Source: an uncultured Rikenellaceae bacterium (lineage in GTDB: Bacteria > Bacteroidota > Bacteroidia > Bacteroidales > VadinHA17). From it: a stretch of DNA of 64,000 nucleotides. Where the stretch lies: the NCBI GenBank assembly GCA_964639725.1, contig CAZXFB010000024.1:1638-65637 (forward strand), given 5' to 3'. The notes beneath the pieces are model-generated. The model was given only the letters and a program-made list of their open reading frames with translations. It made no database searches and was not told the DNA's origin. The position numbers were made by a program, and so were the translations under genes. This document shows positions 1 to 64,000 of this stretch, one piece after another. Positions within the stretch are counted from its first letter, which is position 1; the number at the start of each line of letters is the position of its first letter.

Positions 1-218
1 TCTACCTGTCCGGCTTTCCAATAATTATACGCTGCAAAAATCCCTATCGGAGGGAGCATTACAGCAAGACTAGTTCCCTGAGCCATCTGCTGGTTGAATC
101 CAATAAGAAAAACAAGTGCAGGGATCATTATAATTGCTCCGCCTATTCCAAGCATTCCCGCCATAATCCCAGTGATGATTCCTATGACAATAAGAATCAG
201 AACCATTGATGTTGCCAT
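1..218 (-). CDS. TauE/SafE (DUF81) family anion/sulfite exporter, N-terminal part; the gene runs off the left edge
   Basis: Reverse-strand translation from ATG (218-216) reads MATSMVLILIVIGIITGIMAGMLGIGGAIIMIPALVFLIGFNQQMAQGTSLAVMLPPIG... This is the Gly-rich first TM repeat typical of TauE/SafE permeases. It is absent from the ORF track because it is truncated by the window edge. Confidence 0.6.
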   Translation of the reverse strand, partial: MATSMVLILIVIGIITGIMAGMLGIGGAIIMIPALVFLIGFNQQMAQGTSLAVMLPPIGIFAAYNYWKAGQV

Positions 219-372
219 GTTTTATATATAATTAGTTTGAAAATCAATCATGACAAATTTAGAAATTTTATGGAAACATATCAGAGTAAAGAATTGAGGG
301 AGGGATTTAATGAGGAAATCATTCTTGCCGCTTTCAACAATATCCTTAATTTTACGAATCATTTGAAAGACA

Positions 373-1404
373 ATGAAAAGCAAAATAAAAACTCTTGTTT
401 TTCCCGGAATCGGCATTTTCTGCCTGATGTTAATCTTTCTGATTTACAGGTTAATATATGGATTAAGTATTGAACCAGGGAAGATAAATAAGATAATTTT
501 TATTCCCACAGGTTCCTCCTGGTTGCAGGTAAAAGATTCATTAAAAGCTCATTTGAATATTAAAAATGAGAAGGTTTTCGAATGGGTAGCTCAGAAAAAG
601 AAATATCCTCAGCATATTAAGCCAGGTAAGTATCTTATTGATAGGGATATGAGTTGTAATAGTCTGATTAATCTTTTACGATCAGGCCGTCAAATTCCAG
701 TCAGAGTCACATTTAGTTATATAAGGACCATAAATGACCTTGCTGGAAAGGTAGGTAACCAGATTGAAGCAGATTCAGCAGCATTGGTTTCTTTTTTTTC
801 CGAGCCTGAGAACTACAGGGAAGATGCTTTTTCAAAAGAGAATATAATATCTCTGTTTATTCCGAATTCATATGAGTTTTACTGGAACACTGACCCGGAG
901 GGATTTTACAGGAGGATGCTTAAAGAGTATAAAAAATTCTGGTCTATTCAGCGGCTGGAGAAAGCAAGGGAAAAAGCACTCGATCCTCTTGAAGTCTCAA
1001 TACTGGCATCAATTATTGATGATGAAGTTTCCAAACCTGATGAGAAACCACGCATAGCAGGGGTTTACCTTAACAGGTTAAAAAGGGGCATTCCCCTTCA
1101 GGCTTGTCCCACTATCAAATTTGCGCTTAATGATTTCACAATAACCAGGGTTCTTCATAAGCATCTCCTGGTCGATTCTCCTTATAACACATATAAAAAT
1201 AAGGGATTCCCTCCTGGACCTATTGGATGCCCTTCAATTGAAAGCATAGATGCAGTTTTGAATGCAGAAAAGCATGATTTCATTTTTTTTGCGGCAAAAT
1301 CAGATTTCTCCGGATATCATAATTTCTCCAGGACACTTTCAGAACATAACCGGTACGCTGCAATTTATCAGAAGGAGCTAAATAAGAGAAAGATTTTCAA
1401 ATAG
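373..1404 (+). CDS. mltG: Endolytic murein transglycosylase MltG (YceG-like)
   Basis: 343 aa with one N-terminal TM helix followed by a YceG-like domain (…AGVYLNRLKRGIPLQACPTIKFAL…SPYNTYKNKGFPPGPIGCPS…). The 3' end overlaps convergent murB by 8 nt. Confidence 0.85.
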   Translation: MKSKIKTLVFPGIGIFCLMLIFLIYRLIYGLSIEPGKINKIIFIPTGSSWLQVKDSLKAHLNIKNEKVFEWVAQKKKYPQHIKPGKYLIDRDMSCNSLINLLRSGRQIPVRVTFSYIRTINDLAGKVGNQIEADSAALVSFFSEPENYREDAFSKENIISLFIPNSYEFYWNTDPEGFYRRMLKEYKKFWSIQRLEKAREKALDPLEVSILASIIDDEVSKPDEKPRIAGVYLNRLKRGIPLQACPTIKFALNDFTITRVLHKHLLVDSPYNTYKNKGFPPGPIGCPSIESIDAVLNAEKHDFIFFAAKSDFSGYHNFSRTLSEHNRYAAIYQKELNKRKIFK

Positions 1405-2416
1405 TTCCAATAACTTCTACTTCACGCTCAATTTCAATTCCAAACTTTTCAAATACTGATTGTCTGATTTTTTCCGAGAGATTAAATATCTCTTTTCCTG
1501 TAGCTTTCCCCAGATTAACAAGAACTAAGGCCTGTTTATCATGAACAGCAGCATCACCTATTCTTTTTCCCTTCCAGCCACAATGCTCAATAAGCCATCC
1601 GGCCGGCAGTTTCAAATTACCAGAAGGATCAGGATACGCAGGAATAGTTTCATATCTTTTTTTCAGCTCACCGGCAACTGATTTATTAACTAAGGGATTT
1701 TTGAAAAAACTGCCGGCATTGCCTGTAATTTCAGGATCAGGTAGTTTACATCTCCGTATATTTATTACTGCCTGTCTGATATTTTTAAGATTAGTACATC
1801 CTATCTTATCTATCTCTTCTTTGAGGGAACCATAATTAATGTTAAACACAGGATTGCTGTTTAATCTGAAAAAGACCCTTGTGACCATGTATCTGCCTTT
1901 TTCATTTCTTTTAAAAAAACTATCCCTGTAACCAAATTTGCACTCTTCATTATTGAATACTCTAATTGAACCATCAGAAGTACTTATAGTTCTGACTTTT
2001 TCGATATGATCTTTTACTTCAGTCCCGTATGCTCCTATGTTTTGCACAGGTGCTGCTCCCACACTTCCCGGAATCAGGGAGAGGTTTTCAAGTCCTCCAA
2101 ACCCTTTATTAACAGTCCACTTTACAAGTTTATCCCAGCTTATCCCGGCACCTGCAGAAATTAGCACACTTTCACCAGTATGGTCTTCAACCTTTACTCC
2201 TCCTAAATCAGGATATATAATTGTTCCTTTAAAGTTACTGGTAAACAGAATATTACTTCCACCACCAAGAATTAGTAGTGGTTTTTTCAATGAAGTACCT
2301 CCTCTGAAAAGAGATATTGCTTCTTTTTCACTTTTTATAATGATCATACATTCAGCAATATATTCAAGTCCGAAGGTATTATGCTTTTTCAGCGGAATAT
2401 TTTTGTATACGATCAT
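1397..2416 (-). CDS. murB: UDP-N-acetylenolpyruvoylglucosamine reductase MurB
   Basis: 339 aa with an FAD-binding PCMH domain (LILGGGSNILF, GLENLSLIPGSVGAAPVQNIGAYG) and the MurB C-terminal domain (AGSFFKNP…LPAGWLIEHCGWKG). Confidence 0.92.
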   Translation of the reverse strand: MIVYKNIPLKKHNTFGLEYIAECMIIIKSEKEAISLFRGGTSLKKPLLILGGGSNILFTSNFKGTIIYPDLGGVKVEDHTGESVLISAGAGISWDKLVKWTVNKGFGGLENLSLIPGSVGAAPVQNIGAYGTEVKDHIEKVRTISTSDGSIRVFNNEECKFGYRDSFFKRNEKGRYMVTRVFFRLNSNPVFNINYGSLKEEIDKIGCTNLKNIRQAVINIRRCKLPDPEITGNAGSFFKNPLVNKSVAGELKKRYETIPAYPDPSGNLKLPAGWLIEHCGWKGKRIGDAAVHDKQALVLVNLGKATGKEIFNLSEKIRQSVFEKFGIEIEREVEVIGTI

Positions 2417-2869
2417 CCTGTTTTTTTTGTAAAATTAACAAACTACTCTGATAATAAAATGTAAAATAATTATCCATAATTACTAATATCCATTAATATT
2501 ACTCATGTGTTTGATTTCAAAATATCCCCTTTAGGGATTAACTCGACAATTCAAATCAAAAATATCAAAGAATGTCAATAATTTACTATATTATAATGGG
2601 TTACAAGAATTCTCTTAAAAACAACGCACCACCAGTGATCAATTATTTATAAATTATTGTTATAATTTAACACAACACTGGTAATCCATTAATATTCATT
2701 ATTACCATATTTTTTGACGTGATGGGAAGATCAAGAATCTGAATTATGAGTTATATAATCTTTGGTTAAGAACTTCTGTTGTTACATGTTCTTACAAATA
2801 AGATGTGTATATTCTGATAATTTGTTATTTTTGGAAATCTTTAATAGTATCTACATAAACCACAATAAG

Positions 2870-4354
2870 ATGAAAAGTAACCGTCGTAATTTTTTAAAAC
2901 TTACAGGTATAGCCGGGGTCAGCCTGGTCGGAGCCAATTTGATTCCTGGTCAGGCATCAGGAGCAGATAATAATATCTCAAATCTCGGTCAGATAAAAGA
3001 ACAGGCAACTAAACAACATAATCAGAAATTCAACATGAGTGGTTATGCTGCACCCAGGCTGGAAACAGTACGTGTTGGCTTTATAGGTCTGGGTAGCAGA
3101 GGGCCGGGACATGTTTCAAATATGAGTCTTCTTGAAGGCGTAGAAATCAAAGCATTATGTGATATAGTCCCTGAAGCAGTGGACAAAGTAAAAAAGAGAA
3201 TTGAGCCTTTGGGTTTCAAACCTGATATTTATACCGGCGAAGCTGAAGCCTGGAAAAAAATGTGTGACAGAAATGATATTGATCTTGTTTATATCTGCAC
3301 TCCATGGAATCTGCACACACCAATGGCTGTCTATGCAATGGAACACGGTAAACATGTTTGTATTGAAGTACCTGCAACTGTAAATCTTGAAGAATCATGG
3401 CAGCTTGTTGAGACATCTGAGAAGACCCGCAAGCATTGTATGATGGTGGAAAACTGTTGTTATGACTTTTTTGAACTTCTCACTCTTAATATGGCTCGTC
3501 AGGGTTTCTTCGGTGAAATAGTTCATGGTGAAGGTGCTTATATCCACAATCTGATGGGACTCAACTTCAGTAAGACAGGTTACTGGAATATGTGGCGTTT
3601 AAGAGAAAATGCAAGCAGAGGCGGCAACATTTATCCTACACACGGTTTAGGTCCTGTTTGCCAGGTAATGGGTATTAACAGGGGTGATAAAATGGATTTC
3701 ATGGTATCTGTCATGAGTAAGGATTTCCAGATGAACGATAACGCGAAACAACTTGCTTCATCTGATCCCTTCTTTAAACCTTTTGTTGGCAATCCTTACA
3801 GAGGGAATATGACTACATCCACCATTCGTACTACCAAAGGTCGGACAATTATGGTTCAACACGATGTAACCTCACCAAATGTATATTCAAGGATTCATAA
3901 AATCAGCGGTACTTTAGGTGCTGCTTTGAAGTATCCGTTACCAGGGAAAATTTCCAAAGCTGATGAATGGGTTTCTGCTGAAGAGTATAAAGCGATAGAA
4001 GAAAAATATACTCCGGAAATTATAAAGAGGATCGGAGAAATGGCTAAGCAGGTTGGTGGACATGGTGGAATGGACTTCCTTATGGATTGGAGAACAATCG
4101 ATTGCCTGCGTAACGGATTGCCATTCGATCAGGATGTATATGATGCAGCCCTCTGGAGTGCTATCGGTCCGTTAAGTGAATTGTCTGTTGCCAATCGGTC
4201 AAACTCTGTCGATGTACCTGATTTTACCGGCGGTTCATGGAAAACAAACCAACCTGTCGATCTGCTCCTTACGAAAGGTGGTAACACTAAGGTTGTAAGA
4301 TCAACACCATCAAGAGCTCCAAGAAAACCAACACCTGAAGGGGTTCAAAACTGA
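2870..4354 (+). CDS. Tat-exported Gfo/Idh/MocA-family NAD-dependent enzyme, GH109-like (alpha-N-acetylgalactosaminidase family)
   Basis: Twin-arginine signal MKSNRRNFLKLTGIAGVSLVGA starts at the ATG at 2870; the track start at 2762 is a TTG with an implausible leader. It has a Rossmann motif VGFIGLGSRGPGH and the GH109-like length and layout. Confidence 0.7.
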   Translation: MKSNRRNFLKLTGIAGVSLVGANLIPGQASGADNNISNLGQIKEQATKQHNQKFNMSGYAAPRLETVRVGFIGLGSRGPGHVSNMSLLEGVEIKALCDIVPEAVDKVKKRIEPLGFKPDIYTGEAEAWKKMCDRNDIDLVYICTPWNLHTPMAVYAMEHGKHVCIEVPATVNLEESWQLVETSEKTRKHCMMVENCCYDFFELLTLNMARQGFFGEIVHGEGAYIHNLMGLNFSKTGYWNMWRLRENASRGGNIYPTHGLGPVCQVMGINRGDKMDFMVSVMSKDFQMNDNAKQLASSDPFFKPFVGNPYRGNMTTSTIRTTKGRTIMVQHDVTSPNVYSRIHKISGTLGAALKYPLPGKISKADEWVSAEEYKAIEEKYTPEIIKRIGEMAKQVGGHGGMDFLMDWRTIDCLRNGLPFDQDVYDAALWSAIGPLSELSVANRSNSVDVPDFTGGSWKTNQPVDLLLTKGGNTKVVRSTPSRAPRKPTPEGVQN

Positions 4355-4426
4355 TAAACAGTTTCAGGCCTGACTATGGCTTCCAAAATTAACAGTCTGG
4401 AAACCTCAAATTTGAAATTATTAAAT

Positions 4427-4469
4427 CGGAAAACAGTTCGGCTATGGCTGGTCTGTTATCCGGTTTTTT
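4427..4469 (+). terminator. Candidate rho-independent terminator after the GH109-like gene
   Basis: cggaaaacag (4427-4436) pairs with ctgttatccg (4453-4462) at 9 of 10 positions and is followed by gtttttt. Confidence 0.5.
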
Positions 4470-4574
4470 AATTAAATGCATTATTCATTATTGTCCTTTT
4501 AAAAATTTGAGTTAACTTACAATTTGTAATGCATTGATTTTTAATGGTTATCTATAATAATATATCCTATTATC

Positions 4575-6581
4575 ATGAAAATGAAGCTAATATTTTCGTT
4601 ACTGTTCCTAATAAATACAGTTATTTATTTATCTGCACAGATTCAATATCCAGGCGAATATCCCGGAAAGGCAATGGCAAAAACATTGACTGGAAACAGG
4701 GTAATACTTGAAAATAATCTGATAAAAATGGAATTTGCAGGTGATAAAAACAGAGTTTCAATCATAAGCTTTGAAGATAAAATCACACATGAGGTGTTAA
4801 GCGAGATTAATGCTGCACTTTTTGAGCTGAAACTTACTGATAGCACTATTCTTACTTCAAATGATTTTACCCTTGGGCATTCTCCAGTTATCTCAGATTT
4901 ACCTGTTGATTCACATTCTGAAATCGTGGCGGAAAGAGTGAAGGGAAAAAGATATTCAGCAGATCTTGAAAACCAGAAACTGGGTTTGACCGTTCACTGG
5001 AAAGCAGAACTCAGGGATGGTTCAAATTATATCAGGCAGATATTTTCATTTACCACAAAATACCAGTCAGATATTTCCAGGATTACCCTTTTAAGGCTTC
5101 CTGCTAATTTGCCTGTGAAGAAGGAGGGAACTGTTGATGGTTCCCCAATTACTGTTGGTAAAATGTTCTTTGCTCTGGAATATCCATTGAGTAAAGTGGA
5201 ACTGAAAGATAATTATCTGGTATCGTATCTGCCACGTTTACTTCCTGTTATATCTACAGTATGGGGTACAACTCCGGTCAATCAGTTTCGTCGAGGATTC
5301 CTTTATTATATAGAACGGGAGCGGGCGCACCCCTACAACCAGGTATTACATTATAATTCATGGTATGATATCTCCTGGCATGACAGAAAATTAAATGAAG
5401 CGATATGTCTTGACAGGATCAGGATGTTTGGTGATAGCCTTATAAAAAAGAGAAATGTTCCTTTAAAGGCTTTTCTTTTTGACGATGGATGGGACGATAA
5501 CAAAACCCTCTGGGAGTTTAATTCAGGATTCCCTGATGGTTTTGAAAAATTGAAAACTGAAGCTGAATCATACAAGTCAACAGTAGGAGTCTGGCTGTCG
5601 CCTTTCGGAGGCTATGGGGAAACGAAAAAAGAGCGTCTGGAATATGGAAAGAAGCAGACTCCTCCGTTTGAAACAAATGATAATGGTTTTGCCCTTGACG
5701 GACCTGTATATTTTAAACGATTCAAAGATGTAACCAGCAGTTTCATAAATAAATACGACATCACTATGTTCAAATTTGATGGAGTTGGGGCTGGGAATGG
5801 TGCCGGAATTGCTTACCAGAAAGATATTGAGGCTTTCTTAAAACTTATTACTGAATTAAATGAATTAAAACCGGATCTTTATTTCAGTCTGACTACCGGA
5901 ACATGGGCTTCTCCCTACTGGCTCTTCTATGGTGATAACATATGGCGCGGAGGGGATGATACAAATATGATGGGTGAAGGTTCAAAAAGACAGCAGTGGA
6001 TAACTTATCGCGATGCAGATGTTTATAAAAATGTTGTGAAGGCAGGTCCGCTCTATCCGTTGAACGCCTTAATGACATGTGGAATTTGTATTGCAGATTA
6101 TGGATATCCTGCAGATTTTGATATGAATGACAAGGACATCTCAGATGAAATCTGGTCTTTCTTTGGAACAGGAACAAATCTTCAGGAACTTTATATAAAT
6201 CCGCATAAATTGAATACATCAAACTGGAATTGTCTGGCAGAGGCAAGTCACTGGGCAAAAGAGAATGAGGATATATTGGTCGATGTACACTGGACAGGCG
6301 GCAATCCGGCCAAAGGCGAAATATATGGTTATGCCGCATGGTCACCCCGTAAGGCTACACTGACACTGCGAAATCCATCGAAAGATGAAAAATCGTTTTT
6401 AGTGAATATTGCAGGAATATTCGAGCTCCCTGAATCAATGAAAAGTGAATATCAGTTTTACGATGCCAGGCAAGTGACGTTAAATGCTAAGAAGGAGATT
6501 ATTGCCCAGGGCAGGGTTTTTAACATCATTTTGAAACCATTCGAAGTTAAGGTAATGGATGCTTTCCCGGTCAGACAGTGA
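4575..6581 (+). CDS. Secreted putative glycoside hydrolase (melibiase/alpha-galactosidase-like TIM barrel); exact family uncertain
   Basis: 668 aa with signal peptide MKMKLIFSLLFLINTVIYLSAQ. Motifs LFDDGWDD and FKFDGVG resemble clan GH-D (GH27/36-type) catalytic cores. Confidence 0.45.
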   Translation: MKMKLIFSLLFLINTVIYLSAQIQYPGEYPGKAMAKTLTGNRVILENNLIKMEFAGDKNRVSIISFEDKITHEVLSEINAALFELKLTDSTILTSNDFTLGHSPVISDLPVDSHSEIVAERVKGKRYSADLENQKLGLTVHWKAELRDGSNYIRQIFSFTTKYQSDISRITLLRLPANLPVKKEGTVDGSPITVGKMFFALEYPLSKVELKDNYLVSYLPRLLPVISTVWGTTPVNQFRRGFLYYIERERAHPYNQVLHYNSWYDISWHDRKLNEAICLDRIRMFGDSLIKKRNVPLKAFLFDDGWDDNKTLWEFNSGFPDGFEKLKTEAESYKSTVGVWLSPFGGYGETKKERLEYGKKQTPPFETNDNGFALDGPVYFKRFKDVTSSFINKYDITMFKFDGVGAGNGAGIAYQKDIEAFLKLITELNELKPDLYFSLTTGTWASPYWLFYGDNIWRGGDDTNMMGEGSKRQQWITYRDADVYKNVVKAGPLYPLNALMTCGICIADYGYPADFDMNDKDISDEIWSFFGTGTNLQELYINPHKLNTSNWNCLAEASHWAKENEDILVDVHWTGGNPAKGEIYGYAAWSPRKATLTLRNPSKDEKSFLVNIAGIFELPESMKSEYQFYDARQVTLNAKKEIIAQGRVFNIILKPFEVKVMDAFPVRQ

Positions 6582-6661
6582 AATGGATTCTCTTTATTCA
6601 GGATAATATGACGATTTAAAGTCTTTATGGAGAACAAATTATAGCCTAGATCACATTAAAA

Positions 6662-6677
6662 AGGATAATGTTATCCT
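6662..6677. promoter_or_regulatory. 16-bp perfect inverted repeat (candidate operator) upstream of the hyf-like operon
   Basis: AGGATAAtgTTATCCT read directly from the sequence, about 220 nt upstream of the first gene of the operon. Confidence 0.3.
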
Positions 6678-6710
6678 GATCAATGCAGAATAACTTGCTA
6701 TATTCCGTTA

Positions 6711-6794
6711 CTTCAGAACCGGTATCAATTATAATTATGTAAGATCAGGTAATTCACCCGTTCTTAATTACTTATTCTTCAGAATCAGGTATCA
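6711..6794 (+). repeat. Imperfect direct repeats cttcagaaCCGgtatca / cttcagaaTCAGgtatca, with a third atcaggta core between them
   Basis: Copies lie at 6711-6727 and 6777-6794. A related gatcaggtaattca lies at about 6743-6756. All are in the 315-bp intergenic region before 6897. Confidence 0.35.
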
Positions 6795-6896
6795 CTTTAA
6801 TAACCCTCAAAAATTTAATTCCTGTTATCAAACTATCTTGTAAAGGTTTTTCTTTACTTTGCATCCTGTTTAATTATAGGATGAAATAATTAAAGA

Positions 6897-8921
6897 ATGA
6901 TGGTTTATGAGGGTAGTGAATTAATTGGTCTTATTTTTAAAACAATTGCAGTAATCTTTTTCTCTGGGATATCATCAATACCTTTTGTTCCCGTCAGAAT
7001 CAAACCTGTTATAAGTATTGTCACAGTTCTGCTTGTTGCCCTGATAACAAGTCTTTTAGCTGTTAAAGTCTTTTCCACAGGCGGAATTGATTTTACTCTC
7101 TACTGTGGATCATTCTTTGGCGAAATCCCAATGAGGATTGATGCATTATCAGCCTGGTTTATTCTGATTATTAATTTCACTGCTGCAACCGGTGTGTTAT
7201 ACGGTGCGGGTTACATGAGAGCATCAGATGTTCAGCCATCACTTATTACATTCCATTGGATAATTTATATAATATTTCATTTATCCATGCTATTTGTATG
7301 TATGGTTCAGCATAGTATAGCATTTATTGTAGTATGGGAAATCATGTCTTTGTCCTCGCTGCTCCTGGTATTATTTGATTATACTAATCCAAAAGTACTT
7401 AAAGCAGGTATTAACTATCTTGTACAAATGCATCTGAGTGTAGTTCTTCTCACTATAGCATTTATCTGGGTATATTTCAGAACAGGGACATTTGATTTTA
7501 AAGGTATAGGTGAGTTCTTTGATTCAAATGTCAATATCTGGGTATTTCTGATATTTTTTACCGGGTTTGGACTCAAGGCCGGATTTATCAGCCTGCATAC
7601 CTGGCTACCTCTTGCTCATCCGGCAGCTCCCTCTCATATTTCAGGAGTTATGTCAGGAGTTATTGTTAAGATGGGGATTTATGGCATTTTTCGTATAATC
7701 ACTTTTTTGAAAACAGATTTCCTGGTTTTGGGAGAGATTATTGTCACAATATCATTATTAACAGGCTTGTTTGGCATTATGAATGCTGCAGTACACAGAG
7801 ATTTCAAACGTATGCTTGCCTACTGTACAATAGAAAATATCGGGATCATTGGTATTGGCACAGGATTGGGACTTATTGGCATATCCACAGGACAAAACCT
7901 GCTTACTTTCTTTGGATTCGGAGGAGCACTGCTGCATGTACTTAACCATTCATTATTTAAGTCCTTGCTCTTCTTCTCTGCAGGTTCAGTTTATAAGCAG
8001 ACGCATACCCGCGATATGGACAAATTGGGAGGACTTATAAAAAACATGCCTAAGACTGCAATACTCTTTCTGACAGGTGCAATAGCTATCGGAGGGATTC
8101 CACCTCTGAACGGATTTATCTCAGAATTTTTAATTTATTGCGGAATATTAAAAGGAATAAACTCTGTTGGTATTGCTCTGGTCACATTAATGGTGCTTAC
8201 TTTTGCTGGGATGAGTCTGATTGGTGGGATTTCGATACTTACCTTTACAAAAACATTTGGAACAATATTTCTTGGGACTCCCCGGCAAAAATTGAAACAT
8301 GACCCTGTTGAAGTCCCTTTATTGATGCTAATACCTCAGTACATAATTATTGTTGTAATGTTATTGATTGCCTTTTTACCTGGCTATTTTGTAAACCTCA
8401 TCGGATCAATATTGAATTACAATATCTTTCCTAACATTGGTTATGTGTCTGTTGATCTGACAAGTTACCTGGAAATATTGAGAAGTATCAGTCTGGCTTC
8501 GGTCATATTCATATTTTTGCTAGGCCTTATGTTTACTGTCAGATGGATTCTGATGAAAGGAAAAGAAAATCAGCATGCTTCCACCTGGGGATGTGGATAT
8601 CTGGCACCAAATGAAAGAATGCAATATACTGGTAAATCGTTTTCTAAATCTTTTGGAAAACTTCTTAATTTTATGCTCATAGAGAAGAAAGGGTACGAGG
8701 AAATTAAAAAAAGTGAAACTTTTCCTGTTTCACGACAATACCGTTCCTTTTATCTCGATTTTTTTGAATTCAGGATTATTGATCCGGTTATACAATTGAT
8801 CAACCGGTTTATTAATCTGTTTCAGTTTATACAAAATGGCAAGATCCAGGCTTATGTCATTTATGGTATTGCTTTTATAATTACGATATTCATTGGAACA
8901 GTTTTAAATTTGTGGCATTGA
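6897..8921 (+). CDS. hyfB: HyfB/HycC/NuoL-like antiporter-type membrane subunit, copy 1
   Basis: 674 aa and polytopic. It carries the hallmark WLPLAHPAAPSHISGVMSGVIVKMGIYG, LAYCTIENIGII and the HyfB-type C-terminal extension with TWGCGY. Confidence 0.85.
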   Translation: MMVYEGSELIGLIFKTIAVIFFSGISSIPFVPVRIKPVISIVTVLLVALITSLLAVKVFSTGGIDFTLYCGSFFGEIPMRIDALSAWFILIINFTAATGVLYGAGYMRASDVQPSLITFHWIIYIIFHLSMLFVCMVQHSIAFIVVWEIMSLSSLLLVLFDYTNPKVLKAGINYLVQMHLSVVLLTIAFIWVYFRTGTFDFKGIGEFFDSNVNIWVFLIFFTGFGLKAGFISLHTWLPLAHPAAPSHISGVMSGVIVKMGIYGIFRIITFLKTDFLVLGEIIVTISLLTGLFGIMNAAVHRDFKRMLAYCTIENIGIIGIGTGLGLIGISTGQNLLTFFGFGGALLHVLNHSLFKSLLFFSAGSVYKQTHTRDMDKLGGLIKNMPKTAILFLTGAIAIGGIPPLNGFISEFLIYCGILKGINSVGIALVTLMVLTFAGMSLIGGISILTFTKTFGTIFLGTPRQKLKHDPVEVPLLMLIPQYIIIVVMLLIAFLPGYFVNLIGSILNYNIFPNIGYVSVDLTSYLEILRSISLASVIFIFLLGLMFTVRWILMKGKENQHASTWGCGYLAPNERMQYTGKSFSKSFGKLLNFMLIEKKGYEEIKKSETFPVSRQYRSFYLDFFEFRIIDPVIQLINRFINLFQFIQNGKIQAYVIYGIAFIITIFIGTVLNLWH

Positions 8922-10939
8922 TAAATATACTATTAGCCATATTAATAACAGCAGTAATTGGAATTTTGTCTCTAAAATCGAAAGGCAAAGGGATTATTAC
9001 TTTGATAACTGTTATAGTTACCGGACTGATTACAAGCTTTATAGCAGCAGGATCTCTATTCGGTGAAAGTTATGAAGTACTTCTTTCAGGAACAATTCTT
9101 TTTGGAAAAGTACTCATAAAAATAGATGCACTTTCTGCCTGGTTTATCCTGACTATCAATTTCACAATGATAACGGGAGTTATTTACGGGTTTAATTATA
9201 TGAAAAAATATATCAACAGGAAGAGTGACATCACTCTTCACTGTATAGCCTATTTACTTGTTCAGTTCTCTCTATTAGGTATATGTTCGGTTCAGAATGG
9301 ATTCGTTTTTCTGATATTATGGGAATTAATGGCCATTTCAAACTTTATTCTTGTGATTTTTGAGCACCATAAACCAGAAACAATAAAGGCAGGCCTGAAC
9401 TATATTGTCCAGTCGCATATAAGTATTGTTTTTATTATGATTGGTTTCATCTATGTTGCATATAAAACCGGCAATTACGGATTTGACGCAATTGTCCATT
9501 TCACTGGTAATCAGTCAACTCTTGCAGGAACTGCACTCTTTCTTTGTTTTTTTATTGGTTTTGCCATCAAATCAGGGTTTGTTCCTTTTCATACGTGGCT
9601 TCCATATGCCCATCCGGCAGCACCTTCACATGTTTCAGGAATTATGTCAGGTGTTGTGATAAAAATAGGTATTTATGGAATACTCAGAATGTTATTATTA
9701 ATTAAAACGGATTATACTACAATAGGTTATATTATTCTTTTTATATCTGTTTTTACAGGAATTTATGGTGTTATGCTTGCTACAATTCAGCACGATCTGA
9801 AAAAATTGCTTGCATATCACAGTATTGAAAATATCGGGATAATTGGAATCGGAATCGGAATTGGTTGCATCGGATTGGGTTCTGTAAATAAATGGATGGC
9901 AATACTGGGTTTCACAGGTGCTTTGCTTCATACACTTAATCACTCATTATTTAAATCATTGCTCTTTTATAGTGCAGGAAATGTTTTACAGAAGGCGCAT
10001 ACAGTAAATATTGAACGACTAGGTGGAATAATAAAGCGAATGCCGCAAACTGCTTTTTTGTTCCTGATCGCTGCCATTGCTATATGCGGTCTGCCTCCGT
10101 TAAACGGATTTATTTCAGAATTCATGATATTCGGCGGTTTGTATAACTGGCTTTACAGTGCCAGTCTGATTTCACTTATTGCAACTGTTTTTTCTCTGGC
10201 AGGTATGGTGTTGATTGGTGGTCTGGCATTATTATGCTTCACGAAAGCCTTCAGTATAGTATTTCTTGGAATACCGCGTTCTGATATTCATAATGAGATA
10301 TCTGAAACAGGTTTCTGGCAACTCCTGCCTATGTATATTACAGCCGCCCTGATGATAATCATTGGATTATTCCCATCATTTTTTATTGAGGCCTTACAGC
10401 GTCCTGTTAATCTTTTCACACATCATATCATCTTTAATCTTAATCTGATCAAAGTCGGGGCAATTGATTCACTTCAGGTGATTAGCTGGTTATTTACCGG
10501 ATTGATCGCAATAATTTTATCAGTTTTGGGATTAAGAAAGTATATCACAAGTAATAAGGTTGTTGAGACAGGTACTACCTGGAGCTGTGGTTATCCTGTC
10601 ACGGGTAGCAAACTGCAATATTCTGCCAGTTCTTTTGTCCGTAGTTATGCTAAACTTGCCAAACCACTTTTAGATATTGAAAAAAAAGAAGTAGAGATAA
10701 ATGAAGTTTTTCCATCGGAAAAAAAGTATGAAACAGATACCTATGACAAGATTGAAAGGATCTTCATTGATAAACCTATTAAACTTATAACCAGGATAGC
10801 TGATTTATTCCTTTTTCTCCAGAACGGGAAACTGCAGATTTATATTTTATACGGGATTATTTTTATCACGTCAGTAATTTGTCTGCCTCTAATAGCAGAA
10901 AAGGTCTTAACAATTCTTCATTTTTTAAATAACCTGTAA
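8912..10939 (+). CDS. hyfB: HyfB/HycC/NuoL-like antiporter-type membrane subunit, copy 2 (tandem paralog)
   Basis: 675 aa with WLPYAHPAAPSHVSGIMSGVVIKIGIYG, LAYHSIENIGII and C-terminal TWSCGY. A GTG start overlaps the upstream stop by 10 nt. Confidence 0.85.
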   Translation: MALINILLAILITAVIGILSLKSKGKGIITLITVIVTGLITSFIAAGSLFGESYEVLLSGTILFGKVLIKIDALSAWFILTINFTMITGVIYGFNYMKKYINRKSDITLHCIAYLLVQFSLLGICSVQNGFVFLILWELMAISNFILVIFEHHKPETIKAGLNYIVQSHISIVFIMIGFIYVAYKTGNYGFDAIVHFTGNQSTLAGTALFLCFFIGFAIKSGFVPFHTWLPYAHPAAPSHVSGIMSGVVIKIGIYGILRMLLLIKTDYTTIGYIILFISVFTGIYGVMLATIQHDLKKLLAYHSIENIGIIGIGIGIGCIGLGSVNKWMAILGFTGALLHTLNHSLFKSLLFYSAGNVLQKAHTVNIERLGGIIKRMPQTAFLFLIAAIAICGLPPLNGFISEFMIFGGLYNWLYSASLISLIATVFSLAGMVLIGGLALLCFTKAFSIVFLGIPRSDIHNEISETGFWQLLPMYITAALMIIIGLFPSFFIEALQRPVNLFTHHIIFNLNLIKVGAIDSLQVISWLFTGLIAIILSVLGLRKYITSNKVVETGTTWSCGYPVTGSKLQYSASSFVRSYAKLAKPLLDIEKKEVEINEVFPSEKKYETDTYDKIERIFIDKPIKLITRIADLFLFLQNGKLQIYILYGIIFITSVICLPLIAEKVLTILHFLNNL

Positions 10940-10940
10940 C

Positions 10941-11846
10941 ATGTTAAGTATAATATTAATACTGTTCACCAGCCTTCTTTTCACGGGAATTATTATACGC
11001 ACTAAAAGCGTAGCTTCAGGACGAAAAGGGCCAGGTCTGCTCCAGCCTGTCAAAGATGTGATCAGGTTATTTAGAAAAGGTGCTGTATATAGTGAAACAA
11101 CAAGTATTATTTTCAGGATTGCCTCTGTCATTTATTTTTCTTCAGTTCTTATGGCTTGCACAGTTATTCCTTTTGGCTCCTCAAGAGGTCTGGTAAGTTT
11201 TGACGGCGATTTTATTTTTTTCGCCTATATCCTTGCTTTAGGAAAATTCTTTAGCATAATTGGTGCAATGGATACGGGAAGCAGTTTTGAGGGAATGGGA
11301 GCAAGCCGTGAAGCATTATACTCGATGTTCGCTGAACCTGCTTTTTTTATTCTGATCGGTTCATTTGCATTAATGACAGGAAAGACATCATTTTATGATA
11401 TTTTTTCAACTTTACATCTTGGATCATCAATAACTTACACATTGGGAGGTCTGGCTGCATTCGTACTTATAATGATTACAATGATCGAAAACAGCAGGAT
11501 GCCGGTTGACGATCCTAAAACTCATCTCGAATTAACAATGATCCATGAAGTTATGATTCTCGATAACAGTGGATTCGATCTTGGATTAATACTATCGGCA
11601 GGTTACTTGAAGTTTGCAATGTATGGCGCTATCATTGCGGATTTTTTTATTGGTGGTCTGTCATTGGTTTTTGCTATACCTCTGTTCATTTTGATCCAGG
11701 TATTATTTGCAATAGTTATAGGATTGATAGAATCTTTTATGGCAAGGTTCAGGATGAATCATAATCCGCAATTTATTTTAGCATTGTCATCGGTAAGCTT
11801 CTTAATATTTCTTGGGGTACTGCTGGTTTTGGAAAAATTTGTTTAA
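10941..11846 (+). CDS. hyfC: HyfC/HycD/NuoH-like membrane subunit
   Basis: 301 aa. The N-terminus …RTKSVASGRKGPGLLQPVKDVIRLFRKG… matches the NuoH/HycD signature. It starts 1 nt after the upstream stop. Confidence 0.85.
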   Translation: MLSIILILFTSLLFTGIIIRTKSVASGRKGPGLLQPVKDVIRLFRKGAVYSETTSIIFRIASVIYFSSVLMACTVIPFGSSRGLVSFDGDFIFFAYILALGKFFSIIGAMDTGSSFEGMGASREALYSMFAEPAFFILIGSFALMTGKTSFYDIFSTLHLGSSITYTLGGLAAFVLIMITMIENSRMPVDDPKTHLELTMIHEVMILDNSGFDLGLILSAGYLKFAMYGAIIADFFIGGLSLVFAIPLFILIQVLFAIVIGLIESFMARFRMNHNPQFILALSSVSFLIFLGVLLVLEKFV

Positions 11847-11857
11847 ATATCTGAAAA

Positions 11858-12490
11858 ATGACAAACGTATTATTGATAATATTCATTATTAGTCTTTTAT
11901 ATGTATCAATTGCAAACAGAATTATTACTTATGTAAGAATTCTTGCCCTTCAGGGTTTTATCCTTTTTGGAGTAACATTTCTGCAGTTGCAGGATATTCA
12001 GACCTGGAACCTTGTTCTTATTCTGCTTGAAACTATTGTTTTCAAAGCTGTTGCTGTTCCTATGTTTCTGGGTTATCTGATCAAACGGAACAGAATAACT
12101 CGTGAAACGGAACCATATTTGCCTCACTTTATCTCTCTGATCATTATTACCATGATAGTCGTGATAACAGTATTACTGGCAAATTCAATTCAGGATACCC
12201 ACCTTGATAAAATATTTTTCATTGTGTCATTGTCAACTCTCTTTACCGGCCTCTATTTCATCTCATCAAGGAAAAAGATCATCACTCATGTTATGGGCTA
12301 TCTTATGATTGAAAATGGAGTGTTTATACTTTCCCTGGCTGTCGGAAACGAAATGCCAGGACTTGTGAACCTGGGTATCATGCTGGATGTTTTCGCGAGT
12401 GTATTGATATTGGGCATCTTCCTGAATAAGATAGGAGATGTTTTCAAAGATGTGGATGTTGACCAGCTGAGTAATTTAAAAGATTATTAA
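11858..12490 (+). CDS. hyfE: HyfE-like small membrane subunit (hydrogenase-4 component E family)
   Basis: 210 aa with about 6-7 TM helices. Size and operon position between the HyfC-like and HyfF-like genes match HyfE. Confidence 0.7.
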   Translation: MTNVLLIIFIISLLYVSIANRIITYVRILALQGFILFGVTFLQLQDIQTWNLVLILLETIVFKAVAVPMFLGYLIKRNRITRETEPYLPHFISLIIITMIVVITVLLANSIQDTHLDKIFFIVSLSTLFTGLYFISSRKKIITHVMGYLMIENGVFILSLAVGNEMPGLVNLGIMLDVFASVLILGIFLNKIGDVFKDVDVDQLSNLKDY

Positions 12491-12499
12491 ACACTTTAA

Positions 12500-13930
12500 A
12501 TGATGACTGGAATTTATCTAATAGGTGCTTTTCTGATTGCAGGATTACTTTTTCTTAACCGTAATAACATGGTTAATAATATTCTTGTGATCAGCTTTGG
12601 CATTCTTCAGACAGGTTTTACACTTTATGCCTGTAACAATTATAATAGTCGTGTACTTGAATATTTTACTTTCGATTCACTAGGATTACTACTTCTGATA
12701 ACGTTGAGCATTATTACCATTCCTGCTCTGCTCCACAGTTACCTCTACATTAAGCGTCATGATGAAACACCACAGTCGAGAGCTATTTATTTTTCGGCAA
12801 TGGTTATTCTTATTGCTTCAATTACAGCCGCTTACCTTGCTAATCATATTGCAGTCATCTGGATTTTTACAGAAATGACTACGTTATCTGCTTCGATGTT
12901 AATTTACCATCACCGTAATAAACTTGCCCTTGAGGGAACATGGAAGTATGTGTTTATTTGTGCCATAAGCATAACTTTTGTATTTATTGGAATCCTTTTC
13001 CTGAGTCTCTCACTTCAGCATGCCGGTTCAGATGATCTCTCATTCAGTAACCTTATGGCATACAAGGATAAGCTAAACCCATTCTGGCTCAGACTGGCAT
13101 TCCTCTTTATCTTCACCGGATTTACTGCAAAACTGGGATTAGTCCCTATGTATACTGCAGGGATTGATGCCAAGGATAAAGCACCTGCACCTGCAGGAGC
13201 TTTAATGGCCAGTGTCCTCATGAACCTTGGCTTTGTCGGGATATTCAGGTTTTATGCTGTTATTGCACATACCTCGCTATTTCACTGGGCTAACCTGATC
13301 ATCTTTATTGCCGCTTTCCTTTCAATATTTGTAGCAACTGTTTATATGACCAGGGTTACTAATATAAAAAGGATGTTTGCTTATTCGGGAATTGAACATA
13401 TGGGAATTGTAATGCTTGGAATCGCAGCGGGAGGAGTGGGTTATTATGCTGCAGTTCTACATATAGTGTTGCATGCCTTCATAAAGTCAAGTCTGTTTTT
13501 TCAGTTCAACCAGTTATACAGAACTTTCCAAAGTAAGAGTATTCATCATGTTGGTAATTATTTCAAATATAATCCTGCAGGTGCGATTGTATTATTATTA
13601 GGATTTGTAAGCGCAACTGCAATGCCTCCTTCCGGATTATTTGTAAGTGAGTTCCTTATATTCAGATCACTCTTTGAAGGAAACTATATAATCCTCCTGT
13701 TGGTCGTTCTGTTATTATTGACAATTGTTATCTGGGCTTTTGGAAAGAATATACTCAAGATACTGTTTCTTCCTGTTTCCGGTCTGGACGAAACAAAAAT
13801 TCCAAAAATAAGTCCATGGGAATCACTGACTCAATATCTATTGTTGTTCACAGCTATCTGGTTGGGACTTAATCCTCCTCCTGTTTTTGTCCGGTTAATC
13901 CAGGATGCAGTAAGAATTTTACCAAATTAA
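12500..13930 (+). CDS. hyfF: HyfF/HyfD/NuoN-like antiporter-type membrane subunit
   Basis: 476 aa and polytopic, with MFAYSGIEHMGIVMLGIAAGG and the LHAFIKSSLFF motifs of Mrp/Nuo antiporter-like subunits. Confidence 0.8.
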   Translation: MMTGIYLIGAFLIAGLLFLNRNNMVNNILVISFGILQTGFTLYACNNYNSRVLEYFTFDSLGLLLLITLSIITIPALLHSYLYIKRHDETPQSRAIYFSAMVILIASITAAYLANHIAVIWIFTEMTTLSASMLIYHHRNKLALEGTWKYVFICAISITFVFIGILFLSLSLQHAGSDDLSFSNLMAYKDKLNPFWLRLAFLFIFTGFTAKLGLVPMYTAGIDAKDKAPAPAGALMASVLMNLGFVGIFRFYAVIAHTSLFHWANLIIFIAAFLSIFVATVYMTRVTNIKRMFAYSGIEHMGIVMLGIAAGGVGYYAAVLHIVLHAFIKSSLFFQFNQLYRTFQSKSIHHVGNYFKYNPAGAIVLLLGFVSATAMPPSGLFVSEFLIFRSLFEGNYIILLLVVLLLLTIVIWAFGKNILKILFLPVSGLDETKIPKISPWESLTQYLLLFTAIWLGLNPPPVFVRLIQDAVRILPN

Positions 13931-13931
13931 T

Positions 13932-15431
13932 ATGAGCTATATTAAAATATTTAATCAACAATCCATTCGGCTAAATAAAATTCCGGAGATGGATTATGAT
14001 GTATTTTTTGAAACCAATACATCCTTAATACAGGATCATCCGGAAAGGCATTGTATCATGTATTTTGGTTACAGTGATAAAGAAATGATACATCTTATTT
14101 GTTGTATTGCAGATGATACAGAGCATAATATTCTGGTTTCTTCATCAGTTGTCAAAAGAGATTCCATGCTTAATGCTTTCTCTGCAATAAATCTTTCATT
14201 TGAGAAGTTTGAAAGGGAGATACACGAAAACTTTGGTATATCATATAATGATCATCCATGGCTGAAACCTGTTCGTTACAGTGAAAACAGGACAGAAAAA
14301 TCAGATTTAATCTCTGATTATCCATTTTTCAGTATTGCCAGTGAAGAACTGCATGAAGTGGGAGTAGGGCCGGTTCATGCCGGTATAATTGAACCAGGAC
14401 ATTTCAGGTTTGTTTGTAACGGAGAGCAGATTCTTCATCTTGAAATTCAGTTAGGTTATCAGCATAGAGGAATTGAACAATTATTTCTTGAAAAGAAAAA
14501 ACTAATCCAGCGTGTAGTTTTGGCTGAATCAATCGCCGGAGATAGCGTGATCGGGCATGCATCTGCATTTGCCTATCTGTGGGAGGCTCTTTCCGGTACT
14601 ATTCCCGGACAAGAAATTCTTTATTCAAGAACACTTGCCCAGGAGATTGAAAGAATTGCTATACACACAGGTGATTTGAGTGCAATATGTACCGATGTTG
14701 CTTACCAGCTTGGAAGTTCAGTGTTCGGAAGACTAAGGACACCTGTCATTAATTTCTTTCAGGAATGGTGTGGTAACCGTTTATCCAAGGGATTAATCCG
14801 TGCCGGTTACAATCCATATCCATTTAACAAAATACTTGCTGAAAGACTTAATGAAGTACTTAATGCCTTTGAACCTGATTTTGTTGAAATGAATAGTGAA
14901 CTTTCAAGATTGCCAAGTTCATTATCAAGGTTTGAGAGGACAGGAACTCTCACCTATGATCAGTTATTATCTGTTGGGACTGTTGGAATGTCAGCAAGAA
15001 TGAATTCTCTAAACAGGGATATCAGAATATCTCACCCGTATGGCATATATCAGGAGTTTGGTCACAATCCTGTAATTAAGCACCATGGTGATGTTTATTC
15101 CCGTGTGCAGATAAGAAAAGAGGAAGTAATTCAGTCTATAGGTTATATCAGGCAGATGCTTAATCATATTCCTGATAAAGAAAATACTAATGATCACTCA
15201 CTTAGGCTTGTGCCTGATTCTTTTGCTATCTCCCTCACTGAAGGATGGAGAGGCGAGATATGCCATGCAGCAATAACTGACAGCAATGGTGAACTGCTTA
15301 TATATAAGATTAAGGATCCTTCCTTCCATAACTGGCTTGCTTTGGCATTATCAGTGAGGAATAATGAAATCTCTGATTTTCCAGTTATTAATAAAAGTTT
15401 TGATTTGTCATATTGCGGACACGATCTGTAA
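13932..15431 (+). CDS. hyfG: HycE/HyfG-like NuoC-NuoD fusion (large-subunit homolog) lacking the [NiFe] cysteine ligands
   Basis: 499 aa with a NuoC-like FEKFEREIHENFGISYNDHP and a NuoD/large-subunit-like VGVGPVHAGIIEPGHFRF. The L1 position reads LAESIAGDSVIGHASAFAY, where hydrogenases have …R.CG.C…H. The C-terminus reads SFDLSYCGHDL-stop, where hydrogenases have …DPC..C..R/H. Confidence 0.8.
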   Translation: MSYIKIFNQQSIRLNKIPEMDYDVFFETNTSLIQDHPERHCIMYFGYSDKEMIHLICCIADDTEHNILVSSSVVKRDSMLNAFSAINLSFEKFEREIHENFGISYNDHPWLKPVRYSENRTEKSDLISDYPFFSIASEELHEVGVGPVHAGIIEPGHFRFVCNGEQILHLEIQLGYQHRGIEQLFLEKKKLIQRVVLAESIAGDSVIGHASAFAYLWEALSGTIPGQEILYSRTLAQEIERIAIHTGDLSAICTDVAYQLGSSVFGRLRTPVINFFQEWCGNRLSKGLIRAGYNPYPFNKILAERLNEVLNAFEPDFVEMNSELSRLPSSLSRFERTGTLTYDQLLSVGTVGMSARMNSLNRDIRISHPYGIYQEFGHNPVIKHHGDVYSRVQIRKEEVIQSIGYIRQMLNHIPDKENTNDHSLRLVPDSFAISLTEGWRGEICHAAITDSNGELLIYKIKDPSFHNWLALALSVRNNEISDFPVINKSFDLSYCGHDL

Positions 15432-15448
15432 AACAAAAATTGTCAACA

Positions 15449-16198
15449 ATGTTAAGAACCCTTCAAATAATGTATCATCAGGGAAAACAATATATTCCTG
15501 ACCTGACAAATGCCAAAGTTCCTGGCATTTTCAGGGGACGACCTGAGATAAGTTCCGGAAAAATTGATGAAAAGTTACTGGTTGATATTTGTCCGAATGA
15601 TGCAATTGCTTCTGATCCGGTAAGGATTGATCTGGGCAGATGTGCCTTCTGTGGTGAATGTTCAAGGTGCTTTCCGGAAAAGATACATTTTACTACGGAT
15701 TACAGATTATCTTCAAACGAGAGGGAAAGGTTGATTATTACTGAAGGTATCTTTATGCCTGTAAGTTTAAACCCCGATCTTATCAGAAAAGAGATCCGCA
15801 AGCTTTTCAGTGGTTCACTCAAACTAAGACAGGTTTCTGCAGGAGGAGATAACAGTTGCGAACTTGAACTAAATGCCTGTGGAAATGTCAATTTTGATAT
15901 GGGACGCTATGGTATTGAATTTGTGGCATCACCGCGGCATGCTGACGGAATTGTTATAACAGGACCAATCTCAAAAAACATGGCAGAGCCTTTGCAGATG
16001 ACTTATGATGCCACACCTTCACCCAAAATAATTATACTCGCAGGAACCGATGCAATTAGCGGAGGTATATTTGACGGAACTCCTGCAATAAACAGAAAGT
16101 TCATCAATCTAAATAAAATAGATCTTTATATACCCGGAAATCCTGTGCACCCGCTGACTTTCATCAACGGAGTCATGGATTTGCTGGGGATCAAGTAG
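15449..16198 (+). CDS. hyfI: HycG/HyfI/NuoB-like small-subunit homolog fused to a degenerate ferredoxin-like (HycF/HyfH/NuoI-like) N-terminal domain
   Basis: The likely ATG at 15449 is 17 nt after the upstream stop; the track TTG at 15413 overlaps the previous gene. The NuoB core is FVASPRHADGIVITGP. The cluster positions read VSAGGDNSCELE, AGTDAISGGIF and IPGNPVHP. The N-terminal part carries ICPNDAI … CAFCGECSRCFP. Confidence 0.75.
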   Translation: MLRTLQIMYHQGKQYIPDLTNAKVPGIFRGRPEISSGKIDEKLLVDICPNDAIASDPVRIDLGRCAFCGECSRCFPEKIHFTTDYRLSSNERERLIITEGIFMPVSLNPDLIRKEIRKLFSGSLKLRQVSAGGDNSCELELNACGNVNFDMGRYGIEFVASPRHADGIVITGPISKNMAEPLQMTYDATPSPKIIILAGTDAISGGIFDGTPAINRKFINLNKIDLYIPGNPVHPLTFINGVMDLLGIK

Positions 16199-16226
16199 TT
16201 ACACCTCTGGTAGCCGGATTCCAAAC

Positions 16227-17609
16227 TTAAATCTCGGCTCCCTCTATTTTCAATACCCAAACATATTTGCAGGGTAATTTAGCTGGATCTGTAAGTTCTT
16301 GCGGAAGGTCAATTGTCAGTCCTGTTGTCTGATCATAACTCCATTTCAGTTCAGTGTCCAGGCCGTACATTTTTATTATCGAACCTTCAACAGGCTTTAT
16401 CTGTTTGATATTTAGTTGTTTGGTAGGAAGATTCAGAATAAATGCATTAATAAATCTTCCGTCAGGGGAAAGAGAATACCTTATATCTTCTCCCTCCTTA
16501 TAATTTTTAAGTTGCTTAACTTTATAAATGGCATCTCTGTTTACTTTCATCCATTCGCCAATCTCTTTAAGTCTTTCAACACTGGCTGATGGTATCAGAC
16601 CCTCTGAATCAGGACCGACATTCAGGAGGAAATTTCCTCCTTTAGAAACAATATCTGCCAGATTCATGATAAGGGTACCGGCTGATTTCCAATTGGTATC
16701 ATTGGTTTTAAATCCCCATGTATCATTCATCGTCATACACGATTCCCATGCCAGTGAAGATGAAGTAGAAAGAACTTCCTGTTCAGGAGTGCCGAAGTCT
16801 CCTGCGAAAGTTGTATCCTTACTCATGCCCTGCATTCCCTGACGTCCTTTTCCAACCCTGTTATTAATAATTATATCCGGTTGCAGATTACGGACATAAT
16901 TATACAGATCCTTACCTTGTTCTTCGGTCCATTCCTTTGTCCATTCCCCGTCAAACCACAGAACACCAATCTTTCCATAACCAGTTAATAATTCCTTAAG
17001 TTGAGGTTTCAGATACTCTTCACGGTATTTTTCCCATTTTTCTGCATTTGCATCAGGATGATGCCAGTCCATAATTGAGTGATAAAAACAAAGTATGATG
17101 CCCTGCTTTTTGCATTCCTGTGCAATAGCTTTCACAACATCTTTTCCATAAGGAGAGAAGTCTACTATATCATAGTTCGATACTTTTGAGTCCCATAAAC
17201 TGAAACCATCATGATGTTTTGAAGTAATTACAATATACTTCATACCAGCATTTTTTGCTATACTTACCCATTGGGCAGCGTTAAATTTCACAGGATTAAA
17301 AGCTTTTCCGAATGGTTCATATTCTTTAACAGGAATCTTTGCTGTTGACATAATCCATTCTCCGATACCAGGGATATCCTGCCCATTATACTTGCCTGCC
17401 GGAACTGAATAGATGCCCCAATGAATAAACATTCCGAAACGGGCATCGTGCCACCATTTCATCCTGGCATCAATCTGCTCCTTTGTTTCATTAAGATAAT
17501 TTTTGGGAGGTTTTGGTTTACAGGAAAAGCAAGCAATCATTACCAGGATAATCATTGTTATCATTAAAGTTGCCCTGAACGGCACGAGTTGGAGTAAAAT
17601 TCTTTTCAT
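16227..17609 (-). CDS. Alpha-L-fucosidase, GH29
   Basis: 460 aa with a signal/TM segment, then WWHDARFGMFIHWGIYSVPAG, HHDGFSLWDS and LWFDGEW, which are typical GH29 motifs. Confidence 0.88.
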   Translation of the reverse strand: MKRILLQLVPFRATLMITMIILVMIACFSCKPKPPKNYLNETKEQIDARMKWWHDARFGMFIHWGIYSVPAGKYNGQDIPGIGEWIMSTAKIPVKEYEPFGKAFNPVKFNAAQWVSIAKNAGMKYIVITSKHHDGFSLWDSKVSNYDIVDFSPYGKDVVKAIAQECKKQGIILCFYHSIMDWHHPDANAEKWEKYREEYLKPQLKELLTGYGKIGVLWFDGEWTKEWTEEQGKDLYNYVRNLQPDIIINNRVGKGRQGMQGMSKDTTFAGDFGTPEQEVLSTSSSLAWESCMTMNDTWGFKTNDTNWKSAGTLIMNLADIVSKGGNFLLNVGPDSEGLIPSASVERLKEIGEWMKVNRDAIYKVKQLKNYKEGEDIRYSLSPDGRFINAFILNLPTKQLNIKQIKPVEGSIIKMYGLDTELKWSYDQTTGLTIDLPQELTDPAKLPCKYVWVLKIEGAEI

Positions 17610-17704
17610 AGGTCTATTTTTATAGTTTTTATCTGATCTGTTTGCGCTTCAGCGCTTCTTTTAAATTGCTTATTCACTGTGCTATATACCCCTTTTGTTC
17701 ATGT

Positions 17705-19393
17705 TCAATACCCCGATGCCTGCCCATCTTTTCTCGATTCTGAAGCACCGAACCAAACCTTATTCTTATCATCCCGCATAATTGCCTGGTAACCGCCATA
17801 ACCGCCAAGATCCCATTGGATAATGTGACCCATCGACATCAGTTTATGAATTACTTCAACCCTGAATCCATTTTCAAGAAGCAGAATACCTCCATTTGTC
17901 ATCTGTTGTCCTGTTGGCTCCGAGGAGCCAATATGATGAATCCTTGGAGCATCTCCTGCTTCCTGCAGATTCATTTTGAAATCAATAAGATTAATTACAA
18001 TCTGAACATGACCCTGTGGTTGCATGTCACCTCCAACAACTCCAAAGCTGATCCAGGGTTTTTTGTTTCTGGTGATAAAAGATGGTATTATTGTATGAAA
18101 TGGCCTTTTCCCCGGAGCATAAACATTTGCATGACCTTGTTCAAGACTGAACATTTCACCCCTGTCCTGAAGAACAAATCCCAGACCTGTCGGGCACATT
18201 CCTGAGCCCATACCCCTGTAGTTGCTCTGAATGAGGGAAACCATATTGCCATATTTATCTGCAACAGTAAGATATATTGTATTAGGTGTTTCAAGTTTAC
18301 CGGCGTCATAGACATTAGCTGCCTTTTCAGTATCAATAAGCTTGCGGCGTTCTGTTGCATATTTTTTCGAAATCAACTGACTTACAGGAATTTTACTGAA
18401 AACCGGGTCGGTATAATACTTTGCACGGTCCTCAAATGCCAGTTTCTTTGCCTCAGTAAATACATGAATATAATCAACTGATCCAAATCCCATTTTGGCA
18501 ATATCATAACCTTCGAGGATATTAAGTATCTGAAGAGCTGCAATACCCTGACCGTTAGGTGGTAATTCCCATACATCATAACCTCTGTAATTTGTACTTA
18601 CGGGCTCTATCCATTCCGAATGATGGCGAGAAAGGTCGTCAAAAGAAAGGAATCCCCCCTGTTTCTTCATGAATGCGGCAATATCCCTGGCGATGGTGCC
18701 CCTGTAAAACTCATTACGGCCACCTTTGACAATTTTCTCAAGAGTGTTTGCAAGAGAAGGATTGCGGAATATTTCTCCTTTTGCGGGAGCTTTTCCCCCT
18801 GGCATATAGGTTGCTGCAATATTGGGATACTCTTTGAGTATTTGTGTTCCTTTGTCAAGATAATAAGCTATAACCTCCGTAACAGGAAATCCTTCTCTGG
18901 CATAACCAATAGCAGGTTGAAGGATCTCTTTCATACTCAGGTGTCCGAACATATCGTGCATTTCGTACCAACCATCCACACATCCCGGTACTGATACCGG
19001 CAGAGGTCCAAATGATGGAATAAAGTCAAATCCGTTCTCCTTAAAATATTCAAATTTAAGTGACCTGGGCGATCTGCCACTTGCGTTGAGGCCATATAAT
19101 TTACTTTTCTCCGCACTCCAAATAATTGCAAAAAGATCTCCGCCGATACCTGATCCCGTTGGCTCCACAACTCCTAATACAGCATTTGCAGCGATCGCTG
19201 CATCAATTGCGTTCCCTCCCTTTTTTAAGATATCCAGTGCTGCCTGTGTTGCCAGTGGTTGACTAGTTGCAGCCATCCCATTCCTGGCAATTACCTCAGA
19301 TCGTGTTGCAAAATCGTGACCGGTTACCCTGTCCTGGCCACTTGCTGTGATAGTAGTCATAATAATAAATATCAAAGAATAGATGACTCTCAT
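17705..19393 (-). CDS. ggt: Gamma-glutamyltransferase
   Basis: 562 aa with a signal peptide. GGT family motifs are present: NAIDAAIAANAVLGVVEPTGSGIGGD, the autoprocessing region …NTIYLTVADKYGN… and GGDMQPQGH. Confidence 0.9.
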   Translation of the reverse strand: MRVIYSLIFIIMTTITASGQDRVTGHDFATRSEVIARNGMAATSQPLATQAALDILKKGGNAIDAAIAANAVLGVVEPTGSGIGGDLFAIIWSAEKSKLYGLNASGRSPRSLKFEYFKENGFDFIPSFGPLPVSVPGCVDGWYEMHDMFGHLSMKEILQPAIGYAREGFPVTEVIAYYLDKGTQILKEYPNIAATYMPGGKAPAKGEIFRNPSLANTLEKIVKGGRNEFYRGTIARDIAAFMKKQGGFLSFDDLSRHHSEWIEPVSTNYRGYDVWELPPNGQGIAALQILNILEGYDIAKMGFGSVDYIHVFTEAKKLAFEDRAKYYTDPVFSKIPVSQLISKKYATERRKLIDTEKAANVYDAGKLETPNTIYLTVADKYGNMVSLIQSNYRGMGSGMCPTGLGFVLQDRGEMFSLEQGHANVYAPGKRPFHTIIPSFITRNKKPWISFGVVGGDMQPQGHVQIVINLIDFKMNLQEAGDAPRIHHIGSSEPTGQQMTNGGILLLENGFRVEVIHKLMSMGHIIQWDLGGYGGYQAIMRDDKNKVWFGASESRKDGQASGY

Positions 19394-19447
19394 TGTTCAG
19401 AAAAATTATCCCTAAAGTTACTAAATATGACAGAAGTAACAATCTGT

Positions 19448-20779
19448 TCACCTCTTATTTCCAAAGAGGTCAATTATCGTTTTACTCATTGCTGCGACCC
19501 CGGTTTTGAATGATGGATCAAAATCCGGTACAAATGATGAATTATGAAGTGGAGGTAGTTTGTCTCCTTTATTAACATGTTCATCATATTTATTTATATT
19601 CACTCCACCAAGCCAAAAGAGGGCAATTGGGATCTTTTCATCTGTAAGCCCGTATTTGCCAAAATCCTCGGCTACTGTTGCAGGATCGACCTGTATTACT
19701 TTATTGTTACCGAGTATACTCTTTATTGATCTCACGCCAGTCATAACGAGTTCCGGATTATTGGAAACAGGAGGATTTATTGCACTGTCGAACACAACAA
19801 GAGGCATTTTACTTTCGGGTAGCCCTGCCGAAATAGCAGCACCACGTGTAATACTGATTAATGACTCCTTAATGATATTAAAAACCGAGTCTTCAAAGAA
19901 TCTGATAGTTAGAAGCATTTTTACTTCATCAGGAATCACATTATGTTTTGTTCCTCCATGTATTGCACCTACCGTTACAACTGCCGGTTTGACAGGGTTT
20001 ATCCTGCGGCTTACAATGGTCTGGATATCAAGAATTATCCTGGAAGCAATTACTATAGGGTCAATGGTTGTATGAGGCATTGCACCATGCCCGCCAGACC
20101 CATAAACAGTAATCTCGGCTGATTTTACACCTGCAAAGATAGGGCCAGGATAATAACCTACTGAACCAGCAGCAAGTTCGGCACTTACATGATAGCATAA
20201 GGCATAATCTGGTACCGGGAATTTTTTAAACAGACCATCATTTAACATTGCAATAGCACCAAGGGATCCCTCCTCCCCGGGTTGAGCAATAGCCATCAGA
20301 GTTCCTTTCCATTCATCCTTTAGAGTAACCAGGGTTCTAAGGGTCCCAAGCCAGGTTGTCATATGAAGGTCGTGTCCGCAGGCATGCATTACAGGGTTTT
20401 CTTTTCCGGCAGCATCCTTCATTATAATGTTGCTTGCAAAGGGAATTCCGGTATTCTCCTTTATTGGTAATGCATCCATGTCGGTGCGCAACATTATTAC
20501 TTTTCCAGTTCCGTTCCTTAAAATGCCTACAACACCATTACCTCCAACACCTGAAGTAACTTCAAAACCTATCTTTCTGAGCTCATCCGCCATTTTCCTT
20601 GAAGTATTGAACTCCATTAGTGAAAGTTCAGGATTTTTATGAAGTTCCTGATAGACATTGCGGTAAGATTCAGTCAATTCGTTTGCAGAGTTGATTATTT
20701 TATTGTTGATCTGATTTTGCTGGCAATTCAGATCGTTAAGCAGAGCTACTGTAAAAAACAGGATAAGGAATTGTTTCAT
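19448..20779 (-). CDS. M20D-family amidohydrolase (hippurate hydrolase/aminoacylase-like), secreted
   Basis: 443 aa with a signal peptide. It has MHACGHDLH, QPGEE and GSGGHGAMPH, the characteristic M20 metal-binding motifs. Confidence 0.8.
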   Translation of the reverse strand: MKQFLILFFTVALLNDLNCQQNQINNKIINSANELTESYRNVYQELHKNPELSLMEFNTSRKMADELRKIGFEVTSGVGGNGVVGILRNGTGKVIMLRTDMDALPIKENTGIPFASNIIMKDAAGKENPVMHACGHDLHMTTWLGTLRTLVTLKDEWKGTLMAIAQPGEEGSLGAIAMLNDGLFKKFPVPDYALCYHVSAELAAGSVGYYPGPIFAGVKSAEITVYGSGGHGAMPHTTIDPIVIASRIILDIQTIVSRRINPVKPAVVTVGAIHGGTKHNVIPDEVKMLLTIRFFEDSVFNIIKESLISITRGAAISAGLPESKMPLVVFDSAINPPVSNNPELVMTGVRSIKSILGNNKVIQVDPATVAEDFGKYGLTDEKIPIALFWLGGVNINKYDEHVNKGDKLPPLHNSSFVPDFDPSFKTGVAAMSKTIIDLFGNKR

Positions 20780-20817
20780 ATATTAATTGATTATTAATTA
20801 TATTATTGCACAAGAGA

Positions 20818-21525
20818 CTATTTTTTCATTGCTTCTGCTCTTAAATCAGGTGGCATCTTTTCAATTGCATAACGGTAGGCTCTCCTTGGCATTATGGCCT
20901 TATTTTTTATTACAAAATCATAAACCTCGTGCATGTGAGCCTGGCTGGCTGCTTTCAGCATCCATCCGTAACCCTTCTGTACCATATCGTCGCTATCTGT
21001 CATTAATTTACTGGATATATCAAAAATATCATTCAGAAATCTCCCTTTTCTTGCCGGTACTATCAGAGAAACAGAAGCTGCCCGTCTCATCCAGCGGTTA
21101 TCTGAAGCTGTCCATTTTTTTAATTCATTAATTTTATCAGGATACATTTCTACAAGAGTACCTACTGTATGATTGCAAAGCGTATCACATGTTGCCCAGT
21201 TGGTTACATAATCATTTACCCACCGTTCGAAAATCTTAATATCACCAGGAAGAAATTCTTTATGAACAGCATATGACCAGTTACAGGCAATAAATGATTC
21301 TTCCATATAACCTGATTGCCATAACTCTTCACAAAAGTCAAAAACCTGCAATTTTCTCTTATCTTTTAGTCTCTTGAAATGTTCCTTCCCTATGCGGCTG
21401 ACAACTGCAGATCGGATACCATATAACCTGACAGCCTCCCTGAAAAATCTTTCCCCGCTTATTCTTGTTTGCTCCTCCGAATTTTGAATAAGCTCAAGAC
21501 GGATATCTTCAATTATCTTATTCAT
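20818..21525 (-). CDS. DNA alkylation repair protein (AlkD-like HEAT-repeat family)
   Basis: About 235 aa from the ATG at 21525 (MNKIIEDIRLEL…). It resembles pfam DNA_alkylation, for example WATCDTLC and DNRWMRRAASVS. Confidence 0.65.
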   Translation of the reverse strand: MNKIIEDIRLELIQNSEEQTRISGERFFREAVRLYGIRSAVVSRIGKEHFKRLKDKRKLQVFDFCEELWQSGYMEESFIACNWSYAVHKEFLPGDIKIFERWVNDYVTNWATCDTLCNHTVGTLVEMYPDKINELKKWTASDNRWMRRAASVSLIVPARKGRFLNDIFDISSKLMTDSDDMVQKGYGWMLKAASQAHMHEVYDFVIKNKAIMPRRAYRYAIEKMPPDLRAEAMKK

Positions 21526-21644
21526 TAATGAAATTTTTGCATTCAAAGATAATAAAATCAACCGGATGCTAATTCCCAAATTTATTGAAGATTATTCTCC
21601 CTTTTTAATAATTTAGCAGTTCCAAATTTATCAAATGCACAACA

Positions 21645-23702
21645 ATGAAACTCATGAAAAAAATTCCAACATTATTGATTATTATCATTATGAGTATAAG
21701 CTGTACAACTAGGAATATCAGGGTTACTGACCAGAATGATGATTTTAAATATTTCGTCGATCAGTTTGAAGATATTAGAATTCTGAGATACAACCTGCCT
21801 GCATTTGAACAACTGTCATTAAACCAGAAGAAATTTATTTATTACCTCGGCGAAGCTGCGATATCCGGAAGAGATATTTTATGGATGCAGAATTTCAAAT
21901 ATAATCTGATTATCCGGAAGACTTTCGAAACTATTATAAGTAACTATGAAGGCGATAAAGAGTCTGATGATTATAAAGCACTTATTAAATATGCAAAGCA
22001 GATGTTCTTTTCAAACGGAATTCATCATCTATATTCAAATGATAAGCTTAAACCAGCTTTTCCAGCTATCTTTTTAGAGCGATTGATCAGATCGTGCGAT
22101 CCTGGTACTCTTCCTGTCAGAGAGGGTGAAAACATAGAGGAATTTATCAGATTCATCAATCCATTGATATTTTCCGAGGTACTCTATCCTAAAAAGATCG
22201 AGCAGAGAGAAGGTGTTGATCTTATAACAGGTTCATCAACAAATATGTATGAAGGAGTCACACAACAGGAAGTTGAAGAGTTCTATGCTGCGCAAGTAAT
22301 ACCAAATGATCCCAAACCAGTTGAACTCGGGCTTAATACGAAAGTAATTAAGAAAAATGGAAAGGTGACAGAAGAAGTCTATAGATCAGGAGGATTATAT
22401 GGTCAGGCTATTGACAGGATAACTGAGAATCTCGAAAAAGCAATCCCTTTTGCAGAGACAGTTACTCAAAAGAAGGAACTCGGGATTCTTATTGAATACT
22501 ATAGGAGCGGCGACCTTAAAAAATGGGATGAATTTAATGTTATATGGGCAAGAAATAATGAACCCTTAATTGATTATACAAACGGATTCATAGAGACTTA
22601 TGGTGATCCCCTGGGAATGAAGGCAACATGGGAGGCAATTGTAAATTATAAAGATCTTGAGGCAACAAAAAGAACTGGTATTATAAGCGAAAATGCACAA
22701 TGGTTTGAGGATAACTCACCGATTGATCCTCAATTCAGGAAGGAAAAGGTGACAGGTGTTGCTGCTAAAGTAATAAATATTGCCATGCTGGGAGGTGACT
22801 GTTATCCCTCTTCACCTCTTGGAATAAACCTTCCTAATGCCGATTGGATCCGTAAAGATGTTGGTTCAAAGTCAGTTACACTTGCCAATATAATCAGTGC
22901 CAGGAATATTGCTGACCTTGGAAATGGATTTCTGGATGAATTTGCAGCAGACCCGGCAGAAATTGAAAGAGTAAAAAAATATGGAGCACTCGCTGATGCT
23001 TTGCATACGGATCTGCATGAGTGTATTGGTCATGCTAGTGGGAAACTGGCTGAAGGTACTGATCCCAATGCTCTCAAAAATTATGCCTCACCTCTGGAAG
23101 AAGCTCGTGCTGACCTTTTTGCATTATACTTCCTTATGGAGAAAAAAGTTATTGATCTGGGACTCCTTCCCGAAATTGAGGCTGCCAAAGCAGAATATGA
23201 TACCTATGTGAGAGCAGGTCTGATGACACAGCTTGTCAGGATCAAACCTGGAAAGGAGATTGAACAGGCTCATATGAGATGCAGATCAGCAATTACACAT
23301 TGGGTTTATGAAAAGGGCAAAGCAGAAAACATTATTGATATTTTCAAAAGAAACGGTAAGACATATGTTAAGATAAATGATTATAAAAAACTTCAGATAC
23401 TTTTTGGTGAATTACTTAAAGAGATTCAGAGAATTAAGTCAGAGGGTGATTTTACAGCCGGGAAATATATTATTGAAAACTTTGGGATAAAAGTTGATTC
23501 ATCTCTTCATACAGAGCTGCTTAAACGCTATGAGACACTGAATCTTGCTCCTTACTCAGGTTTTGTTAATCCAATGCTGCTGCCTGTTTATAATGCAAAT
23601 GGCGAGATAACTGATGTAAAAGTTGAATATACAGACGATTATCTAAGTCAGATGTTATACTATGGGAAGTATTATTCCTTCTTACCCGCAATAACCAGAT
23701 AA
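21645..23702 (+). CDS. Dipeptidyl-peptidase III (M49), lipoprotein
   Basis: 685 aa with lipobox …IIMSISC. It carries the M49 zinc motifs HECIGH and EEARAD(LFALYF). Confidence 0.85.
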   Translation: MKLMKKIPTLLIIIIMSISCTTRNIRVTDQNDDFKYFVDQFEDIRILRYNLPAFEQLSLNQKKFIYYLGEAAISGRDILWMQNFKYNLIIRKTFETIISNYEGDKESDDYKALIKYAKQMFFSNGIHHLYSNDKLKPAFPAIFLERLIRSCDPGTLPVREGENIEEFIRFINPLIFSEVLYPKKIEQREGVDLITGSSTNMYEGVTQQEVEEFYAAQVIPNDPKPVELGLNTKVIKKNGKVTEEVYRSGGLYGQAIDRITENLEKAIPFAETVTQKKELGILIEYYRSGDLKKWDEFNVIWARNNEPLIDYTNGFIETYGDPLGMKATWEAIVNYKDLEATKRTGIISENAQWFEDNSPIDPQFRKEKVTGVAAKVINIAMLGGDCYPSSPLGINLPNADWIRKDVGSKSVTLANIISARNIADLGNGFLDEFAADPAEIERVKKYGALADALHTDLHECIGHASGKLAEGTDPNALKNYASPLEEARADLFALYFLMEKKVIDLGLLPEIEAAKAEYDTYVRAGLMTQLVRIKPGKEIEQAHMRCRSAITHWVYEKGKAENIIDIFKRNGKTYVKINDYKKLQILFGELLKEIQRIKSEGDFTAGKYIIENFGIKVDSSLHTELLKRYETLNLAPYSGFVNPMLLPVYNANGEITDVKVEYTDDYLSQMLYYGKYYSFLPAITR

Positions 23703-23704
23703 TT

Positions 23705-25378
23705 ATGAAAAAAAGCACACAGGCAGTAATCTGTTTTGTCCTGTTTTCATTTCAGGTAGTTGCTCAACTGCCAGAAGCTTATAAATGGACTAAATATGAA
23801 TTGGTATTTAAGAGTAGTGTTATATATGAAAATCCTTTTCAGGATATCTTAAGTATGACAGTTACATTTTATTCACCCACAGGAAGAGTAAAAACGATCA
23901 ATACCTTCTGGGATGGAGATAATCTTTGGAAAGCCAGGTTCATGCCCGATGAAACAGGTGTATGGTCTTTTAAAACAAGCTGTTCTGATTCAAAAAATGC
24001 AGGGCTTAATGGTCAGGAGGGATCATTCCTATGCAAAATTGCTGTTGATGGAAAGGATATTATTGTTCATGGTCCTGTAGTTCATCCATCTGGTAAATAT
24101 TACCTTACTCATTCTGACGGGACTCCATTTTTTTATCTTGCCTGCACAGCATGGAATGGTGTTCTTAAATCCACCGACCAGGAGTGGGATCAGTATCTTA
24201 AACAGAGAGCAGAAAATAATTATAATGCAATTCAGTTTGTAACTACTCAGTGGAGGGGTGGAGATAAAAACAGTCTTGGAGAGGTTGCATTTGAAGGTAG
24301 TGGAAGGATAACCATTAATCCTGGGTTCTTTAAACTTATGGATAAGAAGATAGACAGAATTAACGATTATGGATTAGTTGCAGTTCCGGTAATACTCTGG
24401 ACTCTCCAGGTTTCACGTGGAAGAGAGTTGAGCCCAGGTTATTATTTGCCTGATGAACAGGCAATTTTGCTGGCTAAGTATATTGTAGCCAGATATGGTG
24501 CAAACCATGTTATCTGGTTACTAGGAGGTGACGGATTTTATACCGGCCAGTACGAGCAACGTTGGAAAACTATAGGCAGAGCGGTTTTTAACGGGTCGCA
24601 TCAGGGAATTGTTTCATTGCATCCTTCCGGCAGATCATGGATTGGAGAAGTATATAAAGATGAGAAGTGGCTCGATTTTATTGGTTACCAAAGCAGTCAT
24701 AGCAATGCTGAAGCTACTGTTAATTGGATAACAAGAGGCCCTGTTAGTCAGGATTGGGCATACCTGCCTCCACGTCCGGTTATTAATCTGGAACCTAATT
24801 ATGAAGAGATAAATTTCAAAATTACTGACCGGGATGTTCGTAATGCAAGTTACTGGAGCCTCTTTTCAGCACCGGTTTCAGGTATTACATATGGCGCCAA
24901 TGGTATCTGGCCATGGCTCAGACCGGGAGAAAAAATACTAAACCATTCTGATGCTCCAGGAACCTCACCATGGTATACAAGCATACTATTCCCTGGCTCA
25001 AAACAGATGGGGTATCTGGCAGGGTTTTTCAAGAAACAGGAATGGTGGAATCTTTATCCTGCCCAGGAGTTACTGGTAAAACAACCGGGCAACGAAATCT
25101 TTAATCAGTTTGTTTCAATACTTAAATCTATAGATAACAGAACCATTCTTGCCTATCTGCCTGTCAAACTCTCGGTTCAGATCAGGAAACCTTTGGGGAT
25201 ATCTTACAAGGCAACCTGGTTTAACCCTGTTACTGATGAATATTCTCAGGGATTTGTAGTTGATGAAGGTAATCTTCTTTCCATATCGTCAACCTTTGAA
25301 GGTGACATGTTGCTGATACTGGAAGCGGTCATTCGAAATGTTAAAAGTAGTCCGAAAAAAGAACAGGAGAGAAAATGA
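23705..25378 (+). CDS. Secreted DUF5060 + DUF4038 (GH140-like) glycoside hydrolase
   Basis: 557 aa with a signal peptide. The N-terminal Ig-like segment (YELVFKS…NPF…TFYSPTG) is followed by DGTPFFYLACTAW…, typical of the GH140/DUF4038 barrel. Confidence 0.55.
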   Translation: MKKSTQAVICFVLFSFQVVAQLPEAYKWTKYELVFKSSVIYENPFQDILSMTVTFYSPTGRVKTINTFWDGDNLWKARFMPDETGVWSFKTSCSDSKNAGLNGQEGSFLCKIAVDGKDIIVHGPVVHPSGKYYLTHSDGTPFFYLACTAWNGVLKSTDQEWDQYLKQRAENNYNAIQFVTTQWRGGDKNSLGEVAFEGSGRITINPGFFKLMDKKIDRINDYGLVAVPVILWTLQVSRGRELSPGYYLPDEQAILLAKYIVARYGANHVIWLLGGDGFYTGQYEQRWKTIGRAVFNGSHQGIVSLHPSGRSWIGEVYKDEKWLDFIGYQSSHSNAEATVNWITRGPVSQDWAYLPPRPVINLEPNYEEINFKITDRDVRNASYWSLFSAPVSGITYGANGIWPWLRPGEKILNHSDAPGTSPWYTSILFPGSKQMGYLAGFFKKQEWWNLYPAQELLVKQPGNEIFNQFVSILKSIDNRTILAYLPVKLSVQIRKPLGISYKATWFNPVTDEYSQGFVVDEGNLLSISSTFEGDMLLILEAVIRNVKSSPKKEQERK

Positions 25379-25526
25379 TGCCACTAATTATTATTATTTG
25401 CTTTGGATGATAAGTAAGTCCTTTGTTTGTATTTATTAATTGAGGTTTACAGGTTTTAGACATCCTATTATTAATTTTAGGAATTATTTTTTCTTCATAT
25501 ATTTACTTTGGACTAAAATCAACTTT

Positions 25527-27470
25527 ATGAAACCTTTGATTAAAATATTCACCTTTTTCTTTTTTGCAAAATTTTTCTTAATAGCTGGCATACCAGCAAT
25601 ATCACAAACCGTTCCCTTCTTCAAATCAGAGATTGAAACTATTAAAAAGCCATGGACTAATCTCGATTTCTATAACAATCCTGATAATTTTCAATTTGCA
25701 ATAATGGGTGATCGGGGAGGTGGTATCCGTCCCGGTATTTTCGAGGATGCTATTTTGAAACTAAATAAGTTATATCCTGAATTTGTTCTCTCTGTTGGGG
25801 ATATCATTGCCGGTTATACCCGCGATACTCTGCTGTTGAGTCCTCAGCGAAGGGAAATAGATAGTATTGTAGGTCAGTTGAAAATGCCGTTTTTCCGACT
25901 TCCCGGAAATCACGACATTACAAATCCTGTTATGGAGAAAGATTATGAACAACGTTATGGAAAAAGATATTATTCATTTACCTATAAAAATACCCTCTTT
26001 ATAATTCTCGACACTAATGATGATGACGATTATAGCCTGAAACCAGCTCAGACAGACTTCGTTTTGAAAACCATTAAAGATAATACGGGTGTCAGGTGGA
26101 CATTTGTTTTAATGCATCATCCAATTTGGTACTCAAACACGAATGGAAGATTTCAGCAGATTGAAGCAGCTTTAAGTGACCGCAAATACACTGTTATTGC
26201 AGGTCATACACACCGTTACTATTATGAGGAAAGAAATAACAATAAATACTACGTCATTGCCACCACCGGAGGTAGCAGTGAGCTCTCTGGAAATCGCTTC
26301 GGAAGGTTCGATCATGTTGTATGGATGACCATGACCGATCAGGGACCATCATTTGTCAATCTGCGCCTCGATGGTATACTTCCGGATGATGTTTCAAATG
26401 CCAGGACGGCACCGCTAGCACGTGCCCTGCTAATAAATACCACTTTCAGAAATATGGTGCTTTGCACCGAAGGAGATAAATTTACAGATGCCACACTTTA
26501 TCTCAGGGTTTCTAATACTTCAGATAAACCGCTTTTCCTTGATGCCAGATTCTTTCATAATCATCAGTTAACAATTTCAAAACCTGTTATAAATTTGACA
26601 CTTGCACCCGGTTCTGATCAACTTGTTGAAATAGAGCTGAATGCTTCTAAAGCCTTGCCTTATAACGAACTGGAAAAGCTTCAGTTGGATTGGTTATTAC
26701 ACTATGATTTAACAGAGTATCCTGATTTTAGATTGGATGGGGTGAGTGATTTTAACCTGCTACCTTCATCTACATCTTCTTTACTGCCAGAAATATATCA
26801 ATTCCTTGACAAGACGGAAGTGACGCGAAAACCGGAAAATAGTAACCTGATTGCCCGGTATTCAACAGATGGTTCTGTACCAACAATTAACTCAAGCGTT
26901 TTTAATAATAGTCTGGTTCTTAATGATACTAAAACCATAAAATTAAAGTATTTCAATAATAAGGGTCAGGCTACACAATCTGAAGTAAAAACTTATTCAA
27001 AGGTGAATCTTCAAAAAGGGGTAAAGGTCAGAAGTCTGAAAGGTGGATTGAAATACTCCTATTATGAAGGTATATGGGATAATTTGCCTGATTTTTCAAA
27101 ATTGGTTCCATTGAAAAATGGAGTTGCAGCTGATTTTAATGCTGTAAGTGAAGTTAATATGAGGGAAGATAATTTTGGAATTGTTTTTAAAGGATATTTT
27201 TATGCTCCCAAAGACGGAATGTATCTATTCAGAACCGTTAACGATGATGCTGGGAGGTTATATATTCACAATAACCTGGTTGTTAATGAAGATCTGCCTA
27301 AAGAAACGGGTGTGGTAGCTGCCGGACCTGCAGCTCTTATGAAAGGATATCATCCTGTGGAAATACATTACCTTGAACAACAAGGTGATCAGCGAATAAG
27401 GATATCTTCCAGGATGGTTGATGATGCTGATTGGAAATTATTGGAAATTAAAGGATCATTCTTTTACTAA
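25527..27470 (+). CDS. Secreted calcineurin-like metallophosphoesterase with a C-terminal PA14 domain
   Basis: ATG at 25527 (MKPLIKIFTFFFF…). Metallophosphoesterase motifs GDRGG, VGDIIAG, GNHD and AGHTHR are present. The C-terminal GLKYSYYEG…FGIVFKGYFYAPKDGMYLFRTVNDDAGRLYI is PA14-like. Confidence 0.75.
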   Translation: MKPLIKIFTFFFFAKFFLIAGIPAISQTVPFFKSEIETIKKPWTNLDFYNNPDNFQFAIMGDRGGGIRPGIFEDAILKLNKLYPEFVLSVGDIIAGYTRDTLLLSPQRREIDSIVGQLKMPFFRLPGNHDITNPVMEKDYEQRYGKRYYSFTYKNTLFIILDTNDDDDYSLKPAQTDFVLKTIKDNTGVRWTFVLMHHPIWYSNTNGRFQQIEAALSDRKYTVIAGHTHRYYYEERNNNKYYVIATTGGSSELSGNRFGRFDHVVWMTMTDQGPSFVNLRLDGILPDDVSNARTAPLARALLINTTFRNMVLCTEGDKFTDATLYLRVSNTSDKPLFLDARFFHNHQLTISKPVINLTLAPGSDQLVEIELNASKALPYNELEKLQLDWLLHYDLTEYPDFRLDGVSDFNLLPSSTSSLLPEIYQFLDKTEVTRKPENSNLIARYSTDGSVPTINSSVFNNSLVLNDTKTIKLKYFNNKGQATQSEVKTYSKVNLQKGVKVRSLKGGLKYSYYEGIWDNLPDFSKLVPLKNGVAADFNAVSEVNMREDNFGIVFKGYFYAPKDGMYLFRTVNDDAGRLYIHNNLVVNEDLPKETGVVAAGPAALMKGYHPVEIHYLEQQGDQRIRISSRMVDDADWKLLEIKGSFFY

Positions 27471-27499
27471 TAATTCCGGGGATGAGACCCTGATATGTA

Positions 27500-28744
27500 T
27501 TATTTCATATTTCTCCAGAACTTCTCCTCCGATTTCTGCATCTCCTTTCTCTTTTTTCTTTCAAGTAGCAGGTAATAGGCTGCTCCGGCTGCACCGAAGA
27601 TTAAAAAACCGAGAAGAAGATACCTGATAATACCGGAAATCTCGGCTCCTCCATATATTGCACTATTTGTTATCTGAAGACTGAGGTTAACCGGATCAGT
27701 AATTTTTGATCCTACATTAATGCTGAAGATGTTTTTTATAAAGAATAGAGAGAAGAAGGAGAGAAGACCAGAAGCAATGGGGGTAGCTAGCCATCCAAGT
27801 GCAATCTGACCTAATATTTTGAAGTTAATATTTCTGGCTCCTTTATATAATCCAATGCCTAGTACACAACCTACAATTACCTGTGAACTTGATATCGGCA
27901 CCATGGGAATCGGAGGAAGCCCGGCTTTAACAAACAGGTTCGATAAACCTGATGAAGAAAAGATAAATAGAACAAAGGCCTGAGCCAGTACCACAACAAG
28001 GGCTGCTTCGGAAGAAAGTTCAACGATATTTCCTCCTATTGTCTCCATCACTCTTTTTGAATAAGTAAATATCCCTAAGGCAATTGCAATGCCCCCAAGG
28101 AGAAACAGCTGCTGAGCAGAATTGAGAGTTATAATTCCAAGATTGAGATCTTCAAGATCAAATGCTGGCAGAAATACTCCCATTACGTTGGCAATATTAT
28201 TTGCTCCAAGGCTATATGCGCCAAATGCGCCTACAATAATTAATCCTGTTTTGATATATGATTCAAAGATAACAAGATGTATCTGTGCAGATCTTTTGAT
28301 CTTCTTAAGCGAGATATACAATATTATTGCAAAAAGTCCACCAAGTATAGGCCCGGATATCCATGTTGCAACAATTTGTGTGAGTGTTTTGCTGTCAGTA
28401 TGATTACCTGTAAATAAATTCCACCCGATAATTGCGCCGACAATCGCCTGAGTAGTTGACACAGGCAGTGCAAATTTAGTCATCAGATAAATAGTGATTG
28501 CCGCTGCAAGAGCTAATGTAAAAGAGCCGCCTAATGCATTCACTGCACCAAGTTTACCAAGAGTATCTGAAGCTCCTGCTCCCTGCAGTACAGCGCCAAG
28601 TATTACAAAAATGGAAGCAATAATTGCTGCTTTCCTGAATGTAACCATTTTCGATCCGACAGCTGATCCAAAAACATTGGAGGCATCATTCGCTCCAAGA
28701 GACCATCCAAGGAATAGACCGCTGGTTAAAAAGAAAAGAATCAT
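27500..28744 (-). CDS. Inorganic phosphate transporter, PiT family
   Basis: 414 aa. The N-terminus LGWSLGANDASNVFGSAVGS and the internal repeat GANNIANVMG are PHO4/PiT signatures. Confidence 0.9.
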   Translation of the reverse strand: MILFFLTSGLFLGWSLGANDASNVFGSAVGSKMVTFRKAAIIASIFVILGAVLQGAGASDTLGKLGAVNALGGSFTLALAAAITIYLMTKFALPVSTTQAIVGAIIGWNLFTGNHTDSKTLTQIVATWISGPILGGLFAIILYISLKKIKRSAQIHLVIFESYIKTGLIIVGAFGAYSLGANNIANVMGVFLPAFDLEDLNLGIITLNSAQQLFLLGGIAIALGIFTYSKRVMETIGGNIVELSSEAALVVVLAQAFVLFIFSSSGLSNLFVKAGLPPIPMVPISSSQVIVGCVLGIGLYKGARNINFKILGQIALGWLATPIASGLLSFFSLFFIKNIFSINVGSKITDPVNLSLQITNSAIYGGAEISGIIRYLLLGFLIFGAAGAAYYLLLERKKRKEMQKSEEKFWRNMK

Positions 28745-28854
28745 TTCAGACTATAATATTAATCGGTTAAAAAAAAATTGTACCTGCCTGATGCCGGATC
28801 TTGGCTACCTGCTGACTACCTGAAGTTAATAGAACACACCACATCATTAACCTC

Positions 28855-29505
28855 TTACATAACTATCTTTATCGACATGGCTGAAAGAAGATCCGCAGCT
28901 TTTTGTGCAAGATCGGAGATATTCTCCAGATGATGGATTATATATCTTAAATGTGCCTTATGGGCAAGATCTAACTCCTTCATTTCCTGGAATATGACTC
29001 TTTTAGTACTATTAGCTATTTTATCAGTCTCACTCTCAAAGTAATAGACCTTGAGTAATTTTTCGCGAACTGTATGTGGTGCTGTAAAAAAGGCCCTGGC
29101 TGCTGGTATCAGTTCCTCGGCAGCACTAGCTGATGTCTCGGCAATGCTGTGTATTTTTTTATTAAGTGAAGAAGGAATATCGGGCATTTCAATGTAAAAC
29201 TCATTAAGAGAGCTCTTTATTGCATCAATAATTTCATCCATTTCATCTATTAAGGTGCTTACTTCAGCTCTGTGCTGTGGTAGTATTGAGTGAGTTATCA
29301 TTTCATTTTCAATTGACCTCTGAAGCTTATCGGCATTGTTTTCAAGAGTTTCTACTTTCTGACGATGCCTCTCAAAAGCTTCCATATCCTTTTCAAGATA
29401 AGCCTTAATCGCCTCCTTGAAAACAAGCAATCCTATATCTATATTGTCAAAGAATTCGTTAATCCTGATAATCAGGTTCTTTGTTGTACGTGTAAATACT
29501 GGCAT
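28855..29505 (-). CDS. PhoU-like DUF47 protein (Pit accessory/phosphate transport regulator family)
   Basis: 216 aa and all-helical. It sits immediately upstream of, and on the same strand as, the PiT gene, which is the classic pairing. Confidence 0.75.
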   Translation of the reverse strand: MPVFTRTTKNLIIRINEFFDNIDIGLLVFKEAIKAYLEKDMEAFERHRQKVETLENNADKLQRSIENEMITHSILPQHRAEVSTLIDEMDEIIDAIKSSLNEFYIEMPDIPSSLNKKIHSIAETSASAAEELIPAARAFFTAPHTVREKLLKVYYFESETDKIANSTKRVIFQEMKELDLAHKAHLRYIIHHLENISDLAQKAADLLSAMSIKIVM

Positions 29506-29614
29506 CTCATATTGATTATTAGGTTCTTATGGCAAATGTATTAACTTTTGTCAATTAATGTGATCTTAAGAGTGTTGAAACCTGCTAAAAATGATAACAG
29601 ATATATCACTTCTG

Positions 29615-30985
29615 TTAAAAATCTATTATTTTTTCAACCTTGTTGTTTTTAAGGTACTGTTTTAGTATTACCTGAATATCCCGATTATCTTTTGATTGTA
29701 TTATACAGTCATGAATAGCGCTTAATCCGAATCCCATTTCATTGATATTAAAATAGCCATAACCAGTATATTTACCATTCGTAATTTTTACGGCACTACG
29801 CTCTTCTTCGTTCCTTCCTTTGTCAATAATGAAGAAGTTACGTCTTGTAAAAATGAATTCTTCCGACACTTTTTTTGCACGATCATTGTACTTTTCAGCC
29901 GTTTCTATGCCACTGCAGGCTCCTTTGCATATTCCGACATGAAACTGGAAGCATGAACCTTCTGTATCATAGAGTCCTGCCAGTTTCTGGCAAAGTTCAT
30001 AAGTTTCCACTACAGATATCAGTTTTGCTTTTGCCTTTTCTTTTGATGTGAAAACTGAAAGAGGAAAATCATCCGAATTAACTTGTCCATAACGGAAATT
30101 CAGATATCCGTTCTTGTCAGTAAAGCTGAAGATGCCCCATTGGAATCCGGTCCTTCGCTGTGCTCTGTTAAAGACAGGTTTATTATCCTTTATCTCAAAT
30201 GACTCCCTCAGGAGGGCAATAAGTTCACTTCCAGTAACTTCCCAATGGATGTCAGCAATTAAATCACGCATTTCCATGGCTCTGTTAGTTGAATTATTTG
30301 AGAGGTGCGTACTTATTCTTTGTTGAAGGTCACAGCTTTTCCCAATGTAAAGAAGGTCTCCCTTTTCATTATAGAAGTAGTATATTCCAGGTTCATCAGG
30401 TATTTTATCTATTTTCGAGATATCGAGGTTAGGATTGAGTTTGGATAGTTTAGTATTCTTTATCAGATTGGACGTTAAACCATTGATATCATGATCCTTT
30501 TTAAGTAACATTTCAAAAAGCCTGGTAGTAGCAAGAGCATCACCAGCTGCCCTATGGCGGCCATTTATATTGATATTCAAATCTTTACATATATTGCCAA
30601 GACTGTAAGACCTGTGACCGGGGAATATCTTTCTGCTCAGGGCAACTGTGTCTATTACACTTCTCCTGTAATTAAATCCCAAAGCCTTAAACTCCTGTCT
30701 GATAAATGAATAGTCAAATCTTGCATTATGTGCAACAAATGTTCTCCCTTCTGTTAACTCAATTATAGTTTTTGCTATCTCAAAAAAATGTGGAGCATCT
30801 TCAACCATTTCGTTTGTAATACCGGTAAGGTTTGTGATAAAATAAGGAATATTACGTTCAGGGTTGATCAGTGAAACAAAATCTCCTGTAATTTTTTCTC
30901 CATCGTGCAGGTATATTGCAATTTCTGTTATTTTTTCTGTCCTGGGACTACCTCCTGTTGTCTCAATGTCGACTATTGCATACAT
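29615..30985 (-). CDS. DnaQ-like 3'-5' exonuclease fused to a GIY-YIG (UvrC/Cho-like) nuclease domain
   Basis: ATG at 30985 (MYAIVDIETTGG… is the Exo I motif). It also has FVAHNARFDYSF, HRAAGDA and the GIY-YIG segment GIYYFYNEKGDLLYIGKS. Confidence 0.8.
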   Translation of the reverse strand: MYAIVDIETTGGSPRTEKITEIAIYLHDGEKITGDFVSLINPERNIPYFITNLTGITNEMVEDAPHFFEIAKTIIELTEGRTFVAHNARFDYSFIRQEFKALGFNYRRSVIDTVALSRKIFPGHRSYSLGNICKDLNININGRHRAAGDALATTRLFEMLLKKDHDINGLTSNLIKNTKLSKLNPNLDISKIDKIPDEPGIYYFYNEKGDLLYIGKSCDLQQRISTHLSNNSTNRAMEMRDLIADIHWEVTGSELIALLRESFEIKDNKPVFNRAQRRTGFQWGIFSFTDKNGYLNFRYGQVNSDDFPLSVFTSKEKAKAKLISVVETYELCQKLAGLYDTEGSCFQFHVGICKGACSGIETAEKYNDRAKKVSEEFIFTRRNFFIIDKGRNEEERSAVKITNGKYTGYGYFNINEMGFGLSAIHDCIIQSKDNRDIQVILKQYLKNNKVEKIIDF

Positions 30986-31076
30986 AATAAATTCCGATGA
31001 AGCGTCTAATATAAGCAAGATTTTCGGGCAGTATGATTATTAGTTTGTATTTTTGTTATAGCTAAACAGATCGTCT

Positions 31077-31904
31077 ATGAATGAATGCTACGGTAAAAAG
31101 TTCATTATTAACGGTGAGCTGCAACCTTCTGAGATGTTTCATAACTCTCTCATATATGAAGGTGATTCAATCTATGAGGTTATAAGGATGGTAAGAGGAA
31201 ACCCTGTGTTCTTCCACGATCATATGGAAAGGTTGCAAACCAGCCTTAAACTTCAGCGAAAAAATGTATTGGCAGATGTTGAAGCCCTGAGGAAGGATAT
31301 TATAAACCTGACAAAATCAAATAAGGAAAAACAAGCCAATCTGAAGATAGTGTTTAACTATAATAAAGATTCATCAGATTATCTTGTTTATTTTATTAAA
31401 CCCATTTATCCAAGTGATGAGCAGTACAGGACAGGAGTAAAGGGTATCCTTTTTCTTGCTGAGCGGAAAACCCCGGAATCAAAAGTAATTGATCATAGAC
31501 TTCGTTCATCAATCTACCATAAATTGATCCTTGAAGGTGGATATGAAGCTTTGCTGGTAAATGAAAAAAATTTAATTACTGAAGGCAGCAGGTCAAATAT
31601 TTTTTTCATTAAGGATGAGTTGCTTTACACAGCACCTGACAATGTAATCCTGAATGGGATAACACGAAAATATATAATGGAGATATGCCGGGAAAATGAC
31701 ATCAGAATAAAACTTGAATGTGTAAAGGCTGATGAAATTTCTGAATTCGAAGCTGTATTTATGTCAGGTACTTCGCCAATAGTACTTCCCTTTAATTGCA
31801 TCGGTAATATTAACTTTAATACAAAGCTTCCTGTATTTGCAAAGTTGAGGCAATTGTTTTTCAGAAAAGCTGAAGAGAGTATTATTCGCTTCAGATCAGA
31901 ATAA
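31077..31904 (+). CDS. Class IV (fold-type IV) PLP aminotransferase/lyase family protein
   Basis: 275 aa. The pattern SIYEVIRMVRG…FFHDHMERL…, EGSRSNIFFIKD and ILNGITR is typical of IlvE/PabC/Dat-like proteins. Specificity cannot be called. Confidence 0.65.
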   Translation: MNECYGKKFIINGELQPSEMFHNSLIYEGDSIYEVIRMVRGNPVFFHDHMERLQTSLKLQRKNVLADVEALRKDIINLTKSNKEKQANLKIVFNYNKDSSDYLVYFIKPIYPSDEQYRTGVKGILFLAERKTPESKVIDHRLRSSIYHKLILEGGYEALLVNEKNLITEGSRSNIFFIKDELLYTAPDNVILNGITRKYIMEICRENDIRIKLECVKADEISEFEAVFMSGTSPIVLPFNCIGNINFNTKLPVFAKLRQLFFRKAEESIIRFRSE

Positions 31905-31972
31905 CAACCAATAGTTTACAGGTGTAACTTTTATTTGTTATCTTTGAGCCATAAAAATTAAATTCAGGTTTT

Positions 31973-32260
31973 ATGGCAAGTATCAAAGTTTTGAAAAAAG
32001 ATATTGATTACCTTATTTTTGAAGTGATCTCAGATTGTTTTGTATATGCAGGACTTCATCCGGACAATAAAACAGATGAAGTTTCCGGCATTATTTCAGG
32101 AGCAGTCACTCTTAGAAATGACCTTATTGCCCGTGTTAATAACCCTGAAGGCAAAGATGATCCCAAAGTATTGAAGGCTCATTATAAGGCTGTTAATACA
32201 GACCTTGTTGCCGGCGTTGATAAACTTTTTGACCAGCTTAGTTCTCTGTCGAAGAAGTAA
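31973..32260 (+). CDS. Hypothetical protein (95 aa)
   Basis: Clean ORF with plausible composition but no recognisable motif. Its 3' end overlaps the convergent radical SAM gene by 23 nt. Confidence 0.4.
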   Translation: MASIKVLKKDIDYLIFEVISDCFVYAGLHPDNKTDEVSGIISGAVTLRNDLIARVNNPEGKDDPKVLKAHYKAVNTDLVAGVDKLFDQLSSLSKK

Positions 32261-33248
32261 AATATCTGTAAATAGTTGTGCCACATCTGGTACATACACC
32301 TTCTGCATTAAGTTGTAAAAGGCTGACATTATATCCGTTTCTTTTTGTAACAACAATGCCACATCCCGGACAATGTGTATCCTGTCCGTTAGATGAATTT
32401 AAATTGCCCAAATATACATGATCAAGCTTTTCAGAGGCAATATTGAACAGCTTTTCCAATGTACCAGGTGGCGTTGACGGATCCCCTCTTTTAAACATAG
32501 GAAAATATCTGCTGAGGTGTAAAGGAACAGATTTCCCCAGTTCCCCGGCTATCCATTCGGCTTGATTCGCCATCTCAGTTTCATCATCATTCATTCCAGG
32601 AATAATCAAGGTTGTAATTTCGAGATGTCTTCCCGACCTTACTATCTGCTTCAGACTTTTTTTCACCGGTTCGATATCAGCTCCTGTCAGTCTGGTGTAA
32701 AAATTATTATTAAAAGCTTTAAGATCTATATTAAAAGCGTCAATGAATCCAATTATTTCATTGAGAGGAGCCTTATTGACATAACCGTTACTCACCATAA
32801 CGGTTTTCAGTCCAGCAGTTTTTACACCAAGAGCAATATCCCTCATGAATTCGAACCATATTACAGGTTCATTATATGTGAATGCAACGCCAATGTTTTT
32901 ATTTGCGCGGAGAGCATCTTTGACTATTATTTCGGGACTCGTCAAAGACGAATAATCTGCTTTGAATTCCTGTGAAATATTGTGATTCTGGCAAAAATCG
33001 CATCTCATATTGCACCCGTATGAGCCTATTGAAAGAATGTTACTGCCCGGAAAGAAATGATATAATGGCTTTTTCTCGACCGGATCAAGTGAATATGCAG
33101 ATATTTGGCCATAGGTCTGTAATAAAATGTTATTGCCACTCTTCCGCCTCACACCGCAGATACCTGTACTTCCTTCGGCAAGTTTGCATAGATGGGGACA
33201 TAACTGGCATTCCAGTTTATTCCCGGCCGGTTTGCTTAATGAAATCAT
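32238..33248 (-). CDS. AmmeMemoRadiSam system radical SAM enzyme (AmrS-like)
   Basis: 336 aa. It has an N-terminal extra Cys cluster CQLCPHLCKL…GICGVR and the radical SAM motif CNMRCDFCQN. Confidence 0.75.
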   Translation of the reverse strand: MISLSKPAGNKLECQLCPHLCKLAEGSTGICGVRRKSGNNILLQTYGQISAYSLDPVEKKPLYHFFPGSNILSIGSYGCNMRCDFCQNHNISQEFKADYSSLTSPEIIVKDALRANKNIGVAFTYNEPVIWFEFMRDIALGVKTAGLKTVMVSNGYVNKAPLNEIIGFIDAFNIDLKAFNNNFYTRLTGADIEPVKKSLKQIVRSGRHLEITTLIIPGMNDDETEMANQAEWIAGELGKSVPLHLSRYFPMFKRGDPSTPPGTLEKLFNIASEKLDHVYLGNLNSSNGQDTHCPGCGIVVTKRNGYNVSLLQLNAEGVCTRCGTTIYRYFTSSTEN

Positions 33249-33741
33249 CTCTGGTTTTTAGACCAAACAAATTTACATTAATTACATTATTAATTCATTA
33301 ACTATTTTTAACAAATTCAGAACCAATGTTTTTCATATTTAACAGATGCCGGCTGATTCCAAAACATTATTTTTGATCTGATTATTTCCATATAGGGGTG
33401 AGTTTTATTATAATATGAATAATGTTCCGATTATTTAAATGCAACATAAACCAGGGAGCTTGAAATAAAATTAATGGCAGATTTAAATAGTTCATGGCAG
33501 AAGTTATATTCCCTGCAGATGTAAAATTGATTTTTGACGTCTGATTCATTACAGGCTTTTCATACTTCTTAATTGTCCGACAATAATTTTAATAATTACA
33601 GAATGATATCCGATTTTATAATTACTTTTCTCTTTTTAAATTTTAATTTATTCACTTGTATCAAAGTTTCACTACTCAGAAATTTCAGGATTTGTTGACT
33701 ATGCATTTTCCAAATTGTAACATTTATAAATACCGGTTGAA

Positions 33742-34998
33742 ATGAAAAAAAAATCTTTATTATTTACTTGTCTGCTACTAATGTTCATCTTTTCTCTTAA
33801 TGTGGCCGTTTCACAGACAGAAGAAGGATGGAAGGCTTCTCCTCAGACAGTTGAAAAATTATCAAAGGAGAGATCAGAGATCAATTATTATGAGGAAAAG
33901 GTCCCATCTTATACTCTACCTGATCCATTAACCACACTTGACGGCAAAAAAGTGACCAAGGCTCAGGTATGGACAAAAACACGCAGGAATGAAATTCTGG
34001 AACTTTTCCGCGATAATGTTTACGGGAGGGTTCCAAATACACCCTATACCATGAATTTTAAGGTTATAAACGAAGATAAAAATGCAATGGGAGGAGATGC
34101 TACTTTAAAGCAAATCGATATTACAATAGGAGCAGAGAAAGGATCACTGGTAATACATCTTACTCTTTTTGTACCTAATAAAGTACCTAAGCCAGTTCCT
34201 GCTTACCTTCTTATTGATAACAGGGGTCCTGCTAATACTGATCCTACAAGGCAGAAGAAGAGTGAGTTTTGGCCTGCAGAGGAGGTAATAGCCAGAGGAT
34301 ACGCAATTGCAGTGTTTTACAATGCGGATGTCGACCCTGATAATTTTGATGATTTCAAGAATGGAATACATGGACTTCTTGATAAGGGTCAGCGGAATCC
34401 TGATTCATGGGGAACCCTTGCTGCATGGGCATGGGGTGCCAGCCGGTGCATGGATTATTTCGAAACAGATAAGGATATTAATAAGAAAAAAGTTGCAGTA
34501 GTCGGACATTCAAGAGGGGGAAAAACTGCTTTGTGGGCTGGTGCTGAAGATGAACGCTTTGCCCTGGTTATAAGCAATGAATCAGGTTGTGGTGGAGCTG
34601 CCCTGGCAAGACGCCGTTTTGGCGAAACAGTAGCAAGAATAAATAATACACTGCCTCACTGGTTCTGCACCAACTATAAGAAATATGCAAATAATGAAGA
34701 TGCAATGCCGGTTGATATGCATATGCTATTATCACTTATCGCCCCCCGGGCTCTATATGTTGCATGTGCAAGTGAAGACCTGTGGGGCGATCCAAAGGGA
34801 TCATATCTTGCTCTTTACAATGCAGCGCCTGTGTTTCAGCTCTTAAAAACAAATTCAACAATTCCTGAGGCAATGCCTCCACTTAATAAACAGGTAAAAA
34901 GTGGCAGGATGGGATATCACATACGGGACGGCTCTCATAATATGCTGCTTAAAGACTGGAACTGGTTTATGGATTTTGGTGATGGGGTATTAAAATAA
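33742..34998 (+). CDS. Secreted CE15-like glucuronoyl esterase
   Basis: 418 aa with a signal peptide. The nucleophile elbow VVGHSRGGKTALWAGAEDERF matches the bacterial CE15 G-x-S-R-x-GK motif. A C-terminal GYHIRDGSHNM region is also present. Confidence 0.65.
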   Translation: MKKKSLLFTCLLLMFIFSLNVAVSQTEEGWKASPQTVEKLSKERSEINYYEEKVPSYTLPDPLTTLDGKKVTKAQVWTKTRRNEILELFRDNVYGRVPNTPYTMNFKVINEDKNAMGGDATLKQIDITIGAEKGSLVIHLTLFVPNKVPKPVPAYLLIDNRGPANTDPTRQKKSEFWPAEEVIARGYAIAVFYNADVDPDNFDDFKNGIHGLLDKGQRNPDSWGTLAAWAWGASRCMDYFETDKDINKKKVAVVGHSRGGKTALWAGAEDERFALVISNESGCGGAALARRRFGETVARINNTLPHWFCTNYKKYANNEDAMPVDMHMLLSLIAPRALYVACASEDLWGDPKGSYLALYNAAPVFQLLKTNSTIPEAMPPLNKQVKSGRMGYHIRDGSHNMLLKDWNWFMDFGDGVLK

Positions 34999-35244
34999 TT
35001 TTTCCCGGCATTTGTTGCCTGAATATTTTAAATCTGATTAAATGATAAATTGGATTAATATTTTATAAATAATGAACTGAAGTTTTGAAAGGTGAATCAG
35101 ACTATGAATCTGGGCACTATATTTTTACTTCTGGTACTGGCCATCTATTCGTATAAAAACAATAAATAATCCCACTTCACATGGGGATTATATTATAATG
35201 AACTTTTAATTGCATTTACTTATTAGAAATCTGATAGTAATATT

Positions 35245-36264
35245 ATGAAAAATGGATCCAATGTAATTTCAGTCACTTCAGTTCAGATGAAATCAGAGTT
35301 TTTCAGAATCCTGAGGAAGCGTGGTTTCTCAGACATAAAAGCTGACAAATGTGCTGAAATATTTACAGTAAATAGTATAGAAGGAGTTTATTCTCATGGG
35401 GTTAACCGTTTTCCCCGGTTTGTACAATACATTATTGACGGATATGTACTTCCTGATGCTGAACCAACCCTTGTTCACAAAACAGGTTCACTGGAGCAAT
35501 GGGATGGGAATCTTGGTCCAGGTCCGCTTAATGCTACTTTCGCGACAGAACGTGCAATGCAAATAGCCTCTGAACAGGGTATTGGATTGATTGCCCTCGG
35601 GAACACAAATCATTGGATGCGTGGAGGTACTTATGGCTGGATGGCAGCCCGTAAAGGATTCGTATTTATAGGATGGACAAATACGGAAGCCAATATGCCA
35701 GCCTGGGGCGCTACTGATGCACGTCTTGGAAATAATCCGCTGGTAATTGCTGTCCCATATAAAAATGAAGCCATAGTTCTTGATTTTGCTATGACACAGT
35801 TTTCATATGGTAAGATGGAAGCTTATAAGATAGATGGTAAGCAACTTCCTTACCCGGGTGGTTTTAATTCCTTAGGAGAACTGACAACAGATCCTGAAAG
35901 TATTCTGTCAAATAGAAGAGCGCTGCCAATAGGTTACTGGAAGGGAGCTGGGTTATCCCTGCTCCTCGATATTCTTGCAGCAATTCTTTCAGGAGGTCTC
36001 TCAACCCATCAAGTAACCAGTAGAAAAATTGAATATGGCGTTTCACAGGTTTATATTGCCATTAATATTGATAAACTGCATAATTATCAATCTGTTGAGA
36101 TGGTTGTCAACGATATAATTACTTACCTGAAAGAATCTGATCCGGAAAATGAAAGTACCATGATCCGTTTTCCAGGAGAATCTGTTGCCAGGATCAGGAA
36201 AGAAAATATTAAAAATGGCATACCGGTAAACCGGGAAATATGGGAGAATATTAAGAGTTTTTGA
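35245..36264 (+). CDS. dlgD: Ldh2-family dehydrogenase, 3-dehydro-L-gulonate 2-dehydrogenase (YiaK/DlgD)-like
   Basis: 339 aa. GVYSHGVNRFPRFVQ, NHWMRGGTYGW, YWKGAGLSLLLDILAAILSGG and GVSQVYIAINIDKL closely parallel E. coli YiaK as I recall it. Confidence 0.7.
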   Translation: MKNGSNVISVTSVQMKSEFFRILRKRGFSDIKADKCAEIFTVNSIEGVYSHGVNRFPRFVQYIIDGYVLPDAEPTLVHKTGSLEQWDGNLGPGPLNATFATERAMQIASEQGIGLIALGNTNHWMRGGTYGWMAARKGFVFIGWTNTEANMPAWGATDARLGNNPLVIAVPYKNEAIVLDFAMTQFSYGKMEAYKIDGKQLPYPGGFNSLGELTTDPESILSNRRALPIGYWKGAGLSLLLDILAAILSGGLSTHQVTSRKIEYGVSQVYIAINIDKLHNYQSVEMVVNDIITYLKESDPENESTMIRFPGESVARIRKENIKNGIPVNREIWENIKSF

Positions 36265-36268
36265 TTTA

Positions 36269-36742
36269 TTAAATCTCTTCTTTTTTTATTTCAATAATTG
36301 TCTGGTTTGATCCGGAGAATCCAATAATTGAATCTTTGATTTTTTCAATCATCTCAGGATATGTTACTCCAAATCTGAGGATTATTTTTTTCCCCGATTT
36401 AAGGAAGAAGATCATATTCAGGGGAAACAATTCAATCTTTTCAATATCCTCAGCAATCATGTAAACCTGGGGCAGAAATGGATTCTTCTTTAATCTTATT
36501 GATTCTGGTCCGATTTCAATGAATACTTTTGCATATCCCAATCCTGCCCAGATCTGGTAAAATCCAAAAGAAGAAAGCAATATTATTGTTATCCAAAGCG
36601 TAGTATCGGCTTCTATAGCTATCATATTGAAAACTAACCAGATGATCGCAACTGCAAGGCAAACTATGCCAAATAGTATGCGGATTATCCTTGTCAGTTT
36701 ATTATTTTCATTAATTTCCAGCGAGTAGTATTCTTTTTCCAT
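36269..36742 (-). CDS. Hypothetical membrane protein (two TM helices plus a small soluble domain)
   Basis: 157 aa with two clear hydrophobic helices (ILFGIVCLAVAIIWLVF, ITIILLSSFGFYQIWAGLG). Confidence 0.45.
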   Translation of the reverse strand: MEKEYYSLEINENNKLTRIIRILFGIVCLAVAIIWLVFNMIAIEADTTLWITIILLSSFGFYQIWAGLGYAKVFIEIGPESIRLKKNPFLPQVYMIAEDIEKIELFPLNMIFFLKSGKKIILRFGVTYPEMIEKIKDSIIGFSGSNQTIIEIKKEEI

Positions 36743-37146
36743 CTGAATTCATTTCCGGCAATTTATCTATTTTTCACTTAAAGGACAATTGTATCGTGTT
36801 GTAAATTTGTACCTGAATTATTTGTTGCTATTAATCCATGTTACTGTTGTCTCTGTTTTAAAATTAAAAAATCTGTAGTACTCAATCTTTAATAACTTTG
36901 AAATCTGTTAGATTCGTAATAATTCTCAGATTTATTCGGCATCATTATAATGAAAAGAAACAGCTATATTTTTTTATCAACTGATTTTGTTTTAATATTT
37001 TCTTAATTTAGCGAGGTAACTGAGTTTATTAATGAAGATAAAAGATTATCCTGAGTAGAGAATTTATTGTTTACATTATATCAGGATTTATAGTATAATC
37101 AACCTGATTTTATTTAATATTTCAAACTATTAGAATTATAAAGAAG

Positions 37147-37938
37147 ATGAAACACTTATTGATTTTAAGCCTATTATTGGCAACATCTGCCCTTAGTTCA
37201 GGACAGGAACAACAAAGAACTTCTCCTCAGGCTCCCAAACCTGTTGATCCAGCCAAAATGTTACCGGGCATGACGGAGATATGGGATCCGGAAGTGAAAA
37301 TTATTCAACCAGGTGTTTTGAACAGTGATGCACCATCCGATGCCATAGTTTTGTTTAATGGAACGGATGTGATAATGGAATGGACAGATAGTCAGGGAAA
37401 TCCTTCCAAGTGGATCGTAAAAGACGGATCACTTGTATGTGTAAAGGGCTCTGGTATTATTAAAACAAAAAGGAAGTTTACAAATTTTCAGTTGCATATT
37501 GAATGGAAAACACCATCTGAAGTAATAGGTGAGAGCCAGGGACGGGGTAATAGCGGTGTGTTTTTACAGGAACTTTACGAAGTGCAGGTACTTGATAGCT
37601 ACAATAATCGTACTTATCGTCATGGGCAGGCAGGAAGTCTTTATAAACAACATGCTCCTCTTGTAAATGCAAGCAGAAAGCCTGGAGAATGGCAAGTATA
37701 TGATATTATTTACACTGCTCCTACTTTTAATAATGATTCAACAACTTTCTATACTCCTCCCCGGGTAACAGTATTACATAATGGTGTGTTGATTCAAAAT
37801 AATGTAAGTCTAAGGGGTCCAACTGTATATATTGGGATTCCGGAGTATTTTATTAAGAAACATGGTGCAGGAAGCCTCGTTTTACAGGATCATGGTAATC
37901 CTGTTGCATACAGGAATATCTGGATCAGGGAATTGTAG
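37147..37938 (+). CDS. Secreted DUF1080 (3-keto-disaccharide hydrolase family) protein
   Basis: 263 aa with a signal peptide. The jelly-roll pattern W…GSL…F.LH.EW…GNSGVFL…E.QVLD…GSLY…LQDHGNPV.YRNIWIREL is diagnostic of DUF1080. Confidence 0.8.
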   Translation: MKHLLILSLLLATSALSSGQEQQRTSPQAPKPVDPAKMLPGMTEIWDPEVKIIQPGVLNSDAPSDAIVLFNGTDVIMEWTDSQGNPSKWIVKDGSLVCVKGSGIIKTKRKFTNFQLHIEWKTPSEVIGESQGRGNSGVFLQELYEVQVLDSYNNRTYRHGQAGSLYKQHAPLVNASRKPGEWQVYDIIYTAPTFNNDSTTFYTPPRVTVLHNGVLIQNNVSLRGPTVYIGIPEYFIKKHGAGSLVLQDHGNPVAYRNIWIREL

Positions 37939-38174
37939 ATATAACAAGATTAAATAATCAGAATATATTTAAACATGGCAATCAGCTTTTTGGGTAACTC
38001 AGCCGTTGTTATTCACTGATTGAGGAATAAAAGGTCGAAATGAGATAATACTGACGAGTGATACAGATTTGTCCCGAAAACATTTGTTGATCTGTCTTTG
38101 ATTACTAATACGAATTGAAAATCAAATTGAATTTATTATTTTTATAAATTATTTAAAATTTAAATTACCTGACA

Positions 38175-39665
38175 ATGAAAGAGAATTCAAAGAACATTAC
38201 ACGCCGGTCATTTATCGGAAGGACTGGTGCTGTTGCTGCAGGTTTAACAATACTTCCAAGCTCGGTCATAAGTGGCCTTGGTAAAAGGGCTCCCAGTGAT
38301 AAATTAAATATTGCTGTGGTAGGTATTGGCGGCATGGGAAATTCAAACCTCAGAGCAGTTGCTCCTACAGAAAATATTGTAGCTCTTTGCGACGTGGACT
38401 GGGGTTATTCCAAAAAAGTGTTTGATGCTAATCCAAATGCAAAAGCATATTGGGACTGGCGGAAAATGTATGATGAAATGGGTAAATCAATTGATGCAGT
38501 TATAGTTGCAACTGCTGACCATACACATGCCATCATAGCTGCTACTGCAATGACGATGGGTAAGCATGTTTATGTACAGAAGCCTTTAACTCATTCAGTT
38601 TATGAATCGAGATTATTGACCAAGCTTGCTGTAAAACATAAAGTAGCCACTCAGATGGGCAATCAGGGATCATCAGGTGAGGGTGTAAACCTTACAGTTG
38701 AATGGTTACAGAATGGCGAAATTGGTGATGTCACTAAAGTTGAGGCTTTTACCGATCGTCCTATATGGCCGCAGGGATTGAATCGTCCTTCAAAAGGTGA
38801 ATGGGTTCCTGATACACTTAATTGGGATCTTTTTATCGGAACTGCTCCAATGCGCCCTTATAACAGTATTTATCATCCTTGGAACTGGCGTGGATGGTGG
38901 GACTTTGGTACCGGTGCACTTGGTGATATGGCTTGCCATATTATGCATCCTGTATTTAAAGGACTTAAATTACAATACCCCATAAAGGCACAGGGTAGTT
39001 CAACTCTTCTGCTTACCGATTGCGCACCCAGTGCACAGATGGTAAAACTTGTTTATCCTGAAAGGATTACTCCCAAAAAGTCAAAAGTTAAGTATCCCCA
39101 GGTAGAAGTAATTTGGTATGATGGTGGTCTGCAACCTGCAAAACCTGCCGGATGGCCTGCAGGAAAGAGTATGAATGATGCAGGTGGTGGAGTGCTGTTC
39201 CATGGAACAAAAGATACTCTTGTTTGTGGATGCTATGGTAAAGATCCATGGTTATTGTCAGGACGGAAACCTGAGGTTCCAAAAACTGAACGTAGAGTTG
39301 AAGGTGGAAAGCATGAAATGGATTGGGTACGCGCTTGCAAGGAGACTCCTGAAAGCAGGGTGAAAACAAAATCTGACTTTTCAGAAGCAGGGCCATTTAA
39401 TGAAATGGTTGTTATGGGTGTTCTTGCTGTAAGACTTCAGGGACTTAACAAAGAACTTGACTGGAACGGTGAAAAAATGGAATTCACAAATATCAGTGAT
39501 ACAGACACTCTGAAAATTTGTGTCGAAGATGCTTTCAGCATTGCAGATGGTCATCCGACATTTAATAAAAAATGGACCGATCCGATCAATGCAAAACAGT
39601 TTGCTGCAGAGATGGTTAAACATAACTACCGTAAAGGTTGGTCATTACCTGAAATGCCTGCTTAA
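38175..39665 (+). CDS. Tat-exported Gfo/Idh/MocA-family oxidoreductase
   Basis: 496 aa with Tat signal TRRSFIGRTGAVAAGLTILPS. It has Rossmann motif NIAVVGIGGMGNSN and the ATADHTHA and VYVQKPLTHS motifs. Confidence 0.85.
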   Translation: MKENSKNITRRSFIGRTGAVAAGLTILPSSVISGLGKRAPSDKLNIAVVGIGGMGNSNLRAVAPTENIVALCDVDWGYSKKVFDANPNAKAYWDWRKMYDEMGKSIDAVIVATADHTHAIIAATAMTMGKHVYVQKPLTHSVYESRLLTKLAVKHKVATQMGNQGSSGEGVNLTVEWLQNGEIGDVTKVEAFTDRPIWPQGLNRPSKGEWVPDTLNWDLFIGTAPMRPYNSIYHPWNWRGWWDFGTGALGDMACHIMHPVFKGLKLQYPIKAQGSSTLLLTDCAPSAQMVKLVYPERITPKKSKVKYPQVEVIWYDGGLQPAKPAGWPAGKSMNDAGGGVLFHGTKDTLVCGCYGKDPWLLSGRKPEVPKTERRVEGGKHEMDWVRACKETPESRVKTKSDFSEAGPFNEMVVMGVLAVRLQGLNKELDWNGEKMEFTNISDTDTLKICVEDAFSIADGHPTFNKKWTDPINAKQFAAEMVKHNYRKGWSLPEMPA

Positions 39666-39741
39666 CTAATTGGTAATTAATATAAAAGGTTAGATTTTAG
39701 AAAATCTTGAGATTCAACTTAATTAACTTTTTTTACTTATT

Positions 39742-40470
39742 ATGAAGCTGCTTAACATAATTTTAATTAGTGTCACTATGGCCGGCCTGTTCACATCCTG
39801 CGGATCAAAAGGTAAGAAAGAGACTACCAAAGCTGATGATGGATGGGTGACTATCTTTGATGGCAAAACAACCACTGGCTGGAGAGGATACAACAAACCT
39901 GCTTTTCCGGAGAAAGGGTGGGAAGTTGTTGATGGAACACTTCATGTTATTGGTACAGGTTCAGGAGAAGCCGGAGACGGTGGAGACGTCATCTATGACA
40001 AGAAATTAGCTAATTTTGAACTCTCTCTTGAATGGAAAATCTCAGAGGGAGGTAACAGTGGTATTTTTATCCTTGCACAGGAGGTACCCGGAGAACCAAT
40101 ATTTAAATCTTCGCCGGAGATGCAGATTCTTGATAATGACAGGCATCCTGATGCGAAACTAGGTGTAAACGGGAACAGGATGGCAGGTTCACTGTACGAT
40201 CTTATTCCTGCTGTTCCACAGAATACCAAACCTGTAGGTGAATGGAATCAGGTAGGGATCCTATGTTATCAGGGTACAGTTGTTTTCAAGTCAAATGGTG
40301 CCAATGTAGTTGAGTTCCATCTGTGGACTGATGACTGGAAGAAGATGGTTGCCAATTCAAAGTTCAAAGATTGGGAATGGTTTCTGAATACGGCTAAGGA
40401 AGGATATATAGGACTTCAGGATCATGGAAATAGTGTTTGGTTCCGTAATATAAAGATCAAACAGTTGTAA
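39742..40470 (+). CDS. DUF1080 (3-keto-disaccharide hydrolase family) lipoprotein, second copy
   Basis: 242 aa with lipobox LFTSC. The DUF1080 pattern is present (F.LSLEWKISEGGNSGIF…EMQILD…GSLYDL…LQDHGNSVWFRNIKIKQL). Confidence 0.8.
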   Translation: MKLLNIILISVTMAGLFTSCGSKGKKETTKADDGWVTIFDGKTTTGWRGYNKPAFPEKGWEVVDGTLHVIGTGSGEAGDGGDVIYDKKLANFELSLEWKISEGGNSGIFILAQEVPGEPIFKSSPEMQILDNDRHPDAKLGVNGNRMAGSLYDLIPAVPQNTKPVGEWNQVGILCYQGTVVFKSNGANVVEFHLWTDDWKKMVANSKFKDWEWFLNTAKEGYIGLQDHGNSVWFRNIKIKQL

Positions 40471-40487
40471 TCTGATCTGGTATTGAA

Positions 40488-40518
40488 AAGAGGCTGATTA
40501 TTCATAAGTCAGCCTCTT
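40488..40518. terminator. Bidirectional rho-independent terminator between convergent genes
   Basis: A perfect 10-bp stem, aagaggctga (40488-40497) with tcagcctctt (40509-40518), has an 11-nt loop. It is flanked by T-runs on both strands (tttttatttta on +, ttttcaa on -). Confidence 0.8.
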
Positions 40519-40524
40519 TTTATT

Positions 40525-41103
40525 TTATAGAGTGCCTTTTAGTCCGATCTCTGAAGCAACAGTGCGCATACCCATTATGCAATCAGTTATAAGGTCATCT
40601 ATATTTACTCCCAGCATTGCAGCCCCCTTTTCAATAACGGTTCGGTCAACACCTGCTGCAAATTTTTTGTCATTCCATTTCTTCTTAACTGATCTACCTT
40701 CCATATCTAGAACACTTTTAGAAGGCCTCACCAGGGCACTGGTCGCTACTAATCCTGTAAGTTCATCAACAGCAAAAATAGTCTTTTCAAGAGTAGTTTG
40801 CGGCTCTACATCTGATGCCAAACCCCAGCCATGACTCAATACTGCTCTGATATATTCGGCCGGCCAGTTATTATCTTCCAGGATTTTTTTTGTCATTTTA
40901 CAATGCTGTTCAGGATACATCTCATAATCAAGATCATGTATCAAGCCTATCAGACCCCATTTCTCAACATCTTCTCCAAATTTCTTTGCCATATATCTCA
41001 TTACCCCTTCAACTGCAAGTGCATGCTTTAACAGACTTTCAGTTTTATTATATTTCTTAAACAGATCGAGTGCCTGTTCACGTGTAGGAATTACTGCAGT
41101 CAT
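40525..41103 (-). CDS. HD/HDIG-domain metal-dependent phosphohydrolase
   Basis: 192 aa with H…HD motif (LLKHALAVEG…IGLIHDLDYE) and a small HDIG-family size. Confidence 0.7.
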   Translation of the reverse strand: MTAVIPTREQALDLFKKYNKTESLLKHALAVEGVMRYMAKKFGEDVEKWGLIGLIHDLDYEMYPEQHCKMTKKILEDNNWPAEYIRAVLSHGWGLASDVEPQTTLEKTIFAVDELTGLVATSALVRPSKSVLDMEGRSVKKKWNDKKFAAGVDRTVIEKGAAMLGVNIDDLITDCIMGMRTVASEIGLKGTL

Positions 41104-41151
41104 AATGGTAATCAGATTATTGTTACTTGGAGGAACATTATTATAAGAATA

Positions 41152-44100
41152 TTATTGTCTTATTTTTATAACTGGAATACTCTTTCTTATCCAGCGGGAA
41201 CTGATATTTAAATAGTAAAGTGCAGGAGATAATCCGACAACATCATTATTTATAATAATTGTATTGGTTCCTTTAGATATTTTCTGTTCAATATGGTAAA
41301 GCTTCATTCCTGAAAGATTGACCAGAGTAATCTGAGCTGTATCAGCAACAAGTGAATTAATAACAATTTTGAGCTGATCGGTGAATGGATTTGGAAATAC
41401 CAGAAGTGGTTCATCAGTTGCGGAGTATTCAATCCTGGAATAGAGAGTGTCGTTTTTGGGATAATCATCATTATTCTCTATGCTAAAAATCATAAGATTA
41501 TAGATCCCGTATTTTGAAAGATCAGCTTTCATGATGAAAGTTACAGAAACCGAATCGCTGTAGGGGTACAATTTTTTATCGAAAAATTGCATAACAGGTG
41601 TCCCATTATTTAATGTGTAAGCAAGATTGAATCCTTTTATTGTATCCTGTCCAAAATTCAATACTTTAAGGGCAACCTCCTTTTTTCCTGTTTTCCCATT
41701 TAATGAAGGGGATACTATTCTTGCCAGTTCAAGGTCCCTCTGTACGAACTTAACAGATCCTTTAACCGAAAAATCAATCATATCGATCCATGCAGCATCA
41801 GCACCACCGGGTTTGCTTTCATCTTTATAATATACCCATTCCAGTTTATTGACTCCTGCAGGTACTCCTATTACTTTTTTCTCCCAGCCAGATTCTCCAG
41901 ATTTCTTAAAGATTTCAGTTCCATTCAGACGGAATGAGAGGTAATCATAGTTAGCTTCGGATGAAACTTTGTAATAAAACCTAATTGAATCAGGGGCTGA
42001 ATAGATAGTTCTGATTATTAGACTGGTAGTGCCATCATCAGAGATGGCACCTGATCTGGCACTTATATTCCCATCGTATGGATTTGTACTGCTTATAATC
42101 CATGGTGCAGAACTCAGATTTATCCACGGGAAGATTTTAAATGATAATGATTCAAAACTCTCCCTTACTCTGCCTACCCGAAATGTGAAGTCTTTGTTCA
42201 GAATATAGGGTTTGCAATCGAGCGAAGTGAATAATGATATTATATCCCCGATATCTGTATTATCTGAAACTCTGGCAGGTACAACTATTTCGGTTGTCTC
42301 GCCAAACTGGAGATTTCCTGATTTAACAGGCGACTGAAGAATATTTATCCTGTTATCAGGACTTGAAATATTTAATTCACCGGATATGTTGCTGCTTCCT
42401 TCATTGATTATCTGAAAAACAAAATTAACGGTCTCTCCAGGGTCAGCCACTAAATTTTTGTTTCCAGTTCCAGAATCATCAATTCTGCAACTGATAATTG
42501 AAAGAACAGGAGCATGGGCTGTAATATCTATTTTATATAGTTTTTCAGAGACCTGATCTTTTAAAGTCATCTCAAAAGGAATAATTCCCATGTCAGGTAC
42601 TGTTTCTGCAATTGTGAGATTAAATCCGTCAGAAACAAGGATCTCTGTTCCCGGATTTATATTTCCTATAAAAACCGAATCCACATTAATTTTTACCCAT
42701 TCAGATAATGATTCTAATTTTGCATAAGCCCCCGTGGCTACTGATGATCCAAGATTGCTGATGGTCGTTGCAAGAGAAAATGTCTCTCCAAAATCAGCCT
42801 GCCCGTTATTGTTAGATGAATTATCGTTTATATCTGAAGATGTAAGGTTGAGAAACTGTTGGTTTATTTTTGAGAAATAGACCTTTTTGATAAGAGGAAT
42901 TTTATTTTGACCTGTAATAACAAAGAGGCATGAATCATTACTTAAACCAGGCATTTCCATTACAACTGACCCTGATGGGCTTGCATAGGAGGCGTCCCAC
43001 AATGTATCAAAGTGTGATACAGCTACATAGGAAAATGGATCAATACTTAAGGAAAGTGATTTTATTCCATTAGGAAGGGTATCCGGAATGGATATTTTAA
43101 AAGTATCAGGTTGTCCGATAACAGGTATCATACTTGGATCCCCAACCAGGTTATAGGTTTCCCAGTAATATTTTTTCCAGCTGGAAGTACTTGCACTTAC
43201 AGCCATATTTCCTGAGTAATTTACCTGCCCCATTGTAATATACCAGTCTGATGGTGATTCATCATGTGTATGGAAGAGCCTGTCTAGGGCACCAAGCCCG
43301 GTTTGTTCATATTTTGGATTCACCGCCCTGGGATCACCGACACCTACTGCCCAGTAGTAGTCTTCATCCCAGAATGAGTCATTGGAGCATCCAATGAAAC
43401 CTATTGCTCCTTTATCTTTCGATAATACCATTCTGTTGCCAAATGAGGTAACATTGTATCGGGATGTCTGACAGGCATTACTTATAATAAAAGGATACAT
43501 GTTTTTATTAGATAAAGATGCTGTATCCCTGACCTTAATATCAATGTGCTGCCAGCCTGCTGCTTCCCCATGCCCTGTATAATTTATAAATGAAGTTCCA
43601 TTATTAATATATCTGATCAGTGAATCCTTCCTGGCACTCAATGCACCTGTGACACTTAACTTTGAAAAATAGTAAAAGTGTTGTTCTTTGATTTTATTTG
43701 CCTCATTAAGGTAATTATCAAGAGCATATTTTATCTGTCCGTTCATGATACTGGCATAACTGGCATCATAACCTGCACTTATAATTGCGTTTGAATAGAA
43801 TTTATTAGTATCTGCGAATTCAAATTTTTCATATTGAATGATTTTTTTGACAACAGTTTTTAATTCATTTGTATCGGCTACAGGTAGTCTGCCGATAAAC
43901 ATATCAGGTATATAATCTCCGTTGCCGTCAAATTCACCATAATACATATCTGTAATATTAGAATATCCACCATAATTCGGGACTTTGTTTACATCACCTA
44001 CAATTAACAGATATTCTGGAGGTGGGTCACTTTCTGATGAGGCAAGCCATAGCTTTGACAATGATGCTTTGAGCTCAGTATATGTAGTTCCGGCATATCT

Positions 44101-44952
44101 GGCTCCTCTGGTTAGGATTTTGAGTTTAAATCCTTTTTGTCTCTTCCACTCAAGAAGAGGTTGAAGATGTTTTAAGAAAGTAGTATCAGTGAGGATAACC
44201 ATTGTTACCGGTTTGTCGGAATAACCGGTAATTAAATCCTCCGGAATGTAATTAAGAACACCTTTGCTCAGCGATTCTGCAAAAACAGCAGATTCTGGGT
44301 ATGAAGATTTTATTGAAGGGATATCTGACTGAGTGAATATAACCTCTATTTTCATCGAAGTTATTACCTCAAGATAGTTTGATTTAGGATTATATCGTAC
44401 CGGTGATATAAAAAGGTTTGCCAGGCGTCTGCTTCTTACTATTCCCAATGGTAAAATATTCACCGTGTCTGAGTTTATCAATCCCCTTGTGGCATAAGTA
44501 GCTTTATTTATAATAAAAGCAGGTTTCTCTTGCTTAAACTCTTTAGTTTCTCTTTCCTGTGAGGGGAAAAGCACTCCTTCCAGTTTAGCACTTGATGGTT
44601 TAATTTTAGTTGATTCTATATCTGAAATCTTAATATTATAAGAACAATCTTCAGGTATTGTTATCAACCGGCTCAAAACCGGCAGTTCAGGGTTTCCTAT
44701 TGTTGTAGTTGGTGCATGTCCCGGTATACTTATGCGGAAGAAGGGTCCGTTTTCATTTACAAAGCTCTCAACATCAAGTTCGGATATCGAATAGTCGATT
44801 ACAATAGATCTCTTATTAATTATAGCATTGTGCTTTTGCAAATCACCATTAAAATGGTACTTGTATGTTCTTTCTGCCTGTCCGCCTGCTGATGCTGATA
44901 AAAGCAGAAAAACTGCTAATAATTTAGCTTGTTTATTATCCCCTAAACGCAT
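41152..44952 (-). CDS. Gingipain-family (C25) cysteine peptidase with a T9SS C-terminal sorting domain
   Basis: About 1266 aa from the ATG at 44952, with a signal peptide. It has a C25 propeptide-like N-terminus (…GNPELPVLSRL…). The catalytic His context is NYTGHGEAAGW and the catalytic Cys context is ISNACQTSRY. The C-terminal LLVFPNPFTDQLKIVI…LYYLNI… matches a type A T9SS CTD. Confidence 0.8.
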   Translation of the reverse strand: MRLGDNKQAKLLAVFLLLSASAGGQAERTYKYHFNGDLQKHNAIINKRSIVIDYSISELDVESFVNENGPFFRISIPGHAPTTTIGNPELPVLSRLITIPEDCSYNIKISDIESTKIKPSSAKLEGVLFPSQERETKEFKQEKPAFIINKATYATRGLINSDTVNILPLGIVRSRRLANLFISPVRYNPKSNYLEVITSMKIEVIFTQSDIPSIKSSYPESAVFAESLSKGVLNYIPEDLITGYSDKPVTMVILTDTTFLKHLQPLLEWKRQKGFKLKILTRGARYAGTTYTELKASLSKLWLASSESDPPPEYLLIVGDVNKVPNYGGYSNITDMYYGEFDGNGDYIPDMFIGRLPVADTNELKTVVKKIIQYEKFEFADTNKFYSNAIISAGYDASYASIMNGQIKYALDNYLNEANKIKEQHFYYFSKLSVTGALSARKDSLIRYINNGTSFINYTGHGEAAGWQHIDIKVRDTASLSNKNMYPFIISNACQTSRYNVTSFGNRMVLSKDKGAIGFIGCSNDSFWDEDYYWAVGVGDPRAVNPKYEQTGLGALDRLFHTHDESPSDWYITMGQVNYSGNMAVSASTSSWKKYYWETYNLVGDPSMIPVIGQPDTFKISIPDTLPNGIKSLSLSIDPFSYVAVSHFDTLWDASYASPSGSVVMEMPGLSNDSCLFVITGQNKIPLIKKVYFSKINQQFLNLTSSDINDNSSNNNGQADFGETFSLATTISNLGSSVATGAYAKLESLSEWVKINVDSVFIGNINPGTEILVSDGFNLTIAETVPDMGIIPFEMTLKDQVSEKLYKIDITAHAPVLSIISCRIDDSGTGNKNLVADPGETVNFVFQIINEGSSNISGELNISSPDNRINILQSPVKSGNLQFGETTEIVVPARVSDNTDIGDIISLFTSLDCKPYILNKDFTFRVGRVRESFESLSFKIFPWINLSSAPWIISSTNPYDGNISARSGAISDDGTTSLIIRTIYSAPDSIRFYYKVSSEANYDYLSFRLNGTEIFKKSGESGWEKKVIGVPAGVNKLEWVYYKDESKPGGADAAWIDMIDFSVKGSVKFVQRDLELARIVSPSLNGKTGKKEVALKVLNFGQDTIKGFNLAYTLNNGTPVMQFFDKKLYPYSDSVSVTFIMKADLSKYGIYNLMIFSIENNDDYPKNDTLYSRIEYSATDEPLLVFPNPFTDQLKIVINSLVADTAQITLVNLSGMKLYHIEQKISKGTNTIIINNDVVGLSPALYYLNISSRWIRKSIPVIKIRQ

Positions 44953-45080
44953 CAATGTTAATTAATTAACACAACCCTAAATTCTGATTGCAAGTTATGA
45001 AAAAAACAATATATTCTGAAAGCAGGCTTATTATATTTGATTAAAATAATAAGATTTGTATTTTTATAGTAGATTTAGGA

Positions 45081-48000
45081 ATGCTAATGAATTATTATGT
45101 GATGTCAAGACTAGTGTTGATTTTTGCTTTTATAACTATTAATATTAGATTATATGGGCAGATAAATGAATTTGGAATCCCTTTTATTAAAAACTATAAA
45201 ACACAGATAACCCAGGGTGGAGAACAAAACTGGTGTATAACAAAAGATAAAACAGGTAATCTCTATTTTGGAAACCAGGAAAGTGGAGTTATCAGATATG
45301 ATGGTACCAGGTGGAGTTCAATAACAATTGGAAATAATCCAAGAATATTCTCACTGGCATCTGATACAAATGGGATTGTTTATGTAGGAGCTGCCTATGA
45401 GTTTGGCTATATCCAGCCGGATATAAAGGGAAAACCAGAATACATTTCCCTGGCAAAAAGAACTGATTCCATACCTGCCATCGGAACTGTCTTTACAATT
45501 GCAGTACATGAGGGGAACGTTTTCTTCCAGACTCCCAGGTTAATATATGTTTATAATATAAAAGAGGATTCAATTTCTACAATAAGATTGACAGATTACA
45601 ATCTTAACCTTGCATTCCGGCTTGTGGAAATAAACGACCATTTGATCCTTACTGATAATGTGGCTGGTATTTTTGAACTGACTGATAATAAAATCACCCC
45701 CTTACCTGGAGGTGAATTTTTTAAAAACAAAATATGCACTGTCCTGATGCCATATGACGAAAGTCAGATACTTGTAGGAACCTTCTATGAGGGTCTCTTT
45801 TTATATAATTATAAAACAGGAATAGTTATTGATGACTTTATTGATAGTCAGATACTTAAAAAACTCAGAAATGTAAGTGTTTATTCCGGAGTAAAACTTG
45901 GCAATGATATCTTCGCCATCGGAACTACCAATACAGAAGGGTTAATGGTTTTTAATAAATCAGGTAAGATTATTCAGCAACTCAGGGTAGAGAACTGTGA
46001 TCTTGAAGATAATACTATGCTGGCAATGTATTGTGATTACAGTAGTAACTCTGAATTATGGGTTTCAACCTATGGTGTCATCAGTAAAATTTATTTTAAT
46101 ATTCCTATGACAAAATATGCTGAAAAGCAGGGTATTGAATCAGGGATCAATGAGATTTGCAGATACCGGGACGATTTTTATCTTTCGTCCGATGCAGGTA
46201 TTCTGAAAAGTTATATTAATGATAAAAATGAACTTAACTTTAAGAGATTGAATGGAATCAATACCCAGGTATTCCCACTTGAAGTTATCAAGACTCCCGA
46301 TGGTGAGATTTTTCTTGCTGGATCAATAAATGGGATTTTGCAAATATCTGAAAATGATATAATAAAAAAAGTTGAAAGTATTTGCAATAAACTGCCACTA
46401 AAACAATCTGTCTCTTTTAATGCAAAAAAGATTGTTCAATCGGAGTTAACCCCGGAAATTATCTATTTTGGACTTGAGGTTGGAGGAGTTCTGATCCTCA
46501 GATATGAAGGCAATCAATGGACATATATTAACAGATTAAAAAAAACACCAGGTATCGTTTCATCTATTGTTGAAAGAGAAGAGGGAGGATTGTGGATACT
46601 TACAGAAGATCCCAATAAATTGTTCAGGGTTGATTTTTCAGGAAATGATACAGTTCCATCTTTGTATAATGTAGAGAAGGGGATCCCTGATACACGTATT
46701 TATTCTATTTTTAAAAATAAGGATAACCTGTATATTACTACATCATCAGGCATTCTCCGATATGATAAAAATCAGGATAAGTTTTTGAATGATAATACAA
46801 TAACAGGTGGTTTCTCAGAAGGAAAAAATGTATATATGCTTTTTCATGATGATGAGGGGGATCTGTGGTTTAACGGAACTGACAAAAGGATCAAGGATGT
46901 TTTATTTCGTACTGGCGAAAAGACGGTCACAGCTTATCAGGGTGTCCTGAATTTATTGCCTGATGTCCCTGATCTGGATATTAATTCTTATGATGGCAAA
47001 ATATATTTAATAAAATCCAAGATCGTCTGTGTTATTGACAAATCACAGATTAAGACTGATTCAACATTAGTGAAAACATTTTTGACCTCTGTTACAACTG
47101 GCAAGGATTCAGTTGTGATGAAAGGTTCTTTTCACAGAGTTACAGATCAGGGCAGACGTATTCAGGATATTTATGGTGTCGCAGCCACAGTACCCGAATA
47201 TGGGTTCAATATGAATGCTATTTCATTTGAATGGACAACTCCTTCTTTTACAGAGGAATTATTGACTGAATATAGTTGTATACTGGAAGGTTTTGATGAT
47301 AGCTGGTCGGAATGGGAAGGTATTTCATATGGAAATACAATGGAAGCACTTTACCCCAGAAAAACCTATACTAATCTGCCTTATGGGCATTATAAATTCA
47401 GGGTAAGAACAAAGACACTTACAGGGCAACAGGGAAATGAAGTGCATTATGAATTCATTATTCTGAAACCCTGGTATGCAACAATTTTTGCATATATTGC
47501 TTTTGCACTGATAGCTCTTCTCATAATATTTATTATAATAAAATCTTATACTCGGAAACTGATAAACGAAAATTTAAGGCTTGAAGGTATTGTTGCCGAA
47601 AGGACAGCAGTAGTCGTAAAGCAAAAGGAGGAGCTTGAATCAAGTATTCATTATGCCAGCAGGATACAAATGGCACTTCTTCCTTCCCAGGCTATATTGT
47701 CAGAAAATATTAAGAATTTCTTTGTTCTTTTTAAACCGAGAGATATTGTGAGTGGTGATTTCTACTGGATGCGAAGAATTGGTGAGCGGCTTTATATAGT
47801 TGTTGCCGACTGCACAGGTCATGGTGTTCCAGGAGCCTTCATGAGCCTGTTAGGAATCTCTTTCCTTGACGAGATCATTGCCAAAGACCTTGCCCCTCGG
47901 GCTGATCAGGTACTCAGTCAGCTGCGTATTCATGTAACAGAATCTTTGAAACAGGTTGGAGATAATGATGAAGCCAAGGATGGGATGGATATGGCTCTGC

Positions 48001-48461
48001 TGGTTATCGATTTCGAAAAACAGCGAGTTGAGTATTCTGGTGCTTATAATCCTTGTTTTAAAGTCCGGAAACTGACTGATGATGAAAAAAGGAGATTTTG
48101 TGATAATTCCGGAGAGATGGCTGATGGTTCAATGACTGACGGAAACTACCTGCTCGAAACAGTTTATCCAAGCAAAATGCCTATTGGTATTTCATCCAGG
48201 ATGAATGAAGATTTCGTTTTCAAAGATTGGGCTCTGGAAGCAGGTTACTCTTTTTATCTTTTTTCTGATGGATATATTGATCAGTTTGGAGGTCCGGATG
48301 GTCGTAAGTTTATGAAGAAAAATTTCAAACGTTTGATACTTGAAATTCAGGATTTACCAATGGATAAGCAGAAAGAGACGCTTGAGAAAAATATGATGGT
48401 CTGGATTGGAAATTCACCTCAGATCGATGACATACTGATATTAGGTATCAGGATAGAATAA
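45081..48461 (+). CDS. Membrane sensor phosphatase: periplasmic two-component-regulator propeller/Y_Y_Y domains, one TM helix and a cytoplasmic PP2C/SpoIIE domain
   Basis: 1126 aa with long beta-propeller-like repeats, a Y_Y_Y-like segment (YSCILEGFDDSWSEW…YTNLPYGHYKFRVR) and a TM helix (IFAYIAFALIALLIIFIII). The PP2C motifs are SGDFYWM, VADCTGHGVPGAF and SDGYIDQFGG. Exact start is uncertain; 45081 is one of several nearby ATGs. Confidence 0.8.
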   Translation: MLMNYYVMSRLVLIFAFITINIRLYGQINEFGIPFIKNYKTQITQGGEQNWCITKDKTGNLYFGNQESGVIRYDGTRWSSITIGNNPRIFSLASDTNGIVYVGAAYEFGYIQPDIKGKPEYISLAKRTDSIPAIGTVFTIAVHEGNVFFQTPRLIYVYNIKEDSISTIRLTDYNLNLAFRLVEINDHLILTDNVAGIFELTDNKITPLPGGEFFKNKICTVLMPYDESQILVGTFYEGLFLYNYKTGIVIDDFIDSQILKKLRNVSVYSGVKLGNDIFAIGTTNTEGLMVFNKSGKIIQQLRVENCDLEDNTMLAMYCDYSSNSELWVSTYGVISKIYFNIPMTKYAEKQGIESGINEICRYRDDFYLSSDAGILKSYINDKNELNFKRLNGINTQVFPLEVIKTPDGEIFLAGSINGILQISENDIIKKVESICNKLPLKQSVSFNAKKIVQSELTPEIIYFGLEVGGVLILRYEGNQWTYINRLKKTPGIVSSIVEREEGGLWILTEDPNKLFRVDFSGNDTVPSLYNVEKGIPDTRIYSIFKNKDNLYITTSSGILRYDKNQDKFLNDNTITGGFSEGKNVYMLFHDDEGDLWFNGTDKRIKDVLFRTGEKTVTAYQGVLNLLPDVPDLDINSYDGKIYLIKSKIVCVIDKSQIKTDSTLVKTFLTSVTTGKDSVVMKGSFHRVTDQGRRIQDIYGVAATVPEYGFNMNAISFEWTTPSFTEELLTEYSCILEGFDDSWSEWEGISYGNTMEALYPRKTYTNLPYGHYKFRVRTKTLTGQQGNEVHYEFIILKPWYATIFAYIAFALIALLIIFIIIKSYTRKLINENLRLEGIVAERTAVVVKQKEELESSIHYASRIQMALLPSQAILSENIKNFFVLFKPRDIVSGDFYWMRRIGERLYIVVADCTGHGVPGAFMSLLGISFLDEIIAKDLAPRADQVLSQLRIHVTESLKQVGDNDEAKDGMDMALLVIDFEKQRVEYSGAYNPCFKVRKLTDDEKRRFCDNSGEMADGSMTDGNYLLETVYPSKMPIGISSRMNEDFVFKDWALEAGYSFYLFSDGYIDQFGGPDGRKFMKKNFKRLILEIQDLPMDKQKETLEKNMMVWIGNSPQIDDILILGIRIE

Positions 48462-48534
48462 TTTTTATATATTGCAAGCGTTTTTACAAAGGAGTTTGTA
48501 AATTATTTACATAGTTATAATAAAAATTCAAATT

Positions 48535-49728
48535 ATGAACAGAATAGACAGAAGAGGATTTCTCCGGACAGGTATTGCAGGTGCTGCAGGTGTAATGACT
48601 CTATCTCCTGCAATGATTAAAGCTGCTGAATCATCACAGGAAAATGATATAATATACCGCACCCTTGGAAAAACCGGACTGAAAATACCTGTAATAAGTT
48701 TTGGGGTTATGCGTGCCGATAATCCTAATCTGTGTAAAGCTGCTTATGAAAAGGGGATTAAATTTTTTGATACTGCAAATGGTTATCAGAATGGTAACAA
48801 TGAGATAATGCTGGGTAATCTGTTTAAGGATTATCCCAGAAATTCTTTTCTTCTTGCAACAAAAGTAAAACCAACCGGTGCGGACAAGGAAGGTAAACCT
48901 TCAGCTCAGACCAATGCCGAAGAATTCCTGCTGAAGTTTAATACAAGTCTTTCACGACTTAAAATGGATTATGTCGACATACTTTATGTTCATGATATAA
49001 GTAATCCTGAAATGCTTGAATATAAGCCCATTATTAATGCAGTAAAGAAACTTAAAAAGGATGGAAAAATCAAATTTATCGGTTTTTCAACTCACAGAAA
49101 TGAACCATTGGTAATTAACGCTGCTGCTGACAGTAAAACATGGGATGTTATCCTTACAACATATAATTTTAAACAGTCCAATATCAGTGAAATGAATAGT
49201 GCCATTAAGAAAGCTGCTGCAGCCGGAATCGGAATTGTTGCAATGAAGACTATGGCAGGTGGAGGATTCCTTGACAAAGAAAAAACAAAACCTATTAACT
49301 CGACTGCTGCCCTCAAGTGGGTTCTTTCAAATTCCGATATAACGACAACTATTCCCGGTATGACAGATTTTGATCAGCTTGATCTAAATACTAAAATATT
49401 AGCTGATATTAATCTTAATGATCAGGAAAAGAATGATTTGGTTATTGCAAGTGCTGAAACTGGTCTGTTTTGTACGGGTTGCAGTAAATGTATACCTGCG
49501 TGTCCCAGAAACCTGCCAATACCTGACCTTATGAGAGCTTATATGTATGCTTACGGGTACTCGAATCCATCGATGGCTTATTCGCTTATCAAAGAGCTTG
49601 GGACATCTGATAATCCATGCGGTGATTGCACATCCTGCGATGTGAATTGCACAAAAAACTTTAGTATAAAGGAAAAGATAGCTGATATTTCAAGACTTGT
49701 TAATGTTCCAGCTGACTTTCTGACTTAG
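48535..49728 (+). CDS. Tat-signal aldo/keto reductase with a C-terminal Cys-rich (4Fe-4S-type) extension
   Basis: 397 aa with Tat signal DRRGFLRTGIAGAAGVMT. The AKR core is LGKTGLKIPVISFGVM…FFDTANGY…YVDILYVHD. The C-terminus carries CTGCSKCIPACP and CGDCTSCDVNC. Confidence 0.75.
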   Translation: MNRIDRRGFLRTGIAGAAGVMTLSPAMIKAAESSQENDIIYRTLGKTGLKIPVISFGVMRADNPNLCKAAYEKGIKFFDTANGYQNGNNEIMLGNLFKDYPRNSFLLATKVKPTGADKEGKPSAQTNAEEFLLKFNTSLSRLKMDYVDILYVHDISNPEMLEYKPIINAVKKLKKDGKIKFIGFSTHRNEPLVINAAADSKTWDVILTTYNFKQSNISEMNSAIKKAAAAGIGIVAMKTMAGGGFLDKEKTKPINSTAALKWVLSNSDITTTIPGMTDFDQLDLNTKILADINLNDQEKNDLVIASAETGLFCTGCSKCIPACPRNLPIPDLMRAYMYAYGYSNPSMAYSLIKELGTSDNPCGDCTSCDVNCTKNFSIKEKIADISRLVNVPADFLT

Positions 49729-49878
49729 AAAGTTTTACATAAAAGGTAAATAAGAATGAGCTCTGCCGGAATACTGGTCAATTATAGGTAGAAATATTTG
49801 CAATTGAAATAAAGTGTTTTTGCCAGAGTTACTCAAGCAGTGTTAGTTGACTCTCAAATCTGAATAAATTATTCTACG

Positions 49879-50724
49879 ATGAAAAATAAGTTATTTATAG
49901 GTTTTGCTTTGTTAGGTCTTTCATTATCGGCATATACTCAGGATTATTCTTTTCCCGAACTGGAAGGTTTTAAAAAAATAACCAAATATCCGGTCTATTT
50001 ACCTGAAAACCTGTGGGATTTTATAAATGGGGCAGCGGATACTTATCTCTCTTATGGTTTTGTTGATCTGCATGTTGCAGAGTACAAAAAGGGTAAAGAT
50101 GTTATTAAACTTGAAATTTACCGCCATAGTGATAATACAATGGCATTTGGTATCTATTCTTCCGAACGCTCACCTTCATTCAGATTTATGAACCTGGGGG
50201 CACAGGGTTATATTACCGATGGTGCAATTAACTTATTTAAAGGAAGCTCTTATGTTAAAATAAGAACCTATTCCAAGAAAGAAAAGACTTTAAGGGCTGC
50301 TGAGACTTTAGCAATGAAAGTTGCTGAATCACTTAGCGGGGAAGCTAAAATGCCATCACTTATCTCCCAATTTCCATCAGAAGGTAAGAGACAAAATGAA
50401 GAGACTTTTATTAATGAGAGTGTTCTCGGACATAAGTTTCTGAATAAAGCATTTAAAGCTGTTTATGATATTGGAACAGACAGTTATTCGGTTTTCATCA
50501 TTGAATGCAAATCTGAAGAAGAAGCTTTAAAAACTGCTTCAACTTATCTTAAATCAGCAGGAATTGACGAGATAGAGACTGGAAACAATAAATATGTTCT
50601 TACTGATGGATATAATGGTACAATTTTTCTGGCAATCGGGAATGAAAAAATTGTTATAATATCCGGTCTCTCTAAAGACCAGTCAGAGGTTGCAGAAAAG
50701 TGTACTTATGAGATACTGAAATAA
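49879..50724 (+). CDS. Secreted hypothetical protein
   Basis: 281 aa with signal peptide MKNKLFIGFALLGLSLSAYTQ. No motif recognised. Confidence 0.45.
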   Translation: MKNKLFIGFALLGLSLSAYTQDYSFPELEGFKKITKYPVYLPENLWDFINGAADTYLSYGFVDLHVAEYKKGKDVIKLEIYRHSDNTMAFGIYSSERSPSFRFMNLGAQGYITDGAINLFKGSSYVKIRTYSKKEKTLRAAETLAMKVAESLSGEAKMPSLISQFPSEGKRQNEETFINESVLGHKFLNKAFKAVYDIGTDSYSVFIIECKSEEEALKTASTYLKSAGIDEIETGNNKYVLTDGYNGTIFLAIGNEKIVIISGLSKDQSEVAEKCTYEILK

Positions 50725-50736
50725 GAGAGACTGGGT

Positions 50737-52281
50737 TTAGGAATACCAGCCTCTTTCTCTGCTGCCTATACCTTTAAGAATTTCACTGGCTGTATTTACA
50801 TTTTCAATAACCTGGAAATCAAACATACCTACGCAGATAAAGTCAGCACCATTTTCAAATGCATAACGGAATCCATCTTTAGGTGTAATAGCGCCGGCAG
50901 CAAGAACTTTAAAAGCGATCCATGGTTTATTTACTCCCTTCATATACTCAATAGTCTTAGAGGGGAAAAGATCCCATATATTGTCGTGATTCTTATTATG
51001 ATCATCTGAATAAGGTCCGATAACACTGTATTCCTCACGATTGGCCTCTGGGTGAGCCGACCAGTATTTATCATGATGCAAAGTCTTTACATAAAAATCA
51101 GCAGGGAGCCCTTCTCTTTCACAAGCCTTAATGGTCTCAATTGAATGAGCCCCCATACCTGCCATTAAACCTTGTTTTTTTATATGATCAATTGCTTTAA
51201 AAAGTTCATCAAATTTGCCATTCATGCAGAATGAGTCACCAACATTTCCCTGGATGTAAACTGCTGTGGCACCACTATCAACAGCTACTTTTATATCTGA
51301 GAAGAAATCTTTTTCAGGTAATATTGCCTGGCATATTGATTGCATATTGCTGTTATATACTTTTTTATATTTGTTGAAAACAGGATAATACCGGGTGACC
51401 ATAAAGTTAGTATTAATACCTGCCTGCTCTGCTAGATAATAAGTTTCTATAATCTTCTTATCATTATTATATGCTTTAAAGAGTGTGTCAGCATATATCA
51501 GGTCCCGGGCATGCGACCATCCTCCGATAAGATTACAACCCATGATCATCTTGGTGACATTAAGGTTCCCGAGTTTACCCTGGGGCAGTTTTCCGGAAAG
51601 ATCTTCCAATCCTTTGTAATCTACTTTTATAGTTGCACCTGATATAGTGTCTGTAGCCGGTTCCGACAGGTGTTTAATAAAGGCACCGGAAAAAATTGCG
51701 AGAACAGGTACTCCTGCTAATCCCTTCAATAATTCCCTTCTTCCGTTACTCTCCGGAACATCAGGTTTATCAGTCATCTCTTCACCCCCTTGTGCAGCAA
51801 TCTTCTTTTTCTTCTTTCTTAATAAATCGAGTCCGAAAAACTGACCAGATCCGGTAATTGCGAGAAATGCAAGTGCAAATAGTTCAATAAGGTTTTTATT
51901 TACTACCAAATAATTGCCTTCAGAAGGAGTTCCGAAACTGAAATCACTAAAAGGAGGATATGCTACATAATATAAGGCCAGAAGTGCTACACCGCTCCAC
52001 GAGGCAAACCTGGTGAAGAGTCCAAGTATTAGCGCAAGACCAATTAGAATGAGTCCGAAAGTATTTGCATTATCAATAATCCACATGGATGTGTCACCAG
52101 ATGCCATCAGTCGGAAGAGATCCCCAAAAATCCACCTAGAGCCCTCAAGATAGGCTTTGGCTGTCCATGTAGTATTAACCAGTTTGCTCATCCCTTCAAA
52201 GAGGAAATGCCATCCTATAACTATTCTAAGCATGGCAAGTAACCATGACGCAAATTTGTTTTTAATAAAAATTGAACCCAT
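50737..52281 (-). CDS. Fusion protein: N-terminal DoxX/DoxD-like membrane domain, Lys-rich linker, internal Tat-like/TM segment and an unassigned ~310-aa domain
   Basis: 514 aa. The DoxX-like part is LLAMLRIVIGWHFLFEGMSKL… with 4 TM helices. It is followed by LRKKKKKIAAQ and RRELLKGLAGVPVLAIFSGAF, then a soluble domain (KLGNLNVTKMIMGCNLIGGWSHARDL … GADFICVGMFDF). Confidence 0.6.
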   Translation of the reverse strand: MGSIFIKNKFASWLLAMLRIVIGWHFLFEGMSKLVNTTWTAKAYLEGSRWIFGDLFRLMASGDTSMWIIDNANTFGLILIGLALILGLFTRFASWSGVALLALYYVAYPPFSDFSFGTPSEGNYLVVNKNLIELFALAFLAITGSGQFFGLDLLRKKKKKIAAQGGEEMTDKPDVPESNGRRELLKGLAGVPVLAIFSGAFIKHLSEPATDTISGATIKVDYKGLEDLSGKLPQGKLGNLNVTKMIMGCNLIGGWSHARDLIYADTLFKAYNNDKKIIETYYLAEQAGINTNFMVTRYYPVFNKYKKVYNSNMQSICQAILPEKDFFSDIKVAVDSGATAVYIQGNVGDSFCMNGKFDELFKAIDHIKKQGLMAGMGAHSIETIKACEREGLPADFYVKTLHHDKYWSAHPEANREEYSVIGPYSDDHNKNHDNIWDLFPSKTIEYMKGVNKPWIAFKVLAAGAITPKDGFRYAFENGADFICVGMFDFQVIENVNTASEILKGIGSRERGWYS

Positions 52282-52410
52282 TTATTTTCAGTTATTATGA
52301 TTTGGTAATTAAACTTTTTAAAGCTATAAAACTTTTTGAAATAAATGCTTTATCATTTTTTAAACGTACCTGATATATCCCGGAGTATCTGATAATGCCA
52401 TTTAAACATA

Positions 52411-53910
52411 TTAATAGAGGTATCTGTGACATTCAGAGCAATTAGCTTCCTTCCAGGCAGTTCCAATATCAACAGGATGTTGAAATTCAAGTGTATCCCT
52501 AACGTTGGTAAACTGCATCATCCCTGATTTACCCTGTCCTACAATTGTATGGCATAAGTTACAGTTACGGGTTATACTCTTTCCTGTTTCGGTTTTAAAT
52601 GCATCATTGTGACATCTGAAACATCCCTCTGACTCAAGATGTCCTATGTGATCGGGATATACATCATATGTTACCTTCATACCGGGGAAACTGTTCTGGC
52701 TATATGTTTTCTGAATTGCTGAAACAGCATTGTCTATTAATCCGGTATTTTTAGAATAAAATGCATAATGTCCGGTTTTATAGAAACTATTAATCTGGTC
52801 TTTTATCGAAATTAAAGCTGAGTCTCTGTCCCGGAAAGTCTGTTTTAATACATCCATCGATACTTTTTTAATGAAGGGTATGTTTTTTGACACCTCGCCG
52901 GTAAGCATAGCTTTATCAAAATATACCGGAGGGGAACTATAGTTATGTGACGGCCGGTTATGACAATCTATGCAATCCATCGTTCTTGTCTTAACTGTTG
53001 CTATAATGCTGTCTTCAATCGGATTATCAGGATTTCTGTAGGTAAATACCTCTCCGGTTCCCTTGTTTGTATACTTCACAAATGTTATGTTTTCCCGTTT
53101 GTCATTATCTGAGATATACTCGATATTAACTGAAGGATTTATGTGCCAGTGGATTCCCTCTTTTAACCCCATTCCTGTATATTCTGGCCCGGTCTTCATC
53201 TGTAGCATTATATCCCATTCGGAGTTAAGTGAATCGGTAAGGAAATACTTATTGGTTTCGAGTGTTCTTGCATAGAATTTCTGTGGCCAGTGACATTTCT
53301 CGCATGTTTCTCTGGCAGGACGAAGATCATGAAGAGGAGTCTCTATCGGTTTTGGATAAGTTTTTGTGAGTACTGCGTAAACCTGGTGCAAACCTGACAA
53401 TTTTGATTTAACATACCATGATGCCCCGGAACCGACATGACATTCCACACATGAAACATTTGCATGTGGTGAATTCTGATAGGCAGTATATTCGGGCTCC
53501 ATTACTTTATGGCATAGAGTTCCGCAAAATTCTACCGATTCAGTGAGGTGGAATGCTTCAAAACTTCCGTAGGTTGATAAAAATAACACAATAATTGTCA
53601 CAATTGTGAAAATTATAAAAGCATTTCTGTGCCTTGGATCATTCAGATCTATAACAGGCATCTGCTTTTTTTCAATCTCGGAAGATCTCTGTATTCTCCT
53701 TCTTGAGATGATCATCCCCAATGGAATCATAATCAGGCCCAACAGTAAGAATCCGGGAAGGATTATATAAATAAAGAGGCCAAGATTAGTGTTGCTTTTC
53801 TCGAATAGTGATGAAAAAATGAACAATACAATAATCAGAATCAGATTTATTGATGCAATTATCGAACCGATTATTGTGATCCAGTTTCTTGAGGAGGGTG
53901 GTAATTTCAT
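52411..53910 (-). CDS. Membrane-anchored NapC/NirT-like multiheme cytochrome c (seven heme motifs)
   Basis: 499 aa with hydrophobic segments in the first ~115 aa consistent with three TM helices (residues ~11-33, ~44-69, ~97-113). The NapC/NirT-like segment is ESVEFCGTLCHKVMEPEY…SCVECHV. Further motifs are CEKCH, CIDCH, CFRCH, CNLCH and CSECH. Confidence 0.8.
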   Translation of the reverse strand: MKLPPSSRNWITIIGSIIASINLILIIVLFIFSSLFEKSNTNLGLFIYIILPGFLLLGLIMIPLGMIISRRRIQRSSEIEKKQMPVIDLNDPRHRNAFIIFTIVTIIVLFLSTYGSFEAFHLTESVEFCGTLCHKVMEPEYTAYQNSPHANVSCVECHVGSGASWYVKSKLSGLHQVYAVLTKTYPKPIETPLHDLRPARETCEKCHWPQKFYARTLETNKYFLTDSLNSEWDIMLQMKTGPEYTGMGLKEGIHWHINPSVNIEYISDNDKRENITFVKYTNKGTGEVFTYRNPDNPIEDSIIATVKTRTMDCIDCHNRPSHNYSSPPVYFDKAMLTGEVSKNIPFIKKVSMDVLKQTFRDRDSALISIKDQINSFYKTGHYAFYSKNTGLIDNAVSAIQKTYSQNSFPGMKVTYDVYPDHIGHLESEGCFRCHNDAFKTETGKSITRNCNLCHTIVGQGKSGMMQFTNVRDTLEFQHPVDIGTAWKEANCSECHRYLY

Positions 53911-54057
53911 AATCAGCCTGTTTTATGATTCATTCAGGTAAATATAAAAAAATATTGAAACGTACAATCCAAATATGATAAGTTAGCTTCGGAACACGAA
54001 GTGATAACTTTAATTTTTATTAATCAAGTTCAAACTGAAGATGGTCAGATTGTCTGT

Positions 54058-54663
54058 TTATTCAATCAAATGAGATGAAATAAGATGTTTAAGCTCATCG
54101 TAAGTATTTACTACCGGCAGATCATTGTGATCATTTATTATATTTTGTGGAGGACAAAACAAAATACCAGCTTCAGCTTTACGGAGCATCAATATATCAT
54201 TATAGGAGTCGCCGATTGCAATTACACTAAAGTTTATGTTTTGCATAGCTTCAACCACCTTCATCTTGCCTTCATGCTGACGCAGTTTGTAATCAGTAAT
54301 ATTCCCTGAATTGTCTATTATAAGGTTATTACAGAAAATTGTTGGTCTTCCCATCTGTTCCATAAGCGGATCTGCAAATTCAGTGAAGGTATCAGATACT
54401 ATAATCAGCTGAACCCTTTCCCTCATCCAGTTTATGAATTCGATGGCTCCGGGAAGTGGTTTCATTGAAGAAATTACTTTTTTTATGTCATGTATTGTAA
54501 GACCATGTGCTTTAAGTATTTCAAGCCTTCGTTTCATGAGAACATCATAATCGTTAATATCTCGTGTTGTAAGTCTCAGTTCATGAATACCTGTCTTTTC
54601 AGCAACATTAATCCATATTTCAGGTACAAAAACTCCTTCAAGGTCAGAACATATAACATGCAT
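54058..54663 (-). CDS. thrH: Bifunctional phosphoserine phosphatase / phosphoserine:homoserine phosphotransferase ThrH
   Basis: 201 aa. MHVICSDLEGVFVPEIWINVAEKTGI…TTRDINDYDVLMKRRL…IVSDTF.EF..PLM…GDSYND..ML closely parallels Pseudomonas aeruginosa ThrH as I recall it. It is the last gene of the thr operon. Confidence 0.85.
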   Translation of the reverse strand: MHVICSDLEGVFVPEIWINVAEKTGIHELRLTTRDINDYDVLMKRRLEILKAHGLTIHDIKKVISSMKPLPGAIEFINWMRERVQLIIVSDTFTEFADPLMEQMGRPTIFCNNLIIDNSGNITDYKLRQHEGKMKVVEAMQNINFSVIAIGDSYNDILMLRKAEAGILFCPPQNIINDHNDLPVVNTYDELKHLISSHLIE

Positions 54664-54676
54664 GAGATATCTGTTT

Positions 54677-56047
54677 TTAATAGTTATTTATCAGGTATTC
54701 TTTTAATGAATTATAATTATTTTCAATAGTAACATACTCTTCACTTTTATCTTTAAGCTCATACAGGGATGGATGAAGAGGAGGAGTGATGTTAAGTATT
54801 TGGAAAATCTCATCCGGAAATTTTGATGGATGTGCTGTCTCAATTGAAACACAAAGTGGGTATGGTTTATTCAAATAATGATTTTGTGAAAGATACTCCT
54901 CAAGCGCGTGCCAGGCAACAGCACCGTGAGGTTCGAGAATTAAACCTCTCTTCTTATAACAATCTGAAATAGTTTGCCTTGTTTCTTCATCGGTAACACT
55001 GACTGCAAAAAAGTCTCTTCTCATTTTTTCCAGGTCAGGTGATTTTATGATCAGACCTTCCTCGTTCATTATGCCTCCGTATAATGTGATAATCCTGGAC
55101 ATATTGCTTGGATGTCCTACATTCATTGCACTTGAGATGCAGTTTAATGAAGGTTTAATAATTGAATAGTCTCCTTTCTCAAGGTAAAGAGGAACCTCAT
55201 TATTTGCATTGGTGGAAATTACAAAACGTTTAACAGGGAGGCCCATTTCACGGGCAATCAATCCACCCATAAGATTTCCGAAATTGCCGGATGGCACACT
55301 GAATACTATCGTATCATCCATGTTATCAGATACTCTTGACCATGCATAAAAATAGTAAACCGACTGAGGAAGTAACCTTCCGATATTAATAGAGTTGGCA
55401 GAGGAGAGTGGAATTTCTGAGAGCTCAGTATCTGTGAAAGCTCTCTTGACCATTAACTGACAATCATCAAACTTCCCTTTTATGTCAATTACTTTTATAT
55501 TTCTTTTCAGAGTTGTCATTTGTTTCCTTTGCATCTCTGTAACTTCTCTCCCCGGAAACAATATTACAACATCAATATTATTAAGTCCGTAAAATGCATT
55601 TGCTACTGCACTTCCTGTATCACCTGAAGTGGCAGTAAGTATGACTAACCGCTGACCCTGATGTGAAAGGAAATGTTGCATCATGCGGGCCATCATTCGT
55701 GCAGCAAAATCTTTAAATGAAGCAGTGGGGCCCTGATCAAGCCTCATAATATAATTACGGTTGTTAACCTTTTCGAGGGGAACATCAAAGTCATATGCAT
55801 CCTTGCAGAGTTCGGAAAGCTGATCGTACTCCATCTCATTACCAATCAATTTTCCAAGAACAACTGATGCAATTTCGGGATAACTTTTTGCAGAAAAGTT
55901 TTTTATTTCTTCAGTCTCGAACTTTGGGATAAAATCCGGCATATATAGTCCTCCATCGGGTGCCAGACCCTTCAGAAGAGCTTCCCTGAAAGGAACAACC
56001 GGGGATTTTCGATTTGTAGAAAAGTATAGAACAGATTCCTTTTTCAA
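54677..56047 (-). CDS. thrC: Threonine synthase
   Basis: 456 aa with PLP-lysine context GPTASFKDFAA and TATSGDTGSA, at a long-form ThrC size. Confidence 0.9.
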   Translation of the reverse strand: MKKESVLYFSTNRKSPVVPFREALLKGLAPDGGLYMPDFIPKFETEEIKNFSAKSYPEIASVVLGKLIGNEMEYDQLSELCKDAYDFDVPLEKVNNRNYIMRLDQGPTASFKDFAARMMARMMQHFLSHQGQRLVILTATSGDTGSAVANAFYGLNNIDVVILFPGREVTEMQRKQMTTLKRNIKVIDIKGKFDDCQLMVKRAFTDTELSEIPLSSANSINIGRLLPQSVYYFYAWSRVSDNMDDTIVFSVPSGNFGNLMGGLIAREMGLPVKRFVISTNANNEVPLYLEKGDYSIIKPSLNCISSAMNVGHPSNMSRIITLYGGIMNEEGLIIKSPDLEKMRRDFFAVSVTDEETRQTISDCYKKRGLILEPHGAVAWHALEEYLSQNHYLNKPYPLCVSIETAHPSKFPDEIFQILNITPPLHPSLYELKDKSEEYVTIENNYNSLKEYLINNY

Positions 56048-56086
56048 TTCTTTAATATGATTTATTTTATTTATTTGAACCGGGAG

Positions 56087-58519
56087 TCAGACATTAACCA
56101 CTCTCATCAGATCAGCAAAAACACCTGCAGCAGTAACTTCAGCACCTGCACCATATCCCTTAATTACCATTGGTAATTCACGATAACGGTCAGTTGTAAG
56201 CAGAACAATATTATTACTTCCGGCCAGATCATATGAGGGGTGTGACTGATCTATTGTTATCAATTCGACTTTTGCTTTTCCGTTGTCAAGAGTTGCAAGG
56301 AACCTCCACTTTTTTTTCTCTTTTTCCAGTTGTTTCCTTTTACTCTCAAATTCATCATCGTATTTTTTTACCTCTTCAAAAAAATCTTCAATGTTTCCTT
56401 TAAAACATTTTTCAGGAAGAAAACTTGTTACCGTAACTTCATCTTTTTGGATAGGGAAACCAGCCTCCCGTGATAAAATAAGTATTTTCCTAACTACATC
56501 GGTGCCACTCAGATCAATTCTGGGATCTGGTTCAGAAAACCCCTTTTCTTTAGCTCTCCTTATCGCAGTACTGAGCGAAACATCAGGGCCTATCTCATTG
56601 AAAATAAAGTTAAGTGTACCTGAAAGAACAGCTTCAATCTTATGTATCTTATCTCCGCTCAGAACAAGATCATTGATTGTTTTAATAATCGGTAATCCCG
56701 CACCAACTGTTGTTTCATACATGAATCTCACACTTCTTTCATTTGCTATACTCTTGAGTTTCTGATAGTAATTATAATCAGATGAACATGCAATTTTATT
56801 TGCAGTAACAACTGAAACATATCCTGAAAGTATTTGCTCATATTTCATTGCAACATGCTCATCTGCCGTACAATCAATGAATATAGAATTTCTGAGATTC
56901 ATCATTATCATCCTGCGAATGAACTCTTCAATATTTCCTTTTTCACCTGATGTTTTGAGAATTTCCCTGTAGTTTTCAAGCTCTATACCTTTAGTATCGG
57001 TGATCATCTTTCTTGAATTTGCCACCCCCATAAGATGTACCTTAAGGCTATGTTCTTTAAGAAGAGTACCCTTCTGTTTTTCAATTTGTTTCAATAAACT
57101 TGATCCCACAATTCCGGTACCTGCAACAAAGAGGAACATCTCCTTATATTGTGAAAGGAAAAAACCGTCATGAATAACATTGAGAGCTTTTTTCAGACTT
57201 TCATTTTTAATAACTACTGAAATATTCAATTCTGAGGAACCCTGAGCTGTTGCAATTACATTAATACCGTTTCTGGCGAGCGATCTGAAAAGAGTAGCTG
57301 AGATTCCGGGAGTGTTTTTCATCTTTTCACCGACAATGGCTATTATCGATAAATTCTTTTCAACCTGGATCTTAAGTTCATTGTTAAGTTCAATCTCACG
57401 CCTGAATTCTTCTGTAAGTGATTTAACTGCCAGACCGGAGGCAGAAGGATGAACAGCAAATGTTATCGAATACTCTGAAGAGGCCTGAGTAATTAAAACA
57501 ATATTAATTTCATTTCTGGCAAGTGCTCCAAAAAGCCTCATGGATGTTCCGGTAACTCCTACCATTGCTGTTCCCTGTAAAGTGATTAGGTCAATATGAT
57601 CAATTGATGATATGCCTTTTATAGGACTACGGCTTTCACCAGAGGAACTATTACTGATAAGTGTCCCCTTCGATTCAGGATTAAATGAGTTAAGGACAAC
57701 AACAGGTATGTTTTTTTTATAAACAGGACGAAGAGTAGGGGTATATATTACTTTGGCCCCGAAATGTGAAAGCTCAATAGCTTCAGAATATGTTAGCGTT
57801 TCAATAGCATAGGCTTTGTCTACTTTCCTGGGGTCAGCAGACATAAATCCATCTACATCTGTCCATATCTCGAGACATTCTGCATTGAGTGCAGCTGCAA
57901 TAAGGGCAGCAGTATAATCAGATCCCCCTCTGCCAAGTGTTGTTGTTTCTCCGTTGACACTACTGGCAATAAATCCTGGTACAATAGCCATGTTATCTAT
58001 TGATCCTAAATACTTATTTATCAATGATTCTGTAAGAATATGGTCAACATTTGCATTCCCGAATTTATCATCAGTTTTGATAAATTCACGGGAATCAATT
58101 AGTGTAGAATCGTCAAAAAGCCTGCTTATTATAAATGAGGAGAGCCTTTCTCCAAAACCAAGTATCTTGTCACTGGCATGCCGGCTTATCTCACGGAGCA
58201 GGTACACTCCATTCAATGTTTCTATCAGCTCATCAAACAGACCTGCAATTGTTTTCAGGACAGATTTAAGTATTTCCGGATCAGTTATTAAATCTCTTGT
58301 ATATTCTAAATGTTTGTTAATGAGATTATTGAGAGTATTTTTATAAACATCATTTCTTTGCGATGCCAATTCGCTGATATGATTAAGCTGATCGGTCACA
58401 CCCTGAAATGCGGAAACAACAATAACACATCGGGAAGTTTGTGATTCAATTATCTTTTTCACTTCCATTATTCGCCCAGGTGTTCCGACAGAAGAACCAC
58501 CAAATTTCAGAACTTTCAT
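56087..58519 (-). CDS. thrA: Bifunctional aspartokinase / homoserine dehydrogenase
   Basis: About 810 aa from the ATG at 58519 (MKVLKFGGSSVG, the aspartokinase N-terminus). It has ACT repeats and a homoserine dehydrogenase C-terminal half (FVAGTGIVGSSLL…, GAGAEVTAAGVFADL). The track start at 58525 is a GTG two codons upstream. Confidence 0.92.
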   Translation of the reverse strand: MKVLKFGGSSVGTPGRIMEVKKIIESQTSRCVIVVSAFQGVTDQLNHISELASQRNDVYKNTLNNLINKHLEYTRDLITDPEILKSVLKTIAGLFDELIETLNGVYLLREISRHASDKILGFGERLSSFIISRLFDDSTLIDSREFIKTDDKFGNANVDHILTESLINKYLGSIDNMAIVPGFIASSVNGETTTLGRGGSDYTAALIAAALNAECLEIWTDVDGFMSADPRKVDKAYAIETLTYSEAIELSHFGAKVIYTPTLRPVYKKNIPVVVLNSFNPESKGTLISNSSSGESRSPIKGISSIDHIDLITLQGTAMVGVTGTSMRLFGALARNEINIVLITQASSEYSITFAVHPSASGLAVKSLTEEFRREIELNNELKIQVEKNLSIIAIVGEKMKNTPGISATLFRSLARNGINVIATAQGSSELNISVVIKNESLKKALNVIHDGFFLSQYKEMFLFVAGTGIVGSSLLKQIEKQKGTLLKEHSLKVHLMGVANSRKMITDTKGIELENYREILKTSGEKGNIEEFIRRMIMMNLRNSIFIDCTADEHVAMKYEQILSGYVSVVTANKIACSSDYNYYQKLKSIANERSVRFMYETTVGAGLPIIKTINDLVLSGDKIHKIEAVLSGTLNFIFNEIGPDVSLSTAIRRAKEKGFSEPDPRIDLSGTDVVRKILILSREAGFPIQKDEVTVTSFLPEKCFKGNIEDFFEEVKKYDDEFESKRKQLEKEKKKWRFLATLDNGKAKVELITIDQSHPSYDLAGSNNIVLLTTDRYRELPMVIKGYGAGAEVTAAGVFADLMRVVNV

Positions 58520-58536
58520 AACCACTCTTTATTGAA

Positions 58537-58562
58537 TAAAAAATTGCATCACAGGATGCAAT
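58537..58562 (-). promoter_or_regulatory. Terminator-like hairpin plus T-run 18 nt upstream of the thrA start (candidate attenuator)
   Basis: The minus strand reads ATTGCATC-ctgt-GATGCAAT-TTTTTT, an 8-bp perfect stem at 58543-58550 and 58555-58562. A separate terminator for the upstream gene already exists at 58713-58743. Confidence 0.45.
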
Positions 58563-58712
58563 GAATTAAGTTGTAAAAATAGCAAAAATCATGTAAAAAT
58601 ATAGAATTAATTAAATGCATTAAAAATTTTGGTCATCTATATTTGTGATTATCAGAATATACGAAAAATTTATTAATGGTATTTAAAATGATCTCTCCTT
58701 ATGTGAACTTTA

Positions 58713-58743
58713 CAAAAAAAAGAGACTTTGAAAATAAGTCTCT
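58713..58743 (-). terminator. Rho-independent terminator of the POT transporter gene
   Basis: The minus strand reads AGAGACTT-attttca-AAGTCTCT followed by TTTTTTTT. The stems are at 58721-58728 and 58736-58743. It lies 26 nt downstream of the stop at 58769. Confidence 0.8.
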
Positions 58744-58768
58744 TATAAGAATATCTGAATTGATTATT

Positions 58769-60598
58769 TCAGCTTGATGCAGCTTTCTCGAGCCTTTTCA
58801 GTATAGAAAATATAAATGTGAACGAAACCAGACAGCATCCTATAAATACCAGCCACAAGGCGCTTAATTCAACCTTATCCCATAGCAAAGTGCCTATGAA
58901 GAGAAGCTTATTTCCAACTGCAGTTGCAAGCAACCACCCACCCTGCATCAAGCCCTGGAACCTTGAAGGAGCTACTTTTGATACGAATGAGAGTCCCATA
59001 GGGCTAAGGAATAATTCAGCAATTGTAAGGATAAGATAACTGCTTACAAGCCAGTAGGGAGATACTCTGAAAGAATCCTGAACAGGATTTCCTGCAAGCG
59101 ATTCAGGAGATGGAAGGCCTATTGATGATATATACACCACAATAAATCCAAGAGCTGCAATTATCATCCCGATACCTATTTTTTTTGGAGTAGATGGCTC
59201 AATTCCCTTTTTATTCAGCCAGGCAAATGCTCCCATGACAGGAAAAGTAAGAGCTACAATGAATAGTGGATTGAATGTCTGAAAAACTTCAGGCGAGATA
59301 GAATTAAGTGTTCTGAACGGAGTGAAAACTTTACTTAATAATCCGGTAGGATCAAATCCGTTAATAAAAAACAATGCAAACAGAAGTGAAATAACAAACA
59401 TAATTCCACCCGTAATCTTGATCTTGTTTCTGAGATTCTTATAGAGTATCAGAACAAGACCTGCTATAGCACCAACAACAGCAAGCATTGAAGGCAGAGT
59501 GAAGAACAGATTTGTAAATGGAGTTACCTGTTTTGCAGTGTAATCACGGGCAAACAGTGTGAGTGTAAGTCCATTCTGATGAAATGACATCCAGAAAAAG
59601 ATCACAACGATAAATACCAGTACCAGTGCCGTAATGCGGGCTCTTTCCTCTTTATGAGATGTAAGAATGATCCATGTAACAAAACCGGCAAAAAGGCCAA
59701 ATGCAAAACCTGCCGCCCATCCTACCTGCTTAATAAAGTGGAGCCCGAATGCCGTAATTCCCATCGCAAAAAGCGCAGCTATTAAGACTGAAGGTTTAAA
59801 TTCAATACTGGTTCCAGTCTCTTTTACTGTTTTTTCTTTATTTGGTAAAAATTTGTTAAAGAAAATATAGACCAGGAGTGATAATACCATTGCCCCTGCC
59901 GCAACTCCGAATGCATAGTTATACCCTTTTGAAAAAACATCAAGGTAACTGGTTGCAAATTTTCCCAGATCTGTAACGGCACCTCCCATATTAACAGAAT
60001 TTGCAAGTTGCTGAAAAGTAGAAGTGTCTGTAAGTGTTCCGTTTATGTATTGATGACACAGTGACGGAAGGCTTCCGTCATGAGTAAAACCATTTACTTT
60101 CAGCCACCAGTTTCGCATTCCTGTTGCGGCGAACGGTGCAAAGAATGCTCCGACATTTATACCCATATAGAAAATCATAAATGCAGAATCTCTCAGTTTG
60201 GAGTATTTCGGGTCGTCATACATCTGACCTACAACCGCCTGAAGATTACCTTTAAAAAGACCATTGCCGAGGGCAATTGTAAAAAGACCTATAATGGTTA
60301 TTGTCAGTGTCATTCCGGGTACCGCCATTATAATATAACCAGCAAACATGATCACAATACCGGCAAGAATAACCAGTTTATATTTCTTTGTAACATCGGC
60401 AAGTATACCACCAACCAGCGCTAAAGCATAAATGCTGAAATAAAACCAACTATATATTCCTCCTGCTTTTTCTGCTGATAATCCAAATTTGGCTTGCAGG
60501 AAAAGTACAAGTATGGCCATCATGGTATAAAACCCAAAGCGTTCCCCCATATTTGAGAAGAAGGCAACTAGCAATCCTTTTGGATGGTTTTTTAGCAT
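58769..60598 (-). CDS. POT/PTR2-family proton-dependent di/tripeptide transporter
   Basis: 609 aa. The N-terminus HPKGLLVAFFSNMGERFGFYTMMAILVLFL contains the PTR2 signature (ExxERFxYY-like), with about 14 TM helices. Confidence 0.88.
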   Translation of the reverse strand: MLKNHPKGLLVAFFSNMGERFGFYTMMAILVLFLQAKFGLSAEKAGGIYSWFYFSIYALALVGGILADVTKKYKLVILAGIVIMFAGYIIMAVPGMTLTITIIGLFTIALGNGLFKGNLQAVVGQMYDDPKYSKLRDSAFMIFYMGINVGAFFAPFAATGMRNWWLKVNGFTHDGSLPSLCHQYINGTLTDTSTFQQLANSVNMGGAVTDLGKFATSYLDVFSKGYNYAFGVAAGAMVLSLLVYIFFNKFLPNKEKTVKETGTSIEFKPSVLIAALFAMGITAFGLHFIKQVGWAAGFAFGLFAGFVTWIILTSHKEERARITALVLVFIVVIFFWMSFHQNGLTLTLFARDYTAKQVTPFTNLFFTLPSMLAVVGAIAGLVLILYKNLRNKIKITGGIMFVISLLFALFFINGFDPTGLLSKVFTPFRTLNSISPEVFQTFNPLFIVALTFPVMGAFAWLNKKGIEPSTPKKIGIGMIIAALGFIVVYISSIGLPSPESLAGNPVQDSFRVSPYWLVSSYLILTIAELFLSPMGLSFVSKVAPSRFQGLMQGGWLLATAVGNKLLFIGTLLWDKVELSALWLVFIGCCLVSFTFIFSILKRLEKAASS

Positions 60599-60773
60599 AA
60601 TACTGGTTATTAATAAGTTAGTAATTAATACATATTCAGGATTATAGCATTAAAATATAATGCTTTATAATATTGTTAGTAAGCAAATATATTAATCTTT
60701 TCGATAGTAAAGAATCAACTTTCTTTTTAATTACCTGCGAAGAGATTAAATTTGCAGAAATAACCCCGGCCAG

Positions 60774-62285
60774 ATGAAGATATTTAGGTGTGACCAGATT
60801 AAAGAAATTGATAAATTTACTGTAAAGGAAGAACCTGTCTCGTCAGTTGATCTTATGGAGAGAGCAGCAAATCAGGTCTTTAACTGGTATAATGAGAGAT
60901 TTGAACGTTCAAGGCGAATAGTCATTTTTTCGGGACCAGGCAATAATGGGGGAGACGGGCTTGCACTGGCAAGAATACTTGCTGCAAACAGGTTTGAAAC
61001 AGAAGTTTATTATTTGCAGTTCAGTGAGAAAACGTCAGAGGACTGGTTAATAAACAGGGGAAGACTTGAGAAGGAGACAAAAGTCCCGTTTAATATTATA
61101 AGTAAAAGCTCTCATTTTCCTGTAATCTTTGAAGATGATATCATTATAGATTCTATTTTTGGATCTGGCCTCAGCCGTCCTGCAGAAGGATTGCCTGCTG
61201 ACATAATAAAACAAATTAACGTTTCGGGAGCTCTTGTACTATCTATAGATATTCCTTCCGGTTTGTTCGGGGAAGATAATTCGCTGAATATCAGCGATAA
61301 TATTATTAGAGCTGATTATACACTAAGTTTTCAGTTTCCTAAACTCTCTTTTTTATTTCCTGAGAATAACACATATACAGGTAATTGGATCATATTACCT
61401 ATCGGGTTAAGTATCAATTCAATAAAAAATATGGCAACACCATACTTTTACATTGAAAAAAGTGATGTGGCACCTCTGCTTAAAAAGAGAAATAAGTTTG
61501 ACCACAAAGGAATCTTTGGTCATGGTCTGTTAATAGCCGGATCATATGGAAAAATGGGAGCTGCTGTACTGGGAGCAACAGCAGCTCTGCGTACCGGAAT
61601 AGGACTAATTACCTGTCATATACCTTCATGCGGGAATATTATTTTACAGAGTGCCCTCCCCGAATCAATGGTGGAGCCGGATAAATCAGTAAAGCACATT
61701 TCTAAAATTGGGAATACTGATAAATTTAATGCAGTAGGTATAGGACCGGGTATGGGAATTGGAAAAGAATCACAGGAAGTACTGCAGAATCTTTTAATTA
61801 GTTGCAGAAAACCAATGGTTATTGATGCTGATGCGCTGAATGCTCTTGGAATGAACAGAAAATGGTATTCACTTCTAAATGAGAATATTATTCTTACACC
61901 ACATCCCAAAGAATTTGAAAGGCTTACTGTTGCAACCGAAAATAGTTTTGTAAGACTAAATAATCAAATAGAGTTTTCAAAGAAACATAATTGCATTGTT
62001 GTGTTGAAGGGAGCCTACACATCAATTTCCACACCCGGAGGTAAAATTTATTTTAATAGCACTGGTAATCCTGGTATGGCGACTGGAGGTAGTGGTGATG
62101 TTCTTACAGGAATAATATTATCTTTGCTTGCCCAGGGATATACTACTGAGAATGCAGCTGTGGCTGGTGTGTTTATTCATGGGCTTGCAGGCGATATTGC
62201 TGCTTCTAAATCAAGTTTTGAATCATTGTTGCCATCAGATTTGATTGATGAAATTGGAACGGCTTTTAACAGAATACGGTCATAG
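60774..62285 (+). CDS. nnr: Bifunctional NAD(P)H-hydrate repair enzyme (epimerase / ADP-dependent dehydratase)
   Basis: 503 aa. The YjeF N-terminal domain (GPGNNGGDGLALAR) is followed by the carbohydrate-kinase-like C-terminal domain (HKGIFGHGLLIAGSYGKMGAAVL, GGSGDVLTG). Confidence 0.9.
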   Translation: MKIFRCDQIKEIDKFTVKEEPVSSVDLMERAANQVFNWYNERFERSRRIVIFSGPGNNGGDGLALARILAANRFETEVYYLQFSEKTSEDWLINRGRLEKETKVPFNIISKSSHFPVIFEDDIIIDSIFGSGLSRPAEGLPADIIKQINVSGALVLSIDIPSGLFGEDNSLNISDNIIRADYTLSFQFPKLSFLFPENNTYTGNWIILPIGLSINSIKNMATPYFYIEKSDVAPLLKKRNKFDHKGIFGHGLLIAGSYGKMGAAVLGATAALRTGIGLITCHIPSCGNIILQSALPESMVEPDKSVKHISKIGNTDKFNAVGIGPGMGIGKESQEVLQNLLISCRKPMVIDADALNALGMNRKWYSLLNENIILTPHPKEFERLTVATENSFVRLNNQIEFSKKHNCIVVLKGAYTSISTPGGKIYFNSTGNPGMATGGSGDVLTGIILSLLAQGYTTENAAVAGVFIHGLAGDIAASKSSFESLLPSDLIDEIGTAFNRIRS

Positions 62286-62434
62286 AATTAATGAAATCTT
62301 ATTTTTATTTTACTTCTTTGACAATTGAATTTAATAACTTTTATTAGGACATGGTAAAAAAGTTCATTAAGCTAAATTATATCAGATTAATCCGGGTATA
62401 TTGATCTTAGCTTACCTAAAAATAAAACTTTATA

Positions 62435-63559
62435 ATGATGAGAAGAATAATCAGAATTTCCATAATGATGTCATTTGTAGTAATAAATGTTTCATGTTTG
62501 CTTCAAAAAAAGCTGGTTCAACCTTCAGCTGTGGTTTCACCACTTACAGACACAACAATAATCAGAGATGGAAGTTTGGTTTACGGATTGCCACAGACTA
62601 TCCTGTCAATTTCAGTTGAAATGGAAAGAACAATTGACAAACCAGGGCCCTATTGGAAATATGCAGGTGACCTTCTGGGATTACAGGATGTTATAAAAAT
62701 CGAAGAAGAAAACTGGACAATAACAGCGATTACTGTTAAAACTTATGAAGAATTGGATCCTTCAGCATTTTATGTTATTGAAAGTAATACTACTTTTCAA
62801 ACAAATGTTCTGGCTCTTAAAAAAGAAGGATTTGTCCTTGACCTGAATCCTTCAGGTAATAATTCTGAAAGAAGTACAATTGGTAATAAAGATTATTTTG
62901 CAGGACATGCCTGGCCTTATGATCTTGGTTCTGATGAATATTACCAGGTGCAAAGTGATACAGCTTACAAGCGGGTAAGTATCGATTCTTCTTTTGTAAG
63001 AATTCCTTATCTTGTTGAAAAGAAAAAGAGACTGACAGTGGATCAGCTTGCTGAGAAAGCTGCAAAAAGGCTGATGGAACTCAGGGAAGGGAAGATTCTG
63101 ATTCTTACTGGTGAAGCAAACGTGTTTCCGCAGAATGAAGCTGCTCTGAATGAAATAAACAGGCTTGAGAAAGATTATTCGGAATTATTTACCGGGAAAA
63201 GCTGGAAAGAGAACAGGTCCTATACATTTCAGATAAATCCCAAAAAAGAAATGGCTGGCAAACCATTTGTATTATTTATGTTCTCTGAATTGACAGGACC
63301 ATCAACCGGTTCAGAAAAGGGAGGATTACCTGTTACAGTTGAGCTAATACTAGAACAGAAGTTAAGGGAACTTACAATTATTAAAAAGCAGGAGGCCGAT
63401 CCTTTAATTACTGGATTTGATAAACTTTATTTCAGGATTCCGGATGTTGCCACTCTGAAGATCAATAAAGGAAATGAGACTCTCTTCAATTCAAGGAAAT
63501 TGATATATCAATTTGGTGAATTGATGCAACTTCCTGCAAACTATATTATAGGCAAGTAA
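62435..63559 (+). CDS. Hypothetical lipoprotein (possibly DUF4831-like)
   Basis: 374 aa. The signal and lipobox-like N-terminus is MMRRIIRISIMMSFVVINVSC. No catalytic motif recognised. Confidence 0.45.
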   Translation: MMRRIIRISIMMSFVVINVSCLLQKKLVQPSAVVSPLTDTTIIRDGSLVYGLPQTILSISVEMERTIDKPGPYWKYAGDLLGLQDVIKIEEENWTITAITVKTYEELDPSAFYVIESNTTFQTNVLALKKEGFVLDLNPSGNNSERSTIGNKDYFAGHAWPYDLGSDEYYQVQSDTAYKRVSIDSSFVRIPYLVEKKKRLTVDQLAEKAAKRLMELREGKILILTGEANVFPQNEAALNEINRLEKDYSELFTGKSWKENRSYTFQINPKKEMAGKPFVLFMFSELTGPSTGSEKGGLPVTVELILEQKLRELTIIKKQEADPLITGFDKLYFRIPDVATLKINKGNETLFNSRKLIYQFGELMQLPANYIIGK

Positions 63560-63616
63560 TATATAATTCTGAAAACATATCCGGATTTTTTCCTGCGGGT
63601 TTACTGCCAGGAGTTT

Positions 63617-64000
63617 TTATTGAATTTTTCCTTTAAAATTCTTTTGAAAATCCTCCCACTTTTGGGTTTCATAAACTTTATCAGCAAAGTAGCTGAGTAA
63701 AATCTCCATCTCTTTTGCAACTTTGAAACCCGGAACTGGTGAAACGGAATATACTGAATCCTGCTTTGTAAGGAACACCACTGTTGGATAGGATAGTTGA
63801 CCCTGGAGAAGTGCTGTAGCAAGTTGATGTGCATTTCCTGATTTGCCATCATTAATGAAAGTCTGCCCCAGGAAATTTATGCTCTCCTTACTCTCTGCAT
63901 TGAACTTTACAGGATAAAATTTATTATTAAGTATATCTGCAATAACGGAATTAGTGAAAGTCTCCTTGTCCATTTTTTTGCACCATCCGCACCAGTCAGT
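63617..64000 (-). CDS. Thioredoxin-fold protein (Thioredoxin_7/DUF255-like), C-terminal part; the gene runs off the right edge
   Basis: The frame stays open to the window end. Reverse translation of 63961-64000 gives TDWCGWCKKMDKE, a WCxxC redox motif, continuing into the track ORF 63617-63973. Confidence 0.65.
   Translation of the reverse strand, partial: TDWCGWCKKMDKETFTNSVIADILNNKFYPVKFNAESKESINFLGQTFINDGKSGNAHQLATALLQGQLSYPTVVFLTKQDSVYSVSPVPGFKVAKEMEILLSYFADKVYETQKWEDFQKNFKGKIQ

Follow-up and report, generated by a model that had tools for sequence, protein, structure and literature searches.

The window analyzed here, a stretch of 64,000 nucleotides, carries seven tightly packed ORFs on the plus strand (6897-16198). 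All seven were recovered at exactly the coordinates given in an earlier note made from the sequence alone, and the close packing it described was reproduced when the junctions were measured again: the gene for the second HyfB-like subunit overlaps the first by 10 nt, and the following gaps are 1, 11, 9, 1, and 17 nt. The seven family assignments proposed at that stage all hold in Pfam and NCBIfam. The features of the locus are listed below.

6582..6896, + strand: upstream intergenic region, a 315-nt gap presumed to contain the operon promoter
6897..8921, + strand: HyfB-like antiporter-type subunit 1 (EhrA-1-like), 674 aa, C-terminal TWGCGY tail; Pfam Proton_antipo_M, 2.9e-51
8912..10939, + strand: HyfB-like antiporter-type subunit 2 (EhrA-2-like), 675 aa, GTG start, TWSCGY tail; Pfam and NCBIfam matches
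10941..11846, + strand: HyfC/HycD/NuoH-like membrane anchor and E-channel subunit, 301 aa; Pfam NADHdh, 1.8e-34
11858..12490, + strand: HyfE-like (NuoK-type) small membrane subunit, 210 aa; NCBIfam hydrogenase 4 membrane subunit, 5.8e-21; Pfam Oxidored_q2, 3.7e-05
12500..13930, + strand: HyfF/NuoN-like antiporter-type subunit, 476 aa; Pfam and NCBIfam matches
13932..15431, + strand: NuoC-NuoD/HycE-like large subunit without a NiFe site (EhrL-like), 499 aa; Pfam Complex1_49kDa and Complex1_30kDa
14367..14411, + strand: β1-β2 coupling loop GPVHAGIIEPGHFRF of the large subunit; H149 corresponds to HycE H188 and E154 to HycE E193, the proton donor
14526..14558, + strand: former L1 NiFe motif, now ESIAGDSVIGH, with Cys replaced by A202 and S205 and an invariant D204
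15396..15431, + strand: former L2 NiFe motif, which now reads SFDLSYCGHDL ahead of the stop codon, with Cys replaced by S493 and G496
15449..16198, + strand: small subunit, a NuoI/HycF-type ferredoxin domain fused to a NuoB/HycG-type domain (EhrS-like), 249 residues; Pfam Oxidored_q6, 2.1e-19
15590..15661, + strand: retained [4Fe-4S] site of the small subunit, C48-P49 ... C65-x2-C68-x2-C71, an N6b-type ligand pattern
15848..16141, + strand: former proximal (N2) cluster positions D134, C137, D201, and N231, from alignment to the Cys of MbhJ/HycG

The upstream gap lies downstream of an unrelated secreted glycosidase-like gene that showed no linkage to the operon in relatives. A promoter scan of the gap returned generic promoter-like matches only, and an Rfam search of it gave no match. 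We found no hyp, hycI, hycB/hyfA, fdhF, CODH, focA, or hyfR gene among the window ORFs of at least 150 aa or among four small ORFs in its gaps, confirming the absences listed earlier. Nor was an electron-input or partner gene conserved beside the operon, either across 57 loci or in other phyla. About 80 species share exactly this gene order, with 61-79% identity, and the family occurs in at least 587 species-level genomes and in thousands of metagenomic copies. At one locus, L035, a membrane-only B'-C'-E'-F' paralogue follows the operon.

The three antiporter-like subunits recognized in the earlier note, two HyfB-like and one HyfF-like, retain their pumping residues. The two HyfB-like proteins share 43% identity, and both carry the WLP.AHPAAPSH.SG motif and the TWGCGY/TWSCGY tails reported for them. 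Subunit 1 scored 1.7e-143 against the NCBIfam hydrogenase 4 subunit B family, under that family's cut-off, and its best PDB matches, MbhH (3.6e-53) and HycC (5.7e-53), are nearly tied. In both proteins, conservation is 95% or higher at the TM5 Glu, TM7 Lys, TM8 Lys, TM11 His/His/Lys, and TM12 Glu (E148, K227, K258, H347/H351/K355, and E410 in subunit 1; E138, K220, K251, H340/H344/K348, and E403 in subunit 2). The HyfF-like subunit has Asn at the TM8 Lys position; its other pumping residues (E125, K211, H321/H325/K329, and E384) are conserved at the same level. The HycD-like subunit, whose best PDB match is HycD (7z0s_D, 9.8e-25), keeps the E-channel invariant, with E124/E132/E183 corresponding to HycD E130/E138/E189, and is at least 95% conserved at 46% of positions. 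The ND1-loop triad of HycD (E199/E201/E203) is replaced by K193/H195/E197, which are likewise invariant. The HyfE-like gene is the most conserved of the operon (pN/pS 0.04-0.065), and E58, E152, and E165 of its product are invariant.

The large subunit matched HycE (2.1e-29), MbhL (2.6e-28), Nqo4 (6e-20), and MbsL (1.3e-8) in the PDB, and it gave no match to Pfam NiFeSe_Hases. Ligand status was judged by alignment to solved structures, in which HycE CGIC aligned to AGDS and HycE DPCYSC to DLSYCG. The loss of the [NiFe] ligands suspected from the letters alone was thereby upheld (A202, S205, S493, and G496), and Cys is missing at all four positions in 80 of 80 sequences. C495 in the former L2 motif is off-register and not conserved, and the C terminus has no extension for a HycI-type protease. 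The quinone-site Tyr of NuoD is absent, as claimed: the position of Nqo4 Tyr87 is occupied by the invariant G203, and that of His38 by I153. The pocket motifs E.[IV][ASC]GD[ST]...H and SF[ND]LSY.G.DL-stop recur in nearly all of the top 150 representatives (31-47% identity), with H497 variable across the wider family. Apart from V/I exchanges, all 80 sequences have an identical β1-β2 loop, which Cys-bearing relatives share. Along the proton pathway, HycE E193, H188, R478, H284, E437, and R395 correspond to E154, H149, R440, H245, E398, and R356, none of which varies. At the canopy Asp (HycE D529), 59 of the 80 sequences have Asn, although the window's own protein has Asp.

The small subunit gave NuoB, NuoI, and HycF-type matches in NCBIfam, the N-terminal NuoI/HycF matches being weak, and its best PDB match was MbhJ (1.7e-22), ahead of HycG (2.1e-19). 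The AF2 model of the N-terminal domain has pLDDT values of 81-92, and its top 10 Foldseek matches were NuoI chains and HycF (7z0s_F). An alternative in-frame TTG at 15413 would give a protein of 261 aa; the ATG at 15449 is supported because the homologues measure 248-250 aa. The earlier note took the ferredoxin-like part for a remnant. The fusion itself stands, but the domain is more than a remnant: C48, C65, C68, and C71 are kept in 77 of 77 sequences, and these four invariant Cys suffice for one complete [4Fe-4S] cluster. C74 is not conserved, and the other three Cys of motif 1 are missing here and kept in relatives from other phyla. The proposed loss of proximal-cluster ligands proved correct, the four Cys of MbhJ/HycG reading D, C, D, and N (D134 in 77/77, D201 in 76/77, N231 in 77/77, and C137 in 70/77 sequences). 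The C137 position is T or V in L085 and L087, and in L087 the four positions read D, V, E, and A.

Relatives from Nitrospirota, Sulfurospirillum, and Melainabacteria have three clusters each. L083 has lost N2 alone and P0482-type proteins the first ferredoxin cluster alone, whereas the Bacteroidota form has lost both. Because relatives in other phyla keep three clusters, the Bacteroidota complex is a single-cluster variant, and comparison of these sequences indicates that N2 loss is specific to it and not general to the class. The wire from entry cluster through N6b and N2 to the pocket is broken at both ends, since the head keeps only the N6b-type cluster.

All seven genes are under strong purifying selection (pN/pS 0.04-0.22), and at least 95% conservation holds at 25-46% of the positions of each protein, 40% in the large subunit. 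The ligand replacements are fixed in about 80 Bacteroidota species. Frameshifts or assembly errors, raised earlier as a possible flaw, are excluded: the replacements recur in 80 large- and 77 small-subunit sequences from independent genomes.

Together, these features identify the operon, at the level of sequence, as encoding a Bacteroidota-type Ehr (energy-converting-hydrogenase-related) complex, similar to complex I and FHL, that combines three antiporter-like subunits and single NuoH-like (E-channel) and HyfE-like subunits with a cytoplasmic head of two proteins. The head has neither a NiFe site nor N2 and is left with one N6b-type [4Fe-4S] cluster; the complex is neither a hydrogenase nor a complex-I-type quinone reductase. 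In a distance tree, it falls inside a large Cys-less clade, apart from the nearest Cys-bearing hydrogenases. The core of the earlier note, a hydrogenase-derived, Ehr-like ion-translocating complex that is not a hydrogenase, is thus supported by the family-wide absence of NiFe and N2 ligands and by the conserved pumping residues. Its description as an undescribed system does not stand, because Ehr is already a named class (Coppi 2005; Marreiros 2013), and Geobacter ehr has the same seven-subunit make-up. The function of Ehr is stated as unknown in papers up to 2025.

Conservation extends to the residues for ion translocation, the E-channel, the Glu of the β1-β2 loop, and the greater part of the substrate-proton pathway into the former active-site pocket. 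Our preferred explanation, offered tentatively, is that the complex may be a working ion translocator, redox-independent and gradient-driven, with a head that has ceased to conduct electrons to the pocket. The antiporter-like channels together with the E-channel would carry protons, or protons plus a cation, from one side of the membrane to the other. Carboxylate and hydroxyl groups abound in the remodelled pocket (E199, D204, S/T205, S493, Y494, and D498 of the large subunit, with D134, D201, and N231 of the small subunit), which might bind protons or ions and so gate or trigger the E-channel, signalling through conserved loops without electron delivery. The complex would then resemble an Mrp antiporter that kept a regulatory or coupling head, and the lone cluster could be structural or redox-sensing. 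The fixed replacements, the conserved pumping, proton-pathway, and E-channel residues, and the purifying selection agree with this explanation, as do the lack of a conserved electron-input or partner gene, the headless module in L035, and an Fe-S chain that looks dispensable while the pocket motif is unchanged across relatives. Against it, an Mrp-type antiporter needs no cytoplasmic head, and the subunits associated with Na+ in Mrp and Mbh (MrpE/F/G-type and MbhA-G-type) are missing from the complex. Conservation of at least 95% at 40% of head positions, together with the intact proton path, suggests that proton-consuming or -releasing chemistry still takes place in the pocket, and the canopy Asn together with the K/H/E triad indicates that the coupling interface has been remodelled.

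Other objections point to an ion pump driven by redox chemistry, with donor and acceptor unassigned, which we regard as possible but rather doubtful. A ferredoxin or flavodoxin would reduce the single [4Fe-4S] cluster, electrons would pass to a substrate or to a non-Cys-ligated cofactor at D134/D201/N231 or in the pocket, and the resulting charge change would power the E-channel and all three antiporter-like subunits in the manner of complex I, MBH, and MBS. A working redox centre would account for the invariant cluster Cys, though a structural one would do so equally well. With three pumping modules the energy input should be sizeable, both proton delivery to the pocket and the Glu of the β1-β2 loop are preserved, and the N2-site replacements are fixed rather than random. 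In other phyla, Ehr heads far apart in evolution keep the full three-cluster chain, which ends beside the same pocket motif; in those phyla at least, this speaks for electron transfer. Levels of Geobacter Ehr subunits are higher with formate, hinting at a link to redox metabolism. However, judging by complex I geometry, an N6b-type cluster should be too far from the pocket without N2 to pass electrons at a physiological rate, and the surface entry cluster (N6a type) is lost too. The variation at the fourth N2 position (C/T/V), along with the L087 residues, leaves no plausible cluster or redox-metal site there, 57 or more loci show no neighbouring donor or acceptor module, and the NuoD quinone-binding Tyr and His are missing.

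An analogy with vectorial CO2 hydration by cyanobacterial NDH-1/Cup or by DAB complexes suggests that proton flux through the membrane arm could drive, or be driven by, a protonation-dependent small-molecule reaction in the pocket; we consider this improbable. Pocket residues and proton pathway are conserved without redox cofactors, and DAB2 provides a precedent for an antiporter-like module coupled to non-redox chemistry. The pocket nevertheless lacks a conserved carbonic-anhydrase-type Zn ligand set (His3 or Cys2His), H497 being variable, no Cup or DabA homologue was found, and the gene context yields no candidate substrate. Hosts of the operon probably include succinate and propionate fermenters that need CO2, which would fit such a reaction.

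That the operon is a decaying, non-functional leftover of a hydrogenase operon is very unlikely. The catalytic metal ligands are gone, a 2026 Geobacter paper terms Ehr non-functional and assumes relaxed selection, and the Geobacter KN400 paper treats ehr as a relic, but the low pN/pS values, the shared gene order, the per-protein conservation, the invariance of the replacement residues themselves, and the wide occurrence of the family contradict this. Public annotation pipelines label the operon a true [NiFe] group-4 hydrogenase of the Hyf/FHL-2 type (JGI: "Ni,Fe-hydrogenase III large subunit" and "small subunit"), and the best solved-structure matches, FHL and MBH, might suggest the same. This reading is refuted at the sequence level and has next to no probability, given the missing NiFe Cys, proximal cluster, C-terminal processing extension, and NiFeSe_Hases match, the lack of hyp, hycI, hycB, and fdhF genes in the window, and the separate clade of the Cys-bearing relatives.

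Beyond the known class, these results add a single-cluster Bacteroidota variant with four invariant N6b-type Cys; conservation of the channel residues, E-channel, Glu of the β1-β2 loop, and the bulk of the substrate-proton pathway; purifying selection on all seven genes; and the lack of a conserved partner gene adjoining the operon. An Ehr complex without most of its metal centres is strongly conserved across environmental Bacteroidota.

The closest comparison is with Ehr itself, which shares the group-4-hydrogenase-type operon, a large subunit without the NiFe CxxC motifs, antiporter-like membrane subunits, and an unassigned function. Its type example, Geobacter sulfurreducens GSU0739-45 (EhrA-1, EhrA-2, EhrB, EhrC, EhrD, EhrL, and EhrS), comprises by literature description two HyfB-like, a HycD-like, a HyfE-like, and a further antiporter-like subunit, with a large and a small subunit. 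Ehr has also been reported in Nitrospira, Melainabacteria, Margulisbacteria, Methylacidiphilum, M. tuberculosis (Rv0082-87), and AOA, and the literature places it near group 4f. Melainabacteria and Nitrospirota relatives of the window's family have the same pocket motifs. The sampled Nitrospirota, Campylobacterota, and Melainabacteria relatives have six genes with one HyfB-like subunit and keep N2 and both ferredoxin clusters, whereas the Bacteroidota form has two HyfB-like genes and a single cluster. The nearest Cys-bearing hydrogenases, such as that of the planctomycete 'Ca. Wujingus' (large subunit P0284, locus L084; ~35% identity), share the gene order B-C-E-F-G-I (six genes), the fused Fer4-NuoB small subunit, the β1-β2 loop, and the SF.L.Y context in L2. 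Unlike the window's proteins, they keep CGxC and CYSC, all N2 Cys, and both ferredoxin motifs, match NiFeSe_Hases, and form a clade of their own in the distance tree.

E. coli FHL (Hyc, PDB 7Z0S) provides the best structure matches for the HycD-like and large subunits, has the loop EPGHFR in common, and shares most proton-pathway and E-channel residues; Hyf (hydrogenase 4/FHL-2) has an equal number of antiporter-like subunits, three (HyfB, HyfD, and HyfF), and the window complex also has a HyfE-like one. In contrast to FHL and Hyf, the window complex has no NiFe site, proximal cluster, HycB/HyfA, FdhF, HycI, or Hyp genes. Relative to FHL, HycF and HycG are fused, the ND1-loop EEE is K/H/E, the canopy Asp is mostly Asn across the family, and the HyfB-like subunits keep the TM7 Lys, unlike HycC. 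Complex I (Nuo) shares homologous NuoB, C, D, H, K, and L/M/N-type subunits, the antiporter Lys/Glu, the E-channel, and a NuoD in which all four NiFe Cys are gone; the window complex differs in lacking N2, the Tyr87/His38 quinone ligands (G203 and I153), NuoE/F/G, and separate NuoA/I/J, and its head is less similar to NuoD than to HycE/MbhL and to NuoB than to HycG/MbhJ. Like the Mrp antiporter, the window complex has MrpA/MrpD-type antiporter-like subunits with conserved channel residues, and redox-independent action is proposed for it here. Mrp has no NuoH-, NuoD-, or NuoB-like subunit and no Fe-S cluster; the operon, in turn, encodes no MrpB/E/F/G homologues.

The seven open reading frames that the earlier note had called between positions 6897 and 16198 were recovered at the same coordinates, in the order B1-B2-C-E-F-G-I.

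6897–8921, forward strand, HyfB-like subunit 1 (674 aa)
8912–10939, forward strand, HyfB-like subunit 2 (675 aa, GTG start)
10941–11846, forward strand, HyfC/NuoH-like subunit (301 aa)
11858–12490, forward strand, HyfE-like subunit (210 aa)
12500–13930, forward strand, HyfF-like subunit (476 aa)
13932–15431, forward strand, large subunit (499 aa)
15449–16198, forward strand, small subunit (249 residues)

The first two genes overlap by 10 nt, and the following junctions are gaps of 1, 11, 9, 1, and 17 nt. The small-subunit gene has a possible longer start, an in-frame TTG at 15413; homologues of its product, 248–250 aa in length, align from the ATG at 15449, and compared with them the database gene call for this protein (242 aa) lacks the first seven codons. 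Pfam and NCBIfam assign the seven products to HyfB (twice), NuoH/HycD, HyfE, HyfF, NuoC plus NuoD, and NuoB, with weak NuoI/HycF-type matches at the N terminus of the small subunit. All seven stayed below the NCBIfam equivalog cut-offs, and Pfam NiFeSe_Hases did not match the large subunit. A PDB search placed Escherichia coli formate hydrogenlyase (FHL; PDB entry 7Z0S) and Pyrococcus furiosus MBH (PDB entry 6CFW) nearest, with complex I lower and MBS lowest-scoring among the listed matches (1.3e-8 for MbsL and 5.2e-9 for MbsJ). The two HyfB-like paralogues are 43% identical to each other, and their translated reading frames both contain the WLP.AHPAAPSH.SG motif and the TWGCGY or TWSCGY C-terminal tail that had been ascribed to them.

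Just upstream of the operon (4575–6581, forward strand) lies a gene for a 668-aa signal-peptide protein with no Pfam match and an FLFDDGWDD motif reminiscent of GH27/GH36 glycosidases; this secreted protein never recurs beside the operon in the loci of relatives. Possible redox genes are clustered at 48535–53910; they encode an aldo/keto reductase carrying a fused 4Fe-4S dicluster domain, a DUF6599 protein, a DoxX-domain membrane protein of 514 aa, and a multihaem cytochrome c of 499 aa (NapC/NirT plus cytochrome c7-like). Rfam detected no RNA element in the window, and promoter and terminator scans gave results near shuffled expectation and were uninformative.

We then aligned the two hydrophilic subunits with those of solved structures, anchoring the FHL numbering at three independent points (H188/D192/E193, C241/C244, and C531; the PDB chain is the native numbering plus 12). 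The alignment confirmed the proposed loss of the NiFe ligands, of the proximal-cluster ligands, and of the canonical quinone-site Tyr of NuoD.

Table. Window residues at metal-ligand and quinone-site positions
HycE C241: A202; no Cys in 80 Bacteroidota sequences (A, T, or S)
HycE C244: S205; T or S in 77 of 80, Cys in one
HycE C531: S493; S in 79 of 80
HycE C534: G496; G in 79 of 80
Nqo4 Tyr87 (quinone site): G203; invariant
Nqo4 His38 (quinone site): I153; invariant
Proximal-cluster Cys 1 (MbhJ/HycG): D134; 77 of 77
Proximal-cluster Cys 2: C137; 70 of 77, with T or V in the relatives L085 and L087
Proximal-cluster Cys 3: D201; 76 of 77
Proximal-cluster Cys 4: N231; 77 of 77

The sole Cys in the region of the second NiFe-binding motif (L2), C495, is off-register and variable (C in 48, S in 25, and A in 6 of the 80 sequences). 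Because the same residues recur in ~80 independent genomes, we rejected a frameshift, an assembly error, or a register artifact as the reason for the missing Cys. The large subunit stops at L499, right after the L2 motif, and lacks the C-terminal extension for a HycI-type protease, which argues against HycI processing. In the small subunit, the one Cys left at the proximal cluster (N2), C137, is not conserved; in a second sample, of 47 small subunits, fewer than 90% have it.

Exactly four invariant Cys occur within the first 110 residues of the small subunit, C48-P49 and C65-x2-C68-x2-C71, each present in 77 of 77 sequences; an extra Cys of the window protein, C74, is not conserved. In the 2x[4Fe-4S] ferredoxin fold, one cluster is bound by the final Cys of motif 1 together with the first three of motif 2. 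We take the C48/C65/C68/C71 pattern to be the ligand pattern of N6b in Thermus thermophilus Nqo9, the cluster adjoining N2. Owing to a shallow alignment, AF2 modeled the small subunit poorly as a whole (mean pLDDT 53), and residues 30–110, the usable N-domain, with confidence (pLDDT 81–92); a Foldseek search with this model returned NuoI chains of complex I as its top ten matches, plus HycF of FHL, each with probability 1.00. The four invariant Cys and these structural matches identify the small subunit as a HycF/NuoI-HycG/NuoB fusion carrying a single [4Fe-4S] site. The domain described in the earlier note as a ferredoxin-like remnant is therefore ferredoxin-like and fused to a NuoB-like part, as stated, and is more than a remnant.

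No hyp, hycI, hycB/hyfA, fdhF, CODH, focA, or hyfR gene occurs within the 64-kb window, in agreement with the absences listed earlier, and Hyp/HycI genes are likewise missing from the sampled flanks of related loci. Electron-input partners of hydrogenases (HycB/HyfA with FdhF, CooS, or a ferredoxin module) are not encoded in the window, and none is conserved in 57 related loci. A [NiFe] group 4 hydrogenase of the Hyc/Hyf/Ech/Mbh type is rejected for want of the NiFe Cys, the proximal cluster, the C-terminal extension, and partner or maturation genes in the window; a complex-I-type quinone reductase is rejected for want of N2 and of any equivalent of Tyr87 or His38. Together, these data show that the complex is neither.

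The large subunit has more than 8000 database matches, the best (75–80% identity) from Bacteroidota metagenomes and metagenome-assembled genomes. In a scan of one genome per species, at least 587 species carry a relative; the best 80 of these share 61–79% identity and are almost all labeled Bacteroidota, chiefly environmental Bacteroidales (Prolixibacteraceae, Paludibacter, and Lentimicrobiaceae) together with Chitinophagales, Saprospirales, and one Flavobacteriales. Two metagenome-assembled genomes among them are labeled otherwise (Acidobacteriota, L019; Omnitrophica, L031). The gene order B1-B2-C-E-F-G-I is kept in the loci long enough to show the whole operon, although the scripted search picked up the first HyfB-like gene in no more than 39 of the 80. 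Compared with four close relatives, all seven genes gave pN/pS values of 0.04–0.22 (with dS saturated), which is strong purifying selection, and in each protein 25–46% of the positions reach 95% conservation or more. Selection and synteny lead us to reject a decaying relic and, as judged from sequence, show that the complex is functional and under selection.

No conserved partner or electron-input gene was found in the flanks of the 57 related loci, where the sole recurrent neighbor is a Crp-family regulator (cNMP_binding plus HTH_Crp_2, 245 aa). It is divergently oriented upstream of the operon, at a median distance of 148 bp, in eight of the 57, for example at L053:2107–2844 (minus strand). 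Some relatives carry additional membrane genes. In a Draconibacterium metagenome-assembled genome (L035:12398–17401), a second, membrane-only B'-C'-E'-F' set (673, 304, 209, and 473 aa) directly follows the seven-gene operon on the same strand; this set is without large- or small-subunit genes and is followed by thioredoxin-like and GT2 genes. An inverted partial second set lies upstream in another locus (L003:7–2698, minus strand), and a third locus, L044, has three HyfB-like genes. These arrangements suggest that a membrane module need not have a head of its own.

A wider, exhaustive search of 1.84 billion cluster representatives returned 4280 relatives at E ≤ 1e-3, of which 447 pass E ≤ 1e-30. 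Of the top 150 (31–47% identity), nearly all have the same replacement motifs as the window protein, E-x-[IV]-[ASC]-G-D-[ST]-x3-H at the first NiFe-binding position (L1) and SF[ND]LSY[CSA]G-x-DL followed by a stop codon at L2; CGxC and CYSC occur in only five. A neighbor-joining distance tree of 103 full-length representatives places these five in a clade of their own, apart from the 98 Cys-less sequences. Named members include Ca. Magnetoovum (Nitrospirota), Sulfurospirillum, Spirochaetia, and Longimicrobiales, and the Cys-bearing relatives are planctomycete. Eight distant representatives (the Cys-less L081–L083 and L085–L088, and the Cys-bearing hydrogenase L084) have a six-gene B-C-E-F-G-I arrangement with the same fused small subunit, and no partner gene was found in their contexts. 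In two of them, the single-cluster L085 and L087 (46% and 43% identity), a chromate-transporter-family gene pair directly follows the small-subunit gene on the same strand (L085:11396–12462 and L087:9436–10514).

The complex is thus a member of the energy-converting hydrogenase-related (Ehr) class, which is known and uncharacterized. Its seven products form a group-4-hydrogenase-type subunit set by Pfam, NCBIfam, and PDB matches; the large subunit lacks both NiFe CxxC motifs in the 80 Bacteroidota sequences and in nearly all of the top representatives; and it lies nearer to group 4 than to complex I (HycE and MbhL ahead of NuoD), yet in a separate Cys-less clade. The earlier assignment to an Ehr-like, undescribed system therefore holds in its first half and fails in its second, Ehr being a named class. 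The class was reportedly defined bioinformatically by Coppi in 2005 and by Marreiros et al. in 2013.

Comparison of the small subunits revealed a graded loss of Fe-S clusters across lineages.

Table. Fe-S cluster sites in small subunits
Nitrospirota L081, Sulfurospirillum L082, and Melainabacteria-type L086: N2 kept; first and second ferredoxin clusters kept
Spirochaetia L088: three of four N2 Cys; first and second ferredoxin clusters kept
L083 (metagenome): N2 lost; first and second ferredoxin clusters kept
Type of the related protein P0482: N2 kept; first ferredoxin cluster lost, second kept
Window clade, L085, and L087: N2 lost; first ferredoxin cluster lost, second kept

The window clade has carboxylates at N2 positions 1 and 3. 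In a profile-based sample, 108 of 121 small subunits retain all twelve Cys, and the Bacteroidales members are of the single-cluster type. The pocket motif of the large subunit is identical in all the lineages compared, whether three-, two-, or one-cluster. The simplest reading is that the pocket would be independent of electron delivery.

We mapped the residues for ion translocation and coupling, those of the large and HycD-like subunits against residues named in the FHL structure paper (PMC9474812). Both HyfB-like subunits keep, at 95% conservation or more, the TM5 Glu (E148/E138), the TM7 Lys (K227/K220), which E. coli HycC lacks, the TM8 Lys (K258/K251), the TM11 His/His/Lys triad, and the TM12 Glu (E410/E403). 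The HyfF-like subunit keeps the TM5 Glu, TM7 Lys, TM11 triad, and TM12 Glu, with Asn at the TM8 Lys position. In the large subunit, the proton donor of the β1-β2 loop, HycE E193, corresponds to the invariant E154, H188 to H149, the pathway residues H284/E437/R395 to H245/E398/R356, the canopy Arg R478 to R440, and the canopy Asp D529 to D491, which is Asn in 59 of 80 sequences. HycD E130/E138/E189 correspond to E124/E132/E183. The acidic ND1-loop triad HycD E199/E201/E203, which is essential in E. coli and whose mutation there cut H2 production by 99%, reads K193/H195/E197 (residues 193–203, positions 11517–11549) and is invariant across the Bacteroidota family. These alignments show the predicted ion-translocation and coupling parts to be intact and the canonical electron wire to be broken at both ends.

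By analogy, the ND3-like C-terminal extension of HycC, with its conserved Cys, is probably the counterpart of the HyfB tails. A single-sequence PDB search for the TWGCGY tail as an ND3-loop homologue gave no match, and a profile search gave weak matches only (MbsH' C terminus, E 0.56; MrpA, E 8). Both tandem paralogues keep the TWxCGY ... QY..SF ... F.F.QNG..Q.Y..YG tail (8469–8918 and 10487–10936); by the HycC analogy, one ND3-like loop should suffice at the HyfC/head interface, yet two copies persist.

The ligand loss, the Cys-less clade, and the conserved translocation residues support the reading of the earlier note, a hydrogenase-derived, non-hydrogenase, ion-translocating complex. As to how it might work, we tentatively favor a proton or cation translocator coupled to a gradient, in which the head would gate or trigger the E-channel by protonation or ion binding and the remaining [4Fe-4S] cluster would have a structural or sensory role. 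The main rival, which we consider possible and somewhat doubtful, is a redox pump using the single cluster, with a donor and an acceptor yet to be named. The invariance of the four cluster Cys, the intact proton path, and the three-cluster chain of other lineages speak for such a pump; the constancy of the pocket motif whatever the number of clusters points to a pocket independent of electron delivery. Non-redox chemistry in the pocket, modeled on vectorial CO2 hydration, seems improbable.

A bolder reading, which we also consider possible and somewhat doubtful, is that the Bacteroidota single-cluster Ehr might be the first complex-I-superfamily machine with a “Q-module” head free of electron transfer. 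Lined with carboxylates, the former NiFe/N2 pocket would take up protons, a cation, or a small non-redox ligand and would drive or gate the three antiporter modules, and the lone [4Fe-4S] cluster would be a redox or O2 sensor. If true, this would be a natural experiment separating the conformational coupling of complex I from redox chemistry and, with a head that is not redox-active, a system for studying the coupling machinery uncoupled from electron transfer. Trimming of the Fe-S chain has removed two of its three clusters and left the pocket motif, the pumping residues, and most of the proton pathway fixed, raising the question of whether the Ehr head is a redox site at all.

Ehr is instantly recognizable to the specialist and has been known from genomes for ~20 years in many phyla, including Geobacter, about half of Nitrospirales genomes, Melainabacteria, and Mycobacterium tuberculosis, still without a function. 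The Bacteroidota form is very common among environmental members of the phylum, with thousands of metagenomic sequences besides the species-level genomes, at least 587 in number. The public names of its related proteins (P0004–P0120 and P0299–P0417), “Ni,Fe-hydrogenase III large subunit” or “small subunit,” “NADH dehydrogenase subunit,” and “NADH:ubiquinone oxidoreductase,” are all contradicted by our residue analysis; such routine misannotation can inflate H2-metabolism calls in metagenome studies. The wide Bacteroidota distribution, the systematic misannotation, and the possible electron-transfer-free head make a 20-year-old question more directly testable. New here are the single-cluster variant, the fixed carboxylates at the N2 site, the graded Fe-S loss, and the mapping of intact proton and coupling residues.

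Our literature search turned up neither a structural or functional study of Ehr nor a paper on its Bacteroidota form, nor any description of EhrS/EhrL ligands; the “4f-like” placement of Ehr comes from the literature, and further reports mention the class (PMC10284858, PMC6349859, PMC10432482, and PMC6728331). About half of Nitrospirales genomes carry an Ehr that is not H2-induced in Nitrospira moscoviensis and of which “the function remains unknown” (PMC12342949). The same seven subunit types are reported for the ehr cluster of Geobacter sulfurreducens (GSU0739–45), all of whose subunits reached higher abundance in cells grown on formate; its “physiological role has never been investigated” (PMC7894505). 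A 2026 paper treats this cluster as non-functional (PMC13194489); for the Bacteroidota form, the sequence conservation speaks against such a view.

By published description rather than by sequence, the composition of the Geobacter cluster (EhrA-1, A-2, B, C, D, L, and S) matches that of the window operon. The MBS/Mbx sulfane-sulfur reductase has three Fe-S clusters, whereas the window complex has one cluster site and, among the PDB matches listed, resembles MbsL and MbsJ least. Complex I differs in its NuoE/F/G/A/J subunits, which have no homologues among the seven genes. Mrp antiporters consist of MrpA–G without a peripheral arm, whereas the operon encodes NuoH-, NuoD-, and NuoB-like subunits and no homologues of MrpB/E/F/G; this mismatch lowers the case for the complex being an Mrp, not for its working like one.

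Follow-up and report, generated by a model that had tools for sequence, protein, structure and literature searches.

The stretch of DNA analysed here (the window, 64,000 nucleotides) carries a seven-gene operon, ehrA-A'-B-C-D-L-S, on its plus strand between positions 6897 and 16198, and this arrangement is syntenic across Bacteroidota. Two HyfB/NuoL-like, antiporter-type subunits come first. The product of ehrA-1 (6897..8921, 674 aa; Pfam Proton_antipo_M, E = 2.9e-51) has hydrogenase 4 subunit B as its top NCBIfam match, under the cut-off. The second copy, ehrA-2 (8912..10939, 675 aa; Proton_antipo_M, E = 2.7e-55), starts at a GTG, overlaps ehrA-1 by 10 nt and is roughly 43-47% identical to it; ortholog loci carry from one to three ehrA copies. 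There follow ehrB (10941..11846, 301 aa), a NuoH/HycD-like membrane subunit (Pfam NADHdh, E = 1.8e-34) whose closest solved structure is HycD (7z0s_D, E = 1e-24); ehrC (11858..12490, 210 aa), a HyfE-like membrane subunit with a NuoK-like C-terminal part (NCBIfam hydrogenase 4 membrane subunit HyfE, E = 5.8e-21; Pfam Oxidored_q2, E = 3.7e-5); and ehrD (12500..13930, 476 aa), a HyfF/NuoM/N-like antiporter-type subunit (Proton_antipo_M, E = 8.8e-43) with MbsH, MbhH and NuoM as its PDB matches. The large subunit gene, ehrL (13932..15431), is sixth and the small subunit gene, ehrS (15449..16198), closes the operon. All of the Hyf/Hyc-like partners score under the NCBIfam equivalog cut-offs.

The membrane subunits are better conserved than L and S, and the charged residues of the ion pathway are invariant in all of them. 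This holds for the TM5 Glu, TM7 Lys and TM12 Glu of the three antiporter-like subunits (Glu148, Lys227 and Glu410 of ehrA-1 in 60 orthologs; Glu138, Lys220 and Glu403 of ehrA-2; Glu125, Lys211 and Glu384 of ehrD in 73 orthologs) and for the NuoH-like and HyfE-like subunits. The acidic motif of ehrB, IENSRMPvDDPKTHLELTmIHE, is near-fully invariant among 64 orthologs; ehrC, which is 93-96% identical to its closest orthologs, keeps the Glu of its IENG motif without exception. In 73 long loci we found no conserved partner gene (formate dehydrogenase, NuoEF-like, hyp or other redox genes) flanking the operon, and the sole recurring neighbour was a Crp/Fnr-type regulator (12 of 73 loci). Predicted sigma-70 promoters (50 sites, against 40.4 ± 6.4 in shuffled sequence) and terminator-like sites (12, against 6.3 ± 2.5) in the operon were close to shuffled expectation.

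The ehrL product is a 499-residue fusion of NuoC-like and NuoD-like parts, read from an ATG. The initial annotation had described an ORF with intact NuoC-like and NuoD/HycE-like fold signatures, and the profile matches agree: Pfam Complex1_49kDa at E = 6.9e-32, NuoC_fam at E = 1.7e-5, and a borderline match of residues 40-116 to Complex1_30kDa (22.1 bits for a cut-off of 22.5). HycE is the closest solved structure both by sequence (7z0s_E, E = 2e-29) and by fold (TM 0.78), and EhrL retains a hydrogenase-type EPGHFRF loop as well as the PRG-motif Arg. Scores against the NuoD equivalogs fall far below their cut-offs (139 bits of 360 for NF004739, 118 of 459 for TIGR01962). A first AF2 model suffered from a shallow alignment and was poor (pLDDT 55.8). 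A second reached pLDDT 77.5 and pTM 0.83 overall; its pLDDT drops below 50 in the segments that form the pocket (residues 117-179 and 480-499), which makes it unreliable there.

None of the four [NiFe] ligand positions of this protein holds a cysteine. In the HMMER alignment to HycE the N-terminal motif LAESIAGDSVIGH lies opposite LSDRVCGICGFAH, and at the C-terminus SFDLSYC lies opposite SLDPCYS. The deposited HycE chain is numbered 12 residues above the native protein, so EhrL residues 202, 205, 493 and 496, opposite chain residues 253, 256, 543 and 546, correspond to native C241, C244, C531 and C534. The checked translation reads A202 and S205 in the first motif (LAESIAGDSVIGHASAFAY, residues 197-215, 14520..14576, +) and S493 and G496 in the second (SFDLSYCGHDL-stop, residues 489-499, 15396..15431, +). 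The A/S/S/G replacement proposed from the letters alone thus stands, and no realignment of EhrL, which might have overturned it, puts a Cys at a ligand position. The RxCGxCxxxH motif of group 4 hydrogenases is missing, every ortholog having A/T/S and T/S there, and so is DPCxxCxx(H/R), with S493 and G496 invariant across orthologs. What has replaced the ligands is itself conserved. G203, D204 and H209 are invariant, the first two in distant Ehr as well, and the terminal series N487-K488-S489...S493-Y494-x-G496-x-D498-L499 does not vary in either of the two Ehr subclades compared. The single cysteine noted earlier as displaced by one position is C495; we rejected it as a substitute ligand because Cys occupies this position in only 49 of 81 sequences (Ser in 25, Ala in 6).

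The protein also ends where the maturation protease would cut its hydrogenase homolog, as had been noticed: the last residue, L499, lies opposite HycE chain residue 549 (native R537), and HycE continues for 32 residues (550-581) beyond the position of the EhrL stop. This equals the length of the peptide, 32 aa, that HycI removes from HycE. Among representatives with CxxC...CxxC, the five closest (P0203, P0208, P0231, P0250 and P0267) end in C[TLC]D[RL]-stop, tailless as well, so the missing tail is a clade trait unlinked to the loss of the cysteines. On the quinone side, alignment to Thermus thermophilus Nqo4 (2fug_4) places I153 opposite His38 and, as first suggested, a glycine, G203, opposite the quinone-binding Tyr87. 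Both quinone-site residues of complex I are therefore absent, and I153 and G203 are invariant in the family. Lacking all four [NiFe] ligands and both of these residues, EhrL is neither a hydrogenase nor a canonical NuoD, which upholds the original reading of the site.

On its sequence, the ORF at 13932-15431 encodes EhrL, which in Ehr complexes (the name stands for energy-converting, or Ech-, hydrogenase-related) is the large subunit. Ehr is defined by a large subunit homologous to those of group 4 hydrogenases that lacks the [NiFe]-binding CxxC motifs (PMC10284858, PMC6349859). The family was named in 2005/2013, and HydDB leaves it out as a non-hydrogenase (PMC5037454, PMC10284858, PMC6349859). 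Its operon, ehrABCDLS, encodes NuoL/HyfB-, NuoH-, HyfE- and HyfF-like subunits and the large and small subunits (PMC6688271, PMC7894505). The locus has the hydrogenase-type large subunit without CxxC, and its operon has the same composition with no NuoEFG-type module, the only difference being the duplicated ehrA. Relatedness to the EhrL of the taxa in which the family was named (PMC10284858, PMC6688271, PMC6349859, PMC3569383, PMC7894505) is apparent, in profile-based loci, from a shared GD[ST] and LSYxGxDL-stop signature. Loci of Nitrospira, Verrucomicrobia, Saganbacteria, Desulfotomaculum and Geobacteraceae, which match the taxa with a named Ehr (at family level in the case of Geobacteraceae), have it in the fuller form [AS]GD[ST]...NKSFxLSYxGxDL-stop; loci of Mycobacteriales share the shorter one. 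Since cysteine loss is the defining trait of Ehr, EhrL does not represent a new protein type.

The Cys-less pattern is retained in 120 close EhrL homologs, in 80 species-level loci at 61-79% identity, and in about 140 of 150 distant representatives of 50% clusters. Whether orthologs share the A/S/S/G pattern had been singled out as a check; it is common to some 200 of them, so this copy is no isolated degenerate allele. The dN/dS of ehrL against its closest orthologs is 0.06-0.10, and the ORFs are intact and in unchanged order in well over 100 species-level genomes. The whole ehr operon is under strong purifying selection, with dN/dS at or below 0.1. EhrL of this clade additionally has four conserved cysteines of its own: C41, C57, C58 and C253.

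The small subunit departs from other Ehr in a way that the large subunit does not. EhrS (249 aa) is a fusion of an N-terminal single-cluster ferredoxin-like domain, which weakly matches NuoI/HycF, to a NuoB-like domain (Pfam Oxidored_q6, E = 1.9e-19), and its best sequence match is HycG (7z0s_G). We place its start at the ATG at 15449 because alignments with 76 orthologs begin at residue 1; the mechanically called ORF opens earlier, at a TTG at 15413. The ferredoxin-type motif CP...CxxCxxC (15590..15661, +) supplies a full [4Fe-4S] ligand set, C48, C65, C68 and C71, which all 77 sequences and nearly all related loci retain; a fifth Cys, C74, is unconserved. The former ligands of the proximal [4Fe-4S] cluster lie in the NuoB-like domain (15848..16141, +). 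Aligned to MbhJ, HycG and Nqo6, three of the four cysteines are gone: the first is now D134 (77/77), the second is kept as C137 (70/77), the third is D201 (76/77) and the fourth N231 (77/77). The wider Bacteroidota clade reads D-x-D/E-N/A, with a variable second position and Asn or Ala at the fourth, in loci that include those labelled Alistipes, Rikenellaceae, Saprospiraceae, Flavobacteriales and Ancylomarina. All four cysteines are kept in 73 of 80 distant EhrS, in 31 of 31 complete Geobacter-type EhrS, and in the Ehr of Nitrospira, Verrucomicrobia and actinobacteria. The locus thus shares the fold of group 4 hydrogenases and lacks the partner with a four-Cys proximal cluster, its EhrS reading D/C/D/N; such a cluster is typical of other Ehr and lies outside the Ehr definition quoted above.

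To our knowledge, a proximal [4Fe-4S] cluster feeds the active-site pocket in all hydrogenases and in complex I, and the distal cluster reaches the pocket solely through it. Two compensations for its loss were considered and set aside. A relocated Fe-S site built from C41, C57, C58 and C253 of EhrL is unsupported because one locus (L189) combines these cysteines with an intact CCCC small subunit, and because the small-subunit cysteines are lost in loci that do not have these four, namely L164-L166 (Alistipes-type) and L232 (Verrucomicrobia). L189 and another locus, L200, are candidate transitional forms in the loss of the proximal cluster. His234 of EhrS (NPxHP) was rejected as a clade-specific metal ligand because Geobacter-type EhrS that keep the cluster also have GCPxHP. 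Asp ligates Fe-S clusters in some other proteins, so an unconventional cofactor held by D134 and D201 is conceivable from sequence alone.

The best overall explanation, which we hold with about even confidence, would be an ion-translocating Ehr complex whose L/S cap no longer receives electrons. The complex would still translocate H+ or Na+, in keeping with its invariant ion pathway, and the cap would no longer be an electron-fed catalytic site; most likely its role is conformational, coupling or gating an Mrp-like ion translocator. The single cluster remaining in EhrS may be structural, or it may act as a redox sensor. The remodelled pocket (E154, G203-D204, H209, R440, N487-K488-S489, S493-Y494, G496 and D498) is strongly conserved, probably because its loops contact the NuoH-like subunit, and not for metal binding. 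It is tempting to go further, and tentatively we would: the electron wire to the pocket may have been wholly deleted in this Bacteroidota clade and the cap and ion-pumping arm kept, making the complex a redox-independent relative of complex I in which the cap would be a ligand- or redox-gated coupling device, or a non-redox catalyst, for the Mrp-like translocator.

A redox-driven ion pump is possible, if on balance doubtful. Reduced ferredoxin or another donor would pass electrons through the N-terminal cluster of EhrS to a putative substrate in or near the remodelled L pocket, whose reduction would drive ion translocation. The ferredoxin-type cysteines are invariant, and a functioning module for electron input accounts for them no less well than a structural relic does. 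The pocket residues, too, do not vary across Ehr, whether the proximal cluster is kept or lost; given this equal conservation, the chemistry of the pocket could be unchanged and fed in another way. Redox coupling has been put forward for Ehr (PMC6349859), and Ehr subunits of Geobacter increase on formate (PMC7894505). Against such a pump, the proximal ligands are gone, with only two acidic positions conserved clade-wide, and no oxidoreductase partner gene is conserved beside the operon. The established route by which a distal cluster reaches the pocket runs, moreover, through the very cluster that is missing.

Ion-gradient-driven chemistry without redox seems improbable. By analogy with CO2 hydration by the Cup proteins of NDH-1 or by DabAB, the EhrL pocket would bind a small substrate and the antiporter-like subunits would power a vectorial reaction. 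A conserved polar pocket (E154, D204, H209, S493, Y494, D498) that survives the loss of the surrounding redox ligands, next to intact ion machinery, is what such a module might look like; however, profile searches detected no carbonic-anhydrase-like or other catalytic motif, and no conserved substrate-related genes lie nearby.

We give very little credence to a functional [NiFe] hydrogenase or complex I-type quinone reductase with unconventional ligands. The HycE-like fold, the Hyf-like partners, the EPGHFRF loop and the PRG-motif Arg would suit one, but none of the four Ni/Fe positions has a Cys, C495 is unconserved, Ile and Gly stand for His38 and Tyr87 of Nqo4, the proximal ligands are lost, and HydDB regards Ehr as not metabolising H2 (PMC5037454). 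The least credible reading of all is that of a hydrogenase operon in decay, or a lone pseudogene-like allele: two subunits have indeed lost metal ligands, but it is ruled out by intact, same-order ORFs in more than 100 species-level genomes and the low dN/dS, the replacement residues and the ion-pathway residues being themselves invariant.

The candidate new feature is the loss of proximal-cluster ligands in Bacteroidota EhrS, a Cys-less EhrL being already known for Ehr. Ehr is widespread (our search returned more than 4000 protein clusters at 50% identity) and stands at the evolutionary junction of membrane-bound hydrogenases and complex I. We know of no function assigned to it in about 20 years, and one of the papers on the family likewise assigns none (PMC10284858). 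A clade that is also without the proximal Fe-S cluster narrows the hypotheses for Ehr. Should ion movement persist in this clade, the pocket and its loops, conserved as they are, must act without electron delivery, and such a role, if true, bears on how the Q-module and the antiporter arm are coupled in complex I. Public records carry these genes as "Ni,Fe-hydrogenase III large subunit" or "NADH dehydrogenase subunit". Such annotation would falsely assign H2 metabolism to Bacteroidota, gut taxa included.

Among known systems the closest is the Geobacter-type Ehr complex, ehrABCDLS, reportedly described by Coppi (2005) and Marreiros (2013). The loci of this type that we compared (Geomonas, Desulfuromonadales, Verrucomicrobia, Planctomycetes, Spirochaetes) have the same A-B-C-D-L-S order, a Cys-less L with [AS]GD[ST] and NKSFxLSYxGxDL-stop, and an EhrS with an N-terminal single-cluster ferredoxin domain and a GxPxHP motif; C162, C280, C444 and C495 of the L subunit are common to both. 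They differ in keeping CCCC at the proximal cluster where the clade of the window reads D/C/D/N; two HyfB-like subunits are encoded in the window, and its clade has the four extra L cysteines. E. coli formate hydrogenlyase and hydrogenase 4 provide the top matches for L, S and B, a NuoC-NuoD fusion as large subunit and a Hyf-like membrane set. Unlike EhrL, HycE has C241, C244, C531 and C534 and a cleaved 32-aa tail; unlike EhrS, HycG has four cluster cysteines, and HycF is a separate two-cluster protein. Formate hydrogenlyase includes a formate dehydrogenase, whereas the operon here has none.

The Q-module of complex I (NuoB/C/D/H) is homologous in fold and architecture, has no [NiFe] site, and its large subunit ends at the same position. 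In contrast to complex I, Ile and Gly replace His38 and Tyr87 here, the N2 ligands are absent, and scores against Nuo equivalogs are far under the cut-offs. The likeness to Mrp Na+/H+ antiporters lies in several MrpA/D-type subunits with the conserved Glu/Lys pattern and, on the reading we prefer, in working without an electron-fed catalytic site. Mrp, unlike this operon, is without NuoB/D/H-like subunits; conversely, we detected no equivalents of MrpB, C, E, F or G among the seven ORFs of the operon, all of which map to Hyf/Nuo-type families. Finally, Ehr of CPR bacteria (PMC7304191) have a Cys-less large subunit, as here. In two such loci, L106 and L128 (labelled Daviesbacteria or Saccharibacteria), the small subunits have also lost cluster cysteines (T/C/D/D and D/C/G/D). 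In CPR Ehr, however, a small subunit without the ferredoxin domain is encoded upstream, and L is only about 36% identical; the loss of the proximal-cluster cysteines there looks independent of that in Bacteroidota.

The ORF of the large subunit, ehrL (13932..15431 on the + strand, ATG start, 499 aa), encodes a HycE-type fusion of NuoC and NuoD, as the initial annotation proposed, because Pfam, NCBIfam, solved-structure and fold matches all point to it. Complex1_49kDa matched at E = 6.9e-32, residues 40-116 gave a borderline Complex1_30kDa match, and the NCBIfam matches (NuoD, NuoCD, FpoD, NuoC) were all sub-threshold. The top sequence match among solved structures was E. coli HycE (7z0s_E, E = 2e-29), with MbhL, Nqo4 and NuoCD fusions ranking behind it. 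HycE was also the closest fold match (TM 0.78) of our second AlphaFold2 model (pLDDT 77.5, pTM 0.83), in which the segments forming the former active-site pocket fall below pLDDT 50.

HMMER aligned LAESIAGDSVIGH of EhrL to LSDRVCGICGFAH of HycE at the N-terminal ligand motif, and SFDLSYC to SLDPCYS. EhrL residues 202, 205, 493 and 496 lie opposite C241, C244, C531 and C534 of native HycE (numbering of the deposited chain is native plus 12 and was shifted accordingly), and translation reads them as A, S, S and G; the replacement of all four [NiFe] cysteines, first noticed in the sequence alone, is thereby borne out. His38 and Tyr87 of Thermus thermophilus Nqo4 align with I153 and with G203, the Gly already remarked upon at the Tyr position, so EhrL is also without the quinone-site residues of complex I. 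The ORF does end at the maturation cleavage position: its final residue, L499, is opposite native R537, beyond which HycE runs 32 residues further, and the peptide that HycI cuts off HycE is 32 residues long.

These replacements are not those of a degenerate allele, an idea that the orthologs refute. Among the 120 database homologs nearest to EhrL (75-80% identity), all of which end in GHDL, position 202 is A or S, 493 is S and 496 is G; position 205 is S in 119 of them and C in one. Across 80 species-level genomes (61-79% identity), almost all of them Bacteroidota (Bacteroidales, Prolixibacteraceae, Paludibacter, Lentimicrobiaceae, Chitinophagales, Saprospirales), the four positions read A/T/S, T/S, S and G. 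The displaced C495 is not conserved, being Cys in 49 of 81 sequences, Ser in 25 and Ala in 6. Compared with its closest orthologs, EhrL has a dN/dS of 0.06-0.10 at nearly saturated dS, and decay into a remnant operon is very unlikely. Searched exhaustively, 1.84 billion cluster representatives yielded 4280 clusters at E <= 1e-3. About 140 of the best 150 (31-47% identity) are without ligand cysteines; their common signature is [AS]GD[ST]...H and NKSF[ND]LSY[CSA]G[HNF]DL-stop. Only five of these 150 carry CxxC...CxxC, and they stop at the identical position without a tail. Since representatives with the cysteines are also tailless, absence of the maturation tail is a branch-wide trait and not a result of metal-site loss. 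The initial annotation was thus right in observation and interpretation, including the missing tail itself, but its tail argument contributes nothing.

In a tightly packed single-strand cluster of seven genes (6897-16198), ehrL takes sixth place; the cluster encodes two HyfB/NuoL-like (A), one NuoH/HycD-like (B), one HyfE-like (C) and one HyfF/NuoM-like (D) protein, the large subunit (L) and a NuoB-like small subunit (S). Gene order is identical in at least 60 of 80 related loci, around which no conserved flanking genes were found. [quoted passage not shown] Profile-based scans recovered same-signature relatives in Nitrospira, Verrucomicrobia, Saganbacteria, Desulfotomaculum, Mycobacteriales and Geobacteraceae, taxa that overlap those with named Ehr, the Geobacteraceae at family level only. 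On its defining residues EhrL is neither a [NiFe] hydrogenase nor a NuoD; judged from sequence features, the predicted complex belongs to Ehr, and the four-cysteine loss is the hallmark of this known family. The source-database labels of orthologs ('Ni,Fe-hydrogenase III large subunit', 'formate hydrogenlyase subunit 5', 'NADH-quinone oxidoreductase subunit C') are all misleading for a protein without a metal or quinone site.

Operon architecture varies among related loci (L044, L004, L007, L019, L035, L003, L157 and L158). HyfB-like copy number ranges from 1 to 3, one locus (L035) has an extra A-A-B-C-D set immediately after ehrS, another (L003) a partial inverted copy upstream, and in two Nitrospirota loci Ehr operons form a tandem pair. 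The ehrL-ehrS gap is 17 nt in the window versus 100-580 nt in about 15 of 76 orthologous loci (including L067, L051, L013 and L027). The gap of L037 (11501-12080) contains a 115-aa ORF resembling, by eye, small four-helix-bundle proteins of the '23S rRNA intervening sequence' type; that of L023 (11501-11801) holds no convincing ORF. Of 73 long loci, 12 (for example L013, 2107-2809, - strand), but not the window, have a Crp/Fnr-family regulator (cNMP_binding + HTH_Crp_2) encoded divergently upstream of ehrA; its presence there hints that some lineages place the operon under redox or anaerobic control. The protein encoded immediately upstream of the operon (4575-6581, +; 668 aa, hydrophobic stretch at the N-terminus) has no Pfam match at E <= 0.01 and is not kept beside the operon in related loci. 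Elsewhere in the window, a 499-aa multihaem cytochrome c (52411-53910, -; NapC/NirT N-terminal region and cytochrome c3/c7 matches) adjoins the gene of a 514-aa protein with a DoxX match (50737-52281, -), possibly a membrane electron-transfer pair in the same genome.

ATG 15449 is the most likely start of EhrS, since the alignments of 76 orthologs begin there. Aligned to MbhJ, HycG and Nqo6, its NuoB-like domain has Asp, Cys, Asp and Asn at the proximal [4Fe-4S] ligand positions (D134 in 77/77, C137 in 70/77, D201 in 76/77 and N231 in 77/77, counting the window protein and the 76 orthologs). More distant Bacteroidota loci, among them some labelled Alistipes, Rikenellaceae, Saprospiraceae and Flavobacteriales and one from an Ancylomarina isolate, read D-x-D/E-N/A, where the second position varies. 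This leaves two conserved acidic positions at most, which do not make a plausible cluster site. All four proximal cysteines are kept in 73 of 80 distant EhrS and persist in two Bacteroidota MAGs (L189 and L200); the loss seems to be derived, having arisen within Bacteroidota. Further losses, which look independent, affect a single Verrucomicrobia locus (L232) and a group of loci labelled Candidate Phyla Radiation (L106, L107, L121, L128, L137). His234 was rejected as a mark of the cluster-less clade, as it is not specific to it. The N-terminal part of EhrS is a truncated NuoI/HycF-like ferredoxin domain (weak matches), whose invariant CP...CxxCxxC (C48, C65, C68, C71) makes up one complete [4Fe-4S] ligand set.

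Four EhrL cysteines, C41, C57, C58 and C253 (14052-14054, 14100-14105 for C57 and C58, and 14688-14690, +), are near-invariant in the window clade and rare in Geobacter-type Ehr, the ehrABCDLS loci of Geomonas, Desulfuromonadales and others. Tested across lineages, the idea that they form a relocated cluster was not supported; their presence does not track small-subunit cluster loss. C280 (14769-14771, +) and C495 (15414-15416, +) also occur in Geobacter-type Ehr and tend toward joint loss in Bacteroidota (37 with both, 9 and 12 mixed, 23 with neither; Fisher p = 3e-5, not corrected for phylogeny). The two might form a disulfide or act jointly as ligands.

The window complex thus lacks Ni/Fe ligands, quinone-site residues and proximal-cluster ligands, and keeps one distal cluster site. 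Each of the three antiporter-like subunits has the canonical Glu of TM5, Lys of TM7 and Glu of TM12 without exception, the acidic motifs of the NuoH-like and HyfE-like proteins are likewise invariant, and conservation is higher in the membrane subunits than in the peripheral L/S cap; the complex probably still moves H+ or Na+. In the remodelled pocket, E154, G203, D204, H209, N487-K488-S489, S493, Y494, G496 and D498 do not vary, whether or not an Ehr retains the proximal cluster. Because the pocket of hydrogenases and complex I is reached only through that cluster, the pocket in the window clade is most likely not electron-fed. We favour, at about an even chance, an Mrp-like ion translocator in which the cap would serve as a coupling or gating module and the remaining cluster would have a structural or sensing role. 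The main rival, the generic Ehr hypothesis of a ferredoxin-driven pump with an unknown acceptor, is favoured by the invariant ferredoxin-type cysteines but disfavoured by the missing proximal ligands, and we hold it to be less likely here. Cryptic hydrogenase or quinone reductase activity is very unlikely.

Relative to Ehr as described, the new element would be a variant, spread across Bacteroidota, that has lost the proximal Fe-S cluster as well, although this may have been reported before. Geobacter-type EhrS likewise carry the N-terminal CP...CxxCxxC set. They keep all four proximal cysteines (31 of 31 complete proteins, with Cys at every readable position in two truncated ones), whereas the window clade has D/C/D/N.

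Follow-up and report, generated by a model that had tools for sequence, protein, structure and literature searches.

A Bacteroidota Ehr complex with predicted ligands for one of three ancestral [4Fe-4S] clusters in its fused small subunit

Complexes of the energy-converting hydrogenase-related (Ehr) type, reportedly treated by Coppi in 2005 and said to have been surveyed as a class by Marreiros et al. in 2013, have no assigned function. They are treated in PMC6349859, PMC10284858 and PMC7894505, which define the class by the loss of the NiFe ligands only and discuss it as an electron-transfer module. Fusions of NuoI with NuoB and of NuoC with NuoD are reported for some Ehr complexes in PMC6349859 (Supplementary Note 4). 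The operon described here was found in a window of 64,000 nucleotides, the whole stretch of DNA analysed, from an uncultured Rikenellaceae bacterium. As in Ehr complexes, the operon is organised like that of a group 4 hydrogenase and encodes antiporter-like, NuoH-like and HyfE-like subunits; the large subunit is of the NuoC-NuoD type and lacks NiFe CxxC motifs, and the small subunit is a NuoI-NuoB fusion. The Hyf-like operon, the absence of both CxxC motifs from the large subunit and the two fusions all agree with membership of the class, and because the large subunit is devoid of the NiFe cysteines, the operon is assigned to an Ehr complex. Unlike Ehr complexes as defined in the literature, its small subunit also lacks two of three Fe-S sites and carries an invariant Asp/Asp/Asn set. 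The literature searched, which did not extend to Marreiros et al. 2013, gave no account of a Bacteroidota operon of this kind, nor of an Ehr or NuoB-like subunit depleted of Fe-S clusters. Whereas the Ehr identity refers to a known class, the predicted Fe-S depletion with its invariant Asp/Asp/Asn appears, relative to the literature found, to be a newly described feature.

For most subunits, the best sequence match is the formate hydrogenlyase/hydrogenase-4 system of E. coli (HycC-G, HyfB-I; PDB 7Z0S), with E=2e-29 for HycE (7z0s_E), 2e-19 for HycG, 1e-24 for HycD (7z0s_D) and 3e-14 for HycF. Compared with that system, the complex described here is without a NiFe site, has its HycF-like and HycG-like parts fused and possesses one Fe-S site instead of three. 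MBS/MBX (PDB 6U8Y; PMC7684303) and MBH (PDB 6CFW) of Pyrococcus furiosus are likewise complex-I-like respiratory modules. MBS also lacks a NiFe site, and the NuoB-like domain finds its best match, in structure as well as in sequence, in MbhJ, but MBS and MBH contain three [4Fe-4S] clusters and are ferredoxin-driven, whereas ligands for one cluster are found here. The same folds and domain families occur in NuoB (cluster N2) and NuoI (N6a and N6b) of complex I, and the surviving site has the N6b-type ligand pattern, composed of the Cys-Pro cysteine of motif 1 and the CxxCxxC of motif 2. In contrast to complex I, the ligands of N2 and N6a and the quinone-binding Tyr/His are absent, and there is no NuoE, F, G, A or J. 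Mrp cation/proton antiporters (PDB 6Z16, 7QRU) are redox-free relatives that have the same antiporter-like subunits with a conserved Lys/Glu chain. They do not possess the NuoD/NuoB/NuoI-like peripheral arm that is present in this complex. In cyanobacterial NDH-1MS with CupA, and in DabAB, CO2 is hydrated on antiporter-like subunits. These systems are a precedent for a non-redox reaction on complex-I-type membrane subunits, by functional analogy only, and differ from the present one, in which no CupA or DabA homologue occurs.

Operon and gene model

The seven genes span positions 6897-16198 on the forward (+) strand, and according to Pfam and NCBIfam the subunits correspond to the Hyf set (HyfB-type, C, E, F, G, H and I). 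Gene order is identical in all loci with enough flank. The small-subunit gene is the last of the seven. Its mechanical open reading frame begins with TTG at 15413 (261 aa), and a database call (P0001, 242 aa) begins with ATG at 15470. The ATG at 15449, giving a gene at 15449-16198 (+) that encodes a 249-aa fusion of a HycF/NuoI-like and a NuoB/HycG-like domain, is favoured because the homologues are 248-250 aa long and have the common N-terminus MLxTLKI. All sequence strings quoted in the initial annotation are present in the open reading frame.

A wrong gene model, with a separate hyfH-like gene carrying complete motifs, was ruled out by a six-frame motif scan, in which neither such a hidden gene nor any other CxxCxxC open reading frame was found in the operon, and by the fusion itself, which is kept as the gene model in every relative. 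Elsewhere in the window, paired 2x[4Fe-4S] motifs occur once, in an aldo/keto reductase (48535-49728). NuoA, J, E, F or G genes were not found in or beside the operon, nor was a gene for a HycB/HyfA ferredoxin or a formate dehydrogenase found nearby. The operon does not hold the MrpB, C, E, F and G set; the genes there are NuoH-, HyfE-, NuoCD- and NuoIB-like. When all non-operon open reading frames of 80 loci were clustered, no conserved partner or accessory gene was detected beside the operon, and no genomic tie to carbon fixation or any substrate pathway emerged from these loci. The neighbouring genes, which encode a gamma-glutamyltranspeptidase, an M49 peptidase and a DNA-alkylation-repair-like protein, show local synteny among close relatives only. 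A search of the whole window for an RNA leader or riboswitch gave no Rfam match at gathering score, and the matches 5' of the operon (6450-7000) were at chance level. Promoter-like sites numbered 50, compared with 40.4 +/- 6.5 in shuffled sequences, in a promoter and terminator scan that does not model Bacteroidota promoters.

Iron-sulfur ligands of the small subunit

The N-terminal domain (residues 1-99; 15449..15745, +) had been described as resembling HycF, HyfH and NuoI. A profile of residues 1-115 bears this out, matching HycF (7z0s_F residues 1-106) with E=2.9e-14 and also NdhI, MbhN and NuoI; as a single sequence, the domain had no Pfam Fer4 match, and its NCBIfam matches were weak and did not reach the cut-offs. 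The HycF-like part is truncated to about 100 residues, the C-terminal 75 or so residues of HycF being missing, and is followed by a linker (residues 100-125; 15746..15823, +) homologous to the N-terminal extension of HycG. In the HMMER alignment the join leads from HycF(1-~106) into HycG(~12-end), query residues 100-247 aligning with HycG 12-161. The model has a pLDDT of 93-96 over residues 31-100.

The two complete CxxCxxCxxxCP motifs typical of NuoI, HycF and HyfH are not present. Motif 1 is reduced to Cys48-Pro49, as first described, and motif 2 retains Cys65, Cys68 and Cys71. Based on alignment and conservation, Cys48 (15590-92), Cys65 (15641-43), Cys68 (15650-52) and Cys71 (15659-61, all +) are the predicted ligands of a single [4Fe-4S] cluster. 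Together with Pro49 and Pro76 they are invariant in 81/81 Bacteroidota sequences, and the four cysteines are equally invariant in 121/121 close homologues. As judged from these alignments, they are the one full ligand set among the three ancestral [4Fe-4S] sites, as the initial annotation had reasoned from the motifs. From textbook 2x[4Fe-4S] wiring and the ligand table of Thermus Nqo9, we take the surviving site to be the N6b-equivalent middle cluster. A last cysteine of motif 2 had been noted one residue early. Cys74 (15668-70) is indeed at that position, but it occurs in this genome only, nearly all relatives having Ala or Leu there; by this comparison it is an accident of the genome. Motif 2 has no conserved fourth cysteine, and 73 of the 81 sequences carry Phe or Tyr at position 75.

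The NuoB/HycG-like domain (residues 126-249; 15824..16198, +) gave a PF01058 match of 70 bits, where the cut-off is 27, over residues 148-256 of the 261-aa open reading frame. Its fold was recognised by Foldseek, with a TM-score of 0.84 and an rmsd of 1.7 A over 130 columns against MbhJ, from a small-subunit model with a pLDDT of 92.6 and a pTM of 0.89. HMMER alignment with the solved MbhJ, HycG and Nqo6 confirmed both the annotated core and the assignment of the ligand positions. The reference motifs are VNSGSCNGCDIEI, GACPTGGSVF and PGCPPRP in MbhJ (6cfw_J) and VDCGGCNGCEIE, GACGNSGGIF and IPGCPP in HycG (7z0s_G), and the four cysteines correspond, in order, to Asp134 (15848-50), Cys137 (15857-59), Asp201 (16049-51) and Asn231 (16139-41, all +). 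The domain and fold of NuoB/HycG/PSST (PF01058) are present, whereas the four cysteines of the proximal [4Fe-4S] cluster (N2) are not.

Asp134, Ser136, Glu138, Asp201, Ser204, Asn231 and His234 are invariant in all 81 sequences. Both the fusion and the three replacements passed the orthologue comparison that had been proposed. Position 137 is Cys in 69, Thr in 10, Ser in one and Asn in one, and it is Thr or Ser in 36/121 close homologues. The claim that one of the four NuoB cysteines is retained was thus correct as to the presence of Cys137, but since 12 of the 81 sequences have Thr, Ser or Asn there, it is not a conserved ligand. The Asp/Asp/Asn and four-Cys pattern of the small subunit does not vary among the 81 sequences, which come from different Bacteroidota species, and can therefore not be due to chance. 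The NuoB-type cluster, already considered gone in the initial annotation, is lost by this sequence evidence.

A non-canonical Fe-S cluster on Asp134, Asp201, Asn231 and Cys137, which would leave the electron chain modified but unbroken, had been kept as a caveat. Asp can stand in for one Cys ligand in some [4Fe-4S] proteins, and the replacement residues are invariant. However, at most one thiolate would be available, and this Cys is itself replaceable, by Thr, Ser or Asn in 12/81 sequences and by Ile or Val in a second lineage (see below); we know of no [4Fe-4S] site in which two carboxylates and an amide are joined by at most one Cys. An Asp-ligated cluster now appears very improbable because of this shortage of thiolates.

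Large subunit, membrane arm and electron path

The large subunit, called EhrL (499 aa; 13932..15431, +), is a NuoC-NuoD/HycE-like fusion with a PF00346 match of 111 bits and a weak PF00329 match. In comparison with HycE, RVCGICGFAH is changed to SIAGDSVIGH and DPCYSC to DLSYCG, and alignment to HycE and MbhL places Ala202, Ser205, Ser493 and Gly496 at the NiFe cysteine positions. The L1 and L2 NiFe-binding Cys motifs of Group 4 [NiFe]-hydrogenases are accordingly absent, and the pattern of loss (Ala202, Ser/Thr205, Ser493, Gly496) is kept in 69 relatives. Invariant residues of the subunit are Glu154, His157, Arg159, Asp204, His209, Glu442 and Asp498, while Cys495 and His497 are each found in 67/69. 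At the positions of His38 and Tyr87, which we take to be quinone-site residues in the numbering of Thermus Nqo4, the alignment shows Ile153 and Gly203, and the quinone site of complex I is not recognisable.

The pocket of the large subunit could be the site of a non-redox reaction coupled to the ion gradient, with a metal, for example zinc, bound by Asp204, His209, Cys495, His497 and Asp498, in analogy to CO2 hydration by CupA/NDH-1 and DabA/DabB. The Asp/His/Cys/His/Asp set lies exactly at the former NiFe-ligand location, the pumping residues are intact, and the complex is found widely among aerobic Bacteroidota from fresh water and soil, Niastella being one of them. On the other hand, relatives with all three clusters have the same large-subunit pocket residues, so the pocket chemistry may be redox-dependent in them, and a redox site fits better than a hydratase. 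With no Pfam or PDB match to such an enzyme and no genomic link to carbon fixation or a substrate pathway, a non-redox reaction in the pocket seems decidedly doubtful.

The membrane arm is encoded upstream, also on the + strand. HyfB-like antiporter-type subunit 1 (674 aa; 6897..8921; PF00361, 175 bits) scored 480 bits against the NCBIfam family 'hydrogenase 4 subunit B', below the cut-off of 667. Its TM5 Glu148, TM7 Lys227, TM8 Lys258 and His351/Lys355 are invariant in 38 relatives, and Glu410 is kept in 37/38. HyfB-like subunit 2 (675 aa; 8912..10939; PF00361, 188 bits) matched MbhH (6cfw_H) with E=2.3e-63, the corresponding Glu/Lys/Lys/His-Lys/Glu residues being aligned and all invariant in 53 relatives. 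In the HyfC/HycD/NuoH-like subunit (301 aa; 10941..11846; PF00146, 120 bits), the loop ENSRMPVDDPKTHLEL lines up with the E..R.P.D....EL motif of HycD and Nad1, and Glu183, Arg186, Asp190 and Glu197 are invariant in 60 relatives. The HyfE-like subunit (210 aa; 11858..12490), 61-96% identical across loci, matched the NCBIfam 'hydrogenase 4 membrane subunit' with E=5.8e-21, below the cut-off, and PF00420 (NuoK) weakly. The HyfF-like antiporter-type subunit (476 aa; 12500..13930; PF00361, 147 bits) retains the TM5 Glu, TM7 Lys and TM12 Glu of NuoM and MbhH, and the TM8 Lys position is taken by Asn242, which is invariant in 65 relatives. The Glu/Lys chain of MrpA and MrpD is recognisable in the arm, which gave matches to the MrpA and MrpD chains with the residues conserved.

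Taken together, the sequences suggest an Ehr complex without an electron wire to the large-subunit pocket, probably not redox-driven, with a repurposed peripheral arm and a remaining cluster of structural or regulatory function; we assign this reading a probability of about 55%. Because ligands remain for only one of three ancestral clusters, no electron path would lead to the pocket, as the initial annotation had suspected, and the large subunit is without NiFe ligands as well. The middle (N6b-type) cluster would be cut off at both ends, and no electrons would reach the pocket at the junction of the large, small and NuoH-like subunits; with the surviving cluster isolated in this way, the complex is unlikely to be a redox-driven pump. 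The complex most likely still moves ions, since the charges of the antiporter-like and NuoH-like subunits (Glu410 in 37/38) and the loops of the large subunit are conserved. The peripheral arm has probably been retained for something other than electron transfer, such as binding of charge or cations, or conformational gating, at the former cluster site and the pocket, and the surviving cluster is probably a structural or regulatory cofactor, for instance in redox or oxygen sensing.

A counterpoint is that very divergent relatives, too, retain the equivalents of Cys48, Cys65, Cys68 and Cys71 without exception, and the surviving cluster could do redox work with a separate partner. The complex would then still be a redox enzyme, in which a separately encoded protein feeds the [4Fe-4S] cluster, a substrate is reduced at or near the cluster or electrons pass to a metal bound by Asp134, Asp201 and Asn231, and ion translocation is redox-driven. 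That all lineages conserve the four cysteines, including those with a strongly degenerate NuoB-like domain, is in keeping with such an enzyme, as are the complete-chain relatives with the same large-subunit residues and the proposal in PMC7684303 that the Fe-S cluster of Pyrococcus MBS is itself catalytic. Yet no conserved donor or partner gene accompanies the operon at the 80 loci, and motif 1 is devoid of the cysteines for the outer cluster, which faces the surface and serves as entry point in solved relatives. By homology the surviving cluster would be two tunnelling steps away from the coupling pocket, and the hard oxygen donors at the former cluster site are atypical for redox metals. A redox enzyme is on balance considered unlikely.

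Distribution, cluster loss and selection

Small subunits of this type occur in no fewer than 582 species genomes; of the 80 best matches, all but three records are labelled Bacteroidota. Relatives carry three, two or one cluster sites, all with the same Ehr-type large subunit, and among the relatives compared there was no form in which the outer ferredoxin cluster is kept but the middle one lost. The clade of the window adjoins forms with two cluster sites in a neighbour-joining tree, which is a rough one as many representatives are fragments. A second lineage, whose Ehr large subunit is a different one, has lost the NuoB cysteines and kept the same ferredoxin cluster; in it, Asp or Glu occupies NuoB ligand positions 1 and 3, and the equivalent of Cys137 is Ile or Val. 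Cluster loss thus appears to have been stepwise and recurrent, the second lineage being apparently independent. The series of three, two and one clusters with a constant large subunit, together with the recurrent change from Cys to carboxylate, provides a view of Fe-S site loss.

A tentative extension, possible at best, is that of a complex-I-type machine working without electrons. The N2-type cluster would have been replaced, apparently independently in two lineages, by a carboxylate pair (Asp/Asp or Glu/Glu) that binds a cation or protons and stands in for the redox-switched trigger of pumping. If so, hundreds of Bacteroidota species would possess, on a complex I scaffold, either a new kind of transporter that is driven or gated by ions or a non-redox enzyme coupled to the gradient. 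The predicted complex that lacks the wire resembles a natural experiment in the complex I superfamily, in which the pumping apparatus and coupling loops are under strict selection and the electron wire is cut on both sides of one remaining cluster. Identifying its driving force, or the process that it powers, would put to the test the idea that a charge change at N2 and the quinone site triggers pumping. Cultured carriers such as Niastella vici make the complex testable.

In the source databases these proteins go under the name 'Ni,Fe-hydrogenase III small subunit' or 'NADH:ubiquinone oxidoreductase'. Given the predicted ligand set, the hydrogenase and NADH dehydrogenase names are wrong for the small subunit, and they can prompt false claims of hydrogen metabolism or extra respiratory capacity in metagenomes from lakes, soil and wastewater.

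The loss of catalytic and cluster ligands from both peripheral subunits could also be read as neutral drift in a decaying, non-functional hydrogenase relic. Such decay is scarcely credible against the seven-gene synteny, which is kept across Bacteroidota orders, and the conservation of the replacement residues and the membrane-arm charges, Glu410 again in 37/38. The small subunit is 70-82% identical across orders, the NuoB domain having a mean identity of 82% across the phylum, with a dN/dS of 0.05-0.13 (about 0.13 for the ferredoxin domain and about 0.05 for the NuoB domain; the values are approximate, as dS is saturated). From these comparisons, the genes of the operon are under strong purifying selection, and no part of the complex is more strongly conserved than the peripheral arm. 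Transcripts are also at odds with a relic: stretches of the genes for the large and the small subunit are covered by contigs from lake metatranscriptomes with an identity of 99% or more.

Operon and gene model

The small subunit is encoded by the last of seven genes in a close-packed + strand run (6897-16198), flanked by unrelated genes (glycosidases, gamma-glutamyltranspeptidase, peptidases). Pfam and NCBIfam assign the preceding six, all on the + strand, to two HyfB-like subunits (6897-8921 and 8912-10939) and to HyfC/HycD/NuoH-like (10941-11846), HyfE-like (11858-12490), HyfF-like (12500-13930) and NuoC-NuoD/HycE-like large (13932-15431) subunits. The seventh, a NuoI-NuoB-like fusion (15449-16198, +), was assigned by Pfam, HMMER and a profile match. 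One DNA contig of metagenome run X1 links position 10110 to 14436; the 4325 bases left out stretch from the second HyfB-like gene's end to a point inside the large-subunit gene, with just 26 letters on the contig's shorter side. Either an assembly artefact or a population deletion variant could explain this junction.

In the window ORF list the small-subunit frame extends on the + strand from TTG 15413 to 16198. Three candidate starts lie within 15413-15472: TTG 15413, which would overlap the large-subunit gene end, ATG 15449, and ATG 15470, chosen in the public annotation (242 aa). The start of the initial annotation, ATG 15449, gives 249 aa and is favoured by the N-terminus MLxTLKI, which 120 close homologues share, each 248-250 aa long; residues are numbered on this form. 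The ORF list and a motif scan revealed no separate hyfH-like gene in the operon, a possibility raised initially, and the fusion gene model stands.

Ehr complexes, so named as related to energy-converting hydrogenases, form a recognised class, delimited by NiFe-ligand loss and of unknown function (PMC6349859, PMC10284858, PMC7894505, PMC10432482). NuoI-NuoB and NuoC-NuoD fusions are common to the window and to Ehr complexes, where they were reported previously (PMC6349859, Supplementary Note 4), and the NuoI-NuoB fusion itself is therefore not new. The literature searched, with Marreiros et al. 2013 outside its scope, contained no description of a loss of two of three Fe-S sites in Ehr complexes, nor of the invariant Asp/Asp/Asn site, its spread in Bacteroidota or its recurrence.

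Cluster ligands and their conservation

The C-terminal half of the small subunit matches PF01058 with 70 bits (Pfam cut-off 27). HMMER alignments to the solved MbhJ (6CFW) and HycG (7Z0S) and to Nqo6 place Asp134, Cys137, Asp201 and Asn231 at the proximal-cluster ligand positions, exactly as first read. Searched as a single sequence, the N-terminal domain gave weak NuoI/HycF matches and no Pfam ferredoxin match. A profile of 11 relatives matched HycF residues 1-106 (E=2.9e-14), then NdhI, MbhN and NuoI; the alignments put the fusion joint between HycF(1-~106) and HycG(~12-end). The ferredoxin motifs are indeed half-degenerate, motif 1 being reduced to Cys48-Pro49 and motif 2 consisting of Cys65, Cys68 and Cys71. 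A confident AlphaFold2 model (pLDDT 92.6, pTM 0.89) superposes its C-terminal domain on MbhJ with a TM-score of 0.84 and an rmsd of 1.7 A. Elsewhere in the window just one further 2x[4Fe-4S]-type motif pair occurs, two CxxCxxCxxxC motifs in the C-terminal part of an aldo/keto reductase (PF00248; 48535-49728, +) with no relation to the operon.

Cys48, Pro49, Cys65, Cys68, Cys71 and Pro76 are invariant in 81 small-subunit sequences, as are Asp134, Ser136, Glu138, Asp201, Ser204, Asn231 and His234, which include all three D/D/N substitutions seen in the window. Position 137 is Cys in 69, Thr in 10, Ser in one and Asn in one. Cys74, initially described as an early motif-2 cysteine, is present in the window and in none of the relatives (Ala or Leu in 64/81). 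The pattern in 121 close homologues agrees. The small subunit has one intact four-cysteine site and a NuoB-like domain lacking conserved thiolate ligands; alternatively, though improbably, a non-canonical cluster might be bound. Mean identity across the phylum is 82% for the NuoB-like and 63% for the ferredoxin domain, with dN/dS of ~0.05 and ~0.13, respectively, at saturated dS. Contigs from lake metatranscriptomes, with an identity of 99% or more, span parts of both peripheral-subunit genes and give thin evidence of their expression.

When one genome was scanned for each species, the window-type small subunit turned up in at least 582 genomes. The best 80 of these span Bacteroidales, Chitinophagaceae (with the cultured Niastella vici), Saprospiraceae, Sphingobacteriales and one Flavobacterium MAG, and carry Bacteroidota labels except for an unlabelled metagenome chromosome, an unclassified 'bacterium' MAG and a Chloroflexota-labelled MAG. 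The last is probably mis-binned; the operon on its contig L023 (JBLNAO010000017.1) shares 69-91% identity with the Bacteroidales-type subunits of the window. A C25 (gingipain-family) peptidase of 1267 aa (41152-44955, -), with propeptide and type IX secretion C-terminal sorting domain, is in keeping with the window coming from Bacteroidota. Gene order of the seven-gene operon is identical in all loci with enough flank, and no consistently linked gene outside it was found among the loci compared.

Large subunit, membrane arm and proposed working

The large subunit is alignable to HycE, MbhL and Nqo4. Its NiFe cysteine positions hold Ala202, Ser/Thr205, Ser493 and Gly496, and Ile153 and Gly203 occupy the positions of Nqo4 His38 and Tyr87, the complex I quinone ligands. 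Because both ligand sets are replaced, the large subunit is, judged by these positions, neither hydrogenase nor quinone reductase. At the former active site Glu154, His157, Arg159, Asp204, His209, Glu442 and Asp498 are invariant in 69 relatives, and Arg440 (68/69), Cys495 (67/69) and His497 (67/69) nearly so. This set, Glu442 and Arg440 aside, looks like a possible metal or substrate site, and non-redox catalysis at a metal here is one alternative for the complex. The former NiFe site corresponds to window 14391-14558 (residues 154-209) and 15408-15425 (residues 493-498); its motifs, IAGD..GH and SYCGHDL, also occur in relatives whose small subunit keeps all three Fe-S sites.

The membrane subunits retain, with one exception, all charged residues mappable onto MbhH, NuoM, HycD and Nad1, nearly all invariant in 38-65 relatives. 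The exception lies in the HyfF-like subunit, where the central TM8 lysine (Lys in NuoM and MbhH) is replaced by an invariant Asn (Asn242, 13223-13225; Asn in 65/65 relatives). Both HyfB-like subunits retain this lysine.

The complex overall is without NiFe or quinone ligands, its pumping residues are intact and all its parts are under strong purifying selection; that the operon is a relic is contradicted by these conservation data. The wiring of 2x[4Fe-4S] ferredoxins is established, and the middle cluster normally lies between the entry cluster and N2. From this wiring, and from the Nqo9 ligand assignment, the surviving four-cysteine site would be the N6b-type middle cluster. Relay of electrons to the coupling pocket would be precluded because both neighbouring clusters are gone. 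A redox role of this lone cluster is an alternative. On the most economical reading, ion movement would neither drive nor be driven by electron transfer any longer, the peripheral arm would be retained to serve some other function at the pocket and at the old cluster site, and the remaining [4Fe-4S] cluster would be structural or regulatory.

Relatives with three, two or one cluster site

Among 1.84 billion representative proteins, 128 matched at E<=1e-30, many of them fragments. Among full-length relatives, 13 representatives have two complete ferredoxin motifs and four NuoB cysteines, and 18, having lost motif 1, retain all four NuoB cysteines along with the Cys-Pro + CxxCxxC site. In about 10, window-like, the NuoB cysteines are gone too, with Asp/Glu at ligand positions 1 and 3. 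None has the outer ferredoxin cluster without the middle one. Seven relatives' contigs, covering all three types, carry a Hyf-like gene set where long enough, with one or two HyfB-like genes. Their large subunit is of the same Ehr type, with the AGD..GH and SYCGHDL motifs, wherever the region is on the contig, except that one partial type-b large subunit has SH and SYCGADL.

In a rough, distance-based neighbour-joining tree, with many sequences partial, the window's clade adjoins two-cluster forms, and a second group without NuoB cysteines (ligand positions DIDD, DVDS, ECED or TDES) nests inside other two-cluster forms. This group differs from the window clade in fourth-ligand signature, gene order and Ehr large subunit. 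Judging from its tree position and these differences, loss of the NuoB cluster apparently happened two or more times, the middle ferredoxin cluster being kept and carboxylates installed each time. The recurrent Cys-to-Asp/Glu change suggests, speculatively, that a bound cation or negative charge is important where N2 used to sit.

Only hints link the complex to ion or stress physiology, from same-strand genes that overlap or abut the operon in non-Bacteroidota relatives, each seen once. Upstream lies an HTH_17 + PTS EIIA-2 protein (locus L084, 2721-3461); downstream are two chromate-transporter-family half genes (L086, 10762-11837), a universal stress protein (L089, 8705-9172) and an Rrf2 regulator (L083, 10976-11410).
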